Below are positions 1 through 64,000 of a stretch of 64,000 bases of DNA, one piece after another. Position 1 is the stretch's first letter; every line of letters starts with the position of its first letter. This stretch comes from Gloeobacterales cyanobacterium (GTDB lineage: Bacteria > Cyanobacteriota > Cyanobacteriia > Gloeobacterales > PMM-0068), in the NCBI GenBank assembly GCA_038245785.1, contig JBBRSB010000025.1, forward strand, positions 1 to 64,000, read 5' to 3'. The notes under the pieces are model-generated. The model saw only the letters and a program-made list of their open reading frames with translations. It searched no databases and was not told the origin of the DNA. The position numbers were made by a program, and so were the translations under genes.

Positions 1-18
1 CGGCCTGATGTGTGATTC

Positions 19-684
19 CTACAAACTCTCTGCACTCTTGCTTTTATATATCCGAGTGACAAGCGCCTGCGCGTCGTAAGCGGGGATACCTGCTAGCTGT
101 GCCTTAAGCCCCTCCACTGACAAGCTTTCAGACCCTACACCTGTCACCCCTTTGACCCAACTTGTGATCATGGTGATCTTGTTCCTTTTCCAATCTGCCG
201 AAGCTCCATAGCGCTCTTCCAGTACCTCCAAAACTCGCTCTGCATGATTCATCTTGTCCTTTGGAGGATTTGGAGGATCGAAATCAGGATCATTAAACTC
301 AACTTCAGGCCAATCAAAGTTTTCCTCTTTCGAGGTTGCGGTTATGTCACTTTCATCAGAACTGCGGGCTGCACTCAAGAGCTGCAGACGGTCACACAGA
401 AAATTAGTGAAGCTTCGTTTCTGTCCGTCCACTTCTTTGCGGGTTTGATCAATATGACCTTCGACAAAAACCTGAGTGCCTTTTTTGAGATACTCGGCTA
501 CGTTGAAATCGCCAAGTTTACTGAAGTCGATAAAGGCCGCTTCGGTGCCCCGATTGCCTGATCCATCGATTGCAATAGAAAAATGGGTGATTTGCGTCCC
601 CGATTCGAGGTACTTCACTTCACAGTCACGTACCAAACGGCCAATAAACATAACTTTGTTGAGCAGTGGATAACGACGATCCAT
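19..684 (-). CDS. ssb: Single-stranded DNA-binding protein with an extra C-terminal domain
   Basis: N-terminal OB-fold motifs LNKVMFIGRLVRD and YLKKGTQVFVEGHI, then an acidic/proline linker and about 80 additional residues. Confidence 0.88.
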   Translation of the reverse strand: MDRRYPLLNKVMFIGRLVRDCEVKYLESGTQITHFSIAIDGSGNRGTEAAFIDFSKLGDFNVAEYLKKGTQVFVEGHIDQTRKEVDGQKRSFTNFLCDRLQLLSAARSSDESDITATSKEENFDWPEVEFNDPDFDPPNPPKDKMNHAERVLEVLEERYGASADWKRNKITMITSWVKGVTGVGSESLSVEGLKAQLAGIPAYDAQALVTRIYKSKSAESL

Positions 685-764
685 GTTTTTCTCCTTCTAT
701 AAATGAGCCCCTATCTCTAGGGGCATTGATTCCCCGGCTTATCGCCGAGGGTTGACGATTGTTG

Positions 765-1136
765 CTATGGCATCACAATCTGGCCACACTTCTGAATCAG
801 TTCCTTGACCGCACCAGGTGAAATCTCACGGGCTAAAGGCTCAGTAAACCCTTCACCCGTCCATTTCATCTCAACTTGAGAAAAGATCTCTGAATGTACT
901 ACCGTGGGTGCACGAAAGCCTAATATCCAGGTCACACCCAACCAATCTAATCTGAACGATCTAACCACTTCCGCCGCTATTTCTAGACTTGCGGTTCTAA
1001 AGCTTTTATTTCTGATTTCATCGAATTCCGATAGGATAACCAGCGCTTTTTCTGGATGGCCCCAAAATTTGACTCTACAATGTGTGCCCCGATACTTAAG
1101 AATCACATCATCCAGGGGCTTAACTGTTTCGTGCAT
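765..1136 (-). CDS. Hypothetical protein
   Basis: 123-aa ORF packed in the leftward operon, 1 nt from the upstream stop, with a GGAGGG RBS. Confidence 0.65.
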   Translation of the reverse strand: MHETVKPLDDVILKYRGTHCRVKFWGHPEKALVILSEFDEIRNKSFRTASLEIAAEVVRSFRLDWLGVTWILGFRAPTVVHSEIFSQVEMKWTGEGFTEPLAREISPGAVKELIQKCGQIVMP

Positions 1137-1137
1137 T

Positions 1138-1623
1138 TCAGTTGCCCTCCCCTATTTCTTTAATCTCGCTGGCTAGGGCTTTCAGGCTCTCAGGCATAGT
1201 GGAACCTGACAGGATTACTTGAACCCTTTCAGGCTTTTGCAAAATCAAGTCAAGGACGGCGCTCCGGGGAATTATCCCCGCTGATATTGTTTCGCCTATC
1301 CCATCAAGGATGAGATAGTTGCATTTCTCTTCTTCTACTTGCCGCTTAACCCACGCCCAGAGTTTCAGGACTGCCGTTTTCTGATCGAGACTAAATACTG
1401 ATGTGTCAATTTCTCCATCAATAGAAGGACGGATTAATTTAAATTCGCCCATACACACCGGCTTATCGGGTCCCTGGTTAACCCCACCCTTCAGGAACTC
1501 CGCCATCAGTGCCCCTTTCCCTCGCTTGATTCCGTCAATCAGCACATGCTGGGTTACTTCCTTGCTTGGCCCTACCAGGACCTTAATTCCGTCTGTGGTC
1601 TTTATCGACTTAGCGCTTTTCAT
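1138..1623 (-). CDS. CobA/BtuR (cob(I)yrinate adenosyltransferase)-like P-loop fold protein, degenerate
   Basis: EFLKGG, YLILDG and QKPERVQVILSG..MP motifs match the family; the Walker A motif is not recognisable; GGAG RBS before ATG 1623. Confidence 0.65.
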   Translation of the reverse strand: MKSAKSIKTTDGIKVLVGPSKEVTQHVLIDGIKRGKGALMAEFLKGGVNQGPDKPVCMGEFKLIRPSIDGEIDTSVFSLDQKTAVLKLWAWVKRQVEEEKCNYLILDGIGETISAGIIPRSAVLDLILQKPERVQVILSGSTMPESLKALASEIKEIGEGN

Positions 1624-1682
1624 GTAAATGCTCCAGAATGAAGGCCCCCAGCGAATACCGAGGGCCATTTTTGATTGATTAC

Positions 1683-2729
1683 TTACTTCGCCGTCGCCAC
1701 TGCTCTCCAGCTACTCGCCGGAAGGGTCAGTATCCGGCTTCCATCCCTCTCTAACTCTGTGGCTCTGTCGTAGTCCGGTATGTCTTGTGATGTCCTGGTT
1801 ATAGAGTTCAACAGCCCGTAGGCTGACAAGTCCCCTCCCATGATTAGGTGTTGAAGGATGCCGCTACGCTCCTCGTTGGAGTGTCCGAATTCCTTTGCTA
1901 CGACTTCAACCGCTTTGATCGGGTCGCCCTCGATGCGCTGGTCACGCGCTTCTTTCATGCGATCTACAATCAGAGAGAACTTGGTCATGTCTACGGCTGC
2001 TTTCACCGTGTCCTGGACCTTGAGGAAAAAGGCTCGGTCATCCGCTTTAAGGGTTTCATCGGAGAACAGCTCGTAGGCGTCATCATCTGCCGCTCGACCG
2101 ACATGATATTTCTTCTGGGCGTGGTCTGCGGCGATCATCCCATTGGTGCAGACCAGGCGATAAATAAGGGGTTCAACTTTTAATGCTCCCAGCCCCACTT
2201 CTGAGTTTGAGATCACCATGCCCGCTTGCACGATGTCCCCTTTCTGGACTTCCAACTCTAAGCGACGATTGACGACCTTAATGTACATCCGCGTATCGGT
2301 CATCTCAGCGCTAAGAATTTGGATGTCTGGCCCCATCTCCCCCAGAACCGGAAGGACGTGTGAGGCAAGGTCGAAATTATCAAGACGGCGGTAACGGTCG
2401 CTTAAGAATGCTCTGGCTTTTCCGTCTAGGGTGCGGATCATCCGCTTCTCTGGACGGTCCTGGAACCAGTTATTTACATTGGTGGACAGCAGCTCAGGGT
2501 CTTGCTCTCTCATCCGGTTGTAGTACTTCGCGGGGATGTCTAATCGGGCCGCTATCTGGCTGTGAGCATGGTCACTCACAGAGAACTCGTGACGGGTTCC
2601 ATTTTCTAGCACCAGTTGACCGTCTGGGGCCATCTCGACCGTGCGCGTATCTGCAATAAAGTCCCGCTTAACTTCCGCCTGTCTTTCAAGTTCTTGCGCC
2701 ATTTCTACCAAAGTTTTACCTGGTTTCAT
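1683..2729 (-). CDS. DUF932-family phage/plasmid protein
   Basis: RAFLSDRYRRLDN, ISNSEVGLG and RLVCTNGMI motifs; GGAG RBS before ATG 2729. Confidence 0.8.
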   Translation of the reverse strand: MKPGKTLVEMAQELERQAEVKRDFIADTRTVEMAPDGQLVLENGTRHEFSVSDHAHSQIAARLDIPAKYYNRMREQDPELLSTNVNNWFQDRPEKRMIRTLDGKARAFLSDRYRRLDNFDLASHVLPVLGEMGPDIQILSAEMTDTRMYIKVVNRRLELEVQKGDIVQAGMVISNSEVGLGALKVEPLIYRLVCTNGMIAADHAQKKYHVGRAADDDAYELFSDETLKADDRAFFLKVQDTVKAAVDMTKFSLIVDRMKEARDQRIEGDPIKAVEVVAKEFGHSNEERSGILQHLIMGGDLSAYGLLNSITRTSQDIPDYDRATELERDGSRILTLPASSWRAVATAK

Positions 2730-2754
2730 TACAATGATCTCCATAGTTGAAAGG

Positions 2755-2780
2755 AAGCCCGGTTGTCAGCCGGGTTTTTT
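2755..2780. terminator. Intrinsic terminator-like hairpin in the leader of the leftward operon
   Basis: AAGCCCGG-TTGTCAG-CCGGGTTTTTT. Confidence 0.55.
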
Positions 2781-2969
2781 ATTGGGCATTTCTTTGAATT
2801 CAATAAGGAATCGCTTTCTTTCTAGTTGCCTTCTATCCCCACAAGGTATTAACCGCCTGCTTCAAAGGGTTTAACAGGGATAGACTCTCGCTAGATACGC
2901 TTCGCTGATTCGGTTTTCAAGGTCCGTTCTATTCGGCTTGGGCTTCCGTGTCCCTCACCTCATGTATAC

Positions 2970-2998
2970 ATAATATCTCCTAATGGCTACATAGTCAA
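2970..2998 (-). promoter_or_regulatory. Sigma70-type promoter for the leftward operon
   Basis: Minus strand reads TTGACT-17 nt-TATTAT. Confidence 0.7.
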
Positions 2999-3082
2999 TG
3001 GCTACGTAGCTATTAGCTATAACACTTTCTTATACCTATGCCCGCAAACTCTCTTATTTAGCTATTGACTATGTAGCTATTA
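2981..3082. promoter_or_regulatory. Inverted-repeat operator pair, probably bound by the XRE regulator
   Basis: 2981-3004 and 3059-3082 are inverted repeats (22/24) that each contain a TTGACT -35 element. Confidence 0.6.
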
Positions 3083-3119
3083 GTGTGTTAGGTGTTCAGT
3101 GGTATCTTAAAGAGCATCC

Positions 3120-3371
3120 ATGAAGACCATCCAACGCATGCCCATAAAGGTTCTGGTTAAACAAGTTCGAGAGAGTCGCGGCCTCTCTCAAAATGACTTG
3201 GCGCGGAAAATGGGCCAATCAAATAACAACATCCAGAAGATCGAACGTATGCTCGCTCGCTCTATCACTTGGGAAACTCTAGAACTGCTGTGTGAAGCTC
3301 TCGACTGCCAGCCTGGGGATTTACTAACCTGGGTTCCTGACTCAAAGGATGAAGCTCAACTCTCACCCTGA
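3120..3371 (+). CDS. XRE/Cro-C1 helix-turn-helix regulator
   Basis: RESRGLSQNDLARKMG...LCEALDCQPGDLL. Confidence 0.9.
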   Translation: MKTIQRMPIKVLVKQVRESRGLSQNDLARKMGQSNNNIQKIERMLARSITWETLELLCEALDCQPGDLLTWVPDSKDEAQLSP

Positions 3372-3475
3372 TTCCCTTATTTTCTTTTTCCCAGTAGTTG
3401 CAGCTGCAGATAATCTTGTAATTCTGCCAAAAATCCAAACCACCCCTCTCTAATAGCCACGCCAAAGGCGTCTCC

Positions 3476-3560
3476 AGCGCGACCGTCCGGTATCCTCTAT
3501 CAGTAAAACCTCTACCGTTTGGCGCGAGGGTAGGACAAAAGGCTACGCCGTGGGGACCCG
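3476..3560 (+). repeat. 85-bp dispersed repeat, copy 1
   Basis: About 76/85 identical to 12680-12764 by manual alignment. Confidence 0.85.
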
Positions 3561-3730
3561 GAGGCATGGCGCGACTCACGCTTTCCCTCTACCACCCGCC
3601 ACGGTTTATTCGCGGTTGCCTCTGGGGTTAACCACCCTTCGTTTGCAGCTTCCAGCTCCTTGGTCTTTTCTCGCAGCCACGCGAAGGGGACCCGCGATGC
3701 ACCGACCCGAGAAGGGTATTTATTCCTGAG

Positions 3731-3776
3731 CAGCCCTGGTTGGGAGGGATAAGCGGGGTTTACTATGCTCGAATGT
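3731..3776 (+). repeat. dif-like repeat, copy 1 (degenerate)
   Basis: Core TGGGAGGGATAA-GCGGGG-TTTACTATGCTC, homologous to the copies at 12137 and 12813. Confidence 0.7.
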
Positions 3777-3823
3777 AAGTTTGGTTCAACGATGAACAAG
3801 CAAGGGTTATCCTCCAACGTTAA

Positions 3824-3976
3824 AGGATTGGCTTTTTACATACTCAAACGAATTCATTCTGCGTTGCGGTATCAGACGCCAGTGGATTTTGAAGCGCAAT
3901 AGCAGGCTACTCAAAAAATCCAGAAGATAATTAATTAACAACCACTAACCTATTGTCCAATTTTCTGGGGGCACCA
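3824..3976 (+). mobile_element. IS3-family right-end remnant
   Basis: Encodes FYILKRIHSALRYQTPVDFEAQ* (IS3 OrfB C-terminus), followed by terminal IR TGTCCAATTTTCTGGGGGCACCA. Confidence 0.75.
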
Positions 3977-4192
3977 GATATTCACGCAATTCAAAGTATT
4001 TCTCTACACATGCAACTTTATAAAGTCTTCATCAAATTTCCCTTACTTCATGTCAGCATAACCACACGAGAAAGAGTTAACCAGGAATGGTTACGCTTCG
4101 TCTGATCTACAGATATAGTTGTTTTAGCACTCTTGGCAATTGAGTGCCAAGTCAACTTAATCCGTCAACATTTCCTAGAAAGAGCTATAGCT

Positions 4193-5347
4193 GTGGCAGA
4201 TCTTCATAAAATCATCTTTTACCCTGTAGGCAATGGCGACACTTCGCAAATCGTGCTTTCCGGAGGCCGTCGTTTACTGTTTGACTTCTGTCATAGAGTG
4301 AAGGCAGAAGACCTAGATACCCCTGAAATTGATCTCACTGCACGTTTGAAGGCAGAGCTAAAGGCAGCTAAAAGAGACTACTTTGACGTCGTCGCATTCA
4401 CTCACGCCGACCTCGACCACATTCAGGGAAGCACTGTCTTATTTGAGTTACAGTCCGCTAAGAAATACCAAGGCGAAGGGCGCATCAAGATTCGGGAACT
4501 CTGGGTCCCCGCAGCAATGCTGCTGGAGGCGACGGACAACGACCATCAACAGGAAGAGTTCGTACTCATCCGGCAAGAGGCACGATACCGACTGCTGGAG
4601 GGCAAGAACATCTTGGTCTTCTCCAAGCCCAAGATGCTGATGGACTGGCTGGTTCCGAGGTTGAAGGAACGAGGGGAGTCGGCGTCAGCTCGCGATCACT
4701 TGTTTGTCGACGCCGGAACACTCGTTCCTGGCTTCAGCTTAATCAAGGACGGGGTGGAGCTATTCTGCCACTCGCCCTTTATCAAGCACTGCGACGACGG
4801 CGACATAATTAGGAACCGGGCGTCCCTGGTCTTCAGCGTTCGTCTTCGCGCCGACGGTGAAAACTATGACTACCTGGAGGTAGGCGACGCCACCTGGGAA
4901 GAGCTTGAGGAAATTGTCACGACAACGCGAGTTCATAAGAACGATGACAGACTCAATTGGGACCTCTACAACATTCCGCATCACTGCAGCTACCTTGCCC
5001 TAAGTGACGACAAAGGTGATACGGAGACCGAGCCTAAACCTCTCATCAGGGACTTGCTCCTGCAAGGAAAGAAGGACGCGTACATCGTAAGCTGCAGCAA
5101 GCCAGTGACCAACATTAAGGAGTCTTACGAGCAGCTTCTGCCGCCGCACATTCAAGCGCGCAAAGCATACGAACGCTATCTCAAGAAGGTAAACGGCCGA
5201 AAGTTCCTCGTCACAATGGAAGAGCCAAATGCTACCAAACCAGAGCCCATCACATTCGAGATAACTAAGGGTGGAGTCACCTGGAAGCGGTCCACATCCA
5301 TAGGAGCCCCGGCCATCGTGCTATCGAAACCGCATAGGGCTGGTTGA
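4193..5347 (+). CDS. Metallo-beta-lactamase-fold (ComEC/Rec2-like) hydrolase with C-terminal Gly
   Basis: PVGNGD, THADLDH and IPHHCS motifs; ends ...KPHRAG*; probable GTG start at 4193. Confidence 0.85.
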   Translation: MADLHKIIFYPVGNGDTSQIVLSGGRRLLFDFCHRVKAEDLDTPEIDLTARLKAELKAAKRDYFDVVAFTHADLDHIQGSTVLFELQSAKKYQGEGRIKIRELWVPAAMLLEATDNDHQQEEFVLIRQEARYRLLEGKNILVFSKPKMLMDWLVPRLKERGESASARDHLFVDAGTLVPGFSLIKDGVELFCHSPFIKHCDDGDIIRNRASLVFSVRLRADGENYDYLEVGDATWEELEEIVTTTRVHKNDDRLNWDLYNIPHHCSYLALSDDKGDTETEPKPLIRDLLLQGKKDAYIVSCSKPVTNIKESYEQLLPPHIQARKAYERYLKKVNGRKFLVTMEEPNATKPEPITFEITKGGVTWKRSTSIGAPAIVLSKPHRAG

Positions 5348-7605
5348 TGTCAGAAGAGTATCACGAACTCGAAAACGTCCGCGACCTCGCAGACGAAGCC
5401 GAGCTTGAGATTCCTCGAGCGCGGGCGTTGCTCAGTGCGATCCGGGGACAGCGTGACTACAAAGTGGTCAAGTTGCTCCAATACGCTGGAGAGAATAACT
5501 CCAGGATCGAGTACATCGTTGTGGACGTCGAGACCGATGGTGTACCTCCGAAGAATCCTGTAGGCATCGACTATTTGGAGCGGCTAGCACTTTGTATCCC
5601 CAGCGATGCAAAGAGTCTGGTGAACGTACTCGCGCTGAGGAAAGCCTTTCCGGTTATGATTCACCAGAACCAGAGTGTGGTCGGTGAGCCAGCGAGCCTC
5701 TGCCTCTACTTTGAGCCTGTATCGGGAGTCTTGCGAACCTGGACGCCGCAGAACTTCCTTCGGCGCATTCAGTGGTGGCTGGAGAAGTCAGCCCGAGGTG
5801 AGTTACATCCAGCAGACCAACCAGTCGAGAATCTCTTCTTTTCGACGAGATATGAGCTAGTTCTTCCGTGGAACTTCGAACAGCTTCGCCAGATTGCTGG
5901 TCAGCGATTCGTCATCCTAAGAGGCCCTGAACGCCCAGACCAGGGATTGACCTTGTTCGTCGAGGCTACCTCACTGGGCGCTCAGGTAAAGGACTCTACT
6001 GTTGCCTATGTGGAGTTGGCACTACCAGCGATAGTACATGGATTCGTCGAGCGTGACCCGCCAACGTTGGGGGCACTTGCGGACATTCTGTTGGGTCGTG
6101 GCATTGATTTGTTCCCACCTCTTCAAGCGGTGCTGCAGCAGCGTGTCGGGCAGGACGGTGCGCAGGCCAAGACTGATGACACCTGCACGGTCATCCTGCT
6201 GCACATTCCAGTCTGCCGTGGCGAGGGTGAGTCGCCTGATAGAACCTACCATCGGGCGTTCTTCATTCCGAGCGGTGCGATGAAGCTAGGTGTCGCAACA
6301 GGTGCACTTTTCGAGCACAACAAAAATTACTATAGTGCCGTCGGGTTGCTCAACCAGGAAGAACCAACTGGGTGGCGCACTGAGCGTGTCTTTCCTATGG
6401 AGGTGCTCCATCAAAACAGCACATCCATAGCGAGAAGCCAATCGGGTATTACAGATGAAGGTCCATCTGGCGTGCTCATCGGTGCAGGATCCCTTGGGAG
6501 CGAGATGCTTAACCTGTGGGGTCGCAGCGGATGGGGGCGATGGACCGTCATTGACAAGGACCACATCAAGCCACATAACTTGGCGCGGCATGTTGCGTTC
6601 TTCCACCATGTCGGGGAATTGAAGGTTAATGTTGCGGCCGAGTTGCACAGGGCAGTGATGCACGGTGCCAGCGAGCTTAAGGTGGTACATGGAGACGCCT
6701 GTGATTTCTCGCTCGTAGCTGTCACCGAGGCGCTTGGCGGAGCCCAACTCGTGGTGGACGCTTCGACGACCCTTGAGTATCCACGGATGGCCAGCACTTC
6801 GAACGAGGTCGGGCGGCACATTTCAGTTTTTCTGACGCCGAACGGCCATGCCTCAGTTTTACTGGCCGAAGATGAGCGTCGCAAGAACAGATTGAGAACC
6901 CTTGAGGCGCAGTACTACCGGGCGCTTATCGCAGAGGAGTGGGGTCGGACCCACTTGGATGGCAACTTGAGCTCGTTCTGGAGTGGTGCGAGCTGCCGCG
7001 ACATATCGATAGTTATGCCTTACTCGCGAATCACGTCCCACGCCAGCACGCTTGCAGAGCAGGTGCAACTGGTCTCTAGGCAACCACTTGCGAAAATACG
7101 GGTTTGGCAACGCGATGCCGAGACAGGTGCAGTAGCCGTGCACGATGTGGCTGTGCAACCAGAGCAGTGTCACACCTTCGATGAACTCAGTCTCTACATC
7201 GACGACGGCGTTGAGACGTGTCTTCGTACTCTTCGAACAGCTAGCCTTCCAAACGAAACGGGCGGGGTTCTACTCGGCTACTACGATTTCAATATCAAAG
7301 CAGTCTTAGTCGTTGACGCAATGTCAGCGCCACCTGATAGCAAAGCGTCTCCACAGGCCTTCGAGCGCGGTATTGCTGGTCTCGCCGAAACCGTGGCTGA
7401 AGCCTCCCGCCGGACTGCTGGCATCGTGGGCTACATCGGCGAGTGGCACAGTCATCCACGCGGGCACTCGGCTTCTCCTAGCAGGGACGATTTCATTCAA
7501 CTCGTGCACCTTGCACTAGGTATGTCCGCCGACGGGCTTCCCGCAGTTCAGCTCATAGTTGGGGAGAACGATATTCAAGTTTTCCAGGGAACTGTGCACG
7601 CATGA
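5347..7605 (+). CDS. Prokaryotic E2-E1(ThiF)-JAB fusion (Cap2/Cap3-like)
   Basis: E2 region HQN..ASLCLY; E1 GAGSLGS, IDKDHIKPHNLARH and candidate catalytic Cys in GASCRD; JAB ETGGVLLG..YIGEWHSHP..SRDD; TGATG coupling to the MBL gene. Confidence 0.92.
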   Translation: MSEEYHELENVRDLADEAELEIPRARALLSAIRGQRDYKVVKLLQYAGENNSRIEYIVVDVETDGVPPKNPVGIDYLERLALCIPSDAKSLVNVLALRKAFPVMIHQNQSVVGEPASLCLYFEPVSGVLRTWTPQNFLRRIQWWLEKSARGELHPADQPVENLFFSTRYELVLPWNFEQLRQIAGQRFVILRGPERPDQGLTLFVEATSLGAQVKDSTVAYVELALPAIVHGFVERDPPTLGALADILLGRGIDLFPPLQAVLQQRVGQDGAQAKTDDTCTVILLHIPVCRGEGESPDRTYHRAFFIPSGAMKLGVATGALFEHNKNYYSAVGLLNQEEPTGWRTERVFPMEVLHQNSTSIARSQSGITDEGPSGVLIGAGSLGSEMLNLWGRSGWGRWTVIDKDHIKPHNLARHVAFFHHVGELKVNVAAELHRAVMHGASELKVVHGDACDFSLVAVTEALGGAQLVVDASTTLEYPRMASTSNEVGRHISVFLTPNGHASVLLAEDERRKNRLRTLEAQYYRALIAEEWGRTHLDGNLSSFWSGASCRDISIVMPYSRITSHASTLAEQVQLVSRQPLAKIRVWQRDAETGAVAVHDVAVQPEQCHTFDELSLYIDDGVETCLRTLRTASLPNETGGVLLGYYDFNIKAVLVVDAMSAPPDSKASPQAFERGIAGLAETVAEASRRTAGIVGYIGEWHSHPRGHSASPSRDDFIQLVHLALGMSADGLPAVQLIVGENDIQVFQGTVHA

Positions 7606-8677
7606 GCAGGGAGGAGCGTGCGTCCATCGCGCTGGTGTTGTCAGGCGGCGGCGTCCGAGCCATGGTCTTTCATCTGGGCGTGCTGAAGCTGCTGGCGGAG
7701 CGTGGCCTGCTTGAAAACGTTGACAGGATTTCGACCGTGTCAGGCGGAAGCTTGTTGGTTGGGTTGATTTTTCAGGAATGTGGGTTGCAGTGGCCTTCCT
7801 CGGAGACATTTCTCGCGACAATCTACCCAGCGCTACGCAAAAAGATTTGCCAGCGCAGCCTTCAATGGGGGGCGCTCCGACAACTGCTAAACCTGAGCAA
7901 TTTTAGATTCATCCTCTCCAGGGCAAACTTACTGGCCTTGGCACTGAAGAACGAATGGGACGTCTCAGGCAGGCTCATCGACCTACCCACTAAGCCGGAG
8001 TGGTCCATCAACGGAACGACGGCAGAAAATGGCAAGCGCTTTCGGTTCAAAGCAGTCGATATTGGCGACTATACGCTTGGCTATGCCTCACCTGGTAACT
8101 TCCCTCTTGCGAATGCTCTTGCAGTGTCTGCTGCATTCCCTGGCGGCTTTGGGCCGTTAACTCTAAACGCGTCCAAGTTCACATGGCACAGACGCCCGTG
8201 GGATTCACCTGCTGGCACAGAGCAGTCAGTAGACATTGGATACCGGAGGCTACACCTCTACGACGGTGGTGTTTACGACAACCTCGGGCTTGAACCGTTC
8301 TTTGACGCAGGCCGTGGAAGGTCGAAGCACGCAGACATCTGCATTGTCGTTTCGGATGCGGGTGCTCCACTTCCCTTAGGCTTTTCGTTCAGGCCTCTTA
8401 GCTTATTTCGGCTCAAGCGCGTGGCCGACATAATAGCAAACCAGGCGCATGCGCTCCGCGTACGGACGTTCTCAACCTACCTTCAAGCAGCGGCTGGGCG
8501 TGGGGCCTTCATCTATATTGGAACGCCTGTGAGGGCAGAGCTGCCTTGCAAGTCGGCTGAGTTCGCCACCAGCTTTCCAACCACCTTAGGCGCATGAGCA
8601 TCGAGGAATTTGACCGCCTAGCGAGCCACGGATACGAGGTAGCAGCACAAGTTGAGAGCAAGTACGGCATTGTTTAG
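7602..8677 (+). CDS. Patatin-like phospholipase; 1-nt frameshift near the 3' end (in-frame stop 8597, displaced tail to 8677)
   Basis: LSGGGVRA, STVSGGS and DGGVYDNLG motifs; ATGA coupling; tail MSIEEFDRLASHGYEV lies in a shifted frame. Confidence 0.88.
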
Positions 8678-8733
8678 GTGCCTGCAGCGACAAGAAGGGA
8701 GCTAGAGACAGTGACTATATCGCAACGCCCGTC

Positions 8734-10720
8734 TCACACCTTAGAATCATAACTTCTATAGATATCGAGATTCGGAAACGTTGGGCTGCCTGGAGTCCAA
8801 AATTCTACGCTATCCGCGTGTAATTCATAGAAATCGCGGTCCACCGTTATGCGGACTGCGTTAGGTAGATATCCATCAACTAGACGGTAAGGATTACCGT
8901 CTAGTTGAACAGCCTCAGTGCCAAGCGGCAATAATATTGGCCGATCGAGAATCGCGCGAAGATCGGATAGTGTGATTGCCGGATCGGGGCGAACCGGTAA
9001 TTCGAGATCTTCATCCGCGAAGTCGTCAAGATTAAGGGCTAAGCCATCCTCATCTGAAATTGCATTATCAACCGCTTGCAACGCGTCATCACGCTTCACG
9101 TCAGGCGCACTAGACTTTGATAGCACCGATTTTTCGATGAGCTGCGGCAACCGAGTGAGGATTGGCTGAAGGCCGCCCACCACCTTCTCAAAAATTGAAA
9201 TGCGACTGCGGAGCACACGATAGATGTCAGCCTCAACAGTGTCTTCGTAGTGCAGATTAATAATCCGAATATCGGCGAACCGTTGGCCGAGGCGATCGAT
9301 GCGTCCGATCCGTTGTTCGACACGCATCGGGTTCCAGGGCATGTCGTAGTTCACTAAAGCGCCGCAGAACTGGAAGTTCAATCCTTCGGCTGCCGCGTCA
9401 GTGCAAACCAGAACTTCGGAACGCCCTTCCTTGAAGCGCCGTTTGACCTCGTCGCGCGTGATCAACGTCCAAGTGCCGTCGGTGTTGTGTACCTCTCCGC
9501 CACGTCCGGAAAAACACATCACTGAGTTTCCTGCGCCAACGAGTTGATCACGTAAGTAGTCCATGGTATCCGTAAACTGGGTGAATACCATCACCTGCGG
9601 ATAGCCACTTCCTTTGATCTCATACAGAACCCTCGAAAGCTCTACCGCCTTGCTGTCGGTAGGCAGGCGCTTAATTTCGTCCACGATGGTTCCGATCGTA
9701 CTGATCTCTTCAAATGCAAGGGCACGGCGCTCATATTCTGACACTGTTTCGATGTCAATTTCTTCGCCAGCCTCGACTTGGTCGGCCACGTTTTCATCGA
9801 CGCTAGCTTCATCGGCTGCGGTGAACAGTCCATCCACTCCACCCTTACGCTTCTCCAAAGTTTGTCGAAGGGCATGAAAGCTAGAAGCGAGGCGGCGGCG
9901 ATAGATCGTCATCACGAAGCCAACTGCGTTGCGCGCATCTGGCGTCGCCGCGTTGTAGGTTTGAGAGATGTAAGTTTCAACTTGTTGATAAAGATCACCT
10001 TCCTCTGGGGAAAGGGGAATGAACCGATCTTCGACTTGGCGCGACGCAACTGCTGTCGATAACTTGCCAGCCTTAAAATATTTGCGTAAAAGTTCGCGCG
10101 TGTGACGTGATACAAGAGCACGGACCGGCGTGCATCGTTTAATGATTACAATTGCGGCTCGCCGCTCATCCAGCGATAGCTGCCGTCTCGGGATTGAAAC
10201 AGGTTCCCTGAGCGCTTGAAGAACCTTCCGCGTCTTCAAGCCGCTAAGCTTGGTCTGTCTTTCTGCATCGCTCCTCGAAGTCTCACCGTATTGAGCTTCG
10301 TTGGCTCGAAAAAGCGTTGACAGCCAATCGAGACCCTCATTTGTAATAGTTTCTTTTGCTACTTCGGAGAAGAAGCGAATGAACGCATCCGACGTCCACG
10401 CGGCAGGTAGACCCAACAGGTCAAGAAGGTCCCACAGTTCAGTAGCGTGAACTTGTAGCGGCGTCGCGGTCAGAAGGATCAACCCGTCGGTTCGGCGTTT
10501 TAAGGATCTCATCAACTGGAGGAGCCGGTTCGGCCCCTTAGCCTGAGGCGTACCTGCGCCTCTTGTTCTCGCGTGATGAGCCTCATCCAGAACAATAAGA
10601 TCCCAGGGATCGGCGGCATCCAGTACTTCTCCCTGACGGTCCTGTCGGCGGGCAAGATGGCTCGACATTATAACGAAAGGCTCACGATGCCATGCGTCGC
10701 GCGATACCGGCCGTTCGAAA
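8734..10720 (-). pseudogene. 5'-truncated SNF2/HepA-family helicase
   Basis: DEAHH, LLTATP, EGLNFQ and EQRIGRIDR are present but Walker A is missing; the open frame runs upstream to about 10720, where a Tn3-type IR begins. Confidence 0.85.
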
Positions 10721-10722
10721 TT

Positions 10723-11023
10723 GGGGTTTTTTGTACAAACCCTCGAAAAGGGGGATTAAGGAATTAACTGGTGAATGGTACTTCCCTTTCTAACTAGTAT
10801 TCGATCGATGAAAGCTATACTAGGCGAAGAGTATCACTATTTCTTAGATGAGCTGAGAATTGTATTTTGAGATATGTAAAGAGACATAATTCAGGCGAGT
10901 CTCAACTTGTCTACTTTTTGAGACGGTTTTTGTAAGAAGCTTTACTGGCAGGGGATTGAAAGTAATAATTGCCAATCGCATTTTTGCTAAGACCCCTTTT
11001 CGAGGAGTCTTACAAATAACCCC
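10723..11023. mobile_element. Non-autonomous Tn3-like mini-element (301 bp)
   Basis: 38-bp GGGG...TAAG left end, and an inverted copy (29/38) ending at 11023; no transposase and no perfect 5-bp TSD. Confidence 0.7.
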
Positions 11024-11045
11024 AACTAGCAGGTCGGCCATTACT

Positions 11046-11924
11046 CTAAGGTTTAGGGTGCTTCTGTTGCCATTCCCGCGCCAGCCTTTGCCCCTCGTCT
11101 CTCTGCGGAAAGTTCATCTCTTTCTCTAATGAGTCAAGAGACTTCCGGGCAACTTCGTCGTTGTCCTGGGCGGCGGCCAGCGAGAGCCACATATAGGCTT
11201 GCACATTATCCTGCGCTACGCCTTGACCAAAGTAATACATCACGCCGAGCATGCCTTGCGCACTTGCAAGCCCTTGCTCTGCGGCTTTGCGATACCATTT
11301 CATCGCCTCGACATAGTTTCGCGCTACACCTTTGCCCTCGTAATACATTCCGCCAAGACCTTTTTGCGCTATGAGATATCCCTGCTCTGCCGCCTTGCGA
11401 TACCATTTCACTGCCTCGACATAGTTACGCGCTACGCCTTCGCCCTCGTAATACATTCCGCCGAGGTGTGCTTGGGCCAATTGAGCTAATTCATTCCTCT
11501 GCTCTGCCGCCTTGCGATACCATTTCATCGCCTCGACATAGTTTCGCGTTACGCCTTGACCCTTGTAATACATTGAGCCGAGCTGGAATTGAACCAATTC
11601 ATTCCCCTGCTCTGCCGCCTTGCGATACCATTTCATCGCCTCGACATAGTTTCGCGCTACACCTTGGCCATCATAATACATATTGCCGAGTTTAAATTGA
11701 GCCTCTGCATACCCCTGCTCTGCTGCCTTGCGATACCATTTCATCGCCTCGACATAATCGTCTTCGCGTAGGTCATACATCAAGCCAAGATTGTATTGAG
11801 TAACTGCATCACCCTGTTCAGCGGCCTGCTGGGTTGTTGTAGAATCTGTTGGCGCAGCAGGGCAGGGCATTGTCAAGAGCAGCATTAATCCGGCAGTAAT
11901 CCAGAAATGGTTTTTTTGGCGCAT
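11046..11924 (-). CDS. Secreted Sel1-repeat protein
   Basis: Signal peptide plus about six AQ..LG.MY..G.GVARNYVEAMKWYRKAAEQG repeats (period about 108 nt). Confidence 0.93.
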   Translation of the reverse strand: MRQKNHFWITAGLMLLLTMPCPAAPTDSTTTQQAAEQGDAVTQYNLGLMYDLREDDYVEAMKWYRKAAEQGYAEAQFKLGNMYYDGQGVARNYVEAMKWYRKAAEQGNELVQFQLGSMYYKGQGVTRNYVEAMKWYRKAAEQRNELAQLAQAHLGGMYYEGEGVARNYVEAVKWYRKAAEQGYLIAQKGLGGMYYEGKGVARNYVEAMKWYRKAAEQGLASAQGMLGVMYYFGQGVAQDNVQAYMWLSLAAAQDNDEVARKSLDSLEKEMNFPQRDEGQRLAREWQQKHPKP

Positions 11925-12125
11925 GGCTGAACACTCCTTTTCCTTTCCTCTGTGAACCGCTTTAGAAGCGTCAGGAAGGGATTTTAGTCTTTTGGATAGG
12001 GATAGATAGCCTGTTCAGGTTTTAGCGCGTTCTAGAAGCCTCACTCTTCTCCGCCAAGCCCTTTGTAGCTCTCTTTTTAAGTATGCCCATTACAAGGCCC
12101 AATGGTAGCGAAACTTGTATCAGCG

Positions 12126-12171
12126 CAGCCCTGCTTAAGGAGAGATAAGTGGGGTTAACCATGCTTGAACG
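12126..12171 (+). repeat. dif-like repeat, copy 2
   Basis: Core AAGGAGAGATAA-GTGGGG-TTAACCATGCTT at 12137-12166. Confidence 0.8.
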
Positions 12172-12249
12172 CAAGGTGCCTAGAGAGGTGAAAGCCTGGA
12201 TAGACTGTTAGGAGCTGCTATAATTCCCCTATTTATTTGGTATGTCTAT

Positions 12250-12576
12250 ATGGATCTTTTTGATGGATATTATGCAACTCCTGATAGAGGTGAATTTGTA
12301 GTTGGTGTTACTGTCACTTATCACACTCGAAGACTTAAAGACCTCCACCACAATGGCCGTCCTGCCGTGCTCCTTGTTATGTACGTTACTCCTGACTATA
12401 AGGATGGTCCTGGCTATGTTGAGACTGGGCGCATACGTTTTACTGATGCTTTAGGTGGTGCTCGCAAAGTAAGACTTAAGGATATCGTTGCAGATTCTTC
12501 AACGGCTAATCGTAAGCTCGTTAGGCAGTGGACAGCTAAAAACAGACCGCGTTCAAAACGTCCTAATCCTTCTTAG
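12250..12576 (+). CDS. Hypothetical protein with a strong T-ending codon bias
   Basis: 108-aa ORF between direct repeats; TATAAT upstream. Confidence 0.55.
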   Translation: MDLFDGYYATPDRGEFVVGVTVTYHTRRLKDLHHNGRPAVLLVMYVTPDYKDGPGYVETGRIRFTDALGGARKVRLKDIVADSSTANRKLVRQWTAKNRPRSKRPNPS

Positions 12577-12679
12577 CCTCATTCACTTGGCGAGTGACAT
12601 CGAAACGGGTCCTCAATGGTTACTTTTTTCGTGCAACTAGCAAAAGCCCCTCTCAAAAAGTCCGTGCGAAGCGACCTCA

Positions 12680-12764
12680 AGCGCGACCGTCCGGTATTCA
12701 CTATCGGATTAGCCTCTACCGATTGGCGCGAGGGTAGGACAGAAGGCTACGCCGTGGGGACCCG
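12680..12764 (+). repeat. 85-bp dispersed repeat, copy 2
   Basis: Matches 3476-3560. Confidence 0.85.
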
Positions 12765-12801
12765 CTAATTACCGGCCCAAGAAGAGTTTCAATACCTCGC
12801 T

Positions 12802-12847
12802 CAGCCCTGTTTAAGGAGGGATAAGTGGGGTTAACCATGCTTGAACG
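12802..12847 (+). repeat. dif-like repeat, copy 3
   Basis: Core AAGGAGGGATAA-GTGGGG-TTAACCATGCTT at 12813-12842, 676 bp after copy 2. Confidence 0.8.
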
Positions 12848-13484
12848 AAGCTTGGCTCAAGAGTGAAGTCTTACACCATGAAAGTCATTGTAATCGCTTC
12901 ATATAAGGTACTCAAATCAACAACCCAATCGCAGCAAGCTGCGGGGTATGCGCAGTCGTTTCTAGATCAAAAAGAACTGGGAAGGTAGCTCTTCTAGCCG
13001 ATTTTAAGTGTGAATCAAAGATAAGAAAAAGAGCAAAATAAAGTGTAAGCGTCCACAGAATTTAAACTATGCAAACCCATTTAAAGTATTTCTCTATACA
13101 TGGAAATTCATCAAATCTTTATAAAAACAGTATTCGCAACATGCTAACTTTACCGACTACCTATATCTAAGCTCCACACGATTTCGGAAGGTTGAAATTT
13201 AGCTCCTCCATAAGATTTTCACTTGTTCATTTCGTAATCAAACTTCAGAATTTTTATTTAAACCGAGCGATTAGAAAATACACTTCATCTCATTAACCGT
13301 ACACAAAGGAGATCACTAGATTACCAGACCCATTTTAAGGTATTCTATCCACATCTATCAGACACTGATGCACTTCAAATTTGAATCGGTGGCTGCTCGA
13401 TAGGTTGCTGGTTCAGATGGCTGATCACGGTTCAAATTTGCTCGATTCAGTATTTTGCGTCCGATATTCAAAGTTGATTTTAGA

Positions 13485-16352
13485 ATGAAAATACTTGCGC
13501 CTGGTGCCAGAATTGTTGTTCGAGATGCGGAATGGTTGGTTAAATCTACGTCACAATCATCAGATCGCGGTCGAGTTATTGAAGCAGTTGGTATTTCGGA
13601 GTTTATTCGAGGGAGAGTAGCTCGATTTATTGAAGAACTGGAAGAAGATCTTCTGGTTCTGCAACCGGAAGAGACTGAACTAATTGCCGAAGGGTCTTCG
13701 AGTTATGCCCACAGCCTACTGTTTCTTGAGGCTAACCTTAGACAGACGATTCCAGATGATCCATGCATTTATATAGGTCAAAAGGCTGCGATGGATACTT
13801 TGGGGTATCAGCTGTGGCCAACCTACAAAGCTTTGCAGATTCCGCGACAACGGATTCTAATTGCCGACGCGGTGGGTTTAGGCAAAACATTAGAATGCGG
13901 CATTTTAGTTTCGGAATTAATTCGTCGTGGGCGAGGCCGACGGATTTTGGTTATAACGACCAAATCGATGATGGTGCAGTTCCAGAAGGAGTTTTGGTTT
14001 CGATTTACGATCCCCTTGGTGCGACTGGATTCGGTTGGGATCCAGCGAATTCGATCCCGTGTTCCTGGGAATCATAATCCCTTTCATTACTATGACCGAG
14101 CCATCATTTCGGTCGATACGCTTAAACAAGACCGGGAGTATCGCACCTATCTTGAACAGGCACACTGGGACATCATTGTCATTGACGAGGCTCATAATGT
14201 TGCCCGTCGTGGTAAAGGTCAAGGTGCATCGCAAAGGGCAAAACTTGCCGAGCGTTTATCCAATCGATCCGATACGCTGATTCTGCTATCGGCAACGCCC
14301 CATGATGGAAAACCCGAAAGCTTTGCCAGCTTGATGAACATGCTGGATCCTACAGCGATCGCCGACGAGTCTAGTTACACGAAAGACGACATTCAGAATC
14401 TCTATGTACGTCGATTTAAGAAGGATGTATTGCAGGACTTAAGGAATCATGTCCTCGAACGCAATATCGAATCCTTGGAGTCTTGGGCATCAACAGCGGA
14501 AGAACGGGTGTTTGAATCCCTGAACGAGCTAAAACTCCAGAGCGATACTCAGCGTAAGGCAGGACAGCTTTTCAAAACCACGTTACTCAAGGCCATGTTA
14601 TCGAGTCCTGGCGCATGTCTAGAGACGGTACAGAACCGTCTGAAACGATTACGGCGAGAATCCTCGATTGCAGATCACGCTGACGTTGCGGAACTTGAAA
14701 CACTGAAGCATGCCCTTGAGCACGTGGACGTACTCAGTTTCAGCAAGTATCAGCGATTGCTCCAACTAATTCGTAAAGACTTTGGCTGGACGGGGAAAGA
14801 CCCTAAGGATCGGTTGGTAATTTTTACAGGGCGGCTAGAAACCCTACGCTTTCTCAAAAAGCGCTTGGCGGAAGATCTAATGTTGAAACCAGAAGCGCTT
14901 GGCGTACTGGATGGCGGGCTACCGGATGTAGAACAAAATCGCATCGTCGAAGAATTCGGACAGGAAACGGCAAGAGTACGGATTTTGCTTGCAACGGAAG
15001 TCGCTTCAGAAGGGTTGAACCTTCACTACTTAAGCCATAAATTGATTCACTTCGATATTCCGTGGTCTTTAATGACGTTGCAACAGCGTAATGGTCGAAT
15101 TGATCGTTACGGTCAAACGCATCAGCCTGAGATCCGCTATATGCTGACTCGTTCTCGCTTGGAACGGATGGATGAAGTAGAGCGGATCGTTAAAGTTCTT
15201 CTGAACAAAGACGAACAAGCAATTAAGAATATCGGGGATCCCTCCGTGTTTATGGGGGTCTTTGACGCAGAGGCTGAAGAGGCGTTAACGGCAACAATCA
15301 TCGAGACTGGTGTATCGGCGGAGTCGTTCTCCGAGCAACTGGATGCGAATGCGGAAACCGGGGGTGGATTCGACATTTTTTCTTTGTTTGAAAATCCGGA
15401 TGAGACTGATGCTGGTTCGGCGGAGATGGAACCCTCCGAAAAAGGGGAGGAAGGGAAATTGCTCAGCCTGTATCCTTCGACCTTCTCATTCGCTGTGGCG
15501 GCACTGCAAGCCTTAGAAAATCCGCCCCCTAACTTGAGGGTGCAAGAAGCAGAGCGTTTTATTGAACTTCAGCTACCTGCTGAGTTGGAACCTCGCTACG
15601 ATCGCTTACCTCGCGAAATTAGGCCAAGGGACGATCAGCTTTTGCAGCTCACAGATCGACCATTCGAGATTATGAAAGCGATGGAGGAAGCGCGGCGGCA
15701 GGAGACGAGCTGGCCTCAGAAACAATACCTATGGGATTTACATCCGCTGGTGGAATGGCTGAGCGATCGCTGTCTGTTTCGATTTGGTCGACATCAAGCT
15801 CCCGTATTGCAGCTTCAGGACCGTATTGGTCCGCAGGAAGCGGTGTTTATCTTGTTTGGAAGTTTTCCGAATCGGCGCGGGTCGCCCGTGATTAACCGTT
15901 GGGTATCGGCAGTGTTTACAAGAGATAAATTTCAGCGCATAGAGCAGTTTGAAGGAACGTGCCAACGAACTGGCCTAGGGCAGCAGCCCATCCCAAATCC
16001 AGGGGCGGCAGCCGTTCGGCTTGAGCCATTACGATCGTTGCGCTCTGAGGCAGTGACACAAGCCCGAAATTATTTAATTAAGGAGCGGGTTGCGTTTGAA
16101 GCAAAACTGACTCCACAGTTGCAGCAGCAACGCGAGCGCCTGGAACGCTTGAAAGGGAGACACTTTGAACAGATGGAATTCCGCTTTGAAACCGATAGCC
16201 GTTCGGTTGACATCAAGGCGCAGCGACGACAGAAAGAACTGAATCGCATTGAGAGAATCTTCCAGGACTATGAAAGCTGGGTCGAATTGTCGATGACGAC
16301 GGAAGCAGAACCCTATATAAAGTTGATTGCTGTTTTGCAGGGAGAAGGCTAA
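13485..16352 (+). CDS. SNF2-family helicase (DrmD-like)
   Basis: IADAVGLGKT, VIDEAH, LSATP, EGLNL and QRNGRIDRYGQ motifs. Confidence 0.9.
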   Translation: MKILAPGARIVVRDAEWLVKSTSQSSDRGRVIEAVGISEFIRGRVARFIEELEEDLLVLQPEETELIAEGSSSYAHSLLFLEANLRQTIPDDPCIYIGQKAAMDTLGYQLWPTYKALQIPRQRILIADAVGLGKTLECGILVSELIRRGRGRRILVITTKSMMVQFQKEFWFRFTIPLVRLDSVGIQRIRSRVPGNHNPFHYYDRAIISVDTLKQDREYRTYLEQAHWDIIVIDEAHNVARRGKGQGASQRAKLAERLSNRSDTLILLSATPHDGKPESFASLMNMLDPTAIADESSYTKDDIQNLYVRRFKKDVLQDLRNHVLERNIESLESWASTAEERVFESLNELKLQSDTQRKAGQLFKTTLLKAMLSSPGACLETVQNRLKRLRRESSIADHADVAELETLKHALEHVDVLSFSKYQRLLQLIRKDFGWTGKDPKDRLVIFTGRLETLRFLKKRLAEDLMLKPEALGVLDGGLPDVEQNRIVEEFGQETARVRILLATEVASEGLNLHYLSHKLIHFDIPWSLMTLQQRNGRIDRYGQTHQPEIRYMLTRSRLERMDEVERIVKVLLNKDEQAIKNIGDPSVFMGVFDAEAEEALTATIIETGVSAESFSEQLDANAETGGGFDIFSLFENPDETDAGSAEMEPSEKGEEGKLLSLYPSTFSFAVAALQALENPPPNLRVQEAERFIELQLPAELEPRYDRLPREIRPRDDQLLQLTDRPFEIMKAMEEARRQETSWPQKQYLWDLHPLVEWLSDRCLFRFGRHQAPVLQLQDRIGPQEAVFILFGSFPNRRGSPVINRWVSAVFTRDKFQRIEQFEGTCQRTGLGQQPIPNPGAAAVRLEPLRSLRSEAVTQARNYLIKERVAFEAKLTPQLQQQRERLERLKGRHFEQMEFRFETDSRSVDIKAQRRQKELNRIERIFQDYESWVELSMTTEAEPYIKLIAVLQGEG

Positions 16353-19300
16353 TGGCACTGGTTGGAATCGCGAATGAAAATGAATTCTATTCGGCTCACT
16401 ACCTGGATGCCATTCTCAAGGAAGATTTGAAGGGCGTAGCAAAGCATTGGCAAGAGGCTACGACCGCTGAAAAAACGCCGGATCAGCTATTGGGGAGTCT
16501 GCGTCAGTGCTATTTTCGATTACGCGACCGCCTGGGGCGTACCAAAGAACCGGATGAGAATCTGGCGCTGCAACGGGAATTTTTCCAGAGTGTGCTAGAG
16601 ATTTTAGGGTATCAGTGGAAGCCCAAACTCATAGTGTTACAGGATGATGGTCTTCTACCGATTGTGGCAGAGGTGAGCCGTAGTAATGAGATACCGCTCC
16701 TGTGGATTTTAGAAGGCTTTAATGGGACGGATGAACCATCAGATGTGCTTTCACTGACCTTAGACCCGGTTCAATTTCCTCAAGGGGCAACGGGAGATGT
16801 ATCCGTGTCGGAGGGAATTGCAGCCATTCAAGGGCAAACCCTTGAGGAAATTTTGAGCGATCGCGTGTTTGCGGAGGACAATCCGCCTCGCTGGGTGATT
16901 CTGCTGAGTGTGGACCAGATTGTTTTGGTTGATCGTCACAAATGGAGCGCATCGCGGCTGTTGCGGTTTGACCTGCAGGAGCTGTTGAGAGAGAAAGATT
17001 CGGATGCTTTGTTGGCAGCGGCAAAGTTGTTGCATCGGGAGCATACCTGCCCTGCAGAGGGGAGTTCGCTACTGGATGAATTGGATGAAAAAAGTCATCG
17101 CCATACATACAGCGTTTCGGAGGACTTGAAATTTGCCCTACGGGAAGCGATCGAGTTACTGGGAAATGAGGCACTATACTATCGCCGCACGGTAAGTAAG
17201 CTGCGGGTATTTTCCACGGATGTGCAACTAGAGCGAGGGGAACGGGAGATTGACCCCAACCAGCTCAAGGTGGAGTGTCTGCGCTGGGTCTATCGATTGT
17301 TGTTTGTCTTTTATATTGAGGCGCGGCCTGAGTTGGGCTATGCGCCGCTGAAGTCGGATGTATACCGCGAGGGCTATAGTCTGGAGTCTTTGCGGGATTT
17401 GGAGCAGGCTGAACTGCTGACCAGTGTGGATGAAAATGGCAACTTTATTGATGCCAGTATCCGGCGACTGTTCAAGCTGCTTTGGGAGGGCTACCCTAGC
17501 GAAAGCTCAATGCAGTTAGATTTGCAAAGCAGCAAGGAAACGGCGATTCACAACACATTTCGGTTGCCTGCCCTGAAGAGTCATTTATTTGACCCTGCCC
17601 GCACTGCAATGCTGAATGGAGTGAAATTTAGAAATACTACGCTACGTCGGGTGTTGGAGTTGATGTCTCTATCCCGTGGTGAGGGGAAACAGCGCCGGGG
17701 ACGGATTAGTTATGCCCAGCTAGGAGTAAACCAGTTGGGAGAGGTCTACGAGGGGTTACTGAGTCTTTCGGCTTTTTTGGCTGAGGAAGACCTTTACGAG
17801 GTGCAAGCGGTTAAGCAGACCACAGAAGCGACCAGTGACTTAGACGAAAATATTGAAGTCTCAAAAAAGTCGAAAAAACAAAATAATCATAATGAACTAA
17901 AAGTTGGATATTTTGTTACGGCTTCTCAATTAAATGAGTACGAACCAGAAGAGTGGGTACTTGATCCTAAGACTAAGAAACCGCGTAAGCATGAGAAAGG
18001 AAAGTTTCTATTTCGTTTAAAGGGCCGAGATCGGCAAAAGAGCGCAAGTTACTATACGCCTCAGTCCCTGACGGAATGTTTGGTGAAGTATGCCCTTAAG
18101 GAACTTTTGCAGGACAAAACTGCCGACGACATTTTGAAGCTTACGGTGTGCGAACCCGCGATGGGTAGTGCGGCGTTTTTGAATGAGGTGGTGGATCAGC
18201 TTGCGGATGCATATCTGGAGCGCAAGCAGGATGAGTTGGAGGAACGGATTCCCCATGAACGGATCACCATCGAGAAGCAAAAGGTAAAGATGCTGTTGGC
18301 GGATCGCAATGTATTTGGCATCGACAAGAACCCGATTGCTATGGAGTTGGCGGAGGTTTCGCTATGGCTAAACTCGATCTATGGCGACCCAGATAATCCA
18401 TCGCGGGTGTTTGTGCCGTGGTTTGGATTGCAGTTGAATTGCGGGAATTCATTGATTGGGGCACGGCGGCAGGTATATCGTCTCAAAAATGTGACGGGTG
18501 GCAATAAGGGGGTGGCGAAGTGGCATGAGTTTGCACCGGAGCGGGTCCCACTAGGGCAGGCATTACCGGAAGATGGAATTTTTCACTTTTTGCTGGGCGA
18601 TCCGGGGATGGCGAATTACGCCGATAAGGTAGTCAAGGCGATGCAGCCGGAGGCGATTAAGCTCATCCAGGAATGGCAGAAGGAGTTTGCTAAGGCCGAG
18701 CTAACGAAAGAACAGGCTGAGTATGTGCTGCGCTTAAGTCGGCGGATTGAGGACTTATGGGAGAGCTACGCGCGGGAACTGGCTCAGATTCGCCAGCGCA
18801 CGACTGATCCATTAACGGTCTGGGGACAAGATCGAGACGGTGGCAAGGGTGATTTTGTCTCTCGTGACGATACGCCCTTGGAACAAAAGGACAAGATTTA
18901 TGAGCAGGAAAAGCTCTCGAAAGGGGTGCAGAATGCGGGAGCCTATCGGCGGCTGAAGTTGGTGATGGATTACTGGTGTGCTTTGTGGTTTTGGCCTATT
19001 GCTGAGGCGGAAGAGTTGCCTAGTCGAGAGCAGTTTTTGCAGGAAGTGGGGGCGATTTTAGGAGAGACGGAAATGTTGGCTCCTGCAATACAGCAATTGG
19101 TCTGTTTTCCTGAAACCCAAGCGGTTGAGAAGGGAACGCTATTTTTGAATACTTGGGGCTATGTAGACTTAGAAAAATTGAAGCGGTTTTACCCACGGTT
19201 GAGTTTGGTAGAAAAGCTGGGTGAGCAGCATCGGTTTTTCCATTGGGAGTTGGAATTTGCCGATTTGTTCCTAGAAAATGGCGGTTTTGACTTGATGGTG

Positions 19301-21211
19301 GGGAACCCGCCCTGGATTAAGGTGGAGTGGCAGGAAGGTGGAGTGCTGGCTGACTATAACCCTATGGTGGAACTACGAAATCTCTCGGCCAGTAAGTTAG
19401 CAGAAACGCGAGAAAGTCTGTTTGGGAATTATCCAGGGTTGAGAGCGGCTTATCTGAGTGAATTTGAAGAAGCAGACGGGACGCAGAATTTTTTAAATGC
19501 GGTGCAGAATTATCCTCTGCTGAAAGGCATTCAGACGAATTTATTTAAATGCTTTTTACCTCAGGCGTGGAGCTTTACGAAACCGGAAGGAGTGTCGGGA
19601 TTTCTCCATCCTGAAGGTGTATATGATGACCCAAATGGTGGGCTACTGCGGCGAGAACTTTATTCCCGCTTGCGAGATCATTTCCAGTTTCAAAATCAGC
19701 TCATTCTTTTCCCAATCGGTCATAGGGTTAAATACAGCTTGAATATCTATGGAAGTCAGCAATCGCCCTACTTCAAGACTATTGCAAATCTATTTACGCC
19801 AAAGACGGTCTCAGAGTGCGATGAACATAATGGCACGGGGGAGGTTGGCGGTATTAAAGATGAGTTGAACAATTGGAACTTCAATGGTCATCAACAGCGA
19901 ATTATAGAGGTTTCTTTAGCTGAGCTAGACCTATTTGCAAAACTCTACGACGAAGATGGGACAGCAGCAGATGAGGCTCGTTTACCTACGCTGCATTCAA
20001 GAAATCTGGTCAATGTATTACGAAAATTCGGTATTCAAGAGCAACGTCTTGGAAATCTGGAAGGGCAATATTTAGCACTTGAAATGTGGCATGAAACTAA
20101 TACCCAGAAAGATGGAACGATTCGACGCGATACTCAATTTCCAGCATTGGCAACCGACCTAATTCTCTCTGGCCCCCATTTTTATGTTGGGACTCCCGTT
20201 TACAAAACGCCCCGTAATGTCTGTACAGAAAAAGGTCATTACGACATCCTTGACCTCACCACCCTATCTGACGACTACCTGCCCCGTACTAACTACGTCC
20301 CTGACTGCGATCGCACTGAATACCGCCGCCGCACCCCAAAAGTCCCTTGGGGCGATAATCAACCCGTCACAGACTTTTATCGTTTGGTTTGTCGTAGGCA
20401 GTTGAGTCAATCAGGAGAAAGAACTCTAATTCCAACAATTGCACCGAAAGGTTCTGCTCACATTCATCCAGTTATTTCAACAACCTTCCAAGACCAGAGT
20501 GCTTTGATAGCTTTTTGCGCTTTTTGCAGTTCAGTTATCTACGACTTTTATATCAAAACGACAGGTAAAGGAGATCTTTACGAGTCAACTTTGCGGTTAT
20601 TGCCATTACCAGAAGCTAACCCAGCGATTCGCCATCGTACCCTTGTCCTTAACTGTCTCACGACCTACTATGCCGATCTTTGGGTGGCCTGCTTTGATCC
20701 CACTTTTACTATTGACTGCTGGAGTAAACCTAACGATCCGCGTCTTGACCATGGCTTCTTCACTAAACTCACTCCCACCTGGCAGCGTAACTGTGCCCTC
20801 CGCAATGACTATGCCCGTCGCCAAGCCCTCGTCGAAATCGATGTCCTCGTTGCAATGGCTCTCGGCCTTACCCTCGACGAATTAATCACCCTCTACCGCA
20901 TCCAATTCCCCGTCATGCAGCAGTACGAGAGGGAAACCTTCTACGACCAGACCGGACGCATCGTGTTCACGACCAGTAAGGGACTCGTTGGGGTCGGGGT
21001 TTCCCGTAAGGGCAACGCCAAACAAGGCATCATCGGCTGGGAAGACATTCAAGATATGACCAACGGCGAAGCCTCCATCCCTATCACTGATGACACTCTT
21101 CCTGGTGGCCCCATCGAACGCACCATCACCTACCAAGCCCCTTTTGATAAATGCGATCGAGTGGCCGATTATCGAACTGCCTGGGCCTACTTTGAGAATT
21201 TGTCAGATTGA
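16352..21211 (+). CDS. Large N6-adenine DNA methyltransferase (DrmMI/Eco57I-like)
   Basis: SYYTP, CEPAMGSAAFL and GFDLMVGNPPW motifs; TAATG coupling to the SNF2 gene. Confidence 0.92.
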   Translation: MALVGIANENEFYSAHYLDAILKEDLKGVAKHWQEATTAEKTPDQLLGSLRQCYFRLRDRLGRTKEPDENLALQREFFQSVLEILGYQWKPKLIVLQDDGLLPIVAEVSRSNEIPLLWILEGFNGTDEPSDVLSLTLDPVQFPQGATGDVSVSEGIAAIQGQTLEEILSDRVFAEDNPPRWVILLSVDQIVLVDRHKWSASRLLRFDLQELLREKDSDALLAAAKLLHREHTCPAEGSSLLDELDEKSHRHTYSVSEDLKFALREAIELLGNEALYYRRTVSKLRVFSTDVQLERGEREIDPNQLKVECLRWVYRLLFVFYIEARPELGYAPLKSDVYREGYSLESLRDLEQAELLTSVDENGNFIDASIRRLFKLLWEGYPSESSMQLDLQSSKETAIHNTFRLPALKSHLFDPARTAMLNGVKFRNTTLRRVLELMSLSRGEGKQRRGRISYAQLGVNQLGEVYEGLLSLSAFLAEEDLYEVQAVKQTTEATSDLDENIEVSKKSKKQNNHNELKVGYFVTASQLNEYEPEEWVLDPKTKKPRKHEKGKFLFRLKGRDRQKSASYYTPQSLTECLVKYALKELLQDKTADDILKLTVCEPAMGSAAFLNEVVDQLADAYLERKQDELEERIPHERITIEKQKVKMLLADRNVFGIDKNPIAMELAEVSLWLNSIYGDPDNPSRVFVPWFGLQLNCGNSLIGARRQVYRLKNVTGGNKGVAKWHEFAPERVPLGQALPEDGIFHFLLGDPGMANYADKVVKAMQPEAIKLIQEWQKEFAKAELTKEQAEYVLRLSRRIEDLWESYARELAQIRQRTTDPLTVWGQDRDGGKGDFVSRDDTPLEQKDKIYEQEKLSKGVQNAGAYRRLKLVMDYWCALWFWPIAEAEELPSREQFLQEVGAILGETEMLAPAIQQLVCFPETQAVEKGTLFLNTWGYVDLEKLKRFYPRLSLVEKLGEQHRFFHWELEFADLFLENGGFDLMVGNPPWIKVEWQEGGVLADYNPMVELRNLSASKLAETRESLFGNYPGLRAAYLSEFEEADGTQNFLNAVQNYPLLKGIQTNLFKCFLPQAWSFTKPEGVSGFLHPEGVYDDPNGGLLRRELYSRLRDHFQFQNQLILFPIGHRVKYSLNIYGSQQSPYFKTIANLFTPKTVSECDEHNGTGEVGGIKDELNNWNFNGHQQRIIEVSLAELDLFAKLYDEDGTAADEARLPTLHSRNLVNVLRKFGIQEQRLGNLEGQYLALEMWHETNTQKDGTIRRDTQFPALATDLILSGPHFYVGTPVYKTPRNVCTEKGHYDILDLTTLSDDYLPRTNYVPDCDRTEYRRRTPKVPWGDNQPVTDFYRLVCRRQLSQSGERTLIPTIAPKGSAHIHPVISTTFQDQSALIAFCAFCSSVIYDFYIKTTGKGDLYESTLRLLPLPEANPAIRHRTLVLNCLTTYYADLWVACFDPTFTIDCWSKPNDPRLDHGFFTKLTPTWQRNCALRNDYARRQALVEIDVLVAMALGLTLDELITLYRIQFPVMQQYERETFYDQTGRIVFTTSKGLVGVGVSRKGNAKQGIIGWEDIQDMTNGEASIPITDDTLPGGPIERTITYQAPFDKCDRVADYRTAWAYFENLSD

Positions 21212-21250
21212 GGGCATAGATAGAATTTCACACCCTAGAAGCATTCCACC

Positions 21251-21427
21251 ATGACTTACTCGAACACCGACTACAAACACATCCAAATCGACGACAACTG
21301 CGTTCCCATCATTGAAGGAACCACCATGAAAGTTGCAGAACTGCTTACCTCTCATCTGACCTATGGCTGGAGTCCCGAAGAACTATATCAACTAAGTGCT
21401 GTATCTCTCCCTATAATCCTGTGGTGA
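21251..21427 (+). pseudogene. Truncated DUF433-family antitoxin fragment
   Basis: HIQIDDNCVPIIEGTTMKVAELL..LTYGWSPEEL, then the sequence diverges and stops at 58 aa. Confidence 0.65.
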
Positions 21428-21431
21428 ACCT

Positions 21432-24400
21432 ATGATTCCATCCGTCGTCGCCACTGAACTGCGTAATTGCATTTCCGACTATTTGCGGACTACCTTCCGG
21501 CCCACCACGCCAGGGTTCGATAGCCTGATGGAGCGATTCATAGCAGTTCCGAGCAATGTGGGACGTGGCCCCTACGTTTCCATTGGTCTGCCCTTTCGTA
21601 CTGGAACGATGGGCACCAACTACTTCCGTCACATTCCGATGGAGTTTGCTCCGCACCTGCATCAGGAACGAGCCTTCGACCGCCTCAGTCCTCCCTATTA
21701 CCAATCAACGCTGATTGCCACCGGAACAGGCTCCGGTAAAACCGAATGTTTTCTGTTGCCCCTCCTAGAGCATTGCCGCTTAAACATTGGAGAACCTGGC
21801 ATCAAGGCGATTCTCATCTATCCCATGAATGCCCTCGCCACCGACCAATCTAAACGCATTGCCGACCTTATCCATAACACCCCTGCTCTCCAAGGCAAAG
21901 TCACTGCCGGACTCTATGTGGGCGATAGCGACGCAACCCCGACCACGATGATGACCGCAGAAAAAGTCATCACCGAAAAGCGCATCATCCGCGAATCGCC
22001 CCCCGATATCTTGATCACCAACTACAAAATGCTGGACTACCTGCTCATCCAGCCTGACGCTCAAAAACTGTGGCGCTATAACCAACCCGAAACCCTGCGC
22101 TACATCGTTGTAGACGAATTCCACACCTTCGACGGTGCTCAAGGAACCGATCTCGCCTGCCTGCTCCGTCGCCTCAAATATAGGCTCAACACTCCGCCCC
22201 ATCATCTTGCTTGCATCGGTACCTCCGCCACCCTAGGGGGCGAAGATAGCCGCAAAGATATGTTGAGTTACGCTGCCACCATCTTTCAAGAACAACTGGA
22301 TGATGGAGTACTGATAGAAGAAGACCGTCAGACCGCCGCAGAGTTTTTGCAAGACGCCTTGCTCAATATCCTGCCCGTCCCAGACCCTGAAACCATCGCT
22401 CAACTCCAACCAAATGCACACCAGACTCCAGAGGCGTATCTGCGCACTCAAGCGCGACTGTGGCTGCAAGACAATGCGCCACAAGAAGAGAACCCTGCCC
22501 TGAGCCTTAGCGCGAACACTGCCCAGCAAAGTTTAGAAATTGCCCCCTCCCTGCAACAACTCGATCTGTCAGCCCCGAATTTGGACGCACCCCTCACAAA
22601 CGAATGGCGAGTGCGACTGGGACTAGAACTGAAAACCCTACCGATCATCCAAATCTTAGTCCGAACGCTAAGGAACAGACCCCACAGCTATGACGAACTG
22701 ACTGAAACCCTTCGTCGTCGTCTGCATTTCCCGAAGTGCGATCGCCCAGAATACCTGCCCCTACTCCTGGATAGCCTCCTAGCGCTGGTTGCTACCGCAA
22801 AACGGCTAGATACCCGACCGGATGGCAAGAACCTCTATTTGCCTTGGGTGACCCTGCGCGTCCAGATTTGGCTAAAAGAGCTAAGACGGATGGTCGCTAC
22901 CGTAGAGCCTCAACCTCGGCTCCTGTTCTCAAACGACCTTACCCCAGAACAAGCAAAGAAAACTCTCCCCGTCGTTCACTGTCGAGACTGCGGTGCCACC
23001 GGATGGGCTGGGGTGCGTCCTGCCCAGGGCACTCAAAAATTAACCCCTAATGACCTGAAACGCTTTTATCAAGAATTTTTTGGTCGCAAACCGCTTATCA
23101 CCTTCTTATTCCCCAGCGATGCCAAGAACTCCGATACCCTTAAACTTTGCCCCGAATGCTTCGCCATCAATGGCCCAGGTGCCGAAGACTGTCAATCCTG
23201 CGGTTGGTCTGAACTCATTTCCGTCTATATTCCTAACTCCACGCGCACCAATACCCAACAAGAGCAAAAACAACTTGAATCCCATAGCGATTGCCCCTTC
23301 TGCGGCAGTAGTAGCGGCTTGTCGATCTTGGGGGCGCAGGCTGCCAGCCTCACCAGCGCAATGATTGGAGTGTTATACACAACCCCCTTTAACTCGGATA
23401 AAAAACTTCTCACCTTCTCCGATTCTGTCCAAGATGCAGCCCACCGTGCGGGATTCTTTGGCGCACGAACCTACAGAACCACCTTACGCACCGCCATCGC
23501 TCATACCGTCAGGACAGCTGCATCCGAAGGTCTTACCCTGCAAACTCTTGTAGAGCAGTTTTCAAGCTTTTGGCAGCAAAAGCTTGGTTCAAACGCAGAT
23601 TATGTCGCCACATTTTTACCTACTGATCTGGAATGGTTACGAGATTGGGACGAATTTGTCCGTAGCGATCGCACCGAACTAGACCCGCATAGTAAGCTGC
23701 CAAAACTGCTGGATGACCGACTTACTTGGGAAATCGTCGCTCAATTCGGTCATCGTTCCGCTATTGGCCCTTCTCTTGAACGGAGCGGCACCTGCACTGT
23801 CAGCTTTGACCCTGCCCAACTTAAACAGGCGATTGATGACCTTCACCCCAAACTCGTCAATGAAGTAGAACCTCTGCGCCAAGTTCAACCGGATCGGGTG
23901 CGCCAATTTCTTTTTGGTTTGCTGCACCACTTGCGTCAGCGGGGCGGCATCCTCCAGGCTGCCACGCAGAGCTACATCAGTCAGGGCGGGATTACGTACC
24001 TCTTACAAAAACCCCTGTTCATGCCTCGCATGGGACCAAGGATTCCAGCCCCTATCTTTTGGGTTAACGCCTCGGCCCAGAGCGATCGCTTCGAGAAAGT
24101 AATTCAAACGGGACCACGCAGAAGTTGGTGCGAAGACTGGACAGCACGAATTTTTGCTTCAGCGAGTCTCCTGCTCAATGATCAAGTCATCGACGTGCTG
24201 CATATGTCCCTCGATGCGATGGAGAATGCTGGACTGCTAGAAAGCCTACCTTGCGGCAATGGTAAAGCCTGGGGTATCCCCATGTCGTCTCTATGGATAG
24301 AGCTGGAAGGGACCATTCTCGCCTGTGATCGCTGTTCCCATCAGTTGACTGCAAGCATCACAGAGCATTCAAGTCTTGAGGGGATGGCCTGTCTAAATCT

Positions 24401-27400
24401 GGGTTGCATCGGACACTACCGCCCTAACTCTCGTATCGGACTAGCCTACTACCGAAATCTTTATCGAAGCGGCGATGTTCGACGCATTATGGCCGCAGAG
24501 CATACGGGACTTCTCACACGGGAAAATCGAGAACGCTTGGAGCAACGGTTTATCGACGGCAATCGTCGCTGCGACCCCAATCTGCTATCTGCTACCTCCA
24601 CCTTGGAAATGGGTATAAACATTGGTGATCTGTCCTCGGTGCTGCTGTGTTCCGTTCCACCTGGACCCGCCAACTTCCAGCAGCGCATCGGTAGGGCAGG
24701 GCGAAAGGATGGCAATTCCTTTGTCGGGACGATTGCCAATGGAAAACCTCACGATCTTTATTTCTATGAAGATCCGATGCAAATGATTGCTGGGAGCGTT
24801 GATGCGGCTGGATGTTATTTAGATGCTTCAGCCATCCTAGAGCGGCAATTAACCGCATTTTGTCTGGATAACTGGGTCTCAACCCATATGTCAACACAGG
24901 ATTTTCCCAGAGCGCTCCAGGATGTGCTGAATGCGATCGAGCGCAGAGACATGAGCCGCTTCCCTTATAACTGGCTGCACTTTATCCAAGAGCGTCAGGG
25001 AGCATTGCTAGAAGCGTTTCTTAAACTTTTCCAGGACGCTATTGAAGATAGAACCGTCAACCAGCTTCGTACCTTTATGGAACGAGGAGAACAAGACGAG
25101 GGAGGACTTCGCTGGCGAATTTTAGATCGACTAGATGGAGTTCGACAGGAACGAACCCGGCTCAGCAGTCAGATTAAGAACATCACGGGCAAAATCAAAA
25201 AAATTAAGGAAGAACCTCCTGCGCTCCAAGATCCTGAGCGCCTTGACGAACTGGATCGTGAGCGGTCTAGCTTTAGACAACTGATGCGCGAGATTAACGA
25301 TAAACATATCCTCAACTTTCTGACCGATGAGGGGCTTTTACCAAACTATGCTTTCCCAGAGTCAGGCGTAACGCTGCGCTCAATTCTGTGGCGAAAGCGT
25401 CAACAAGTTGAAAAATCCGGTGGCAGCAGTTACGAAACGTTCACGCTAACCTACGAGCGACCAGGGGCACTAGCCATCAGAGAATTAGTGCCAAGCGGCG
25501 TATTCTATGCAGAAGGACGACGGGTAACAATCGATCAAATTGACCTGAAACTGTCCGAACCCGAAGATTGGCGGATGTGTCGCAGTTGTAGCTATACCGT
25601 CCGAACCACGCAGCCCGAAGCCAATGCTCCATCTTGCCCAAGGTGCGGAGATTCTATGTGGCGCGATCAGGGTCGTGTCAGACGGATGTTGCGCCTGCGC
25701 CAGGTGATGGCATCTACTTCCGACAAAGGCAGCCGTTTTGGAGATGATCGGGAAGACCGCAACACAGGCTTTTTTCAGCGGCATTTGCTGGTGGATTTTG
25801 AAGCCAAGGATCGTGAAAAGACCTTTCTGATTCAGGACAAAGAATTTCCCTTTGGTATTGAGTACATTTCTCGAACCAATTTTCGGGAGGTCAATTTAGG
25901 GGAGTCGTTGTCTACGGGTGAATCCGTTGAGCTATCAGGGCAGCGTTTTACAACACGAGGATTTCGAGTCTGTAAAAGCTGCGGCAAAGTCATGAAAGGG
26001 AATGAACCCAAGGATCATGCTATCAACTGCCAATGGCGAGATAAACCCGACCAGGCAAAGGCAGAAGAGGTGTTATACCTCTACCGGGAGTTCGCCTCTG
26101 AAGCCATTCGGATATTGATGCCCGATGAAAATTTTTGGACCCCTCAAGGGCTACATTCCTTCGTAGCGGCACTACAACTGGGCTTGAAGCAAAAATTTCG
26201 GGGCAAAGTGGATCACCTTCATGTCACGATTTCCGGTGACCCTCAGGCTAATTCAAACCTCCGAAAGTCCTATTTGTATCTGTATGACAGTGTGCCAGGG
26301 GGGACAGGCTACTTGCGACAGCTTATCCGCAACCCCGACGAATTGCTGGATGTTTTTAACCGTGCCCTATTGGTGTTGAGAGCCTGCGGCTGTGAAGACG
26401 GCTGCTATAAATGCCTGTTAGCCTATCGCAACAGCTTTGACCAAGATGAAACCAGTCGCCAAACGGCGGTTAGGCTGCTCGCGCAGCTTGTAAAACACTG
26501 GCCTCAGCTAAAGGAAACTTCAGAAGGGCTATCGGCCATTCGACTCAATAGCAACTTTGAAAGCGAACTAGAACGAAGGTTTATCGAAGCCATTCGACGC
26601 TACAGCGGGGAGGTGTACCAAGGTTCAACTCCGCTGTTACGCAAAGACATCATCAATGGGAAGGCGGGATATTACCTAAAAATTGGCGAAGCAGCCTGGT
26701 TTATTGAAACCCAGGTTAACCTGAACCAGAATGACGGAGTCCAAATCCCATCCAGAGCCGATTTTCTCTTCAGACCAGCATCTACCCGTTCTTCGAGTCA
26801 CCCGATCGCCATTTTTACGGATGGCTGGGAATACCATCAGGATAGGATTTTTGAAGATTTCAAGCAGCGTTTAGCCATTGTGCGAAGCGGTCAATTCTGG
26901 AGCTGGTCTTTGACTTGGGACGACGTTGAAAAGCAACTGAACCCAGATAGCCTCATCAATCGTCCTGAGGGACTAAAGTGCCAACTCAATTCTCAGTTCA
27001 ACAGGAACAGCCATCAAGTTTACCAACAGTATCAGTGCGATGGAATGCGCGACTTAGAGCCTCGCAGCAGCTTTGAATGGCTTATGAGCTTTCTGGCTCA
27101 GCCCGATCTCAAACAATGGCAAAACTGGGCACTTTTGAGAACTATGGCGCAAGCCCATGCTCAATCCCTCCAAGACAGTGCCATCCAGAAGCAGTGGCAA
27201 GGCCAGGTGGTTCAGGTGCTGGGCGAGGAGCCTATTGATGTGTGGGAGCCATCTTCAAGATTTTTGAACACTGAAGTTCAGGTTTCGGCAGAGCTGAAGA
27301 TCTGGAGCGGTGCAGATGTAATCCGTCATAAGAATTTGGAACAAACTGGTAGCTTTGTTTTGCTAAGTCTTGACGACCGGAAACAGTCTGACTCCTCATC

Positions 27401-27851
27401 GTTTCGCGGTAGTTGGGTAGAGAGTTTAAGGCTGTTTAACCTCTATCAATTTCTTCCCCATTTTTATCCTGTCACGACATCCATGGTGGATAAGGGGTAC
27501 AGCCCTGCCTTGGCTCGTCCAGACACCGCCACGCTGTCGGCAGTTCCCACCTATCAAGAGGCTCCATGGAAGGAACTGCGGGAACTAACGGGAGTGGACA
27601 ATTTGCTACCGGCCATCGACCGTATGGAAAAAGAGAAATGGCCAGTTCCAGAGCCGGGGTATGAACTGATGGGTAAGCGCGGAGCAGTCGTAGCAACCGC
27701 AGAGCTTGCTTGGCAAACTTTTAGAGTCGCTGTAACCCTCACGCAAGAGGATCTAGATGAATTTACAAACGAAGGTTGGACCGTGATCGACTGCGAAGAA
27801 CTTTGGTCGTCAATGGACATCCTTGGCAAGAAACTGAAGGGAGAAGCATAA
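21432..27851 (+). CDS. Giant DEAD/DEAH helicase with Zn ribbons, DUF1998 and a PD-(D/E)XK-like nuclease domain
   Basis: TGTGSGKTE, VVDEFH and QRIGRAGR; many CxxC pairs; YDSVPGGTGY..CGCEDGCYKCL; RADFLF..IFTDGWEYH. Confidence 0.9.
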   Translation: MIPSVVATELRNCISDYLRTTFRPTTPGFDSLMERFIAVPSNVGRGPYVSIGLPFRTGTMGTNYFRHIPMEFAPHLHQERAFDRLSPPYYQSTLIATGTGSGKTECFLLPLLEHCRLNIGEPGIKAILIYPMNALATDQSKRIADLIHNTPALQGKVTAGLYVGDSDATPTTMMTAEKVITEKRIIRESPPDILITNYKMLDYLLIQPDAQKLWRYNQPETLRYIVVDEFHTFDGAQGTDLACLLRRLKYRLNTPPHHLACIGTSATLGGEDSRKDMLSYAATIFQEQLDDGVLIEEDRQTAAEFLQDALLNILPVPDPETIAQLQPNAHQTPEAYLRTQARLWLQDNAPQEENPALSLSANTAQQSLEIAPSLQQLDLSAPNLDAPLTNEWRVRLGLELKTLPIIQILVRTLRNRPHSYDELTETLRRRLHFPKCDRPEYLPLLLDSLLALVATAKRLDTRPDGKNLYLPWVTLRVQIWLKELRRMVATVEPQPRLLFSNDLTPEQAKKTLPVVHCRDCGATGWAGVRPAQGTQKLTPNDLKRFYQEFFGRKPLITFLFPSDAKNSDTLKLCPECFAINGPGAEDCQSCGWSELISVYIPNSTRTNTQQEQKQLESHSDCPFCGSSSGLSILGAQAASLTSAMIGVLYTTPFNSDKKLLTFSDSVQDAAHRAGFFGARTYRTTLRTAIAHTVRTAASEGLTLQTLVEQFSSFWQQKLGSNADYVATFLPTDLEWLRDWDEFVRSDRTELDPHSKLPKLLDDRLTWEIVAQFGHRSAIGPSLERSGTCTVSFDPAQLKQAIDDLHPKLVNEVEPLRQVQPDRVRQFLFGLLHHLRQRGGILQAATQSYISQGGITYLLQKPLFMPRMGPRIPAPIFWVNASAQSDRFEKVIQTGPRRSWCEDWTARIFASASLLLNDQVIDVLHMSLDAMENAGLLESLPCGNGKAWGIPMSSLWIELEGTILACDRCSHQLTASITEHSSLEGMACLNLGCIGHYRPNSRIGLAYYRNLYRSGDVRRIMAAEHTGLLTRENRERLEQRFIDGNRRCDPNLLSATSTLEMGINIGDLSSVLLCSVPPGPANFQQRIGRAGRKDGNSFVGTIANGKPHDLYFYEDPMQMIAGSVDAAGCYLDASAILERQLTAFCLDNWVSTHMSTQDFPRALQDVLNAIERRDMSRFPYNWLHFIQERQGALLEAFLKLFQDAIEDRTVNQLRTFMERGEQDEGGLRWRILDRLDGVRQERTRLSSQIKNITGKIKKIKEEPPALQDPERLDELDRERSSFRQLMREINDKHILNFLTDEGLLPNYAFPESGVTLRSILWRKRQQVEKSGGSSYETFTLTYERPGALAIRELVPSGVFYAEGRRVTIDQIDLKLSEPEDWRMCRSCSYTVRTTQPEANAPSCPRCGDSMWRDQGRVRRMLRLRQVMASTSDKGSRFGDDREDRNTGFFQRHLLVDFEAKDREKTFLIQDKEFPFGIEYISRTNFREVNLGESLSTGESVELSGQRFTTRGFRVCKSCGKVMKGNEPKDHAINCQWRDKPDQAKAEEVLYLYREFASEAIRILMPDENFWTPQGLHSFVAALQLGLKQKFRGKVDHLHVTISGDPQANSNLRKSYLYLYDSVPGGTGYLRQLIRNPDELLDVFNRALLVLRACGCEDGCYKCLLAYRNSFDQDETSRQTAVRLLAQLVKHWPQLKETSEGLSAIRLNSNFESELERRFIEAIRRYSGEVYQGSTPLLRKDIINGKAGYYLKIGEAAWFIETQVNLNQNDGVQIPSRADFLFRPASTRSSSHPIAIFTDGWEYHQDRIFEDFKQRLAIVRSGQFWSWSLTWDDVEKQLNPDSLINRPEGLKCQLNSQFNRNSHQVYQQYQCDGMRDLEPRSSFEWLMSFLAQPDLKQWQNWALLRTMAQAHAQSLQDSAIQKQWQGQVVQVLGEEPIDVWEPSSRFLNTEVQVSAELKIWSGADVIRHKNLEQTGSFVLLSLDDRKQSDSSSFRGSWVESLRLFNLYQFLPHFYPVTTSMVDKGYSPALARPDTATLSAVPTYQEAPWKELRELTGVDNLLPAIDRMEKEKWPVPEPGYELMGKRGAVVATAELAWQTFRVAVTLTQEDLDEFTNEGWTVIDCEELWSSMDILGKKLKGEA

Positions 27852-30002
27852 ATGAGTTTAGAGAACACATTCCGCCTAGCCATCTCGGATGAATTCTTTG
27901 ATGCCTACAGTCGATTACCTCGAAATGCACAAGGCAAGGTATCGGAATTCATTAACCGCTTTCGGCAAGATCCAACCCGACCAGGGCTTAATTACGAATC
28001 GATTCGCGATGGTCAAGACAAACGAATCAAGTCGGTGAGGGTTGACCAAGCGCATCGGGCTATCCTTCTTAAACCTGATACAGGCAACGTTTACATACTG
28101 CTTTGGGTAGATAAGCACGATGATGCGTACACTTGGGCACGGCGTAAGAAATGCCTTGTTAACCAAGTTTCTGGTGCGTTACAAATTATTGATATTGAGG
28201 CTGCCGAAGCAACTACAGAGCAACTCATCCAAAAAAATACTGGAGAATCGGAAAAGCGCTTTGACACTATTGAAGATAAGTATTTGATGCTACTTGGTGT
28301 TCCTGAAATATTGCTTCCTGCTGTTCGTCAAATTGTAACAGATGAAGATTTAGAGCAGTTACTCCCCCATTTGCCTAGAGAAGCAAGTGATGCATTGCTC
28401 ATGTTGGCAGTTGGCTATGAACTTGAAGAAGTCTTAAAACAGCAGCAAAAGACAGACGAGAAGGTAAAGGTTGATCCTGAAGATCTTGAAACGGCTCTAG
28501 AAAATGATGATAGCCGTAGCCGATTCGTTGTGATTACGGATGATGCAGATTTAGAAGAAATGCTTGCGGCTCCCTTAGAAAAGTGGCGTGTGTTTCTGCA
28601 TCCTTCTCAGCGGAAGCTAGTTGAACGGGATTGGAATGGTCCGGTTAGAGTTTTAGGCGGAGCAGGAACCGGAAAGACGGTTGTGGCGATGCATCGTGCA
28701 AAGTGGTTAGCCCAAAATCGTTTCACAGAACCGAGCGATCGCATTTTGTTCACCACCTTCACCCGTAATTTAGCCATCGATATTGAGGCTAATCTCAAGG
28801 CCATTTGTTCTCCTGAATTGATTCGTCGTATTCGTGTCATCAATCTAGACGCATGGGTTGCAGAGTTCCTTAGACAAGAAGGAGTTGAGGTTCGAATTGT
28901 TTATGAGGAAGAGACTCAAGAAATTTGGCAACAGGCTTATACTCTGGCCCCTGTCGAGCTTGGGTTTTCACAAAGCTTTTATCAGCAGGAATGGCATGAG
29001 ATTGTCTCCGAACAAAACTGTCAAACTTTGCGCGACTATCTTGTAGCTCGACGGACCGGTCGTGGGACTAGATTGAGCCGTCAGCAAAGACAATTGATTT
29101 GGCCAGTTTTTGAGGAATTTAGGAATCTGTTGCGAGAAAAAGGTTTCAGAGAACCAGACGGTGCAATGCGTGATGCAGCCGAACTATTAGCAGATAGAGG
29201 AACCGAAACACTGCCCTATAAATCCATCATCGTAGATGAAGCTCAAGATATGAGCGAAGCGGCTTTCTCGCTTCTTCGGGCAATTGTAGGTGAGCCTAAG
29301 AAAAATGATTTGTTTATTGTTGGAGATGCCCATCAGCGGATTTATGGAAGAGTAGCGATTCTAAGTCGATGTGGGATCGATGTTCGAGGAGGTCGTTCTC
29401 GAAAACTTCGCTTAAACTATCGAACAACTGATGAAATCAGGCGCTGGGCCACAGCCGTGCTAGAAGGCGTAGATGTAGACGATTTGGATGGTGGAGCAGA
29501 TTCTCTAAAAGATTATCGTTCCTTAATGCATGGTGAAGAACCAACATTAAGCGGCTTTAGTAGATTTGAGGATGAAATTTCTTACTTGAGGAAATTTCTG
29601 GAACAGATAAAGGTCAATGAAAATACCCTTTCAGGCGTTTGTCTTGCAGTTAGAACAAATGCTCTAGTGGATCAATATGAATCAGCACTCAAAAATATTG
29701 GCATTGCTGTTCGACGGCTCCAGAGAGATAAGCCTGATAACCCGTTGGACGAGGGCTTAAGACTTGCAACTATGCATCGAGTTAAAGGTTTGCAGTTTAA
29801 CTACATTCTATTACCTGGACTGAATGCTGATATTCTGCCTTTAGAGTCCGTCTTCAACCAAAATGAAGACAAAGTAACTCAAACTCGTTTTGTCGATGGA
29901 GAGAGATGTCTTTTGCACGTTGCTGCAACACGCGCTAAGAAACAAGTCTTTATTAGTTTCTATGGAGAACCAAGTTTATTCTTGAAATACCCAAATCGTT
30001 AA
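27852..30002 (+). CDS. UvrD-like SF1 helicase with an N-terminal RelE-like domain
   Basis: GGAGTGKT, VDEAQD, VGDAHQRIY, NYRT and TRAK motifs; N-terminus SVRVDQAHRAIL..HDDAY. Confidence 0.88.
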   Translation: MSLENTFRLAISDEFFDAYSRLPRNAQGKVSEFINRFRQDPTRPGLNYESIRDGQDKRIKSVRVDQAHRAILLKPDTGNVYILLWVDKHDDAYTWARRKKCLVNQVSGALQIIDIEAAEATTEQLIQKNTGESEKRFDTIEDKYLMLLGVPEILLPAVRQIVTDEDLEQLLPHLPREASDALLMLAVGYELEEVLKQQQKTDEKVKVDPEDLETALENDDSRSRFVVITDDADLEEMLAAPLEKWRVFLHPSQRKLVERDWNGPVRVLGGAGTGKTVVAMHRAKWLAQNRFTEPSDRILFTTFTRNLAIDIEANLKAICSPELIRRIRVINLDAWVAEFLRQEGVEVRIVYEEETQEIWQQAYTLAPVELGFSQSFYQQEWHEIVSEQNCQTLRDYLVARRTGRGTRLSRQQRQLIWPVFEEFRNLLREKGFREPDGAMRDAAELLADRGTETLPYKSIIVDEAQDMSEAAFSLLRAIVGEPKKNDLFIVGDAHQRIYGRVAILSRCGIDVRGGRSRKLRLNYRTTDEIRRWATAVLEGVDVDDLDGGADSLKDYRSLMHGEEPTLSGFSRFEDEISYLRKFLEQIKVNENTLSGVCLAVRTNALVDQYESALKNIGIAVRRLQRDKPDNPLDEGLRLATMHRVKGLQFNYILLPGLNADILPLESVFNQNEDKVTQTRFVDGERCLLHVAATRAKKQVFISFYGEPSLFLKYPNR

Positions 30003-30513
30003 TGTGCCGAAGCTTTCGCTATCCGCCTATCGGCATTTCCGCAAAGGCGGGCATCCACCCAAAACTGGGTGAGTAATGCCTTCGATAGGAATTTTTCCAG
30101 TTTTCCATTCGACAAGATGTCTGAGTAGCAAAGCATTGCATAGATGGTCTAAAAATTTCTGTTCGGGCTTCATCATATGAGATTTTTAGCTAAGAGCTCT
30201 TAGGTTGTAAATCATCAATTATCCGCTAGAGGATGTAATGAGATTACAGCCTTTCCAGTTCGGATGAAGTACCTCAGAAATGAGGTTGCATAAGGCTTTT
30301 TACTTTGCCCAATGTACCTCAAACGGCTAAGAACCGCTATTTAGAATAATTTTCTCAGTGGCAGTATGCGTAAAAAGTGTTTACCTGGTATGCTGTGCAG
30401 GTGATTAGACTGACTTCATTTAGCCTAATTTCCCCTAATTGGATGGTCGTGTAGAGAAAGTCAGTCTGATAAATAGTTGGACGACGGCCGTCGAATTACT
30501 CTTGAGAGCGAGC

Positions 30514-31302
30514 ATGGCAAACAATGATGTGATCAACGCCTATGTCTATGTGAGCACTGGCTTCCATTTGCGAGCACTATTGTATGCGCAAACTACGGAA
30601 TGCCGATGGGTAATCAAGAACATTGAAGATGCGATTGCAGAACTTGACACGCTCGGTTTAACTTATCCACGCAACCAATCCAAGGCAGTCTGCGATAAGC
30701 TCGAATCCCTTGCCCGCAGTAGCGGCGAGATGACGAAAACTCCTGATCACATTGCAAATGAGCTTCATTCAATAGTGGACTGCATTCATGACACTGTGAA
30801 AAGTCAGGCCAGAGAACAAAGGCTTGTCCTGCTTCAGTCCACATCTGTTTCTGAGAAGCTTCGAGAGCTGGCAAAGAAAGGCACCCTGAACACTCGGCAA
30901 ATCTATCTATTCGATGAAGCTGTATCGAATTTAGAAACAGGTGCCTATCGGTCCGCAATCGTAATGGGCTGGAACCTCGCTTACGATGTTATCAGGCAAT
31001 GGATCTTCGACGACTCAGCACGACTCGCGAGTTTCAATACTGAAATTCTAAAGATTCTGGATAAGTCAGGGAAGTCAAAGTTTGACCCGATTACCAATTA
31101 CACGGACTTTTACGATATCGGGGAAAGGATTGTCCTAGATGTGTGTGAGAGTGCAAACTTCATCGGAGGCAACCTGCATGACGATTTGCGAAACTATCTA
31201 AGGCAACGTAACAGTTACGCGCACGCTTCAGATTCTAATCCCACGGTGAATCAGGCAAACGCTTTGATTGATCATTTGGTCGATGCCATCGCAAAGCTAT
31301 AG
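30514..31302 (+). CDS. Putative HEPN-domain protein
   Basis: EAVSNLETGAYRSAIVMGW helix and an RNSYAH (Rx4H) motif near the C-terminus. Confidence 0.6.
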   Translation: MANNDVINAYVYVSTGFHLRALLYAQTTECRWVIKNIEDAIAELDTLGLTYPRNQSKAVCDKLESLARSSGEMTKTPDHIANELHSIVDCIHDTVKSQAREQRLVLLQSTSVSEKLRELAKKGTLNTRQIYLFDEAVSNLETGAYRSAIVMGWNLAYDVIRQWIFDDSARLASFNTEILKILDKSGKSKFDPITNYTDFYDIGERIVLDVCESANFIGGNLHDDLRNYLRQRNSYAHASDSNPTVNQANALIDHLVDAIAKL

Positions 31303-31538
31303 CGAATGGTAAATCAACGCCTAACCAGCCGTGAAACTGTGTAAAAACTTAAAACGCTTCGCTCAGTGGCTTCGGGCGGCAATGTATTCAGTGACCTTAA
31401 GCTCAGCTTAGAGTAAACCTATTATCAAAGCGTTTTACGACCGACTCAGAGCAGCCGGAAAACCGATGCAAGTAGCCAGATGTACTGCCTACAGCGATCA
31501 AATGTCGTGCTTACTTACTGCATTACTGCATTACTCAA

Positions 31539-31901
31539 TTACTGCGATAAGTCTTTTAGGGCATCCTCTAATAGCACCCGAACGATATCTACTTTCTTCC
31601 TCCCTGTCTGTGCTGCGAGCATGGAGAGTTTTCGATGCATGGATGCAGCCAAATCAACCGTAAGCCTGACGGTTGGCTCTTTTTGAGGCATCTGAAAGCG
31701 CGTTTGCATCTTTAGCTCCTCCGGCTCAGTAGCTGGCTCCACAACAGGGGGACTATCAGGCAATGCTGAGGAGCGGTCATGTCCGGCAGGCGGAGCCGAC
31801 AGACGGCTCGCAATTGGTGCAGGTGCCTCCACTATTTCGTTACCGAACACAAATTGACTGGCTAAGGTGTCTTCCAGAGCCTTACGTTTCTTCTCAGTCA
31901 T
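31539..31901 (-). CDS. ParG/CopG-like ribbon-helix-helix partition partner
   Basis: Disordered N-terminus, then VRLTVDLAASMHRKLSMLAAQTGRKKVDIVRVLL; ATGA overlap with parA. Confidence 0.8.
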   Translation of the reverse strand: MTEKKRKALEDTLASQFVFGNEIVEAPAPIASRLSAPPAGHDRSSALPDSPPVVEPATEPEELKMQTRFQMPQKEPTVRLTVDLAASMHRKLSMLAAQTGRKKVDIVRVLLEDALKDLSQ

Positions 31902-32539
31902 CGCAGCATCCCCATCACTTCGGTAAATAGACTTTCATATTCACTGGCTGACTCAGCAGCCGACTTCCCTGGCAAATCCCAAACTGTTGCACCCTGACCA
32001 AAAGTGTCAGCCACTGCCTGTTTTTGATGGATGACTGCTTTGAGGACCGATACATCAGGAAGCTTACTCAGTAGGTTGACTGCCTCCTCTTTAAGCTTTG
32101 TCCCACGCACCGCCCTATTCAAAAAGAGAGCTGCCTTTGGTGGACCGCTTCTCACGGACTGGGCCTGCCGAATCAGGCGCACGGCATCAGATGCGGAGCG
32201 CAGATCCACGCCCGTGGGCTGGCAAGGAACAAGCGCCAAATCCGAGCGGAACATGATTGCCCTGGTCGCTTCTGACAAACCCGCAGGACCATCCACGATC
32301 AGGTGGTCACATTCAGTAGCCAGCATCGGTAGGTGCTCTAGGAGATCATCGGGAGATCCCATTACCTTCCAAGGTACGGGCTCATTCATTAAGCCAAACC
32401 AGATAGAAGAGCTTTGCTGTGCATCTGCATCGATGACCATCACCTTATGACCCTTTCGCAACAGCCATTCGGCAAAGTGGACGACAGTTGTGGACTTACC
32501 TGATCCACCCTTTTGATTAACAACCGCTATTACTGCCAT
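31898..32539 (-). CDS. parA: Type Ib (ParF-like) partition ATPase
   Basis: VNQKGGSGKST, IDADAQQS and IVDGPAG motifs; short, with no N-terminal HTH. Confidence 0.92.
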   Translation of the reverse strand: MAVIAVVNQKGGSGKSTTVVHFAEWLLRKGHKVMVIDADAQQSSSIWFGLMNEPVPWKVMGSPDDLLEHLPMLATECDHLIVDGPAGLSEATRAIMFRSDLALVPCQPTGVDLRSASDAVRLIRQAQSVRSGPPKAALFLNRAVRGTKLKEEAVNLLSKLPDVSVLKAVIHQKQAVADTFGQGATVWDLPGKSAAESASEYESLFTEVMGMLR

Positions 32540-32641
32540 ACTTACTGCATCACTTACTGCATTACTGCGTAAAGTATCGCACATAACTATCAGGTTAGTG
32601 GAATTACTCTGCTCATAAGGAGCTTGGACCTACATTCTGCA

Positions 32642-32678
32642 TACTTTTGATTCTTGATCAGTTCAAGAATCAAAAGTA
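32642..32678. promoter_or_regulatory. Perfect 16-bp inverted repeat upstream of parA (operator or terminator)
   Basis: TACTTTTGATTCTTGA-TCAGT-TCAAGAATCAAAAGTA. Confidence 0.6.
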
Positions 32679-32718
32679 CTGCAATACTGCATTGCTTACT
32701 GCATTAATGAAGTACTGC

Positions 32719-33282
32719 TCAATCGCCCTGGGTTGATATTGCATCTCCATTTCCCTTCAAGGAGTTTTGTATTTCCTCCAACCTGTCTCTAAACTTCCCG
32801 CGTACCTGAATGTTGGCAAGGTTATAGGTGGGTATCAAGTGCTCTTGGGCCAATGCGACTGCTGTTCGTGCGCCCCCCTCAATAGTTCCGTCGCGGTCGA
32901 TCGGAGCCCAAAAGATTAAAAAGTCTGATGAGGTTTTCAAATCACCACCCAGTATTTGAAACACGCTCCTTATATGGGTCTTACGAGCAAAGTCATCACA
33001 ACCTTCCCAGTTCCCATGAATCCTGGCTGCTATCTCCGTAGCTCTCAATAAAATCTCTTGGTCCTCGATAACTATCCCTTGGTGGCCGTTGAAACCTTGG
33101 TAGGGCAGATACAGCTGAGCTGGTAGTGAAGTACCTTTGAGGAAAGCATCATCAGCGCCTTTTCCACCTCCGCTTCTGAGGACCTTTCCTAGAGTATCCA
33201 GAAGGACCGCTATACGGATCATCAAGCTCAGGATATCTGGTGGCGTTTTTCGGCTGCCTACTCCTGTGTAATAGTGATTCAT
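32719..33282 (-). CDS. SLOG/DprA-like Rossmann-fold protein
   Basis: YTGVGSRKTP, LRSGGGKGADDAF and GGARTA motifs. Confidence 0.75.
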   Translation of the reverse strand: MNHYYTGVGSRKTPPDILSLMIRIAVLLDTLGKVLRSGGGKGADDAFLKGTSLPAQLYLPYQGFNGHQGIVIEDQEILLRATEIAARIHGNWEGCDDFARKTHIRSVFQILGGDLKTSSDFLIFWAPIDRDGTIEGGARTAVALAQEHLIPTYNLANIQVRGKFRDRLEEIQNSLKGNGDAISTQGD

Positions 33283-33581
33283 AGGGATTTATCCTGAGAT
33301 GCTGTATTCCAATTAATGATTTTTTCATTCTGCTATTACTGCAATACTTACTGCATCATTTACTGCATTACTGCACTAAGTTCATTATCTCAACAGCTAA
33401 CAGGTTGATGTATTTCCCCTTCTAGCAAGGAGTTTGGGCTTACGTACTTCATTCTCTAAATACTCGTTTAGTACTCCTGCAATACTGCATTGCTTACTGC
33501 ATTACTCAATTTATGCCCCCATAATACACTTTTTGCCTTTTTTCATCTGCCCCACTGGCCCTGGATGAGGGGTTAGTCTTT

Positions 33582-33875
33582 TCAATCATTTGGGTCCAAT
33601 GAATCTTCGAGATCTACTACCCCCTCATCCAATTCAACGGTTTCACCGTCAATCGTTTCATCAGCGAATACCTTCTCTGTTGCTTCTTTAATCAGACATT
33701 TTTCCCACTCCTGAACGGTCTTGGAGGGGTCAAGTGCAGCCAGTTTTTGGGCGGCAAGCTGAAGTGCATAGACAGTTACGGCAAACCCAAGTAAGGCATC
33801 GGATTCCTTCACCATCTCTTGCTCTTGCTTGCCAAAACCGCGACCACTACTGGATCGCTTGGAGCGCTTGCTCAT
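33582..33875 (-). CDS. Hypothetical acidic protein
   Basis: GAGG RBS before MSKRSK...GRGFG. Confidence 0.55.
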   Translation of the reverse strand: MSKRSKRSSSGRGFGKQEQEMVKESDALLGFAVTVYALQLAAQKLAALDPSKTVQEWEKCLIKEATEKVFADETIDGETVELDEGVVDLEDSLDPND

Positions 33876-34249
33876 AGAAACCTCTGTAAAGAACGGCTCT
33901 AGCATAGCTCTCCTGTTAGCTGCGACTTTAGCAATAGACCAAGAACGACCTATGCCAATCAGCGTATAGCTAAAGCCCCTGTCAGGGCTCATTTAATATC
34001 TTTAATCTGTATATGCTCTAACCGAATAACTTTCTAAATTGATAAGCCCTAACCACCTGTTCGTCCAAAAATGGGCAGATCCCAAAAACAAGCGGAGCCA
34101 TCGAGCAGAAAGAACCCTGCGTTATTCTCTCCAACGGCCCTAAATGGAATTTGTACACTACAGCTATAGTGTAAAACTCGTAAATCCGATTCCAAAGCAG
34201 GGAAATCACCTAAGCAATTCCCTTCTGGAGTTCCAAGACAAAACCAAAT

Positions 34250-37200
34250 TCAGGGCGGCAAACTTCGGAAAGGCTTATGCAAAGCTCTTACCACTTCTAT
34301 AAATGGCTGGATGGTCTCAAGCTGCTGTTGTAATTCCACGGCCAATCTGCGGGTACATAACCAGGTGACTACCCGCTGGGCAGCATTCCCCTGGCGATAT
34401 CGTTCCACCCAATAATCCTCAAAATCATCCTCTTCAAGGTGCTTGACCGTGGGCTCTTGATTCATGGAATAGAAATCTTGGACCGCTCTGGCTAAGGCTT
34501 GCTGTAATAAATTCTGGGAAGACGTTTCATTGGGCAGATGGGGTAAGACTTGGCTACTAAACCAAGCTAAAGCCCTAGTAATCGAACCCGCTTTGCCCCT
34601 GGACCCACCGGCCAGCTTCTGGATTTCCCTTGCTGAAGGTAAACGCTTGTACTTAATAAAGAAAGCCAGAATCGTTTCCCCATGCCGATACCAGGCTTCT
34701 AATAAACGAGCTGCATTCGCTTTATTCTTCAAAGGTAGGGCTACCCCGAAGAGTTCTTCCACTGAGCCAACCACTTGGACATAACGGTTATAGGGCGCAG
34801 GTAGGGGGTCACTGCGATAGAGCATGACTTGCAATGTATCGGTTCTGCGCGCAGGCCGAGGACGGTTAATCGCCTGTAATAAAGCTGCACTGCGTTCTTG
34901 ATAAATCAACTCTCCTAAGAGGGGGTCTGTCATCGCTTCAATCAGTTCATAACCCTCTGGTCCATAGGGTTGCACCCGGTAGGGCTGTAGAGCAGCAGCA
35001 GGTAAAGGTCGATTCTGGAGGGCCAGGAATCTTTGGAGCATCAGGGATAAGCGTTTGAGATGTCCAAGATTCGGGATGAAGGCCCCTGCCAAAACCATCG
35101 TCTTGGCTGCTTTCATGATGGGGTCATCAAAAGCGCGGTCATGGTAACCGTAGTAGCTGGCCGGGAAGGATTCCCCTTGGGCACTACTCATCGTGATTAA
35201 CCCTTCGATGGGCTCCTGTGCGGTCCATTGGTCTAGTAAGCCAGCCCCTTTCTTGTGGGTCATGAGCAAAGTTGGACCCTGCTTTGACCAAACCTTCAAA
35301 GCTGGAATCAGGTCTTTCAGGCGCTCGTCAGCAATCCGGCCGGGCGGGGCAGAAAGAAACTGGATAATTTCAATATTGAGTTGGCATTGATGTTCTTCCA
35401 CCTGCATATCAGGGAAAAAAGCCTGAAGTAACAATCGATTCGGCGTGGCATCGAGATTTAAGACCCGACTCTGGGCCAAAGCTTCAATCAAATGCTGGTG
35501 GGGACGGTAGAGATGCAATCGCACAGAAGTTATTTGAGTACGTTGGTCCCCAGAGACCCCATTCTGTGGTTCTAAGACCGCTTCAAAGGTAAGATTAGCC
35601 CCGGCTAGTCCCTCGACTAATCCCTGGACTAAGGTTTCTAAGAGAGCATCGGTTACTCGTAAAGGAATCGATTCAAAGGCGAGCTGCTGTTCTTCGCCAT
35701 AGGTGGCCTGATGCACATAGGGACCATCCTCAGTCTGCTGATAGCGAGGCCGTTCCCAAGGATAGTAGGTAGCAGCAACGACCTCTTTTTTCTCCATATC
35801 CAAACGCAGGGGACGTAAACCCCTCATCCGAATCAGGGATGGACGGATACGTTCTTGGTCTATCCAGTCTGTAACTCGCTCGCCAATACGCAATCGTTCT
35901 TGAGGGGAAGCTCCCCGATAACGAGCCTGGGCTACCTCCAATTCCGTAAATACGGCCAGTAAAGCTTCCAGGGTTTCCTGCTCATACAGCTCCTCCCAGA
36001 ATTGATATTGGAGGCCGTAATAGAGGTTGCGAGTTAATAGGGGTAGATGTTGTCCTACTTCCGTTGCTTCATAAAGATGATGAGGCAGATCTTCGTCAAT
36101 AATGACCTGACTGAAATGGGTAATTTCTTCACTGGCATTGAGCACCGCTTGAGCGGTGGCCAGGACCACCGGAGCCAGATGCGCTTCCTTGATGGAGTCG
36201 AGAAACCCACAACGACCTTCTTGGCCCCAGAAGCAGGTACTACAGGCCAAAGCGCTAGGGCTATGCCGTTGATTACCCACCTGAGAGACAGGTTCATGGT
36301 GGGCACAAACCAGACTGCCATGACCCACTTGCAGGTCATTAGCAAAGGTAGGGTCTGGAGCCTCGCGCCCTACCCGAATTGCTAACCAGTTCGGGTCTGT
36401 ACCACCATTAAGATGACGTAAACGAGCCTGAAACTCATCAAGGGCTTGCAGGTTAGGGAATAAGACTAAGAGGGGTCCACCCAAGGTTTCCTGATAGAAG
36501 TGCAATAACTCCTTACGCGCTTCGCGGATTTCCTTGAGGATTACATAGCTTTCTATTTCACTGATGAGAGGAACTTTCTTCCTCCCTTCCAAAACCTGTA
36601 TTTGTTGCTGTAGCTGATAGGCGGTTAAACCATGACCTGCTTGGGACCACTCTTGCATCTTGTTAAAGAGTTGTCGGGCCAGGGCCTCTGTTTTCCCAAC
36701 CCCAGGAGTGGTGGCAATTACTCTGCGGGGTACTCCTTCTCGAACAAGCCATTCTTTAACGGATTGCTCGGTAGCTTGATAAGCTTCCTCTACGGTTAAG
36801 AGGTCAGGTAAAGAATCAACCGTCCAGGAAGCTCCTTTGCGCTGCCAGGTCCGTTTGACCATTAAGGCCCGTTCGGGAGCCAATAACTGTTCAAATACGG
36901 CTTGTACATCCCAACCCCAGCGCACCCATTCTCCTAAGAGGTCATCCAAGCCGTACTTGTGGGCAGCTAGTGCTGTATTTGTTCTCAATACTTGGGGCCA
37001 GTTTGCGGCTAAGGGAATTAAACGTCCTTCAAACTGGCTCATCACCGCATTACTCAAGCGGACCATGGCACTCCTAACTTCTTTTTTAGCCATGATGTCA
37101 GAGTCAAAACCGAAGACAAGCTGTGATGCCCGTGCCAGGACTCTTTGCAATTCTGGATGGAGTAGACCAGTCTTAGAGGGTCCCTGCCAACCATCGACCC

Positions 37201-38008
37201 CTGGTAAGCCGATAAAGACCACAGGTAGATCTCCTAACCGTTCCAGATTTTGGGCGGGGGCCTCGGTGGTATCTTCCCCTTCTGTGATTACCAATAAGTA
37301 GGGTTCATCGTTAGCCCAAAGCTGGTGTAGTCGCTCCCGCGTAACCTTGGGAATATAGGGATGAAGGGGCACGCCCTTGGCTTGGAGATATTTGAGTTCT
37401 TTGGCTTTCTTACCTTTCTGTTTGATGCGTAGAGGTACTTCTGGGTTGGCCCTAAGACCAACAAATTGACCTTGGAGATTAAAGATACCCAGAACCCGAC
37501 CCACCGGAATTCTCAACTGCCAGCGAGGACCTTCTATGCCCCGGTTCTTCTGGAAAAACCCACTGGCCTGCACTTGGGCCTCGTTATAGACTCCGATGCG
37601 GAGGCGATGTTCAACGAGCCTTTCCAGAGTGCTAATCGCTTCAGAACTGAGATAGCGAGAATAGTAGGCATCCTCTATCTGAGCTTCAGCTAACTTCTCA
37701 GGGAAGCGACCAAGCAGTTCTGGAGAAGCGGTATCCCAAATCAATCGATGAATCAGGCGATAGTCGATATCTACGGGTTGTGGACTATCAAGCTTAGTCG
37801 TAATACGTTCTTTAGCCGGGAGATAGAGCCCGCCCATCTGGTCGCGTAAAGCTTTAGTGCGGCGATAGCGAATCCCATCTTCCCCAGTCAGCTCCTCTGC
37901 TGTAGACCGTAAACACAGCCAACCTTCTCTCTCACGGGTAGGCTTACAGCCATCATTCCTTCGATGGTTGCATAGTGGACAACGGTTAGTAGTGGACGTG
38001 GAGTGCAT
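34250..38008 (-). CDS. Plasmid replication primase-helicase (CyRepA1/DUF3854-like)
   Basis: N-terminal CPLC zinc finger; TOPRIM VITEGED..GLPGV..FGFDSD..GLDD; Walker A TPGVGKT; IIDED; QAINRPR. Confidence 0.75.
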   Translation of the reverse strand: MHSTSTTNRCPLCNHRRNDGCKPTREREGWLCLRSTAEELTGEDGIRYRRTKALRDQMGGLYLPAKERITTKLDSPQPVDIDYRLIHRLIWDTASPELLGRFPEKLAEAQIEDAYYSRYLSSEAISTLERLVEHRLRIGVYNEAQVQASGFFQKNRGIEGPRWQLRIPVGRVLGIFNLQGQFVGLRANPEVPLRIKQKGKKAKELKYLQAKGVPLHPYIPKVTRERLHQLWANDEPYLLVITEGEDTTEAPAQNLERLGDLPVVFIGLPGVDGWQGPSKTGLLHPELQRVLARASQLVFGFDSDIMAKKEVRSAMVRLSNAVMSQFEGRLIPLAANWPQVLRTNTALAAHKYGLDDLLGEWVRWGWDVQAVFEQLLAPERALMVKRTWQRKGASWTVDSLPDLLTVEEAYQATEQSVKEWLVREGVPRRVIATTPGVGKTEALARQLFNKMQEWSQAGHGLTAYQLQQQIQVLEGRKKVPLISEIESYVILKEIREARKELLHFYQETLGGPLLVLFPNLQALDEFQARLRHLNGGTDPNWLAIRVGREAPDPTFANDLQVGHGSLVCAHHEPVSQVGNQRHSPSALACSTCFWGQEGRCGFLDSIKEAHLAPVVLATAQAVLNASEEITHFSQVIIDEDLPHHLYEATEVGQHLPLLTRNLYYGLQYQFWEELYEQETLEALLAVFTELEVAQARYRGASPQERLRIGERVTDWIDQERIRPSLIRMRGLRPLRLDMEKKEVVAATYYPWERPRYQQTEDGPYVHQATYGEEQQLAFESIPLRVTDALLETLVQGLVEGLAGANLTFEAVLEPQNGVSGDQRTQITSVRLHLYRPHQHLIEALAQSRVLNLDATPNRLLLQAFFPDMQVEEHQCQLNIEIIQFLSAPPGRIADERLKDLIPALKVWSKQGPTLLMTHKKGAGLLDQWTAQEPIEGLITMSSAQGESFPASYYGYHDRAFDDPIMKAAKTMVLAGAFIPNLGHLKRLSLMLQRFLALQNRPLPAAALQPYRVQPYGPEGYELIEAMTDPLLGELIYQERSAALLQAINRPRPARRTDTLQVMLYRSDPLPAPYNRYVQVVGSVEELFGVALPLKNKANAARLLEAWYRHGETILAFFIKYKRLPSAREIQKLAGGSRGKAGSITRALAWFSSQVLPHLPNETSSQNLLQQALARAVQDFYSMNQEPTVKHLEEDDFEDYWVERYRQGNAAQRVVTWLCTRRLAVELQQQLETIQPFIEVVRALHKPFRSLPP

Positions 38009-38335
38009 AGCAGAGCAGGGTTCCAGGGCGGGTAAGCCCAAAAAAAGACGCAGCAGTTTACGTCCCAAAAGCCTGCGTGCTATGCTCTAAAAACATATTG
38101 GCGTGTGTTTTTAGAGCAGTACGTGCCGATCGAAAGCACGAGCTGTCAGGTTTCTGGGAGGTGGGGAGTGATCCTTGCCTCCTTACCTTTTTATTTAGAC
38201 CAGTGTGTTTATTTCTCAAAGGGGGGTGTTTTGAATTCCCTGAAAGATCTCGCACGAGTCTGCGGTGAGATTAACACTGTGTTTTAAAGATCTCAAGTGC
38301 CCAAAACACAGATCAGAGTAGCTTTTCAGGTTTTA

Positions 38336-38627
38336 TACGCGGGCATCACATACAAAAACTATACGCGGGTATCACATACGGATCTGGAAATATACGCGGG
38401 CATCACATACAAAAAATGTACGCGGGTATCACATACGATTTACCTTTAGCCTTCTATTTATAAGCCTTTGGTCGATTGCCATTTTTCAATTTATACGCGG
38501 GCATCACATACGAAAACTATACGCGGGTATCACATACGGATCTGGAAATATACGCGGGCATCACATACGAAAATCGTACGCCGGTATCACATACGAAATT
38601 TCAAAATCGTACGCGGGTATCACATAC
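38336..38627 (+). repeat. Iteron array: nine 18-bp TACGCGGGYATCACATAC repeats (putative oriV)
   Basis: Starts at 38336, 38362, 38393, 38419, 38494, 38520, 38551, 38577 and 38610. Confidence 0.9.
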
Positions 38628-38739
38628 AAAACCCCTATATCTGGAGAAAATTTCTGAAGTTAGTTTGAACTCTGCACACGAAAAGTGTGGAATTTCAAGC
38701 TGCTCTGGTAGGATATCCCTAATTCATAAGGCACTATAT

Positions 38740-39852
38740 ATGGAACTAAGTAGGGATAGTGCATTTCCGGTTGATGGTCAGCTGCTCCGCGTATTGCCTA
38801 GAGCTGGAGCTTCGTTACGAAATCCTAATGTACGTCCACCTGTCTTAGGCTCCAATATAGAAGGGTACTACCTGGAAATAAGCATTGAGCCAGAGTCTTC
38901 AGACCCAGATGAGGTAATACTTACCCGGCGTATCCCTTTGGACCATCTATCTGAGAAGGAATTAGAAGAGCTGAAGCAAGAATATGCAAAGCTTGCTCTT
39001 AATCTGAAAGACCTCAAGTCCTTTATGGACCAAGGGCTTGCCAATAGTCTTGCTGATGTACAGGGGCGTGATGTCCAGAGAATTTTTACAACGCTGCTTA
39101 CCTTCCTGAATGTCCGCCAAGTAGCAATACTTCTAGACCTGTATCGAGAGGCCGCACGTCAGGGCAATGGCAGAGAGGTCCGTTTCCAGTCCAATGATCT
39201 CCTCGAAAGACTGGGCTATAAACGCACAGATAAGGGACCGTTCACCGCAAGGGTGCGCTCTCAATTACACAGAGATCTATTCGCTTTACATCGAACAGAA
39301 CTAGTGTTTGCTAGCCCGTTTAAGAATGGTCAAAAAGTAGGTGCTGACCTTGATTTAAAAAGTATCCTGCGCATCAAAAGATTCAAAGTAGATAACTTAC
39401 CCCGTGACTTTGATTCCACTAGAGCAGCAGACCGTTCTTTTGAAGCAGCCGATGAGTATACCGTCCATCTTGAATTTTTTGATGGACCTAGTGGGACAGG
39501 AGACTATGTACTATTTCCTAACACCATCGACATTAAACAAGACCAGACGAACAATTCTCGCAAAGAATATAAACTGCGTCTACTCATCTATTTAGCCAGT
39601 CGTATGAAATGGGATAAGACTCATCAATATAAGGGATGTTTAATTATTTCAAAGCAATTCCTATTTAAGCATTTAGACCTTTTAGGGAGAAACAACTCAA
39701 GGAATAATGAAATTCTTTGGAGGACCATAGAGGATTTGAAACAAGAAGGATATGTTTTGCAAGCTCAAGAATTACCTGGTAAGAAGAAAAGTCTAAATAT
39801 TGAGTTTCAAATTAATCCTGAAAAAATACGTTGGGAAAAGTCGGTCACTTAG
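38740..39852 (+). CDS. Putative iteron-binding replication initiator (winged-helix-like)
   Basis: Lies immediately downstream of the iterons; basic, with SNDLLERLGY and ILWRTIEDLKQEGYV wHTH-like segments; the ORF extension to 38476 only translates the repeats. Confidence 0.55.
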   Translation: MELSRDSAFPVDGQLLRVLPRAGASLRNPNVRPPVLGSNIEGYYLEISIEPESSDPDEVILTRRIPLDHLSEKELEELKQEYAKLALNLKDLKSFMDQGLANSLADVQGRDVQRIFTTLLTFLNVRQVAILLDLYREAARQGNGREVRFQSNDLLERLGYKRTDKGPFTARVRSQLHRDLFALHRTELVFASPFKNGQKVGADLDLKSILRIKRFKVDNLPRDFDSTRAADRSFEAADEYTVHLEFFDGPSGTGDYVLFPNTIDIKQDQTNNSRKEYKLRLLIYLASRMKWDKTHQYKGCLIISKQFLFKHLDLLGRNNSRNNEILWRTIEDLKQEGYVLQAQELPGKKKSLNIEFQINPEKIRWEKSVT

Positions 39853-39987
39853 AGTACATCAGCATCGCGCTTTGTGCGTTGAAGCTTTGGTGGGCGCTCG
39901 CTAGGCTGAAGTGAGGAACGGTTAACAATCAGCACATTTTTGAGGGTTTGGGCAGTTAATCCAAAATGTTTAAAGTAGAGTCGAAAA

Positions 39988-40797
39988 ATGATACAAGACA
40001 AGTTGCCAGAAAAAGTCTTAGATTGGTGCAAAACAAACGAATGGTCAGAACCATTTCGCCAAGATGGGCTGTACTGGGGTTTTGCTCTTGGCTCAGTTAT
40101 TCCACTGCCACTGCCCCTTCCACAAAAATCTCATGAAAGGTACTTTTTAAATCAATACGCGGAATCAATAAAGACTGATCCTACCTGTAAATTTCTCGCT
40201 GAAAGCTTTCCAACGGATTTTGCAGCCTGGTTGCTCAGTGAACGAATAGCCCTAATGCCACTTGGTTTAAGTGAACTGAGTTCGCAATATATTGAAGCAG
40301 ATTCATCAGTTTTGCTGGATTCAGACAAGGTGCTTTTGCACATCGAATTTTATGTCGAACCAGACCCTTGGATTCCTTTCAAGATGATAGATTACCACCT
40401 GAGAATCCACCACTGTTTCCCTGAAAAACAAATGCGCCAATTCGTCATATATTTAGCTCCTACAGATTCTGATCTCGTTCACCAGACTGTGTTTGAGACT
40501 GAGAAGATGCGGCACGAATTTCAGGTTATCCGTCTCTGGGAGCAGTCCACTCAAGCCTTTCTAGAATTGACGGGATTATTACCCTTGGCTGTGCTCACAC
40601 AGACCTCAGACAAGGCGCAAACTCTGAGACAAGTGGCATCACGGATTGATGCAATTCCAGAAATGCTTATTCAGAGTAATGTGGCCGCATCTGTCTCGAT
40701 TCTTGCTGGGTTAACTCTGGAAAGAGACTTTATCAATCAAGTTCTACAGAAGGAAATCATGCAGCAGTCTGTAATTTATCAAGAAATGCAGAGATGA
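39988..40797 (+). pseudogene. Rpn-family (PD-(D/E)XK) protein fused to an unrelated N-terminal piece, C-terminally truncated
   Basis: DPTCKFLAESFPTDFAAWLL, ADS..LHIEF and IRLWEQ motifs; stops at QSVIYQEMQR without the DUF4351 tail. Confidence 0.7.
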
Positions 40798-40893
40798 AGA
40801 CTTTCAAGAAGAAGCCCAAGCTAGAGAAAGCGGCTACAGTGCCTGAGTCATGTGTTTGCTATGATTTGACCCATTCCTTCACTTTGCACGCTC

Positions 40894-41754
40894 GTGCCTA
40901 AAGTAGCAGATATCGGCGGTAAACGACTCATCAGTCTCGCTCCAGACACCTGGGTGCAGTGGGTCACTCAATCTTCTGACGTCATTACCCGTGAAATTCT
41001 GAACTCCGAATTTCAATGGGTTAGTCGCCAAAATGACGTCCTGGTAAAGGCATTTAGTCCTCAACATGGTGAGTTTTTGATTCTCAATGAGCTTCAGCTT
41101 CGTTATACAAAAAATATGCCTCGCAGGATGAGAGCCTATGCAGCTTTGGCTGAAGAAAGATATAGCCTACCAACCTATCCCGTCTTGGTGAATATTTTGC
41201 CGCCAGCCTCTACCGTGATGATTAGCGATCGGTTTGAGGCTGATTTTCTCGGTCTTCAGGCTCGGCAGGATTATCGAGTTATCAACTTGTGGCAAGTCGA
41301 TGCGTCCATTGTTTTTGACCGATCCATCTCGACGCTTTTGCCGTTTGTACCTGTGTTGCAAGGCGGTGGTGAACCTGAAGTGGTTCAAAGAGCCGTGCAA
41401 CAGCTAAGGTTGGATGAATCCTTGAGTGAATTGGAACCATTGCTAGGATTCTTTGCTAGCTTTGTTTTAGATACGGAATTGGTCAGTCAAATTCTTAGGT
41501 AGGATATGGCAGTATTACGCGAGTCGCCTTGGTATCAAGAAATTCGGCAGGAAGGCGAGGATAGGGGCATTCTCAAAGGCAAACAATCGCTCATCCTCCG
41601 CCTGCTCACGCGCCGCATTGGTGGCGTGGCTCCAGCTTTGCAAGACCAGGTTCAAGCCTTATCGCTCGCTCAGCTTGAGGCTTTGGGGGAAGCTCTGTTG
41701 GATTTTTCGGACCCCGCAGACTTGGTGAAGTGGCTAGACGCATACTCTGCATAG
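40894..41754 (+). pseudogene. Rpn-family/DUF4351 gene split by an in-frame TAG at 41500-41502
   Basis: NELQLRY..RMRAYAAL; ..QILR-TAG-DMAVLRESPWYQEI..LEALGEALLDF continues in the same frame. Confidence 0.85.
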
Positions 41755-41782
41755 ATGTTACAGATTATCGATAGCTTCCAAG

Positions 41783-42463
41783 TCAGCCTAAACCACTAAA
41801 GGGGAAAGAATAGGGAAGGGTGGGAGACAATCCAGGTAGACGCCAAACATAGATTTCCCCGTAGAAGGTAGCTTGCTCCATCGCTACTTTTTCCCCCGCA
41901 AAAAGCCCAGCAGTGAAGGCTCTTGCTCGGTCTCCAGCAAAAAGTCTCTCTGCTACTACATCTAGGGCCAATCTCTCCTCGTTGAGAAACAGGACAAGCG
42001 CTTCTGCATCTTCTCTGGGAGTTTCCTCATAGACTTTTTCGAGCCATTCTTTAAGACTGACTGGATGATATTTTTTGGTAGATTTCTCTTTCTCAGGCTT
42101 TTCTTCTAGAGCTGGAAAGGCGACAAAAGCAGGCGGATCGCAGAGGTCAACTAAGCTAGAGTGGTCCGTACTCTTGCGGGTAAGTTCAGAGAAAATATCC
42201 CAAATCTCTTGGCTGGTGGCAGCTTTCGGACCTTCGACCAGAATCGTCCACTTGAGACGCCATAGTTTAGCGAGTTCGAGGATAGTATCTCCAGCATCCT
42301 CTAGATTCTCTGTTTGCCACTTAATCGCATCTATTCTGGTCAATACCTCAGAGAAGGGTAATTCATCCCCTATCTCTATCTCCAGACTCATCAGATATTC
42401 TTTCAGGTCCTGGATCTGGTAGATCATGGATAGGGCATGGTCGGACGGGGCAATATCGCTCAT
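41783..42463 (-). CDS. Hypothetical protein (start uncertain)
   Basis: Long acidic ORF overlapping the 3' end of the upstream gene. Confidence 0.5.
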   Translation of the reverse strand: MSDIAPSDHALSMIYQIQDLKEYLMSLEIEIGDELPFSEVLTRIDAIKWQTENLEDAGDTILELAKLWRLKWTILVEGPKAATSQEIWDIFSELTRKSTDHSSLVDLCDPPAFVAFPALEEKPEKEKSTKKYHPVSLKEWLEKVYEETPREDAEALVLFLNEERLALDVVAERLFAGDRARAFTAGLFAGEKVAMEQATFYGEIYVWRLPGLSPTLPYSFPFSGLG

Positions 42464-43226
42464 GAGCGAATCGGGTTTGTTCGAGAATTGTGATGTTGAA
42501 CTCACTGAGTACCCCCTCAATCCATTTTTTAATCGGCTTCGGCCCTACTCCAAAAAAATGCTTAGTTCTCTGGTCGATGCGATAGCGGTTAGACCATAGT
42601 TCTACACTAGCGGAGTGAGAGACGCCATCCACCCGGCCATTGCTGGTGTAAATCTGAGCAAACCCCACCAGCCGGAATTTGGTCAGTTTATTGTTTTCTG
42701 GCAACTCCTCTAGTTGGCTCTGCTCTTCATTCCGCTCAAATATCCGGAGTAGTTCCTTACGGTACTGAGCATCGGTCTCGGTTTCTTCTGTGGAGCATTG
42801 GAGGTCGATAATCAAATGCTCAAGAAGCTGGAGAAACTTCTCAAATTCAGAGGGTTCCAGGTCTCCGTTCTCTACCCAGGTGGAACCCCTTTTTTGGAGG
42901 ACGGGCAGAGCGCGGTTCAGTTTGACCGCATCGAGCCATTTCATTTCCTGGGGAAGAATAGCTTTTACTTCTTCTACCTTGGAAACCGTCCGCTGGTCAC
43001 GGTATCGTTGTAGACGTTTGAGGCGATTTTTAGCGTCATAGCGCCTGTTGTAGCATTTGGAATCATCCCAGCAGGAATATTTCAGTTTGGCTTCGGCAGC
43101 CTTGATTTTGCAGCAGGCTTGGCAGGGGAAATTGGCTTTTTTCTTGCGGGCATGGGGGAGGACCTGGACCCCTTGGCTTGAAGTAAGGATGTTGGGGGAT
43201 TCAGCTTTGGATATGGGGTCATTCAT
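42363..43226 (-). CDS. Hypothetical Cys-cluster protein divergent from the integrase
   Basis: CQACC..CWDDSKCYNRR and CPVRPCP. Confidence 0.55.
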   Translation of the reverse strand: MNDPISKAESPNILTSSQGVQVLPHARKKKANFPCQACCKIKAAEAKLKYSCWDDSKCYNRRYDAKNRLKRLQRYRDQRTVSKVEEVKAILPQEMKWLDAVKLNRALPVLQKRGSTWVENGDLEPSEFEKFLQLLEHLIIDLQCSTEETETDAQYRKELLRIFERNEEQSQLEELPENNKLTKFRLVGFAQIYTSNGRVDGVSHSASVELWSNRYRIDQRTKHFFGVGPKPIKKWIEGVLSEFNITILEQTRFAHERYCPVRPCPIHDLPDPGPERISDESGDRDRG

Positions 43227-43475
43227 AGCTTGTCTGTTTAGGAGTTTCAGGCAGTTGAGGCTTTCTGGGAGTGATAATTTTGGAGGTGACACGCCATCCA
43301 AAATCGTGTGATTCACAGCAGAATTTACAGTTAAAAACTCAATATAAAGCTGAATTATATCGGATATTTGTCGGAGAAATTGGAGACCGGACCAAGGTAA
43401 ATAGTTGGTTATGAGAAGCGGTATTCTCAACACTATCTGCTAATATTATGCACAACTGTTCATATTTTATTTTCA

Positions 43476-44432
43476 ATGAGTATTTCTACTCAAATCCAAT
43501 ACATTCCCGCTCGTAAAGCTTCTTTGGATCTGCTCCAAGATGTTTCCCTAAACAGGCATCCCGTTGTCGTTTATCTGGCTCGTCTATCCCCTGGTTCCGT
43601 CCGGACCATGCTCGGTGCCCTGAATACGATGGCCGAAATCCTCAGTTCTGGTCGTCACCATGCCCTTACCCTTGATTGGTCTCAGATTACCCACCATGAA
43701 ACAGACCTCCTAGCCAGCCAATTGAGACTCCGATACGCACCCGCTACCGTCAATAAATTCCAGGCCGCGCTCAAGGGTTGCTTAAAACAATACTGGCGGT
43801 CTGGAATGATAACGGACCAGCAATATCATCGGGCCGTTGATGTTCCTTCTGCCCGTGGCACAAGTCCCCCCAAAGGACGAGCCCTTAGAGAGGAAGAAAT
43901 CCAGACCCTCTTTGCCTATTGCGCTGGGGATACCCCCTGTCAAATCCGCGACCGTGCACTCCTCGCTATCCTCTACGGAGGGGGTCTGCGTCGGGCTGAA
44001 GCTGCTGCTGCGATGGTGGAAGATTATGACCTTGTGACCGGAGCCCTCAAAATAATGCATGGGAAGGGGGACAAATACCGGATGGTCTACCTTGCAGGGA
44101 ACCTTCATCTCAGTCTAGTTCGCTGGTTAGACCTGCGCAGTCCTATCCCAGGCCCTCTGTTGCTGAGAGTAAAAGGGGGTCAGGTTCTGCCCTATCCGAT
44201 AACCCCCCAAGCTATTTTGAAGATTCTCCAAAGATTGGCTGAAAAAACTGAAGTAGACAGTTTCTCCCCCCATGATTTGAGGCGGACTTTCATTACCGAA
44301 TTGATTGCCCGAGGAGGGGATCTGTTCTCTGTCCAGGGCCTCGCGGGACATGCCGACGTTAAAACTACAGCACGCTATGACCGAAGGGGAGAAGAAGCTA
44401 AGCGGAAGACCGCAGCGCTCCTCGATGTATAA
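43476..44432 (+). CDS. Tyrosine recombinase (XerC/D-like, not IntI)
   Basis: RDRALLAILYGGGLRRAE, GKGDK, HDLRRTF and AGHADVKTTARY catalytic motifs. Confidence 0.95.
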   Translation: MSISTQIQYIPARKASLDLLQDVSLNRHPVVVYLARLSPGSVRTMLGALNTMAEILSSGRHHALTLDWSQITHHETDLLASQLRLRYAPATVNKFQAALKGCLKQYWRSGMITDQQYHRAVDVPSARGTSPPKGRALREEEIQTLFAYCAGDTPCQIRDRALLAILYGGGLRRAEAAAAMVEDYDLVTGALKIMHGKGDKYRMVYLAGNLHLSLVRWLDLRSPIPGPLLLRVKGGQVLPYPITPQAILKILQRLAEKTEVDSFSPHDLRRTFITELIARGGDLFSVQGLAGHADVKTTARYDRRGEEAKRKTAALLDV

Positions 44433-44697
44433 AGGGCTAAAGATAGCGTTGATAACGGTAAATTGAGTTTCCATGCCCCAGACCTAGCTGTATTGCTAGC
44501 CGAGCATACACTGAGTATATTTACCCGATTTGATTACGCGAACGCCTAGATAAATTGTATCGAACTACACATACGTTTCTAGTTTGTCTCCAGTACCGTA
44601 TACCTAGTTTTCTCAATATTAATTACATAAATACCTGTCTGTGCTGTCTATCCTTACAACTCGAGTGATATTTTCCCCTTGGAGATATCCAGAAGCT

Positions 44698-44716
44698 GTC
44701 TAATCACTGGTTAGGC
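44698..44716 (+). other. attI-like site
   Basis: GTCTAAT-CACTG-GTTAGGC: L box, 5-bp spacer and GTTRRRY, the same geometry as attI1. Confidence 0.6.
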
Positions 44717-44828
44717 TAGAGAAATGTTCAGGTGCCTCGTGAAATTCATCGTAATTCACAGATATTCCGATGACCTAAATTCGATTCCGTAGCTACCTTG
44801 TCGATTCTTTCTTATAGTGAGACTAACA

Positions 44829-45617
44829 ATGGCAAATCCAAATGTAGCGTTCTATGTGACAGCCCATCAGGACGACTGGCAGTTCTTCCGTGGCGAACAG
44901 GCTTACCAAGACTTGACTACAGGCGACACGAGGATAGTTTTCATCTACACGACTGCCGGCGACGACAAGATGCTTCCTGGCTGGTGGGAGGCCAGAGAGA
45001 AAGGGGCCATTGCTTCGATTCGCAAAGCGATTCCAGCAGCACCCTTATTGTTCAATACGGCGGACATTAACGGACACCGAATCGCAAAATTTAGCTGCGG
45101 CAACAGCGTCAGTTATTGTCTTCGCCTTCCAGACAATGATGCCCCCAACTCCCTTGAGAACTTAAGGGCGGGAGTTATTAGCTCACTCCGTTCTGTCGAC
45201 GATTCAGCGGTCTACAGAGACTGGGAGGACTTTGTATTTACACTCAAAGCAATCCTGGCCATTGAAACACTGGGAGGGAACAACGCTCATCCGTGGGTTA
45301 ATGCACCCGATTACAACGCCACAAGAAATCCCGGCGACCACGCTGACCACAAGGCAACCGCAGACGCCCTACAAACGTTCGTCTCAGAATTTTACAACCG
45401 AGCTTGGTGGGCAACGTATGATACCAGCAATAGGTCGCCCAATCTGTCGGGATCTCGTCTGGCTCAGAAGCGTGCAATGTTTGATGCCTACTCGAACGAG
45501 GTACTCTCCCAGACGACCGCAAATGGTGTTCCACACAGTCCCAATGAAACCGAATGGAATTGGTGGGGAGATAAGAGTTACGTTACGCTCAGAGCTTTTA
45601 ATACTGATGATGATTAA
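44829..45617 (+). CDS. PIG-L/LmbE-family deacetylase (cassette 1)
   Basis: TAHQDD, YTTAGD, RLPD and DHADH motifs. Confidence 0.85.
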   Translation: MANPNVAFYVTAHQDDWQFFRGEQAYQDLTTGDTRIVFIYTTAGDDKMLPGWWEAREKGAIASIRKAIPAAPLLFNTADINGHRIAKFSCGNSVSYCLRLPDNDAPNSLENLRAGVISSLRSVDDSAVYRDWEDFVFTLKAILAIETLGGNNAHPWVNAPDYNATRNPGDHADHKATADALQTFVSEFYNRAWWATYDTSNRSPNLSGSRLAQKRAMFDAYSNEVLSQTTANGVPHSPNETEWNWWGDKSYVTLRAFNTDDD

Positions 45618-45715
45618 TCGCGACTTAGGCAATTTTGCCGGTGGATAGACAAACAGAGCCGTAGCCGTTGGGGTGCGGAACGAACCCCGCAATTTCCAAC
45701 CAACAAAACAAACTG

Positions 45716-45784
45716 GCCTAACAAACCGTTCGAGCGGACGCGGGCGATAAAGTCGCCCGCGTCCGCTCAACGCTGGCGTTAGAC
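45716..45784 (+). other. attC site 1
   Basis: R'' GCCTAAC, L'' GTTCGAGC (extra base), perfect 11-bp central stem, L' GCTCAAC, R' GTTAGAC. Confidence 0.92.
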
Positions 45785-45885
45785 CGCCTAAGGTGCCTGT
45801 AAGGACTTAGCCAAAGGATATTTGTGGAGTGCTCGGTTCAAGTCACGAAGTTATAGAATTACCATCATTATGGCTGGGAAAAATT

Positions 45886-47229
45886 ATGGCTGGGAAAAAG
45901 CTCCTGCACTTTATTAGCAAAGTGGCCACTTTTCTGTTTGCTTTGCTATTTACTTTAAATTACTTGAGTTCTAACGCTCAGGCTCAGGTTAGTGATGCAG
46001 ACCTAATTCAACTACGCTCAAGTATTCATTCATGGGCTAGGGATTTTGTTTGCGAGGGTATTACACCTACCAAAAAACCCAGCAACTGCCCAGACAAAGG
46101 CGGCCCAGATAACGGTGGTTCTGAGGTTGGCGACTCAATATTATTTAGCTCACTCCTTTGCTACAGCGTTGAAAACTGGGCATGCCAAAATATTCCTGCA
46201 TCTAAGGATGAGCAAGGTGGTATGTGGAGATCACCGCAGAGACTACGTAGTCGGAGCGATGGAAGCTGGGGTAATGCCCGCTTTTCACAAGACCACATGA
46301 TAGGTGTTTTGTTATATCTGGTGACTGAGTACAACAGAGGAAATGTTGAGTCGGCTCGATCCTTCGCCAATCACTGGGGATCTTGGATGGCTAATCATCT
46401 TTCACAAGGTGAGTTCTCTCTGTGTGATTGGGATTGGACTGACCTAGAGGCGATGGATTCATGTGCTTTGGAGGGCGACATTTTTGGTGCTCGTGCCGCG
46501 ATGATTCGGCGAGTCTTCGACCATATTGGAGCCAATTCGCCTGAAAGGCGTTGGCGAGTTGGTGGAATTATTCCAACTTGGAGATCATATCGTCTCGGTG
46601 ATAGACGTGATCCTCATGATTATCTTGGTTATCTAAATAATATTTGTGCTTTGGCTCCAAGCAGGGGTAAGAAATTTAATTGTCACTTGCCGAGTGTCAC
46701 TTCTTTGATCTTTCAAGAAATGGGAGATAACCAGAGGTTAGGGAGTATAGATGAAGGATTTAGAGAAAATCCATTTGTCTTGTGGGTAAACAACGGTCGG
46801 CAAGCAAACAATCAAATTCGTAAGCTCACGTTAGATCGCTGTACAGTTGCTGATGCAGCTCATAGAAGTGGAAGTAATACACACCAACAATGGGCTTGGG
46901 AACGTTCTCAATTTGAAGCCACACCGCCTTGGAGAAACTCCTTCGGTTGGGATTGTGTTACGATGATTAATTTGCTAAAGCCAAACCCCTCAGTACGAGC
47001 ACATCAAGTTATCGGTAATAGTGGCTGGACTGGGTCTATTGCTGTTGATGATGGATATGTTTACCTGGCAACAAGTGAAGGACAGTTGAGAAGGGGTAGA
47101 ATTTCCTCTTCAGTTGTAACTGAACTAATTGGCAATGGTGGCTGGATTGGGTCTATTGCTGTTGATGATGGATATGTTTACCTGGCAACAAGTGAAGGAC
47201 GGTTGCTGCGTGGGCGTGTTAATCCCTAA
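45886..47229 (+). CDS. Secreted Cys/Trp-rich hypothetical protein with two C-terminal beta-propeller-like repeats (cassette 2)
   Basis: Signal peptide ending AQA; duplicated IGNxGWxGSIAVDDGYVYLATSEGxLxRGR. Confidence 0.7.
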   Translation: MAGKKLLHFISKVATFLFALLFTLNYLSSNAQAQVSDADLIQLRSSIHSWARDFVCEGITPTKKPSNCPDKGGPDNGGSEVGDSILFSSLLCYSVENWACQNIPASKDEQGGMWRSPQRLRSRSDGSWGNARFSQDHMIGVLLYLVTEYNRGNVESARSFANHWGSWMANHLSQGEFSLCDWDWTDLEAMDSCALEGDIFGARAAMIRRVFDHIGANSPERRWRVGGIIPTWRSYRLGDRRDPHDYLGYLNNICALAPSRGKKFNCHLPSVTSLIFQEMGDNQRLGSIDEGFRENPFVLWVNNGRQANNQIRKLTLDRCTVADAAHRSGSNTHQQWAWERSQFEATPPWRNSFGWDCVTMINLLKPNPSVRAHQVIGNSGWTGSIAVDDGYVYLATSEGQLRRGRISSSVVTELIGNGGWIGSIAVDDGYVYLATSEGRLLRGRVNP

Positions 47230-47362
47230 AAGTGTTTAGGATCGCAAACAAAATAACATCCTCATTTCAAAACCTAAATATGTTGCGGTGGGCGAAGTTC
47301 GTCGTAACGTATTTGGGTTTTATTTAATTTGTGATCCTTACAGCAATTACTAGTCGTGTGCG

Positions 47363-47437
47363 GTCTAACAACCTGGCTGGAGCGGACTGTTGAGGGATAT
47401 TGGTGTTACTTGCAGCCGCTCAGCCAGAACGTTAGCC
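47363..47437 (+). other. attC site 2
   Basis: R'' GTCTAAC, L'' GCTGGAGC, L' GCTCAGC, R' GTTAGCC. Confidence 0.85.
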
Positions 47438-47557
47438 GCTACGCCTCTATCCGTCTTTCTGCTTCGTTTTGAGTCTTTTTGGTTGACTCGTTTGTAGATT
47501 TTACATAAGGGCACCTCGAAAAATTGATTTGACTCCCAAAATCGATGGCTGAAAGGG

Positions 47558-47983
47558 GTTGTAAGCCCAAACCGGCGGAATTTGTCCAGCTCACCAAAAG
47601 TCAGGCTTTTGAACTGCCCCCTGCTTGTGCAGTTCGCCGACCATCTGAGCACCACTATGCACTCCACGGATTGATGATGGCGACGCCGGACGCTTCGAAG
47701 GGGGCCGCGTGATGCCACGATGAAGCCCCGCGAGGCTGCAATTGCGGCGATGTACCCATCAGGCGTTGGGAAGCCTCGCCCGCTAGTCTTGGCCATCACG
47801 ACCAGCTCGGCATAGCGCCGTGCTGCACTGGTGTCGAATGGCAGCACCTGCACTTCCTTGGACACTAAGCATTCCGCGACAAACGGAGACCGATTGATTT
47901 GGAAGCTATTTTGGCTGAGATTGACTGGGAGTAGCTAACGATTTGGCCTGTTTGGACGAATTCCGCCGGTTTGGGCTTACAAC
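47558..47983. mobile_element. IS-derived remnant bounded by 31-bp inverted repeats
   Basis: GTTGTAAGCCCAAACCGGCGGAATTTGTCCA at 47558-47588, inverted copy (1 mismatch) at 47953-47983. Confidence 0.65.
47655..47850 (-). pseudogene. VapC/PIN toxin fragment, frameshifted
   Basis: VLPFDTSAARRYAEL..DGYIAAIAASRGFIVASR, then APFEASGVAIINPW in another frame. Confidence 0.8.
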
Positions 47984-48311
47984 GCCGGCTACCACCAATA
48001 AACACATCAACGCCCTCCGTGGGTGCCTGAAAGAATGCTGGAAAATGGATCTTATCGACACGAAGGATTATCACAAGGCCATCGATCTGAAGAGAGTCCG
48101 TGCCACCACCTTGCCCAAAGGACGAGCACTTGCACATGAGGGGATTACTGCTCTATTGGTCGTTTGTGATGGCGATGAACCTTTCCAGGTGCGGGATAGC
48201 GCACTACTTGCATTACTTTATGGTTGTGGGTTGCGTCGGGCAGAAGTTGTTGCTATCCAAGTGGAGCACTACAGTCCTGTCACGCTGACACTCAGCTCAC
48301 CCAGAAGATGA
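47984..48311 (+). pseudogene. Internal fragment of a paralogous tyrosine recombinase
   Basis: PATTNKHINALRGCLKE..PKGRAL..RDSALLALLYGCGLRRAE, similar to 43476-44432. Confidence 0.85.
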
Positions 48312-48374
48312 GCAAGTTCTGACTACACGTGCGATAGAGTATCTATAGAGATAAACCATTAAGAGTATTCACTC

Positions 48375-48932
48375 ATGGTTACCACAGCTCAATCACTGAC
48401 TTTAGGCGAGTTCCTAAAGCTTCCAGAGACTGAACCAGCCTCAGAATTTACTAATGGAGAAATTATCCAAAAACCTATGCCACAGGGAGAACATAGCCGT
48501 TTGCAGGTCAAACTCTGCACGGTCATTAATCAAGCCGCCGAGACTTCCAAAATTGCCTATGCTTTTTCAGAGCTTCGCTGTACCTTTGCCAATAACTCGA
48601 TCGTTCCTGATGTAGCGGTCTTCCGTTGGCAGAGAATTCCTGTAGAGCCTTCAGGTAGGATCGCTAACCGTTTTGAGATTCATCCAGATTGGGCCATCGA
48701 GATTCTTTCGCCAGACCAACGGCCAACGAAAGTGCTGGAGAAACTGTTGCACTGCTCTCAACAAGGCACGGAACTAGGCTGGCTCATAGACCCGGAAGAA
48801 GAGAGCATCCTCATTGTGTTTCCGAACCAACGGATAGAACTGCTTAGAGGACCTGCGGTATTACCGATTTTGAGTGGGATTGATGTGACGCTAACCGCTG
48901 CACAAGTTTTTAGCTGGTTGAAGTTCAGCTAA
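48375..48932 (+). CDS. Uma2 (DUF820) family endonuclease
   Basis: KPMPQGEHSRLQ, VPDVAV, PDWAIEILSP and LGWLIDP motifs. Confidence 0.92.
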   Translation: MVTTAQSLTLGEFLKLPETEPASEFTNGEIIQKPMPQGEHSRLQVKLCTVINQAAETSKIAYAFSELRCTFANNSIVPDVAVFRWQRIPVEPSGRIANRFEIHPDWAIEILSPDQRPTKVLEKLLHCSQQGTELGWLIDPEEESILIVFPNQRIELLRGPAVLPILSGIDVTLTAAQVFSWLKFS

Positions 48933-49254
48933 ATTCTCGTCATGAACGGCTACAATCATGCACAATTGTTCATATCTATACTCCATGAGTATTTCTACTC
49001 AGTTAGCTGCCCCTGACCTCTTCATTGAATTGACTAGTTGCATAAGTTTTAGCTATCAGTCCTGAAAACCCACGGACTATATGCGCGTAGTTGCATAGGT
49101 CGTGGCAAAAGTGAGAATGTCGCCCTTGAAATGACAACCATCATCACCCTCAATGCCCTCCTCTATAATCTTTAGAGTTAATTGTAACAACCCATCTATT
49201 GACATAGATGTTTTATCTTATCGCCTATACCCCGTACCTGATATGCTCTTAGGC

Positions 49255-49938
49255 ATGAAATTGGTTGGCTACATCCGGGTTTCCACTTCCGGGCAAGAGG
49301 ACAATACCTCGCTCACAGAGCAGCGTAGACGCATTCAGTCATACTGTGACGCCTTCGGGCACGAACTTTTCTATGTCTTTGAAGAAGTAGGGAGTGGCAA
49401 AGATGCGAAGAGCCGTCCACAATTTCAGTCCGCCTTAGAAATGGTTCGTACTTCTGCCGATGGCATAGTCGCTTTGAAGTTGGACCGGATTGCTCGAAAC
49501 ACGCGCGATGTTCTAGAGCTGGTAGAAGACATTCTGCAACCAAACGACAAGGCCCTGGTCCTTCTCGACATCCAGGTGGATACCAGCACTCCAACCGGAC
49601 GCATGATCCTCACCGTCATGGCTGCGGTGGCTCAGCTAGAACGCGATGTAATCAAGGAACGCACGCAGGGGGGGCGCAGAGCGAAGGCATCCTCCGGGGG
49701 GTTTGCTTTTGGCGCTCCGCCCTTTGGACAGCACAGCCTTGAGGGGCAGCTCCACCCCAATCAGCCAGAGGCGCAGGTCATCGACCTTATCCGCAAGCAT
49801 CACAAGTCTGGCAAGTCTTTCCAGCAAATTGCTATCTGGCTCAATGCGCAGGGATACTTGCCCAAACGTGGCGGGAGCTGGCACAGTCAGACCGTTCAGA
49901 GGGTCATAGAGCGTTTCTATAAAATAAGGGTCGGGTAA
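49255..49938 (+). CDS. Serine recombinase (resolvase plus recombinase domain)
   Basis: VGYIRVST, LDRIARN, AQLERDVIKERT and GAPPFG motifs. Confidence 0.92.
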   Translation: MKLVGYIRVSTSGQEDNTSLTEQRRRIQSYCDAFGHELFYVFEEVGSGKDAKSRPQFQSALEMVRTSADGIVALKLDRIARNTRDVLELVEDILQPNDKALVLLDIQVDTSTPTGRMILTVMAAVAQLERDVIKERTQGGRRAKASSGGFAFGAPPFGQHSLEGQLHPNQPEAQVIDLIRKHHKSGKSFQQIAIWLNAQGYLPKRGGSWHSQTVQRVIERFYKIRVG

Positions 49939-49989
49939 CTTGAAGAAAGTCCTAGACCGTTGGGTTGCCCTCCGGAGGAATGCTCCTGG

Positions 49990-50690
49990 TCCCTTATTTT
50001 GTCCAGCTTTTCGCTCTAGTGGCTCGTCAATTCCAGGGCCAAAGGTATATTCAGCTCCTGTTTCGCTGATGAGGTCATCACCATCGTAGAGATAGGTCTT
50101 CGTCTGTCCATTAACCGTTTTGCTCGTTCTATGACCCATCACATCATAGGTAAATGAAGCTGTAAATCCAGGGCCACTCAAGCTAACTAATCGGTCTCTG
50201 GCGTCCCAAACCGGATTGTTTATGGTCTGGTTGCCATTCGGATCATGGCTAATGGCCTTTCCATTCAAACTGGTATAGCGATTGGTAGAATCGACGGTAG
50301 CATTGGTGGTTGCCGTTTCTTGAGGTTCAGGAGCAGTATCACCTGAATAGGAGGTTCTTCTGTTTATCTCGTCATAGCCATAGACTAAATCTCTCAGGAC
50401 GGTGCTGCCCTTGCTGTACTTCATCTCCGTCAAACGGCCCGCCGCATCATAGTTATAGGCTGCACTCACCCCATTAGGTAAAGTCATGCCAACTCTGCGG
50501 TCTAGAGCATCGTAATTAAATCCAAAATTCTCAGAACCTTCCGTTATTGCTGTCAGACGGTTATTGTCGTCATAAGAGTAGTTCAGGGTTCTTTGGTTAT
50601 TGACCTTCAGGCTGGTTCTACGGCCTATTACGTCGTAGGCATAGTTACGTTTTAGTCATCCGATTGAGGATGTCATAGCACAAATATGAC
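49990..50690 (-). pseudogene. Rhs core fragment lacking the toxin tip
   Basis: YD-repeat sequence nearly identical to the other modules, cut off after PLERKAGQN. Confidence 0.8.
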
Positions 50691-50756
50691 CTCCTCAGTC
50701 GATCGAGAGGGAGAAGATTCTCTCATTTCAATAAGTGTAAAACAGCGTTGATTCAA

Positions 50757-51227
50757 TCATTGGAAACGTTTTGAAAGTCCTTCTAAAACTCCTCTGGCAG
50801 CAACTAACGGATCGACCCCATCGTTTCTGTAAATACTGCACGAGGCCATATCTTCAGGGAAACCAAACTCGGCATATAGATCCTGAAGCTCAGAAATTTT
50901 TTCTTCTACTGAACTTTCTTTCTGCAATAACAACGAAATATGCGCAAACCGCCATTTCTCAGTGGCCTCAAATTTCTTCTCTTCCGACAGAGGTTGTCCA
51001 TGCGTTTCAAGAAAATGAAGCCCCGTTGAAATCAGATCTTCTTCAAAGCAGCTTTCTCCCGTTGCAAGGGTCACTAAGTCACCATCTATTTCACTAGTAA
51101 CTTGCCCTAGAACAGCCTCAGCATAGTCGATCAGACTTTTTTTTTCGCACCACCCATGCTCTAACCCAACTAGCAAAGTGTGCCAATCCAGCAGACTTGT
51201 TTGCTTCATAACATCAATGACGGACAA
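50757..51227 (-). CDS. DUF2247-like immunity protein
   Basis: Directly downstream of an Rhs tip; EKWRF..LYAEFGFPEDM. Confidence 0.7.
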   Translation of the reverse strand: MSVIDVMKQTSLLDWHTLLVGLEHGWCEKKSLIDYAEAVLGQVTSEIDGDLVTLATGESCFEEDLISTGLHFLETHGQPLSEEKKFEATEKWRFAHISLLLQKESSVEEKISELQDLYAEFGFPEDMASCSIYRNDGVDPLVAARGVLEGLSKRFQ

Positions 51228-51277
51228 GGCTTATTCCTCCAGGGTTACTAATGAAATAACTTACATGGCTTATTCCT

Positions 51278-53280
51278 TCAGGGTTTCTTGAGCACTTGGT
51301 TCGCGAAACCTGTAACCTTCCCATTAGGAATAAATCGTCGGTGTGTCACTTCTCCTTGATTGACAATCCACTCAAAGACGCCTTGCTTACCATTTAAGCC
51401 ACCTTCAAGTTGGTAGAGTTCAGATTGTCCAACAACAACGCCGCCTGGCCCCTTGGTTGGTATGTTGAATTTTGTAGCATCCCCGACGTAGTTGTCTACC
51501 ATATCAGGGAATGCATGATGGGGGTCGACTTTGGTGGCACTTCCAGTACGGGGAAGACCAAGAACACCGTTGTTAATCTCGGCTTCGAATAATCCTCCTG
51601 CACCATTCGCACCTAATCCTCCACCAGCAACTACTCCTCTACCTATACCCAAACTTGCTGAAGTTAGCAGGACAGTGGCTGTGGTATCACTCGTGCAAGG
51701 AGTCCATAGCGCAGCAAACGTTCCACCCGTGTAACCGGCCACTTGCTTGAAGGCGCCGTTCATGCCACCTTCACGCTCTCCCGCGATAATTAGATTGGCA
51801 TAAGAACCTAGTGCACTCTGTCCGTAATCCTCACCCATAGGAATTCCGAAGGCCTGTCCACTTGGGTCCGTATAGTTAATCGGATTATTGCCTACATACG
51901 CCTGTAGATTGCTATCTCCACCTCCAAACCCTAGAGGATCTTCAGCGATGAATCGCTTCTGGTCAGGACTATAGTAACGAGCCCGATAGTAGTAGTAACC
52001 TGTCCCATCATCTTCTCTGCCTGTGAAGGTGAAGGGATTACTACTGCTACTTCCGGTAGTCTGTTTCTTACCAAAGGGACTGTAGTTATAGCTGGTCTTA
52101 ATAGTCCCAGTGCCGTCCGCTAACCCAATGACACTTCCTAGAGCATCGGCAAGATAATATTCGTTCTGTCCAGATTTCCTCTCTAAAGGCTGATCGATTC
52201 CTGGACCAAAGGTATAGTCAGCCCCTGTTTCACTGATTAGGTCTGAACCATCATAGAGATAGGTCTTTTTCTGTCCATTGACTGTTTTGCTGGTCCTTCT
52301 ACCCATCGCATCGTAGGTAAACGATGCAGTGAAATTAGGTCCTGATAGGGAGACCAATCGGTCCCTGGCATCCCAAACTGCATTATTAATGGTCTGGTTA
52401 GCATTGTCATCATGACTGATAGGCTTACCATTCCGAGTGGTGTATTGGTTGAGAGCATTGACAGTGGCTGCATCAGTTGCTGTATCCTTGGGAGCAGGAG
52501 CTGTATTTCCTGAATAAGCAGTCCGTCTATTAATCTCGTCATAGCCATAAGTTAGGTCTCTGAGGACTTGAGAGCCTCTGCTGTACTTCATTCCCGTCAA
52601 TCGATCAGCTGCATCGTAGCTGTATGCAGTACTAATCCCATTAGGCAGAGTCATCCCCGCTCTACGGTCCAGTTGGTCATAGCTAAAGCCAAAGGTTTCA
52701 TTCCCCTCTGTAATCATGGTCAGTCGGTCATTATCGTCATAAGAGTAGTTCAGAGTTCTTTGATTATTGACATTCAGGCTGGTTCTACGGCCCAATACAT
52801 CGTAGGAGTAGTTAACCGTTCCTCTAGGATTGGTCTCCTGAGTCAATCGGTCTAGACTGTCATAAGTAAAATTGTGCTGTCCTGCTTCTGGTGCTGTATC
52901 GTTCAAACTGATGAGGCGGTCTTCATCATCGTAGGTACTGGTGACTGCTTTTCCATCCGCATACGTGGTGGAAACTAAGCGGTCATTGGCATCATATTGA
53001 TATGTTATGACCTGACCTTTGCGGTCTGTTGATTTAATCAGATTGCTATTGGCATCATAGGCATAGCTTTCAACTTTACCTAAAGGATCTGTTTTTTTAA
53101 TTAATCTATCTCTGCTGTCATAGTCATGTTGGGTGACATTCCCTTTAGGATCTGTAACAGAAAGTAAATTACTGTTTGCATCATAGGCATATTTAACTAC
53201 TCTTCCTTCTGCAGAAGTTACCTGAGTCGTGCGGTCAAGGATATCGTATTGCACTTGAACAACATGATTTAGCGCATTGG
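51278..53280 (-). CDS. Orphan Rhs module with C-terminal toxin (no authentic start)
   Basis: YD repeats, YYYRARYY and NPINYTDPSG; tip HHAFP..FEWIV..THRRFIP. Confidence 0.85.
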
Positions 53281-53315
53281 TTAATCGAAGCAACAAGGTT
53301 TGGCTTCGCCTCCGG

Positions 53316-53537
53316 CTAATCGCTAGCAATGGCAATCAGTACGGTATCACCTTCTTCCATAATCCTTTCCTCTACAACAACCCGTGCCCCTGGGAGAAAC
53401 TCCCATTCCTCATCTTCCGGATCATAGAATTCAGCACCACCTAGAACATAGACAGTAGGCGCAACTTGAAAGGCTGGAACGGGGCGATAAACTTGCACCC
53501 CCTCACCCAAAAGATGGACATAGACAGTATTGCTCAT
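53316..53537 (-). CDS. Putative immunity protein
   Basis: Small acidic ORF just downstream of the colicin E5-like tip; YVHLLGEGVQVYRPV. Confidence 0.65.
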   Translation of the reverse strand: MSNTVYVHLLGEGVQVYRPVPAFQVAPTVYVLGGAEFYDPEDEEWEFLPGARVVVEERIMEEGDTVLIAIASD

Positions 53538-53544
53538 GACAGTC

Positions 53545-56500
53545 TTAGTACTTGAATCCGGGACCACCGACATGAATAACTTCCTTCGTAACATTATCAC
53601 GCACTACTGATTGCCCTGTTTCAGGATGAACATAACGAGTCGCTGGATTCCCTTTGTTGACTTGGTTTGTAGCAGGAAAGCTCTTCCCTTTTTGGATAGC
53701 CTCAGAAATCTGTTCTCTAGTCCATCCGCGCTTTTGAAGTTGCCCTGCCCATTTCGCCTCGGATTTAAAAGATCCAAGTGTCCATGAGGCCTCTTTTGCA
53801 GCCATGATTCTGAGCACACCGCTAGAAGCTAGGGCAATACTTAAAGTAGCAGCCGTTTTATCGCTAGTGCAAGGAGTCCAAAGAGCTGCAAAAAAACCGC
53901 CTGCATAGCCTTCAGTTTGCTTAAGTGCTCCCTCTAATCCTCCTTCTCGTTTTCCCTCAATAATCCTAGCAGCATAACTATCTAAAGCACTTTTTCCATA
54001 GTCTTCGCCTGCATCAATCATTCCACCGAATAACAATCCTGAAGGGTCAGTAAAATCGATTGGATTGTTGCCTACATAAGCCTGAAGATTAGTATCGCCC
54101 CCACCGAATCCTAGAGGGTCTTCACTGATAAACCGCTTCTGCTCAGGACTGTAATACCGTGCCCGATAGAAGTAGTAACCATTGCCATCATCTTCTCTGC
54201 CTGTGAAAGCAAAAGGATTACTGCTTGTTACACCTGTGGTCTGTTTTTTTCCAAACGGACTGTAGTTATAGCTGGTCTTAATAGTCCCAGCGCCGTCTGC
54301 CAGCCCAATAACACTACCTAGAGCATCAGATAGGTAATATTCATTTTGACCAGCTTTCCTCTCCAACGGCTCATCAATGCCAGGACCAAACGTATAATCA
54401 GCTCCTGTTTCACTGATTAGATCTGACCCGTCATAGAGATAGGTCTTCGTCTGCCCATTGACTGTTTTACTGGTCCTTCTACCCATCGCGTCGTAGGTAA
54501 ATGAAGCAGTGAAATTGGGTCCACTCAAAGAAACTAATTGGTCTCTGGCATCCCAAACAGCATTGTTTATGGTCTGGTTCCCATTGGCATCATGGCTAAT
54601 GGACTTCCCATTCAAACTGGTATAGCGATTGGAAGCATCCACCGTAGCCGTATTCGTTGCCGTCTCTTGAGGCGCAGGAGCCGTATTGCCTGAATAGGAG
54701 GTTCTACGGTTAATCTCGTCATAGCCATAGACCAAATCCCTCAGGACTTGTGTTCCTTTGCTGTACATCATTCCCGTCAGTCGACCTGCCGCGTCATAGC
54801 TATAGGCGGTACTGATTCCATTGGGTAAAGTCATCCCCGCTCTACGGTCTATTTGGTCATAGCTGAAGCCAAAAGTCTCATTGCCTTCTGTAATCGCGGT
54901 CAGGCGGTCATTATCGTCATAAGAGTAGTTGAGGTTCCTCTGATTATTGACTTTCAAACTAGTTCTACGGCCCAATACATCGTAGGAGTAGTTAACCGTG
55001 CCTCTAGAATTCGTTTCTTGAGTGAGTCTATCTAACGGGTCATAGGTGAAATTGTGCTGTCCTGCTCCGGATGCTGTGTCATTCAGACTGATGAGGCGGT
55101 CTGCATCATCGTAGGTATTAGTGACTACTTTTCCATCCGCATAGGTGGTGGAAACTAAGCGGTCATTGGCATCATATTGATAGGTGGTTGCTTGTCCTTT
55201 GCGGTCTGTCGATTTAATTAGATTGCTATTGGCATCGTAGGCATAGGTTTCTACTTTACCCAAAGGATCTGTTTGTTTGATTAATCTATCTCGGCTGTCA
55301 TAGTCATATCGGGTGATATTTCCCTTGGGGTCGGTAACAGAAAGAAGATTACTGTTGGCATCATAGGCATACTTAACAACTCTTCCCTCAGCAGAAGTTA
55401 CCTGTGTCGTGCGGTCGAGAATATCGTATTGAACCTGAACCACATGATTGAGCGCATTGGTCGTCTTGGCCATCCGATTGAGGATGTCATAGGTCATATT
55501 CGTACTATGACCCAGGGCATCGGTCGTTTTGATGACATTTCCTCGGTCATCATAGGTCAGGGTGCTGGTTTCATTTCGAGCATTGGTGATGCTCGCAACC
55601 TGCCCAAATGAGTCATAAACTAGCCTGGTGATTTTGCCCAACGGGTCTTTCAGTGCAGTGGGATTCCCTTTGGCATCATAAGTAATTGTGCTGGTCTTCC
55701 CTAAAGCATCTGTTACCGATGTTGGCAGATTAAAGTTTGGCTCATAGGTAAGCTTGGTGATACTGCCATCGGATGCTTTGATCTGAGTTAAATTTTCTTT
55801 AGCATCAAAAGTCGGTACTGTTACTCTGCCCAAGCGGTCGGTAATGCTGTTGACTCGATTGGTCCCTAAGGTTCGATTCGTTAAACTTCCATTCCCCAAA
55901 CCATCGGTTGAGATGGAAGTATACAATCCACTATCGACCCGAATAGTAGTGCTATTCCCATTGGGCATGATCACTTTTGTAGAAGCAATTCCACCTTTAG
56001 GAACAGAAGGATTAATCAAGTTGTAGATGAATTGCATCGTACTCCCATCGGCATATTGCTCCTGGGTAATACGGTTATTGGTATCATAGGTTCGACTGGC
56101 TTCTACAATTCCTCGTCTATTGGTTGTTGTCAGTAATTGATTAGCAGCATCGTAGGTGTAGCGCATGGTCTGACCAAGGGGTCCGTCACTGTCACCAATC
56201 GTCCCGCAGCATCATACTCATAGCTGACTGAACGTCCTCCCTGGTCGGTGATTTTGCTAATTCTCCCTGTGTTCGGGTCTGCATCAACCGTCAATTGCCC
56301 AGAAGCAGAACTGATAGAAGTGATCGCATTCGCACGTCCAGTCCGGCTGATGGCGATGGCATTCCCATTGCGGTCGGTGATTTTGGACAAGTTATAAATC
56401 GGCACTAAGTTTAGTGAAGCGATCGTAGGTTCGAAGGCCATCTCTGCACCATTCTTCGACCTCAGAACATAATTTGTGCCATTTTTAGTGAGCACTGCCC

Positions 56501-57323
56501 CCCGATAGTTTGGATCATCTTCATTGGCATATTGGGTGGTTGAGCCAGTAATAATCGGGAATCTGGTCCGATAGTTATTCGGCTGTATTAATTCAACCAA
56601 TTGCGGGGAGGTCTCTTGCAGAAGTAGTTCGAAGTTATGAGCGGAACCAATGCCAAAGGGTCCTTGACGGTTATCATTGCTTCGATAAGTACGGGTAATC
56701 GAAAAAGGGACTCTGCCGCCGATAACCCCAAAATCTGTATGCTGATACTTCTCGGTGCCGCTGGCAGTATCTACAGCTTTCCCACAGGGAGGACAACCCC
56801 CATTGGGAGATTGGGAATCAGCAGGCTTATTCGGTGAAGGGAAGTGCCAGGAAAAAGCTGGCAAGCCATAGGGTTTACCCGTCGCGGGATCAATATCGGG
56901 CTTAATCTGTCTGCCATCAGCGGTTACGGTACCGGTTCCGTAGGGAATAAACTGACCCGATTCCGTATCGTGGTCTGCCCGATACAGCGTTATTTTGTCC
57001 CCAGGCTTGGATTCCTTGAACAGATTCGGATACGTAATTTGGACAGGCTCACTCAAAATCGCATCAGCAGGCTGAATCGAAAGTAACTGTATCGGAGCTA
57101 CGCCTGTAGGAAAAGGCATCGGAGATCTATCAGGCGTCACCGTGCTAATCGTCATTTGGGTGACAGGAGTGCCATCCGGACGGGTAATCTTTAAGCCTGC
57201 GGGAAGCGTGACCAGCAACCCTGGAGCACTCGTAGTCGTAAGCGGGATGTCCTGAGTAATAGTGGCAGGAATTGTCTTCTTTCCCGTTGGATCATTGGCG
57301 GTCACATAGACCGGAAAAGGCAA
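53545..57323 (-). pseudogene. Long Rhs module (DUF6531 plus core) with a colicin E5-like RNase tip; 1-nt frameshift at about 56175
   Basis: ORFs 56130-57323 and 53545-56166 join as TDPL(G)QTMRY if one G is restored; tip QLQKRGWTREQI..ATRYV..VVRDNVTKEVIHV. Confidence 0.85.
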
Positions 57324-57348
57324 TTCATTCGCTTTATTCGCGACAATC

Positions 57349-57717
57349 TCAGCTGGTCAACCAAGCCTCAGCATGGTGTAGCGACTTCGTACCTAGAAAG
57401 GGTGTCATCCGCTTCCATAGCCCTTCGTCTCGCGCGGTGCGGGTCACTAAGGCTTCTATCAGGCCTGTTGCAACCGCCGTTACCAAACCCGAATCGCCAC
57501 CCTCCATCGCTTCCTCAATCAACGAGAACACTTGGCGGTTGGTATTCCCGTCGGCATTATCAAAGTCCTCAGCGATTCGATCGCCAAGGGCTGCAAACAG
57601 CGTCGTGACAGGCGGCTCCTCAGGAGACCACTCGTCAAGAACTTCCTGATGAGTAGCTCGCACTCCGACAGAGATCGCAGCAAGCGAACCTAAAAAATCT
57701 TCACAACGCATCTTCAT
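57349..57717 (-). CDS. Putative immunity protein
   Basis: Helical acidic ORF coupled (TAATG) to a toxin tip. Confidence 0.7.
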   Translation of the reverse strand: MKMRCEDFLGSLAAISVGVRATHQEVLDEWSPEEPPVTTLFAALGDRIAEDFDNADGNTNRQVFSLIEEAMEGGDSGLVTAVATGLIEALVTRTARDEGLWKRMTPFLGTKSLHHAEAWLTS

Positions 57718-58190
57718 TACCGTCCTTGCAGCGCATTACTCATGTCTCTGATGACGTTTTCGGCCGCTGCTCGATCACCAGGACGGGCTGTCGGATTTTT
57801 GGTCAACCATTTCTCAAGTGACCGAATACCGTCTGCTGCCTTTTGAGAATGGAAGGCTCCGCCCACAGGTTGACCAGTCGTAAGCTCTTGTCTAACCGCA
57901 GCTGCAGTACTGCCACTACCAACGGAAGTGTTCGGTCGATAAAGTGGGTCAATAAGCTTTGCCAAAGCAGAATCAGAGATTGCGGGCTTGCTCATCGCCG
58001 CGCGTAGTCCATCTTTATAGGCTTCATGAGCAGCAATGTTCGCCGCTCCCCCCTCTGCGGCCTCACCTAGTCCTACTGCACCCTCAGTAGCAGCAAGTCC
58101 TCCTGCACCTAACCCTATTGTAAGTGCTACCGCTAACGTTGCTCCACCTGCGGCGGCCAAACCCACTTCTCCCCAGTGAATGCAATCGCA
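57717..58190 (-). pseudogene. Orphan toxin tip without an Rhs core
   Basis: Begins with CIHWGEVGLAAA, shared with 60180-60260; tip GSGSTAAAVRQE..HSQKA. Confidence 0.75.
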
Positions 58191-58467
58191 ATACAGGTAA
58201 TTAGTTTAAGCATGTCCACGACGCCCTTGGCGAACCTGTGACGCCGCCCGATCCGCCCAAGCTGCCTATCGGGTTTGTCACGCCCGAAGATAATAGCAAG
58301 AAGGCGTAAGAGTTGAACTCGGCGCCTGTTGGCCCCATGCCTGTGCTGAGAGCAAAAGGCAAGACCTTGCACCAACTCCGTTGAACAAGAAGGACATCGA
58401 GTTGATCTAGGTGTTAAGGTAGACGGCTGGAAGCTGCGACGCCTGCCCTGCGCCAGGGTCCGTGTGA

Positions 58468-58686
58468 CTACAACCAATCGATAGACCAACCTGATTCGGC
58501 GAAGTATTGGGAGAGCGAATCCTTGTTCTCGACCCAGTTGTCAAAACTACCGCGCATGTCGGGCTCTGCAGCAGTCAGAATCAAATACCCACCCGTACTC
58601 TCTGCATCGTCGATCACCTTGACATAGGTGCCGATTTCATCACCCGCTATAATCCGGCCGACCTGGCCGATCCTAATTTCCATCAT
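58468..58686 (-). CDS. Putative immunity protein
   Basis: GAGG RBS; GRIIAGDEIG..DDAESTGGYLIL..FDNWVE. Confidence 0.65.
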   Translation of the reverse strand: MMEIRIGQVGRIIAGDEIGTYVKVIDDAESTGGYLILTAAEPDMRGSFDNWVENKDSLSQYFAESGWSIDWL

Positions 58687-58690
58687 GCCC

Positions 58691-58890
58691 TCAGTCCAAG
58701 AACGGAATATGGTTGTTGACCGTCGGCTTTCTCGCCCCTGGCTTGTGGATCTCCAGGTGTCCATGTGGAACATCAGGTGAGTGATTGCCTGAGAGCGAGT
58801 TGTTGTCGATGCGGAACTGGCAAGTTCCATCGGCGCTGCGGACTACACCGCTACCGGGTTTACAGATTTCCCTGCCCGCGAAGACCTCAC
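58691..58890 (-). pseudogene. Toxin tip remnant
   Basis: RSADGTCQFRIDNNSLSGNHSPDVPHGHLE..NNHIPFLD*, a His-rich nuclease-like tail immediately upstream of an immunity ORF. Confidence 0.55.
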
Positions 58891-58903
58891 AACAGCCAAG
58901 ACA

Positions 58904-59341
58904 TCACCCCTCAGCAACAACAAGGCGCTCAATAACTGCCTTAGCTTCGGTTGGGAAGATCACTCGAAGTTCGTGATCGACGTATTTCCACTCAGGCGGA
59001 GGTTCGGCAGCATCCGGTCTGACACTCTCTGCCCAATCGGCGAGAGCCGTTTGGAGTATCTCCAAATAGGTCCGGCACTCCGTTGGGTTGTAACGCAGAG
59101 GAAGGTCACCGTGCACAACCATCACTCTCCTATTGCTTATCCAACTGAGGTCACGCAGGCAGTCGAGTAGTGCATCCCAGTTGCCACCAAAGTAGTCAGG
59201 AAACTGCCCAGCGCCCGCCCATGCCGTAAGCAATTCAGCTTCGGAGCGAATTCCAGTGGGAACCCTCAGGACGAAGTCTTCTTGCCTGCACACGGCATCG
59301 GGCGGTGCTGCATATTCGAAGGTCTTCTCGGTAGTCGTCAT
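58904..59341 (-). CDS. Barstar-family immunity protein
   Basis: FPDYFGGNWDALLDCLRDLSW. Confidence 0.92.
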   Translation of the reverse strand: MTTTEKTFEYAAPPDAVCRQEDFVLRVPTGIRSEAELLTAWAGAGQFPDYFGGNWDALLDCLRDLSWISNRRVMVVHGDLPLRYNPTECRTYLEILQTALADWAESVRPDAAEPPPEWKYVDHELRVIFPTEAKAVIERLVVAEG

Positions 59342-59352
59342 CTTTGCTCCGC

Positions 59353-59510
59353 CTAGGGGTTCACGCGAATGAATGAGCCGTAGTGATCCGGCGTGTAGAA
59401 GATTTCTCCATATTGTCCAGTCATGATGCGTTGATGACCCGGTCCTTTCACACCAGGAGGCGGATGCACTTACTTCCTGCAGTACCTGCCCGGCTACTGT
59501 AGCAGCGGGC
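59353..59510 (-). pseudogene. Barnase/RNase Sa-like toxin remnant
   Basis: PPGVKGPGHQRIMTGQYGEIFYTPDHYGSF, with an in-frame stop upstream; adjacent to barstar. Confidence 0.75.
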
Positions 59511-59517
59511 CCTCTTT

Positions 59518-59829
59518 TCAGGTGCCGCTAGTCAATCGGCCTATAGCTAAGACACGAAACCCACTAAGCAATTCTATAAGCTCTCCTTCTCGAATCCATA
59601 TTGCTGGTAAAGGATCTTCCGAAATCAAATTACAAGTAGCGTTTCCCTGATTGGTCTTAGGGTCAAAGCTAAACGTCGTCCACTGAACATCTCTAGCACA
59701 CTGCAAGAATTCAGCTAAATATCTTTGCCAGCGAATTGTTGTACGCATACCTTCATATGGTTCTGAACCATGACCACCCAAAGAACTAGGTATCCAAATA
59801 AAATCAAACTGCAACTTTGTATTCATCAT
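59518..59829 (-). CDS. Putative immunity protein
   Basis: Small ORF 6 nt downstream of an Rhs tip. Confidence 0.6.
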   Translation of the reverse strand: MMNTKLQFDFIWIPSSLGGHGSEPYEGMRTTIRWQRYLAEFLQCARDVQWTTFSFDPKTNQGNATCNLISEDPLPAIWIREGELIELLSGFRVLAIGRLTSGT

Positions 59830-59835
59830 TTGCCC

Positions 59836-61590
59836 TTATTTCAACAGATGCAAATCTTCACACGCGACACAAAACCCAGGGCCAATATCGTCGATATTCG
59901 AGTGTTGGTAACTTCGATAATATACATCTTTAGGCACTTTGGCTTTAACAACGTCATCCAAATCAGGATAACGTTGCCTGAATTTTTCAGCTCCCTCCTG
60001 TGTTTCAAAGAACCACTTGTCCTGCATTGAGCGACCATTAGGATCAGGTCGATACCCGTGATTCGCTATGTCGTTAGCTTCAGCTTTCGATACCGCTCGA
60101 TAACCATCTACAATATCTCCTACCTTTGCAGCCTTACCTAATCCTCCTGCACCCTCAGTAACAGTAGCAGCTCTTACTGCACCTAACCCTGTTGTAACTG
60201 CTACCGCTAACGTTGCTCCAGCTGCGGCGGCCAAACCCACTTCTCCCCAGTGAATGCAATCAAACCTGCCACCGTTCCTGTGGAGCTGCCACACTCCATC
60301 GATTAAAGCACCGGCTGCAGCACCCCCGAGAAGCGGAGCCCAAATCTCACCACTAGGATCGGTGCGACTAATCGGATTATTCCCGACATAAGCTTGTAGG
60401 TTGGTATCGCCCCCACCAAATCCTAGTGGGTCTTCAGAAATAAACCGCTTTTGGTCAGGACTGTAATATCTTGCCCGATAGAAGTAATAGCCATTGCCAT
60501 CATCTTCCCGACCTGTGAAAGCAAAGGGATTACCGCTTGTAGTTCCAGTGGTCTGTTTTTTACCGAAAGGACTGTAGTTATAGCTAGTCTTGATAACGCC
60601 AGTGGGGTCGGTCAGACCAATAATACTGCCCAAAGCATCCGACAGATAATACTCGTTCTGACTAGATTTCCTTTCTAAGGGCTGGTCAATTCCAGGACCA
60701 AAAGTATAATCAGCTCCTGTCTCACTGATAAGGTCATCACCGTCATAGAGATAGGTTTTAGTTTGTCCATTGACCGTTTTACTGGTTCTGCGACCCATCA
60801 CATCGTAGGTAAAGGAAGCTGTAAACCCAGGACCACTCAAAGAAACCAATCGGTCCCTAGCATCCCAAACCGCATTATTGATTTTCTGGTTACCATTCTC
60901 ATCATGGCTAATCAACTTTCCATTCAAACTGGTATAGCGATTGGAAGCATCGACGGTAGTCGTATTCGTTGCCGTCTCTTGCGGTTCAGGAGCGGTATTG
61001 CCTGAATAGGAGGTTCTACGGTTTATCTCGTCATAGCCGTAGACCAAATCTCTGAGGACAGTGCTGCCTTTGCTATACTTCATCTCCGTCAAACGACCCG
61101 CCGCATCGTAGTTATAGGCTGCACTGACCCCGTTGGGTAAAGTCATTCCCGTTCTACGGTCTAAAGCATCATAATTAAATCCAAATGTCTCAGAACCTTC
61201 TGTGATTGCTGTCAAGCGGTCATTATCGTCATAAGAGTAGTTCAGAGTTCTCTGGTTATTTACCTTCAGGCTGGTTCTACGACCCAATATATCGTAGGCG
61301 TAGTTAACCGTTCCTCTAGGATTTGTCTCTTGAGTCAATCGGTCTAGGATGTCATAAGTAAAATTATGCTGGCCAGCTCCAGGTGCCGTATCATTCAAAC
61401 TAATGAGGCGGTCTTCATCATCATAAGTATTGCTGACCACTTTTCCATCAGCATAAGTATTGCTGACTAATCTATCGTTCGCATCATATTGATAGGTCGT
61501 TACCTGTCCTTTACGGTCATAGTCATAGCGAGTCACATTGCCCGCTGGGTCTGTTACAGAAAGCAGATTGCTATTGGCAGCATAGGCATA
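59836..61590 (-). CDS. Orphan Rhs module with C-terminal toxin
   Basis: YD repeats and NPISRTDPSG; tip YRAVSKAE..DI..KWFFET. Confidence 0.85.
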   Translation of the reverse strand, partial: YAYAANSNLLSVTDPAGNVTRYDYDRKGQVTTYQYDANDRLVSNTYADGKVVSNTYDDEDRLISLNDTAPGAGQHNFTYDILDRLTQETNPRGTVNYAYDILGRRTSLKVNNQRTLNYSYDDNDRLTAITEGSETFGFNYDALDRRTGMTLPNGVSAAYNYDAAGRLTEMKYSKGSTVLRDLVYGYDEINRRTSYSGNTAPEPQETATNTTTVDASNRYTSLNGKLISHDENGNQKINNAVWDARDRLVSLSGPGFTASFTYDVMGRRTSKTVNGQTKTYLYDGDDLISETGADYTFGPGIDQPLERKSSQNEYYLSDALGSIIGLTDPTGVIKTSYNYSPFGKKQTTGTTSGNPFAFTGREDDGNGYYFYRARYYSPDQKRFISEDPLGFGGGDTNLQAYVGNNPISRTDPSGEIWAPLLGGAAAGALIDGVWQLHRNGGRFDCIHWGEVGLAAAAGATLAVAVTTGLGAVRAATVTEGAGGLGKAAKVGDIVDGYRAVSKAEANDIANHGYRPDPNGRSMQDKWFFETQEGAEKFRQRYPDLDDVVKAKVPKDVYYRSYQHSNIDDIGPGFCVACEDLHLLK

Positions 61591-61605
61591 CTTGGTGACT
61601 CTCCC

Positions 61606-61971
61606 TTAAGCCTCATCATAAAGTTTGAAAGATATATTAATTATATTCATTAACTGAACTTCATAAATCCGTAGAAAGCTTTTCCCCTCATTAAATAAGA
61701 TACCCATTTCAAAGCTATCTAACTTTTCATCGATTTCATCAACAATACTAAAAACACCATCATTTATAGTTTCTTCCAAAAAAGAAAATATTTCTCTTAA
61801 ATCATTAGGCAGATCATCAAATGTTAAATCACCTTGATATCGGGAGTTGGACAGTTCACTAACTAAAATTCTTCCAAAAAGCTTACCTTGGCTGCCAACT
61901 AATGAAATCTCTTGCCCAATGATCCTATTCTTATCAGGCTTTTCATGAAATGTACTCATTTCAATGTCCAT
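61606..61971 (-). CDS. Putative immunity protein
   Basis: AT-rich acidic ORF overlapping the stop of an Rhs tip. Confidence 0.65.
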   Translation of the reverse strand: MDIEMSTFHEKPDKNRIIGQEISLVGSQGKLFGRILVSELSNSRYQGDLTFDDLPNDLREIFSFLEETINDGVFSIVDEIDEKLDSFEMGILFNEGKSFLRIYEVQLMNIINISFKLYDEA

Positions 61972-64000
61972 AGGTAACTACAAAAGCCTTTTTCAGCCTT
62001 TCGATATTGGCAGGAGTAAAACCACGTACTCCGTTAGGGTGAATTATTCTTCCGTGATTAGGGAGACCTTTCGTAGGACAGGGAAATAAATCAAAACCAG
62101 CATCCCGAATAGCTCTGACATCAGCAGTGCCGACGGTCTTGGCTAATTCATGCAATCTAGTAGCATTGGGGTAAGTCGCTCGCATTTGATCTGCGGCTTG
62201 CTGAGGTGTTCCTCCAATTAAGACAGAAAAGCCTGGCGGTTTCAACCCCATTTCTGTAGGTGTAGGCGTCAATCTTTCAGTGCTAGCTCCTCCCATTCGG
62301 TGTACAACGATATTATTTCCATCATCATCACGCTTTACTGGGATTGGAGCTAGGCGAGGTTCTGGGTTTGATCTAGGAGCATAGTTTCCTACTTGACCTG
62401 GTACTCCAGCTCTAGTAGAGTCAACGGGATCATATCCATAGTTAGGAGCCTGTCCACTTGGATCTGTAAAGTCAATCGGATTATTGCCTACATACGCCTG
62501 AAGGTTGGTATCCCCACCCCCAAACCCTAGAGGATCTTCTGCAATGAATCGCTTTTGGTCAGGATTGTAATACCGAGCCCGATAGTAGTAGTAACCTGTC
62601 CCATCATCTTCTCTGCCTGTGAAAGTGAAGGGATTACTACTGCTACTTCCGGTAGTCTGTTTCTTACCAAAGGGACTGTAGTTATAACTGGTCTTAACGG
62701 TCCCAGTGTCATCTGCTAACCCAATGACACTGCCTAGAGCATCGGCAAGATAATATTCATTCTGTCCAGACTTTCTTTCCAAGGGCTGGTCAATTCCAGG
62801 GCCAAAGGTATAGTCTGCCCCTGTTTCACTGATTAGATCTGATCCGTCATATAGGTAGGTTTTAGTCTGTCCATTGACTGTTTTGCTGGTCCTTCTACCC
62901 ATCGCATCGTAGGTAAAGGAAGCTGTGAAGTTAGGTCCTGATAGAGAGATCAATCGGTCTCTGGCATCCCAAACTGCATTATTGATAGTCTGGTTAGCAT
63001 TGTCATCATGACTGACAGGCTTACCATTCCGAGAGGTGTATTGATTGAGCGCATTGACGGTGGCTGTATCGGTTGCCGTATCTCTGGGAGCAGGAGCCGT
63101 ATTTCCTGAATAAGCAGTCCGTCTGTTGATCTCGTCATAGCCATAGACCAAATCTCTTAGGACTTGGGAGCCTTTGCTGTACTTCATCCCCGTCAATCGG
63201 CCAGCTGCATCATAGCTATAGGCAGCACTGATTCCATTGGGTAAGGTCATCCCCGCTCTACGGTCTAATTGGTCATAGCTGAAGCCAAAGGTCGCATTGC
63301 CCTCTGTAATTGTGGTCAGTCGGTCGTTATCGTCATAAGAGTAGTTCAGTGTTCTCTGATTATTTATCTTCAAACTCGTTCTTCTACCTAGAATATCGTA
63401 GGCATAACTGACCGTTCCTCTAGGGGTACTTTCTTTGGTCAGTCTATCCAATAGGTCATAGGTAAAGTTATGCTGTCCTGCTCCAGATGCTGTGTCATTT
63501 AAACTAACTAAACGGTCTTCATCATCATAGGTATTGGTAACAATTTTCCCATCGTTGTAGGTAGTACTGACCAACCTATCATTTGCATCATACTGATAAG
63601 TTGTCACCTGCCCTTTGCGGTCGGTAGCTTTAACTAAATTGTCATTGCTATCATACTGATAGGTTGCTACTTTCCCTGAAGCATCAGTCCGCTTAATTAA
63701 TCTATCCTTATTGTCATAGTCATAACGAGTGACATTGCCTGCAGGGTCCGTTACAGAAAACAGATTACTGTTCGCATCATAGGCATACTTGATAATTCTT
63801 CCTTCTCCAGAAGTTGCCTGAGTCATGCGGTCTAGGATGTCATATTGATACTGCACCACATGCCCTAACGCATTGGTCGCTTTCGTCATCCGGTTCAAAA
63901 TGTCATAGTTAAAACTGGTGCTATGATTCAGTGCATCCGTGACCTTGAGGACATTCCCGCGCTCGTCATAGGCCATCGTCGCTGTTTCATTCCGGGCATT
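61961..64000 (-). CDS. Rhs/YD-repeat toxin, 5' part beyond the window
   Basis: YD repeats and NPIDFTDPSG; tip VHRMGG..GFSV..NHGRI. Confidence 0.88.
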   Translation of the reverse strand, partial: NARNETATMAYDERGNVLKVTDALNHSTSFNYDILNRMTKATNALGHVVQYQYDILDRMTQATSGEGRIIKYAYDANSNLFSVTDPAGNVTRYDYDNKDRLIKRTDASGKVATYQYDSNDNLVKATDRKGQVTTYQYDANDRLVSTTYNDGKIVTNTYDDEDRLVSLNDTASGAGQHNFTYDLLDRLTKESTPRGTVSYAYDILGRRTSLKINNQRTLNYSYDDNDRLTTITEGNATFGFSYDQLDRRAGMTLPNGISAAYSYDAAGRLTGMKYSKGSQVLRDLVYGYDEINRRTAYSGNTAPAPRDTATDTATVNALNQYTSRNGKPVSHDDNANQTINNAVWDARDRLISLSGPNFTASFTYDAMGRRTSKTVNGQTKTYLYDGSDLISETGADYTFGPGIDQPLERKSGQNEYYLADALGSVIGLADDTGTVKTSYNYSPFGKKQTTGSSSSNPFTFTGREDDGTGYYYYRARYYNPDQKRFIAEDPLGFGGGDTNLQAYVGNNPIDFTDPSGQAPNYGYDPVDSTRAGVPGQVGNYAPRSNPEPRLAPIPVKRDDDGNNIVVHRMGGASTERLTPTPTEMGLKPPGFSVLIGGTPQQAADQMRATYPNATRLHELAKTVGTADVRAIRDAGFDLFPCPTKGLPNHGRIIHPNGVRGFTPANIERLKKAFVVTYGH

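Follow-up and report, generated by a model that had tools for sequence, protein, structure and literature searches.

The 64,000-nt stretch of DNA analysed here (the window) lies on contig C25 of a Gloeobacterales cyanobacterium, a probable plasmid, and carries a small integron-type array beside a gene for a tyrosine recombinase. Along the forward strand, on which all features below lie unless stated otherwise, a 13-6-13 inverted repeat is met first, then the recombinase gene, an attI platform, two gene cassettes that each end in an attC site and, beyond the array, some debris with a broken recombinase paralogue. All parts of the array described in a reading made from the sequence alone were recovered where that reading had placed them.

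The two attC sites were recognized with a covariance model, R1, for which 23 attC sites from outside the window served as the training set; its structure has the support of 62 double changes, with 93.8% of cells paired. It was used in place of pattern-based attC scans, which missed sites or returned false ones. Run over the entire 64 kb with filters off, R1 gave 50.1 bits (E 2.8e-10) to attC1 (45716 to 45784, 69 bp) and 45.5 bits (E 3.7e-9) to attC2 (47363 to 47437, 75 bp), the runners-up being the opposite strands of the same two sites (16.0 and 14.3) and one 30-nt match (12.4). With a model that excludes the window sites, the attC identity proposed earlier thus holds. Each site has R'' and R' boxes with complementary AAC/GTT, L boxes and a bottom-strand hairpin with one or more extrahelical bases; that of attC1 folds at -32.0 kcal/mol with a G bulge only, that of attC2 has two bulges, and the canonical G bulge is retained in both. 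Rfam, at its gathering thresholds, returned no match in the window.

Cassette 1 (44711 to 45778) combines attC1 with the gene for a PIG-L/LmbE-like predicted zinc deacetylase (44829 to 45617), and cassette 2 (45779 to 47431) combines the gene for a secreted or membrane-anchored protein (45886 to 47229) with attC2 at its end, that is, one ORF per attC. The probable starts of the two ORFs, 44829 (262 aa) and 45886 (447 aa), are those of database proteins matching at 100%. The PIG-L domain of the first protein falls below the Pfam cut-off (24.1 versus 28.2), yet PF02585 is found in most of its homologues, and the HxDD and DHxDH motifs are present in its sequence. The second belongs to a rare family (15 database matches, itself included), and its model (pLDDT 78.8) is predicted to hold an alpha/alpha-barrel-like domain and two C-terminal repeats, weakly resembling barrels of the GH76/GH8 type (best Z 10.5, rmsd 4.7 over 263 residues); this model had zero Foldseek matches at E<=0.001 and no ESM Atlas match at 0.9 or above, and neither cassette protein matched PHROGs. 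As the sequence-only reading had pointed out, the 7-mer (GTTRRRY) that leads each cassette is the exact complement of that cassette's own R'' box, in two cassettes out of two, where about 1% would be expected by chance. The same complementarity was seen in 28 of 33 cassettes of comparison arrays, against 10% under random pairing, and is therefore an ordinary cassette signature.

The array is headed by an attI platform of the long-form-IntI type (44631 to 44716), with an L box at 44698 to 44704, a 5-nt spacer and an R box whose crossover point, G|TT at 44710/44711, opens cassette 1. The left end of the platform is homologous, on the opposite strand, to the DNA immediately upstream of an intI start codon, and together these sequence features mark it as an attI. 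The site belongs to an 84-bp module with two further copies in the same genome, on C38 (93%) and C5 (85%), each heading its own cassettes and attC; a further 11 copies were counted across four related genomes, several adjoining an intI N-terminal remnant. A search of 401 genomes of the phylum gave only two non-self matches, both weak. The window shares its attI core, and the sequence preceding the intI start codon, with the long-form intI loci of two other cyanobacteria, G003 (C1, ~155-157 kb; intI intact, four scored attC) and G091 (C1, ~1,945 kb; intI beside the matching core), and the homology ends at the intI start codon. What had been called attI-like is, by this recurrence and by its match to native sites beside long-form intI, a real attI. 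An attI circle excised by IntI was considered as the origin of the modules; a G|TT junction, sought by eye at their left ends, was found at none, and the breakpoints differ, which leaves this origin unsupported. A scan for promoters and terminators gave no excess over shuffles.

We found no IntI on C25. The genome encodes one intact IntI (C2:301-1263; 480 bits against a TIGR02249 cut-off of 265), which is of the short form, and broken intI copies on C8, C52, C9, C3, C17 and C38. The long-form IntIs constitute a separate clade, of which this assembly holds only a remnant. Integrons are common in cyanobacteria, with intI above cut-off in 80 of 251 genomes. Set against the single intact intI are ~31 attI-like loci, which fall into three families and include halves of sites split by IS elements, so that the window attI is one of ~30 orphan platforms and one of two on C25 (30381 to 30482 and 44631 to 44716). 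The window attI has the same L box as the probable cognate attI of the host IntI, a site for which the join across an IS110 at contig ends is inferred; the two sites differ in their spacers, and the two attI families in their upstream boxes. C25 is not a closed contig, and its read depth, 64, is close to the 59 of a contig with the C38 copy. A cyanobacterial LexA motif had no match in the neighbourhood of the array or in that of the intact intI. The DNA was listed for one sequencing run, possibly its source, and for no RNA run; the contigs of that run showed no cassette-excision joint, which is no proof of its absence.

The gene to the left of the array (43476 to 44432) encodes a 318-aa Xer-like tyrosine recombinase (PF00589) with intact catalytic residues, which is likely a bystander. 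It is co-oriented with the array, as noted before, and 266 bp separate its stop codon from the attI L box. Aligned to the genome's own IntI, it shows a 34-column gap in place of the ~35-residue IntI insertion near patch III, and it scores 69 bits against the TIGR02249 cut-off of 265, in line with the earlier observation that the insertion is missing. In phylogeny it falls outside the IntI clade on a separate branch (support 100/99). XerA and XerD are nearest to its catalytic domain among solved structures; in contrast to true members of the Xer families, it stays below the NCBIfam cut-offs for XerC (118.5/335), XerD (102.2/330) and XerA (101.3/220) and has its own family and its own arm consensus. 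That family, at 42-52% identity across many phyla, is widespread on cyanobacterial and other plasmids (281 PLSDB plasmid records), and no relative was found on viral contigs. Its loci rarely have an attC: 1 of 87 in one set and 0 of 20 in another (1 of 102 distinct loci), versus 15 of 20 intI loci, and the sole attC faces the 3' end of the gene. Nor did any of 19 attI-module loci contain a gene of this family.

What the family does have is a palindrome. The inverted repeat at 43405 to 43436, with the core GAGAA-N6-TTCTC, is a predicted dif/lox-like double-stranded recombination site. The core lies upstream of the gene in 36 of 93 family loci and downstream in 2, against 0.5 in shuffles, and changing the spacer to 5, 7 or 8 leaves 1, 0 and 0 loci; the other 57 of the 93 lack an exact match to the core within the 240 nt scanned. 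A weight matrix from 35 non-window sites ranks 43405 to 43436 first genome-wide (25.6, next 21.9), the site is mostly single copy per locus, and it is the only strong one on C25. XerCD/dif, XerA and Cre/loxP are simple tyrosine recombinase systems that work on palindromic double-stranded sites, and the plasmid-borne gene of the window resembles them in being accompanied by a single inverted-repeat site whose spacer is 6 bp. The enzyme likely acts on this repeat as its own site: it would bind both arms and exchange strands across the spacer on double-stranded DNA. Its catalytic residues are intact and the only inverted-repeat core beside its gene has a spacer within 6-8 bp, sequence features consistent with a resolvase, and we regard it as a probable plasmid multimer resolvase. 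An incomplete search of the literature yielded no account of a site or motif for this family (the member lists of PMC4889954 and PMC8138268 may bear on this), of a plasmid resolvase role for such a recombinase in cyanobacteria or of multiple orphan attI.

Taking these findings together, we propose, with a probability of roughly 0.7, that the locus represents the remains of an integron on a probable plasmid, with a real attI and two real cassettes but with intI missing, beside an unrelated recombinase that likely resolves multimers. It differs from a complete integron, in which intI adjoins attI, and with at least two attC within 4 kb and intI not nearby it is a CALIN that has retained its attI. 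Loss of intI is listed for CALINs, half of which are in replicons encoding IntI (Cury et al. 2016, PMC4889954). Like them, the window has attC cassettes away from intI and an IntI elsewhere in the genome; unlike them, it keeps a recognizable attI assignable to one particular IntI clade. With the complete long-form integrons of G003 and G091 it shares the attI core, the intI-upstream sequence and the attC architecture, whereas it lacks intI and has a different, co-oriented recombinase 200 bp left of the module. Both cassettes would have entered as circles at G|TT through a canonical IntI, and intI was likely deleted at its start codon. This agrees with one alternative offered earlier, that intI was lost and attI kept, in that the module traces to long-form-IntI integrons and the homology stops at the start codon. 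We infer the deletion rather than read it from the DNA, because no intI remnant is readable at the left breakpoint and the module can also occur as the second of two tandem units. As IntIs act on a wide variety of attC sites (PMC2095811), the host enzyme could probably still excise the cassettes by attC recombination. Further cassettes would probably be captured inefficiently at the window attI, a non-cognate site for this enzyme. The earlier idea of an array relying on an integrase in trans is only partly borne out: the genome does encode an intact IntI elsewhere, but the assembly has no intact copy of the long-form clade to which the attI type of the window belongs.

A stronger form of that idea, in which the array is a live docking site and the single host IntI serves the plasmid attI and ~30 other orphan attI in trans, is a minority possibility in our judgement. 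The many attI-like loci per intact intI, the two platforms on the plasmid contig, the shared L box and the intact state of both attC and both cassette genes speak for it; the affiliation of the window module with a separate IntI clade, represented in this genome by a remnant only, and the differing upstream boxes speak against it. Were such a distributed integron real, with one host IntI serving dozens of integrase-free attI, two of them on a probable plasmid, the plasmid would capture and export cassettes with no integrase of its own, using the host enzyme to spread them among attI types that are regarded as specific to their integrases.

The right end of the array invites a different role for the recombinase. 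Array-end debris (47555 to 47986, no strand assigned) consists of 34-bp inverted repeats enclosing a PIN-domain fragment; at the inverted repeat begins a broken recombinase paralogue (47985 to 48284; residues 89-188, 54% identity), and 48933 to 49001 duplicates the 5' end of the recombinase gene. Moreover, of three close orthologues (84-89% identity; the only loci from a metagenome scan), two have an attI module downstream, at ~0.1 and ~1.4 kb (L021 and L023), although these modules are of another attI family than the window's and the L023 recombinase is a fragment; the recombinase-attI neighbourhood in this lineage is therefore not pure chance. The enzyme might thus help to mobilize or build the platform in double-stranded form, by co-integration at the palindrome and not at attC, with its downstream side serving as an attI hot spot in this plasmid lineage. 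We consider this improbable: C25 has a single strong palindrome and the duplicate none, only 1 of the genome's ~31 attI loci is within 1.5 kb of this recombinase, and all three orthologues come from one metagenome.

Still less probable is the suggestion of the sequence-only reading that the Xer-like enzyme represents a novel type of integron integrase and recombines these attC cassettes. Its adjacency and co-orientation, its intact catalytic motifs and the attI modules near two of three close orthologues made it attractive. It is not upheld, because a true intI lies elsewhere in the genome and the homologues, expected to neighbour attC arrays repeatedly, show no such association; further, the window attI is of the kind native to IntI integrons, the attC sites keep their canonical G bulge, and the enzyme has its own palindrome and stands far from the IntI clade. 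The new-integrase reading is thus largely refuted computationally. Cury et al. (PMC4889954) found 50 of 18,808 non-IntI tyrosine recombinases adjoining attC and concluded that these were not IntI. Finally, although IntI inserts at GWT sites and small CALINs, which likewise have cassettes away from any intI, may arise so (attG/SALIN; 10.1101/2022.09.11.507474), a coincidental attI likeness at such a secondary site is ruled out to within a very small residual chance, since the insertion point is not a bare GWT but an 84-bp module homologous to native attI regions, with 85-93% copies heading their own cassettes.

The locus is most likely an ordinary integron remnant and, as such, a clear example of how a tyrosine recombinase next to an array can pass for a new integrase. 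An orphan array with an attI traceable to a lost IntI clade offers a direct test of CALIN origin, and it also allows a test of the use of non-cognate attI in trans. At the same time, a large recombinase family common on plasmids gains a predicted 13-6-13 target, which opens the function of the family to testing and provides candidate enzyme-site pairs.

The array in the window is an attC cluster without an integron integrase (CALIN) that retains its attI, and belongs to a known kind of element. Its parts had been recognized from the sequence alone, and all were recovered: a Xer-like tyrosine recombinase of 318 residues (43476..44432, plus strand), an attI platform (44631..44716), a first cassette with attC1 (45716..45784) and a second with attC2 (47363..47437). 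The bottom strands of both attC sites are predicted to fold into hairpins. A covariance model with imposed canonical structure, built from 23 attC sites outside the window (11 from the same genome and 12 from G003, another cyanobacterial genome with a long-form intI), scored attC1 at 50.1 bits and attC2 at 45.5 bits, with all else in the 64 kb at 16 or less; in its alignment, 93.8% of cells were paired, with 62 double changes. As had been claimed, each of the two window cassettes opens with a 7-mer exactly complementary to that cassette's own R'' box; in comparison arrays, such complementarity was seen in 28 of 33 cassettes (random pairs, 10%) and at the downstream hybrid site in 4 of 33. Genome-wide (E ≤ 0.01; 150 of 741 candidates scored), the model detected at least 29 distinct attC sites on 13 contigs, a count that overlaps the training set, into which 11 of the genome's sites had gone. 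The first cassette is predicted to encode a PIG-L-like deacetylase, and the second would specify a rare protein, secreted or membrane-anchored, that weakly resembles alpha/alpha-barrel glycoside hydrolases.

The window attI lies within an 84-bp module (44631-44714), copies of which are found on contigs C38 (93%) and C5 (85%), each at the head of its own cassettes. A further 11 copies occur in 4 of 13 other genomes of the order, adjoining, among others, polA, rpsL and ssb (ORFs read by eye); no recombinase-family gene was found around module copies in 19 loci 1.7 to 19 kb long. On the opposite strand, the left end of the module aligns to the sequence that immediately precedes the start codon of the intact long-form intI of G003, and several copies run on into 10 to 40 codons of such a gene; in the window copy, this homology ends at the start codon. 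The arrays next to long-form intI in G003 and a second genome, G091, are headed by the same attI core; in both integrons the motif forms two tandem units, of which the window may retain the second alone. Judged by this homology, the window attI is a site of IntI integrons, whether or not one unit was lost. Of the suggestion that the array lost intI and kept attI, the latter part is borne out by the homology of the module, and the former would follow from where that homology stops. We propose that an integron with a long-form IntI once occupied this place and took up both cassettes, with the PIG-L-like cassette arriving second, that intI would then have been lost at its start, and that IS-like debris might have severed the right end of the array. 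The 66 bp left of the module (44565-44630) match, at 76%, a contig end adjoining an ndhH-like gene in a same-genus genome (L117), so the shared unit may exceed 84 bp.

Several other loci were noted. An E2-E1-JAB fusion adjoining a patatin phospholipase and an unnamed 404-residue ORF (4133-8597) resembles a CBASS-type defense operon; we take clustered SNF2 helicase, Eco57I-like methyltransferase, DEAD/MZB helicase and UvrD genes (13455-30002) to resemble a DISARM-like or restriction system. An Rhs locus (49636-64000, continuing to 66523 of the contig) includes a number of orphan C-terminal modules, among them one that bears a colicin E5-type ribonuclease domain. A second orphan attI, of the short-IntI family (30381-30482), heads an ORF (30514-31302) followed by an R''-like box (31319-31325); a complete attC is absent there. 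In a G091 integron array, a 714-residue Argonaute-like ORF (L177:2055-4199, read by eye) lies between attC sites.

The recombinase is not an IntI: alignment bears out the earlier observation that it lacks the IntI insertion, it scores 69 against TIGR02249 (cut-off, 265), and a tree of 45 proteins places its family and the IntIs on separate branches, each with full support. The family is large (at least 2897 matches among 8000 candidates scored), and 281 PLSDB plasmid records contain homologues, almost always one apiece (283 places), the top matches being cyanobacterial. The unclosed contig C25, of which the window is part, is itself probably a plasmid, because it encodes ParA, SSB, a DUF3854 protein and a product with seven plasmid homologues, all cyanobacterial. 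We infer a role in multimer resolution, although the enzyme may act instead by integration at an inverted repeat upstream of its gene (43405-43436). This repeat has a 6-bp spacer, the geometry of double-stranded tyrosine recombinase sites such as dif and loxP; in an 89% orthologue its arms are conserved and the spacer differs. Among the 93 of 100 homologue loci with sufficient flank, the core AGAA-N6-TTCT occurs in 36 upstream and 2 downstream regions (mean of 0.5 in shuffles), and with spacers of 5, 7 and 8 bp it occurs 1, 0 and 0 times. A weight matrix from 35 non-window sites, one of them from a close orthologue, lengthened the arms to about 13 bp, found mostly a single copy per locus and ranked the window copy first in the genome. 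A duplicate of the recombinase upstream region and first five codons, with the palindrome missing, lies at 48933-49001.

The true intI envisaged elsewhere in the genome is present as an intact short-form gene (C2:301-1263, 480 bits), with broken copies or remnants on C8, C52, C9, C3, C17 and C38; across the class, 80 of 251 sampled genomes have intI above the cut-off. According to one report, IntIs accept a variety of attC sites in recombination but show specificity for their own attI (PMC2095811). For this reason, the host IntI could probably excise the window cassettes, whereas fresh capture at the window attI appears doubtful. The same specificity speaks against a network in which this IntI serves orphan attI platforms in trans, which we consider unlikely even though the window L box is identical to that of this enzyme's probable cognate site. 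One kind of IS110-like element has copies within attI platforms, at C2:1-300 (the platform upstream of the sole intact intI), C52:1-211, the end of C9, C53 and C7:26060-27535. On C38, a long-form intI with an internal deletion (22629-22745) that fuses its start region to the final 24 codons sits about 700 bp left of another copy of the window's attI module.

The idea that a Xer-like enzyme services attC is contradicted by the neighborhoods of its homologues, which show no association with attC arrays: pooling two homologue sets (5 shared loci, kin non-independent), attC occurs at 1 of 102 distinct loci, against 15 of 20 for intI. In 842 kb of sequence from 87 loci (the top 80 of 528 in a genome-contig search, and 7 more), the model found one attC, in L063, directed toward the 3' end of the homologue. 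With flanks of up to 6 kb and E ≤ 0.01, none of 20 of the 21 non-self cyanobacterial homologue rows (the omitted row being identical to L063) had attC, as against 15 of 20 intI loci, chosen non-randomly from 114 rows by high score and usable flanks. At L063:6976-7152, in a Gloeomargaritales genome, a long attC and a Doc-like ORF (read by eye) converge on the homologue. Cury et al. reported 50 of 18,808 non-IntI tyrosine recombinases beside attC, none of which they considered an IntI; 29 shared their replicon with an IntI located elsewhere (PMC4889954). Of about 31 attI loci in the genome (profiles for three attI families), some of them halves of IS-split sites, only that at 44631-44716 has a member of the recombinase family within 1.5 kb. 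Against the lack of association, an attI module, though from a different family, lies about 0.1 and 1.4 kb downstream of two of the three close orthologues, all of them from a single metagenome. We take this to reflect a hot spot for accessory DNA within one lineage of plasmids, since this attI type differs from the window's and is native to short-form IntI, but with so small a sample a link may exist.

The recombinase beside the CALIN is, then, probably a plasmid resolvase. The 13-6-13 palindrome with variable spacer, found family-wide (loci L021, L024-L103 and L141-L159), is likely the target of its family, for which a literature search found no prior description of a palindromic site, and would give the window enzyme a new predicted target at 43405-43436.
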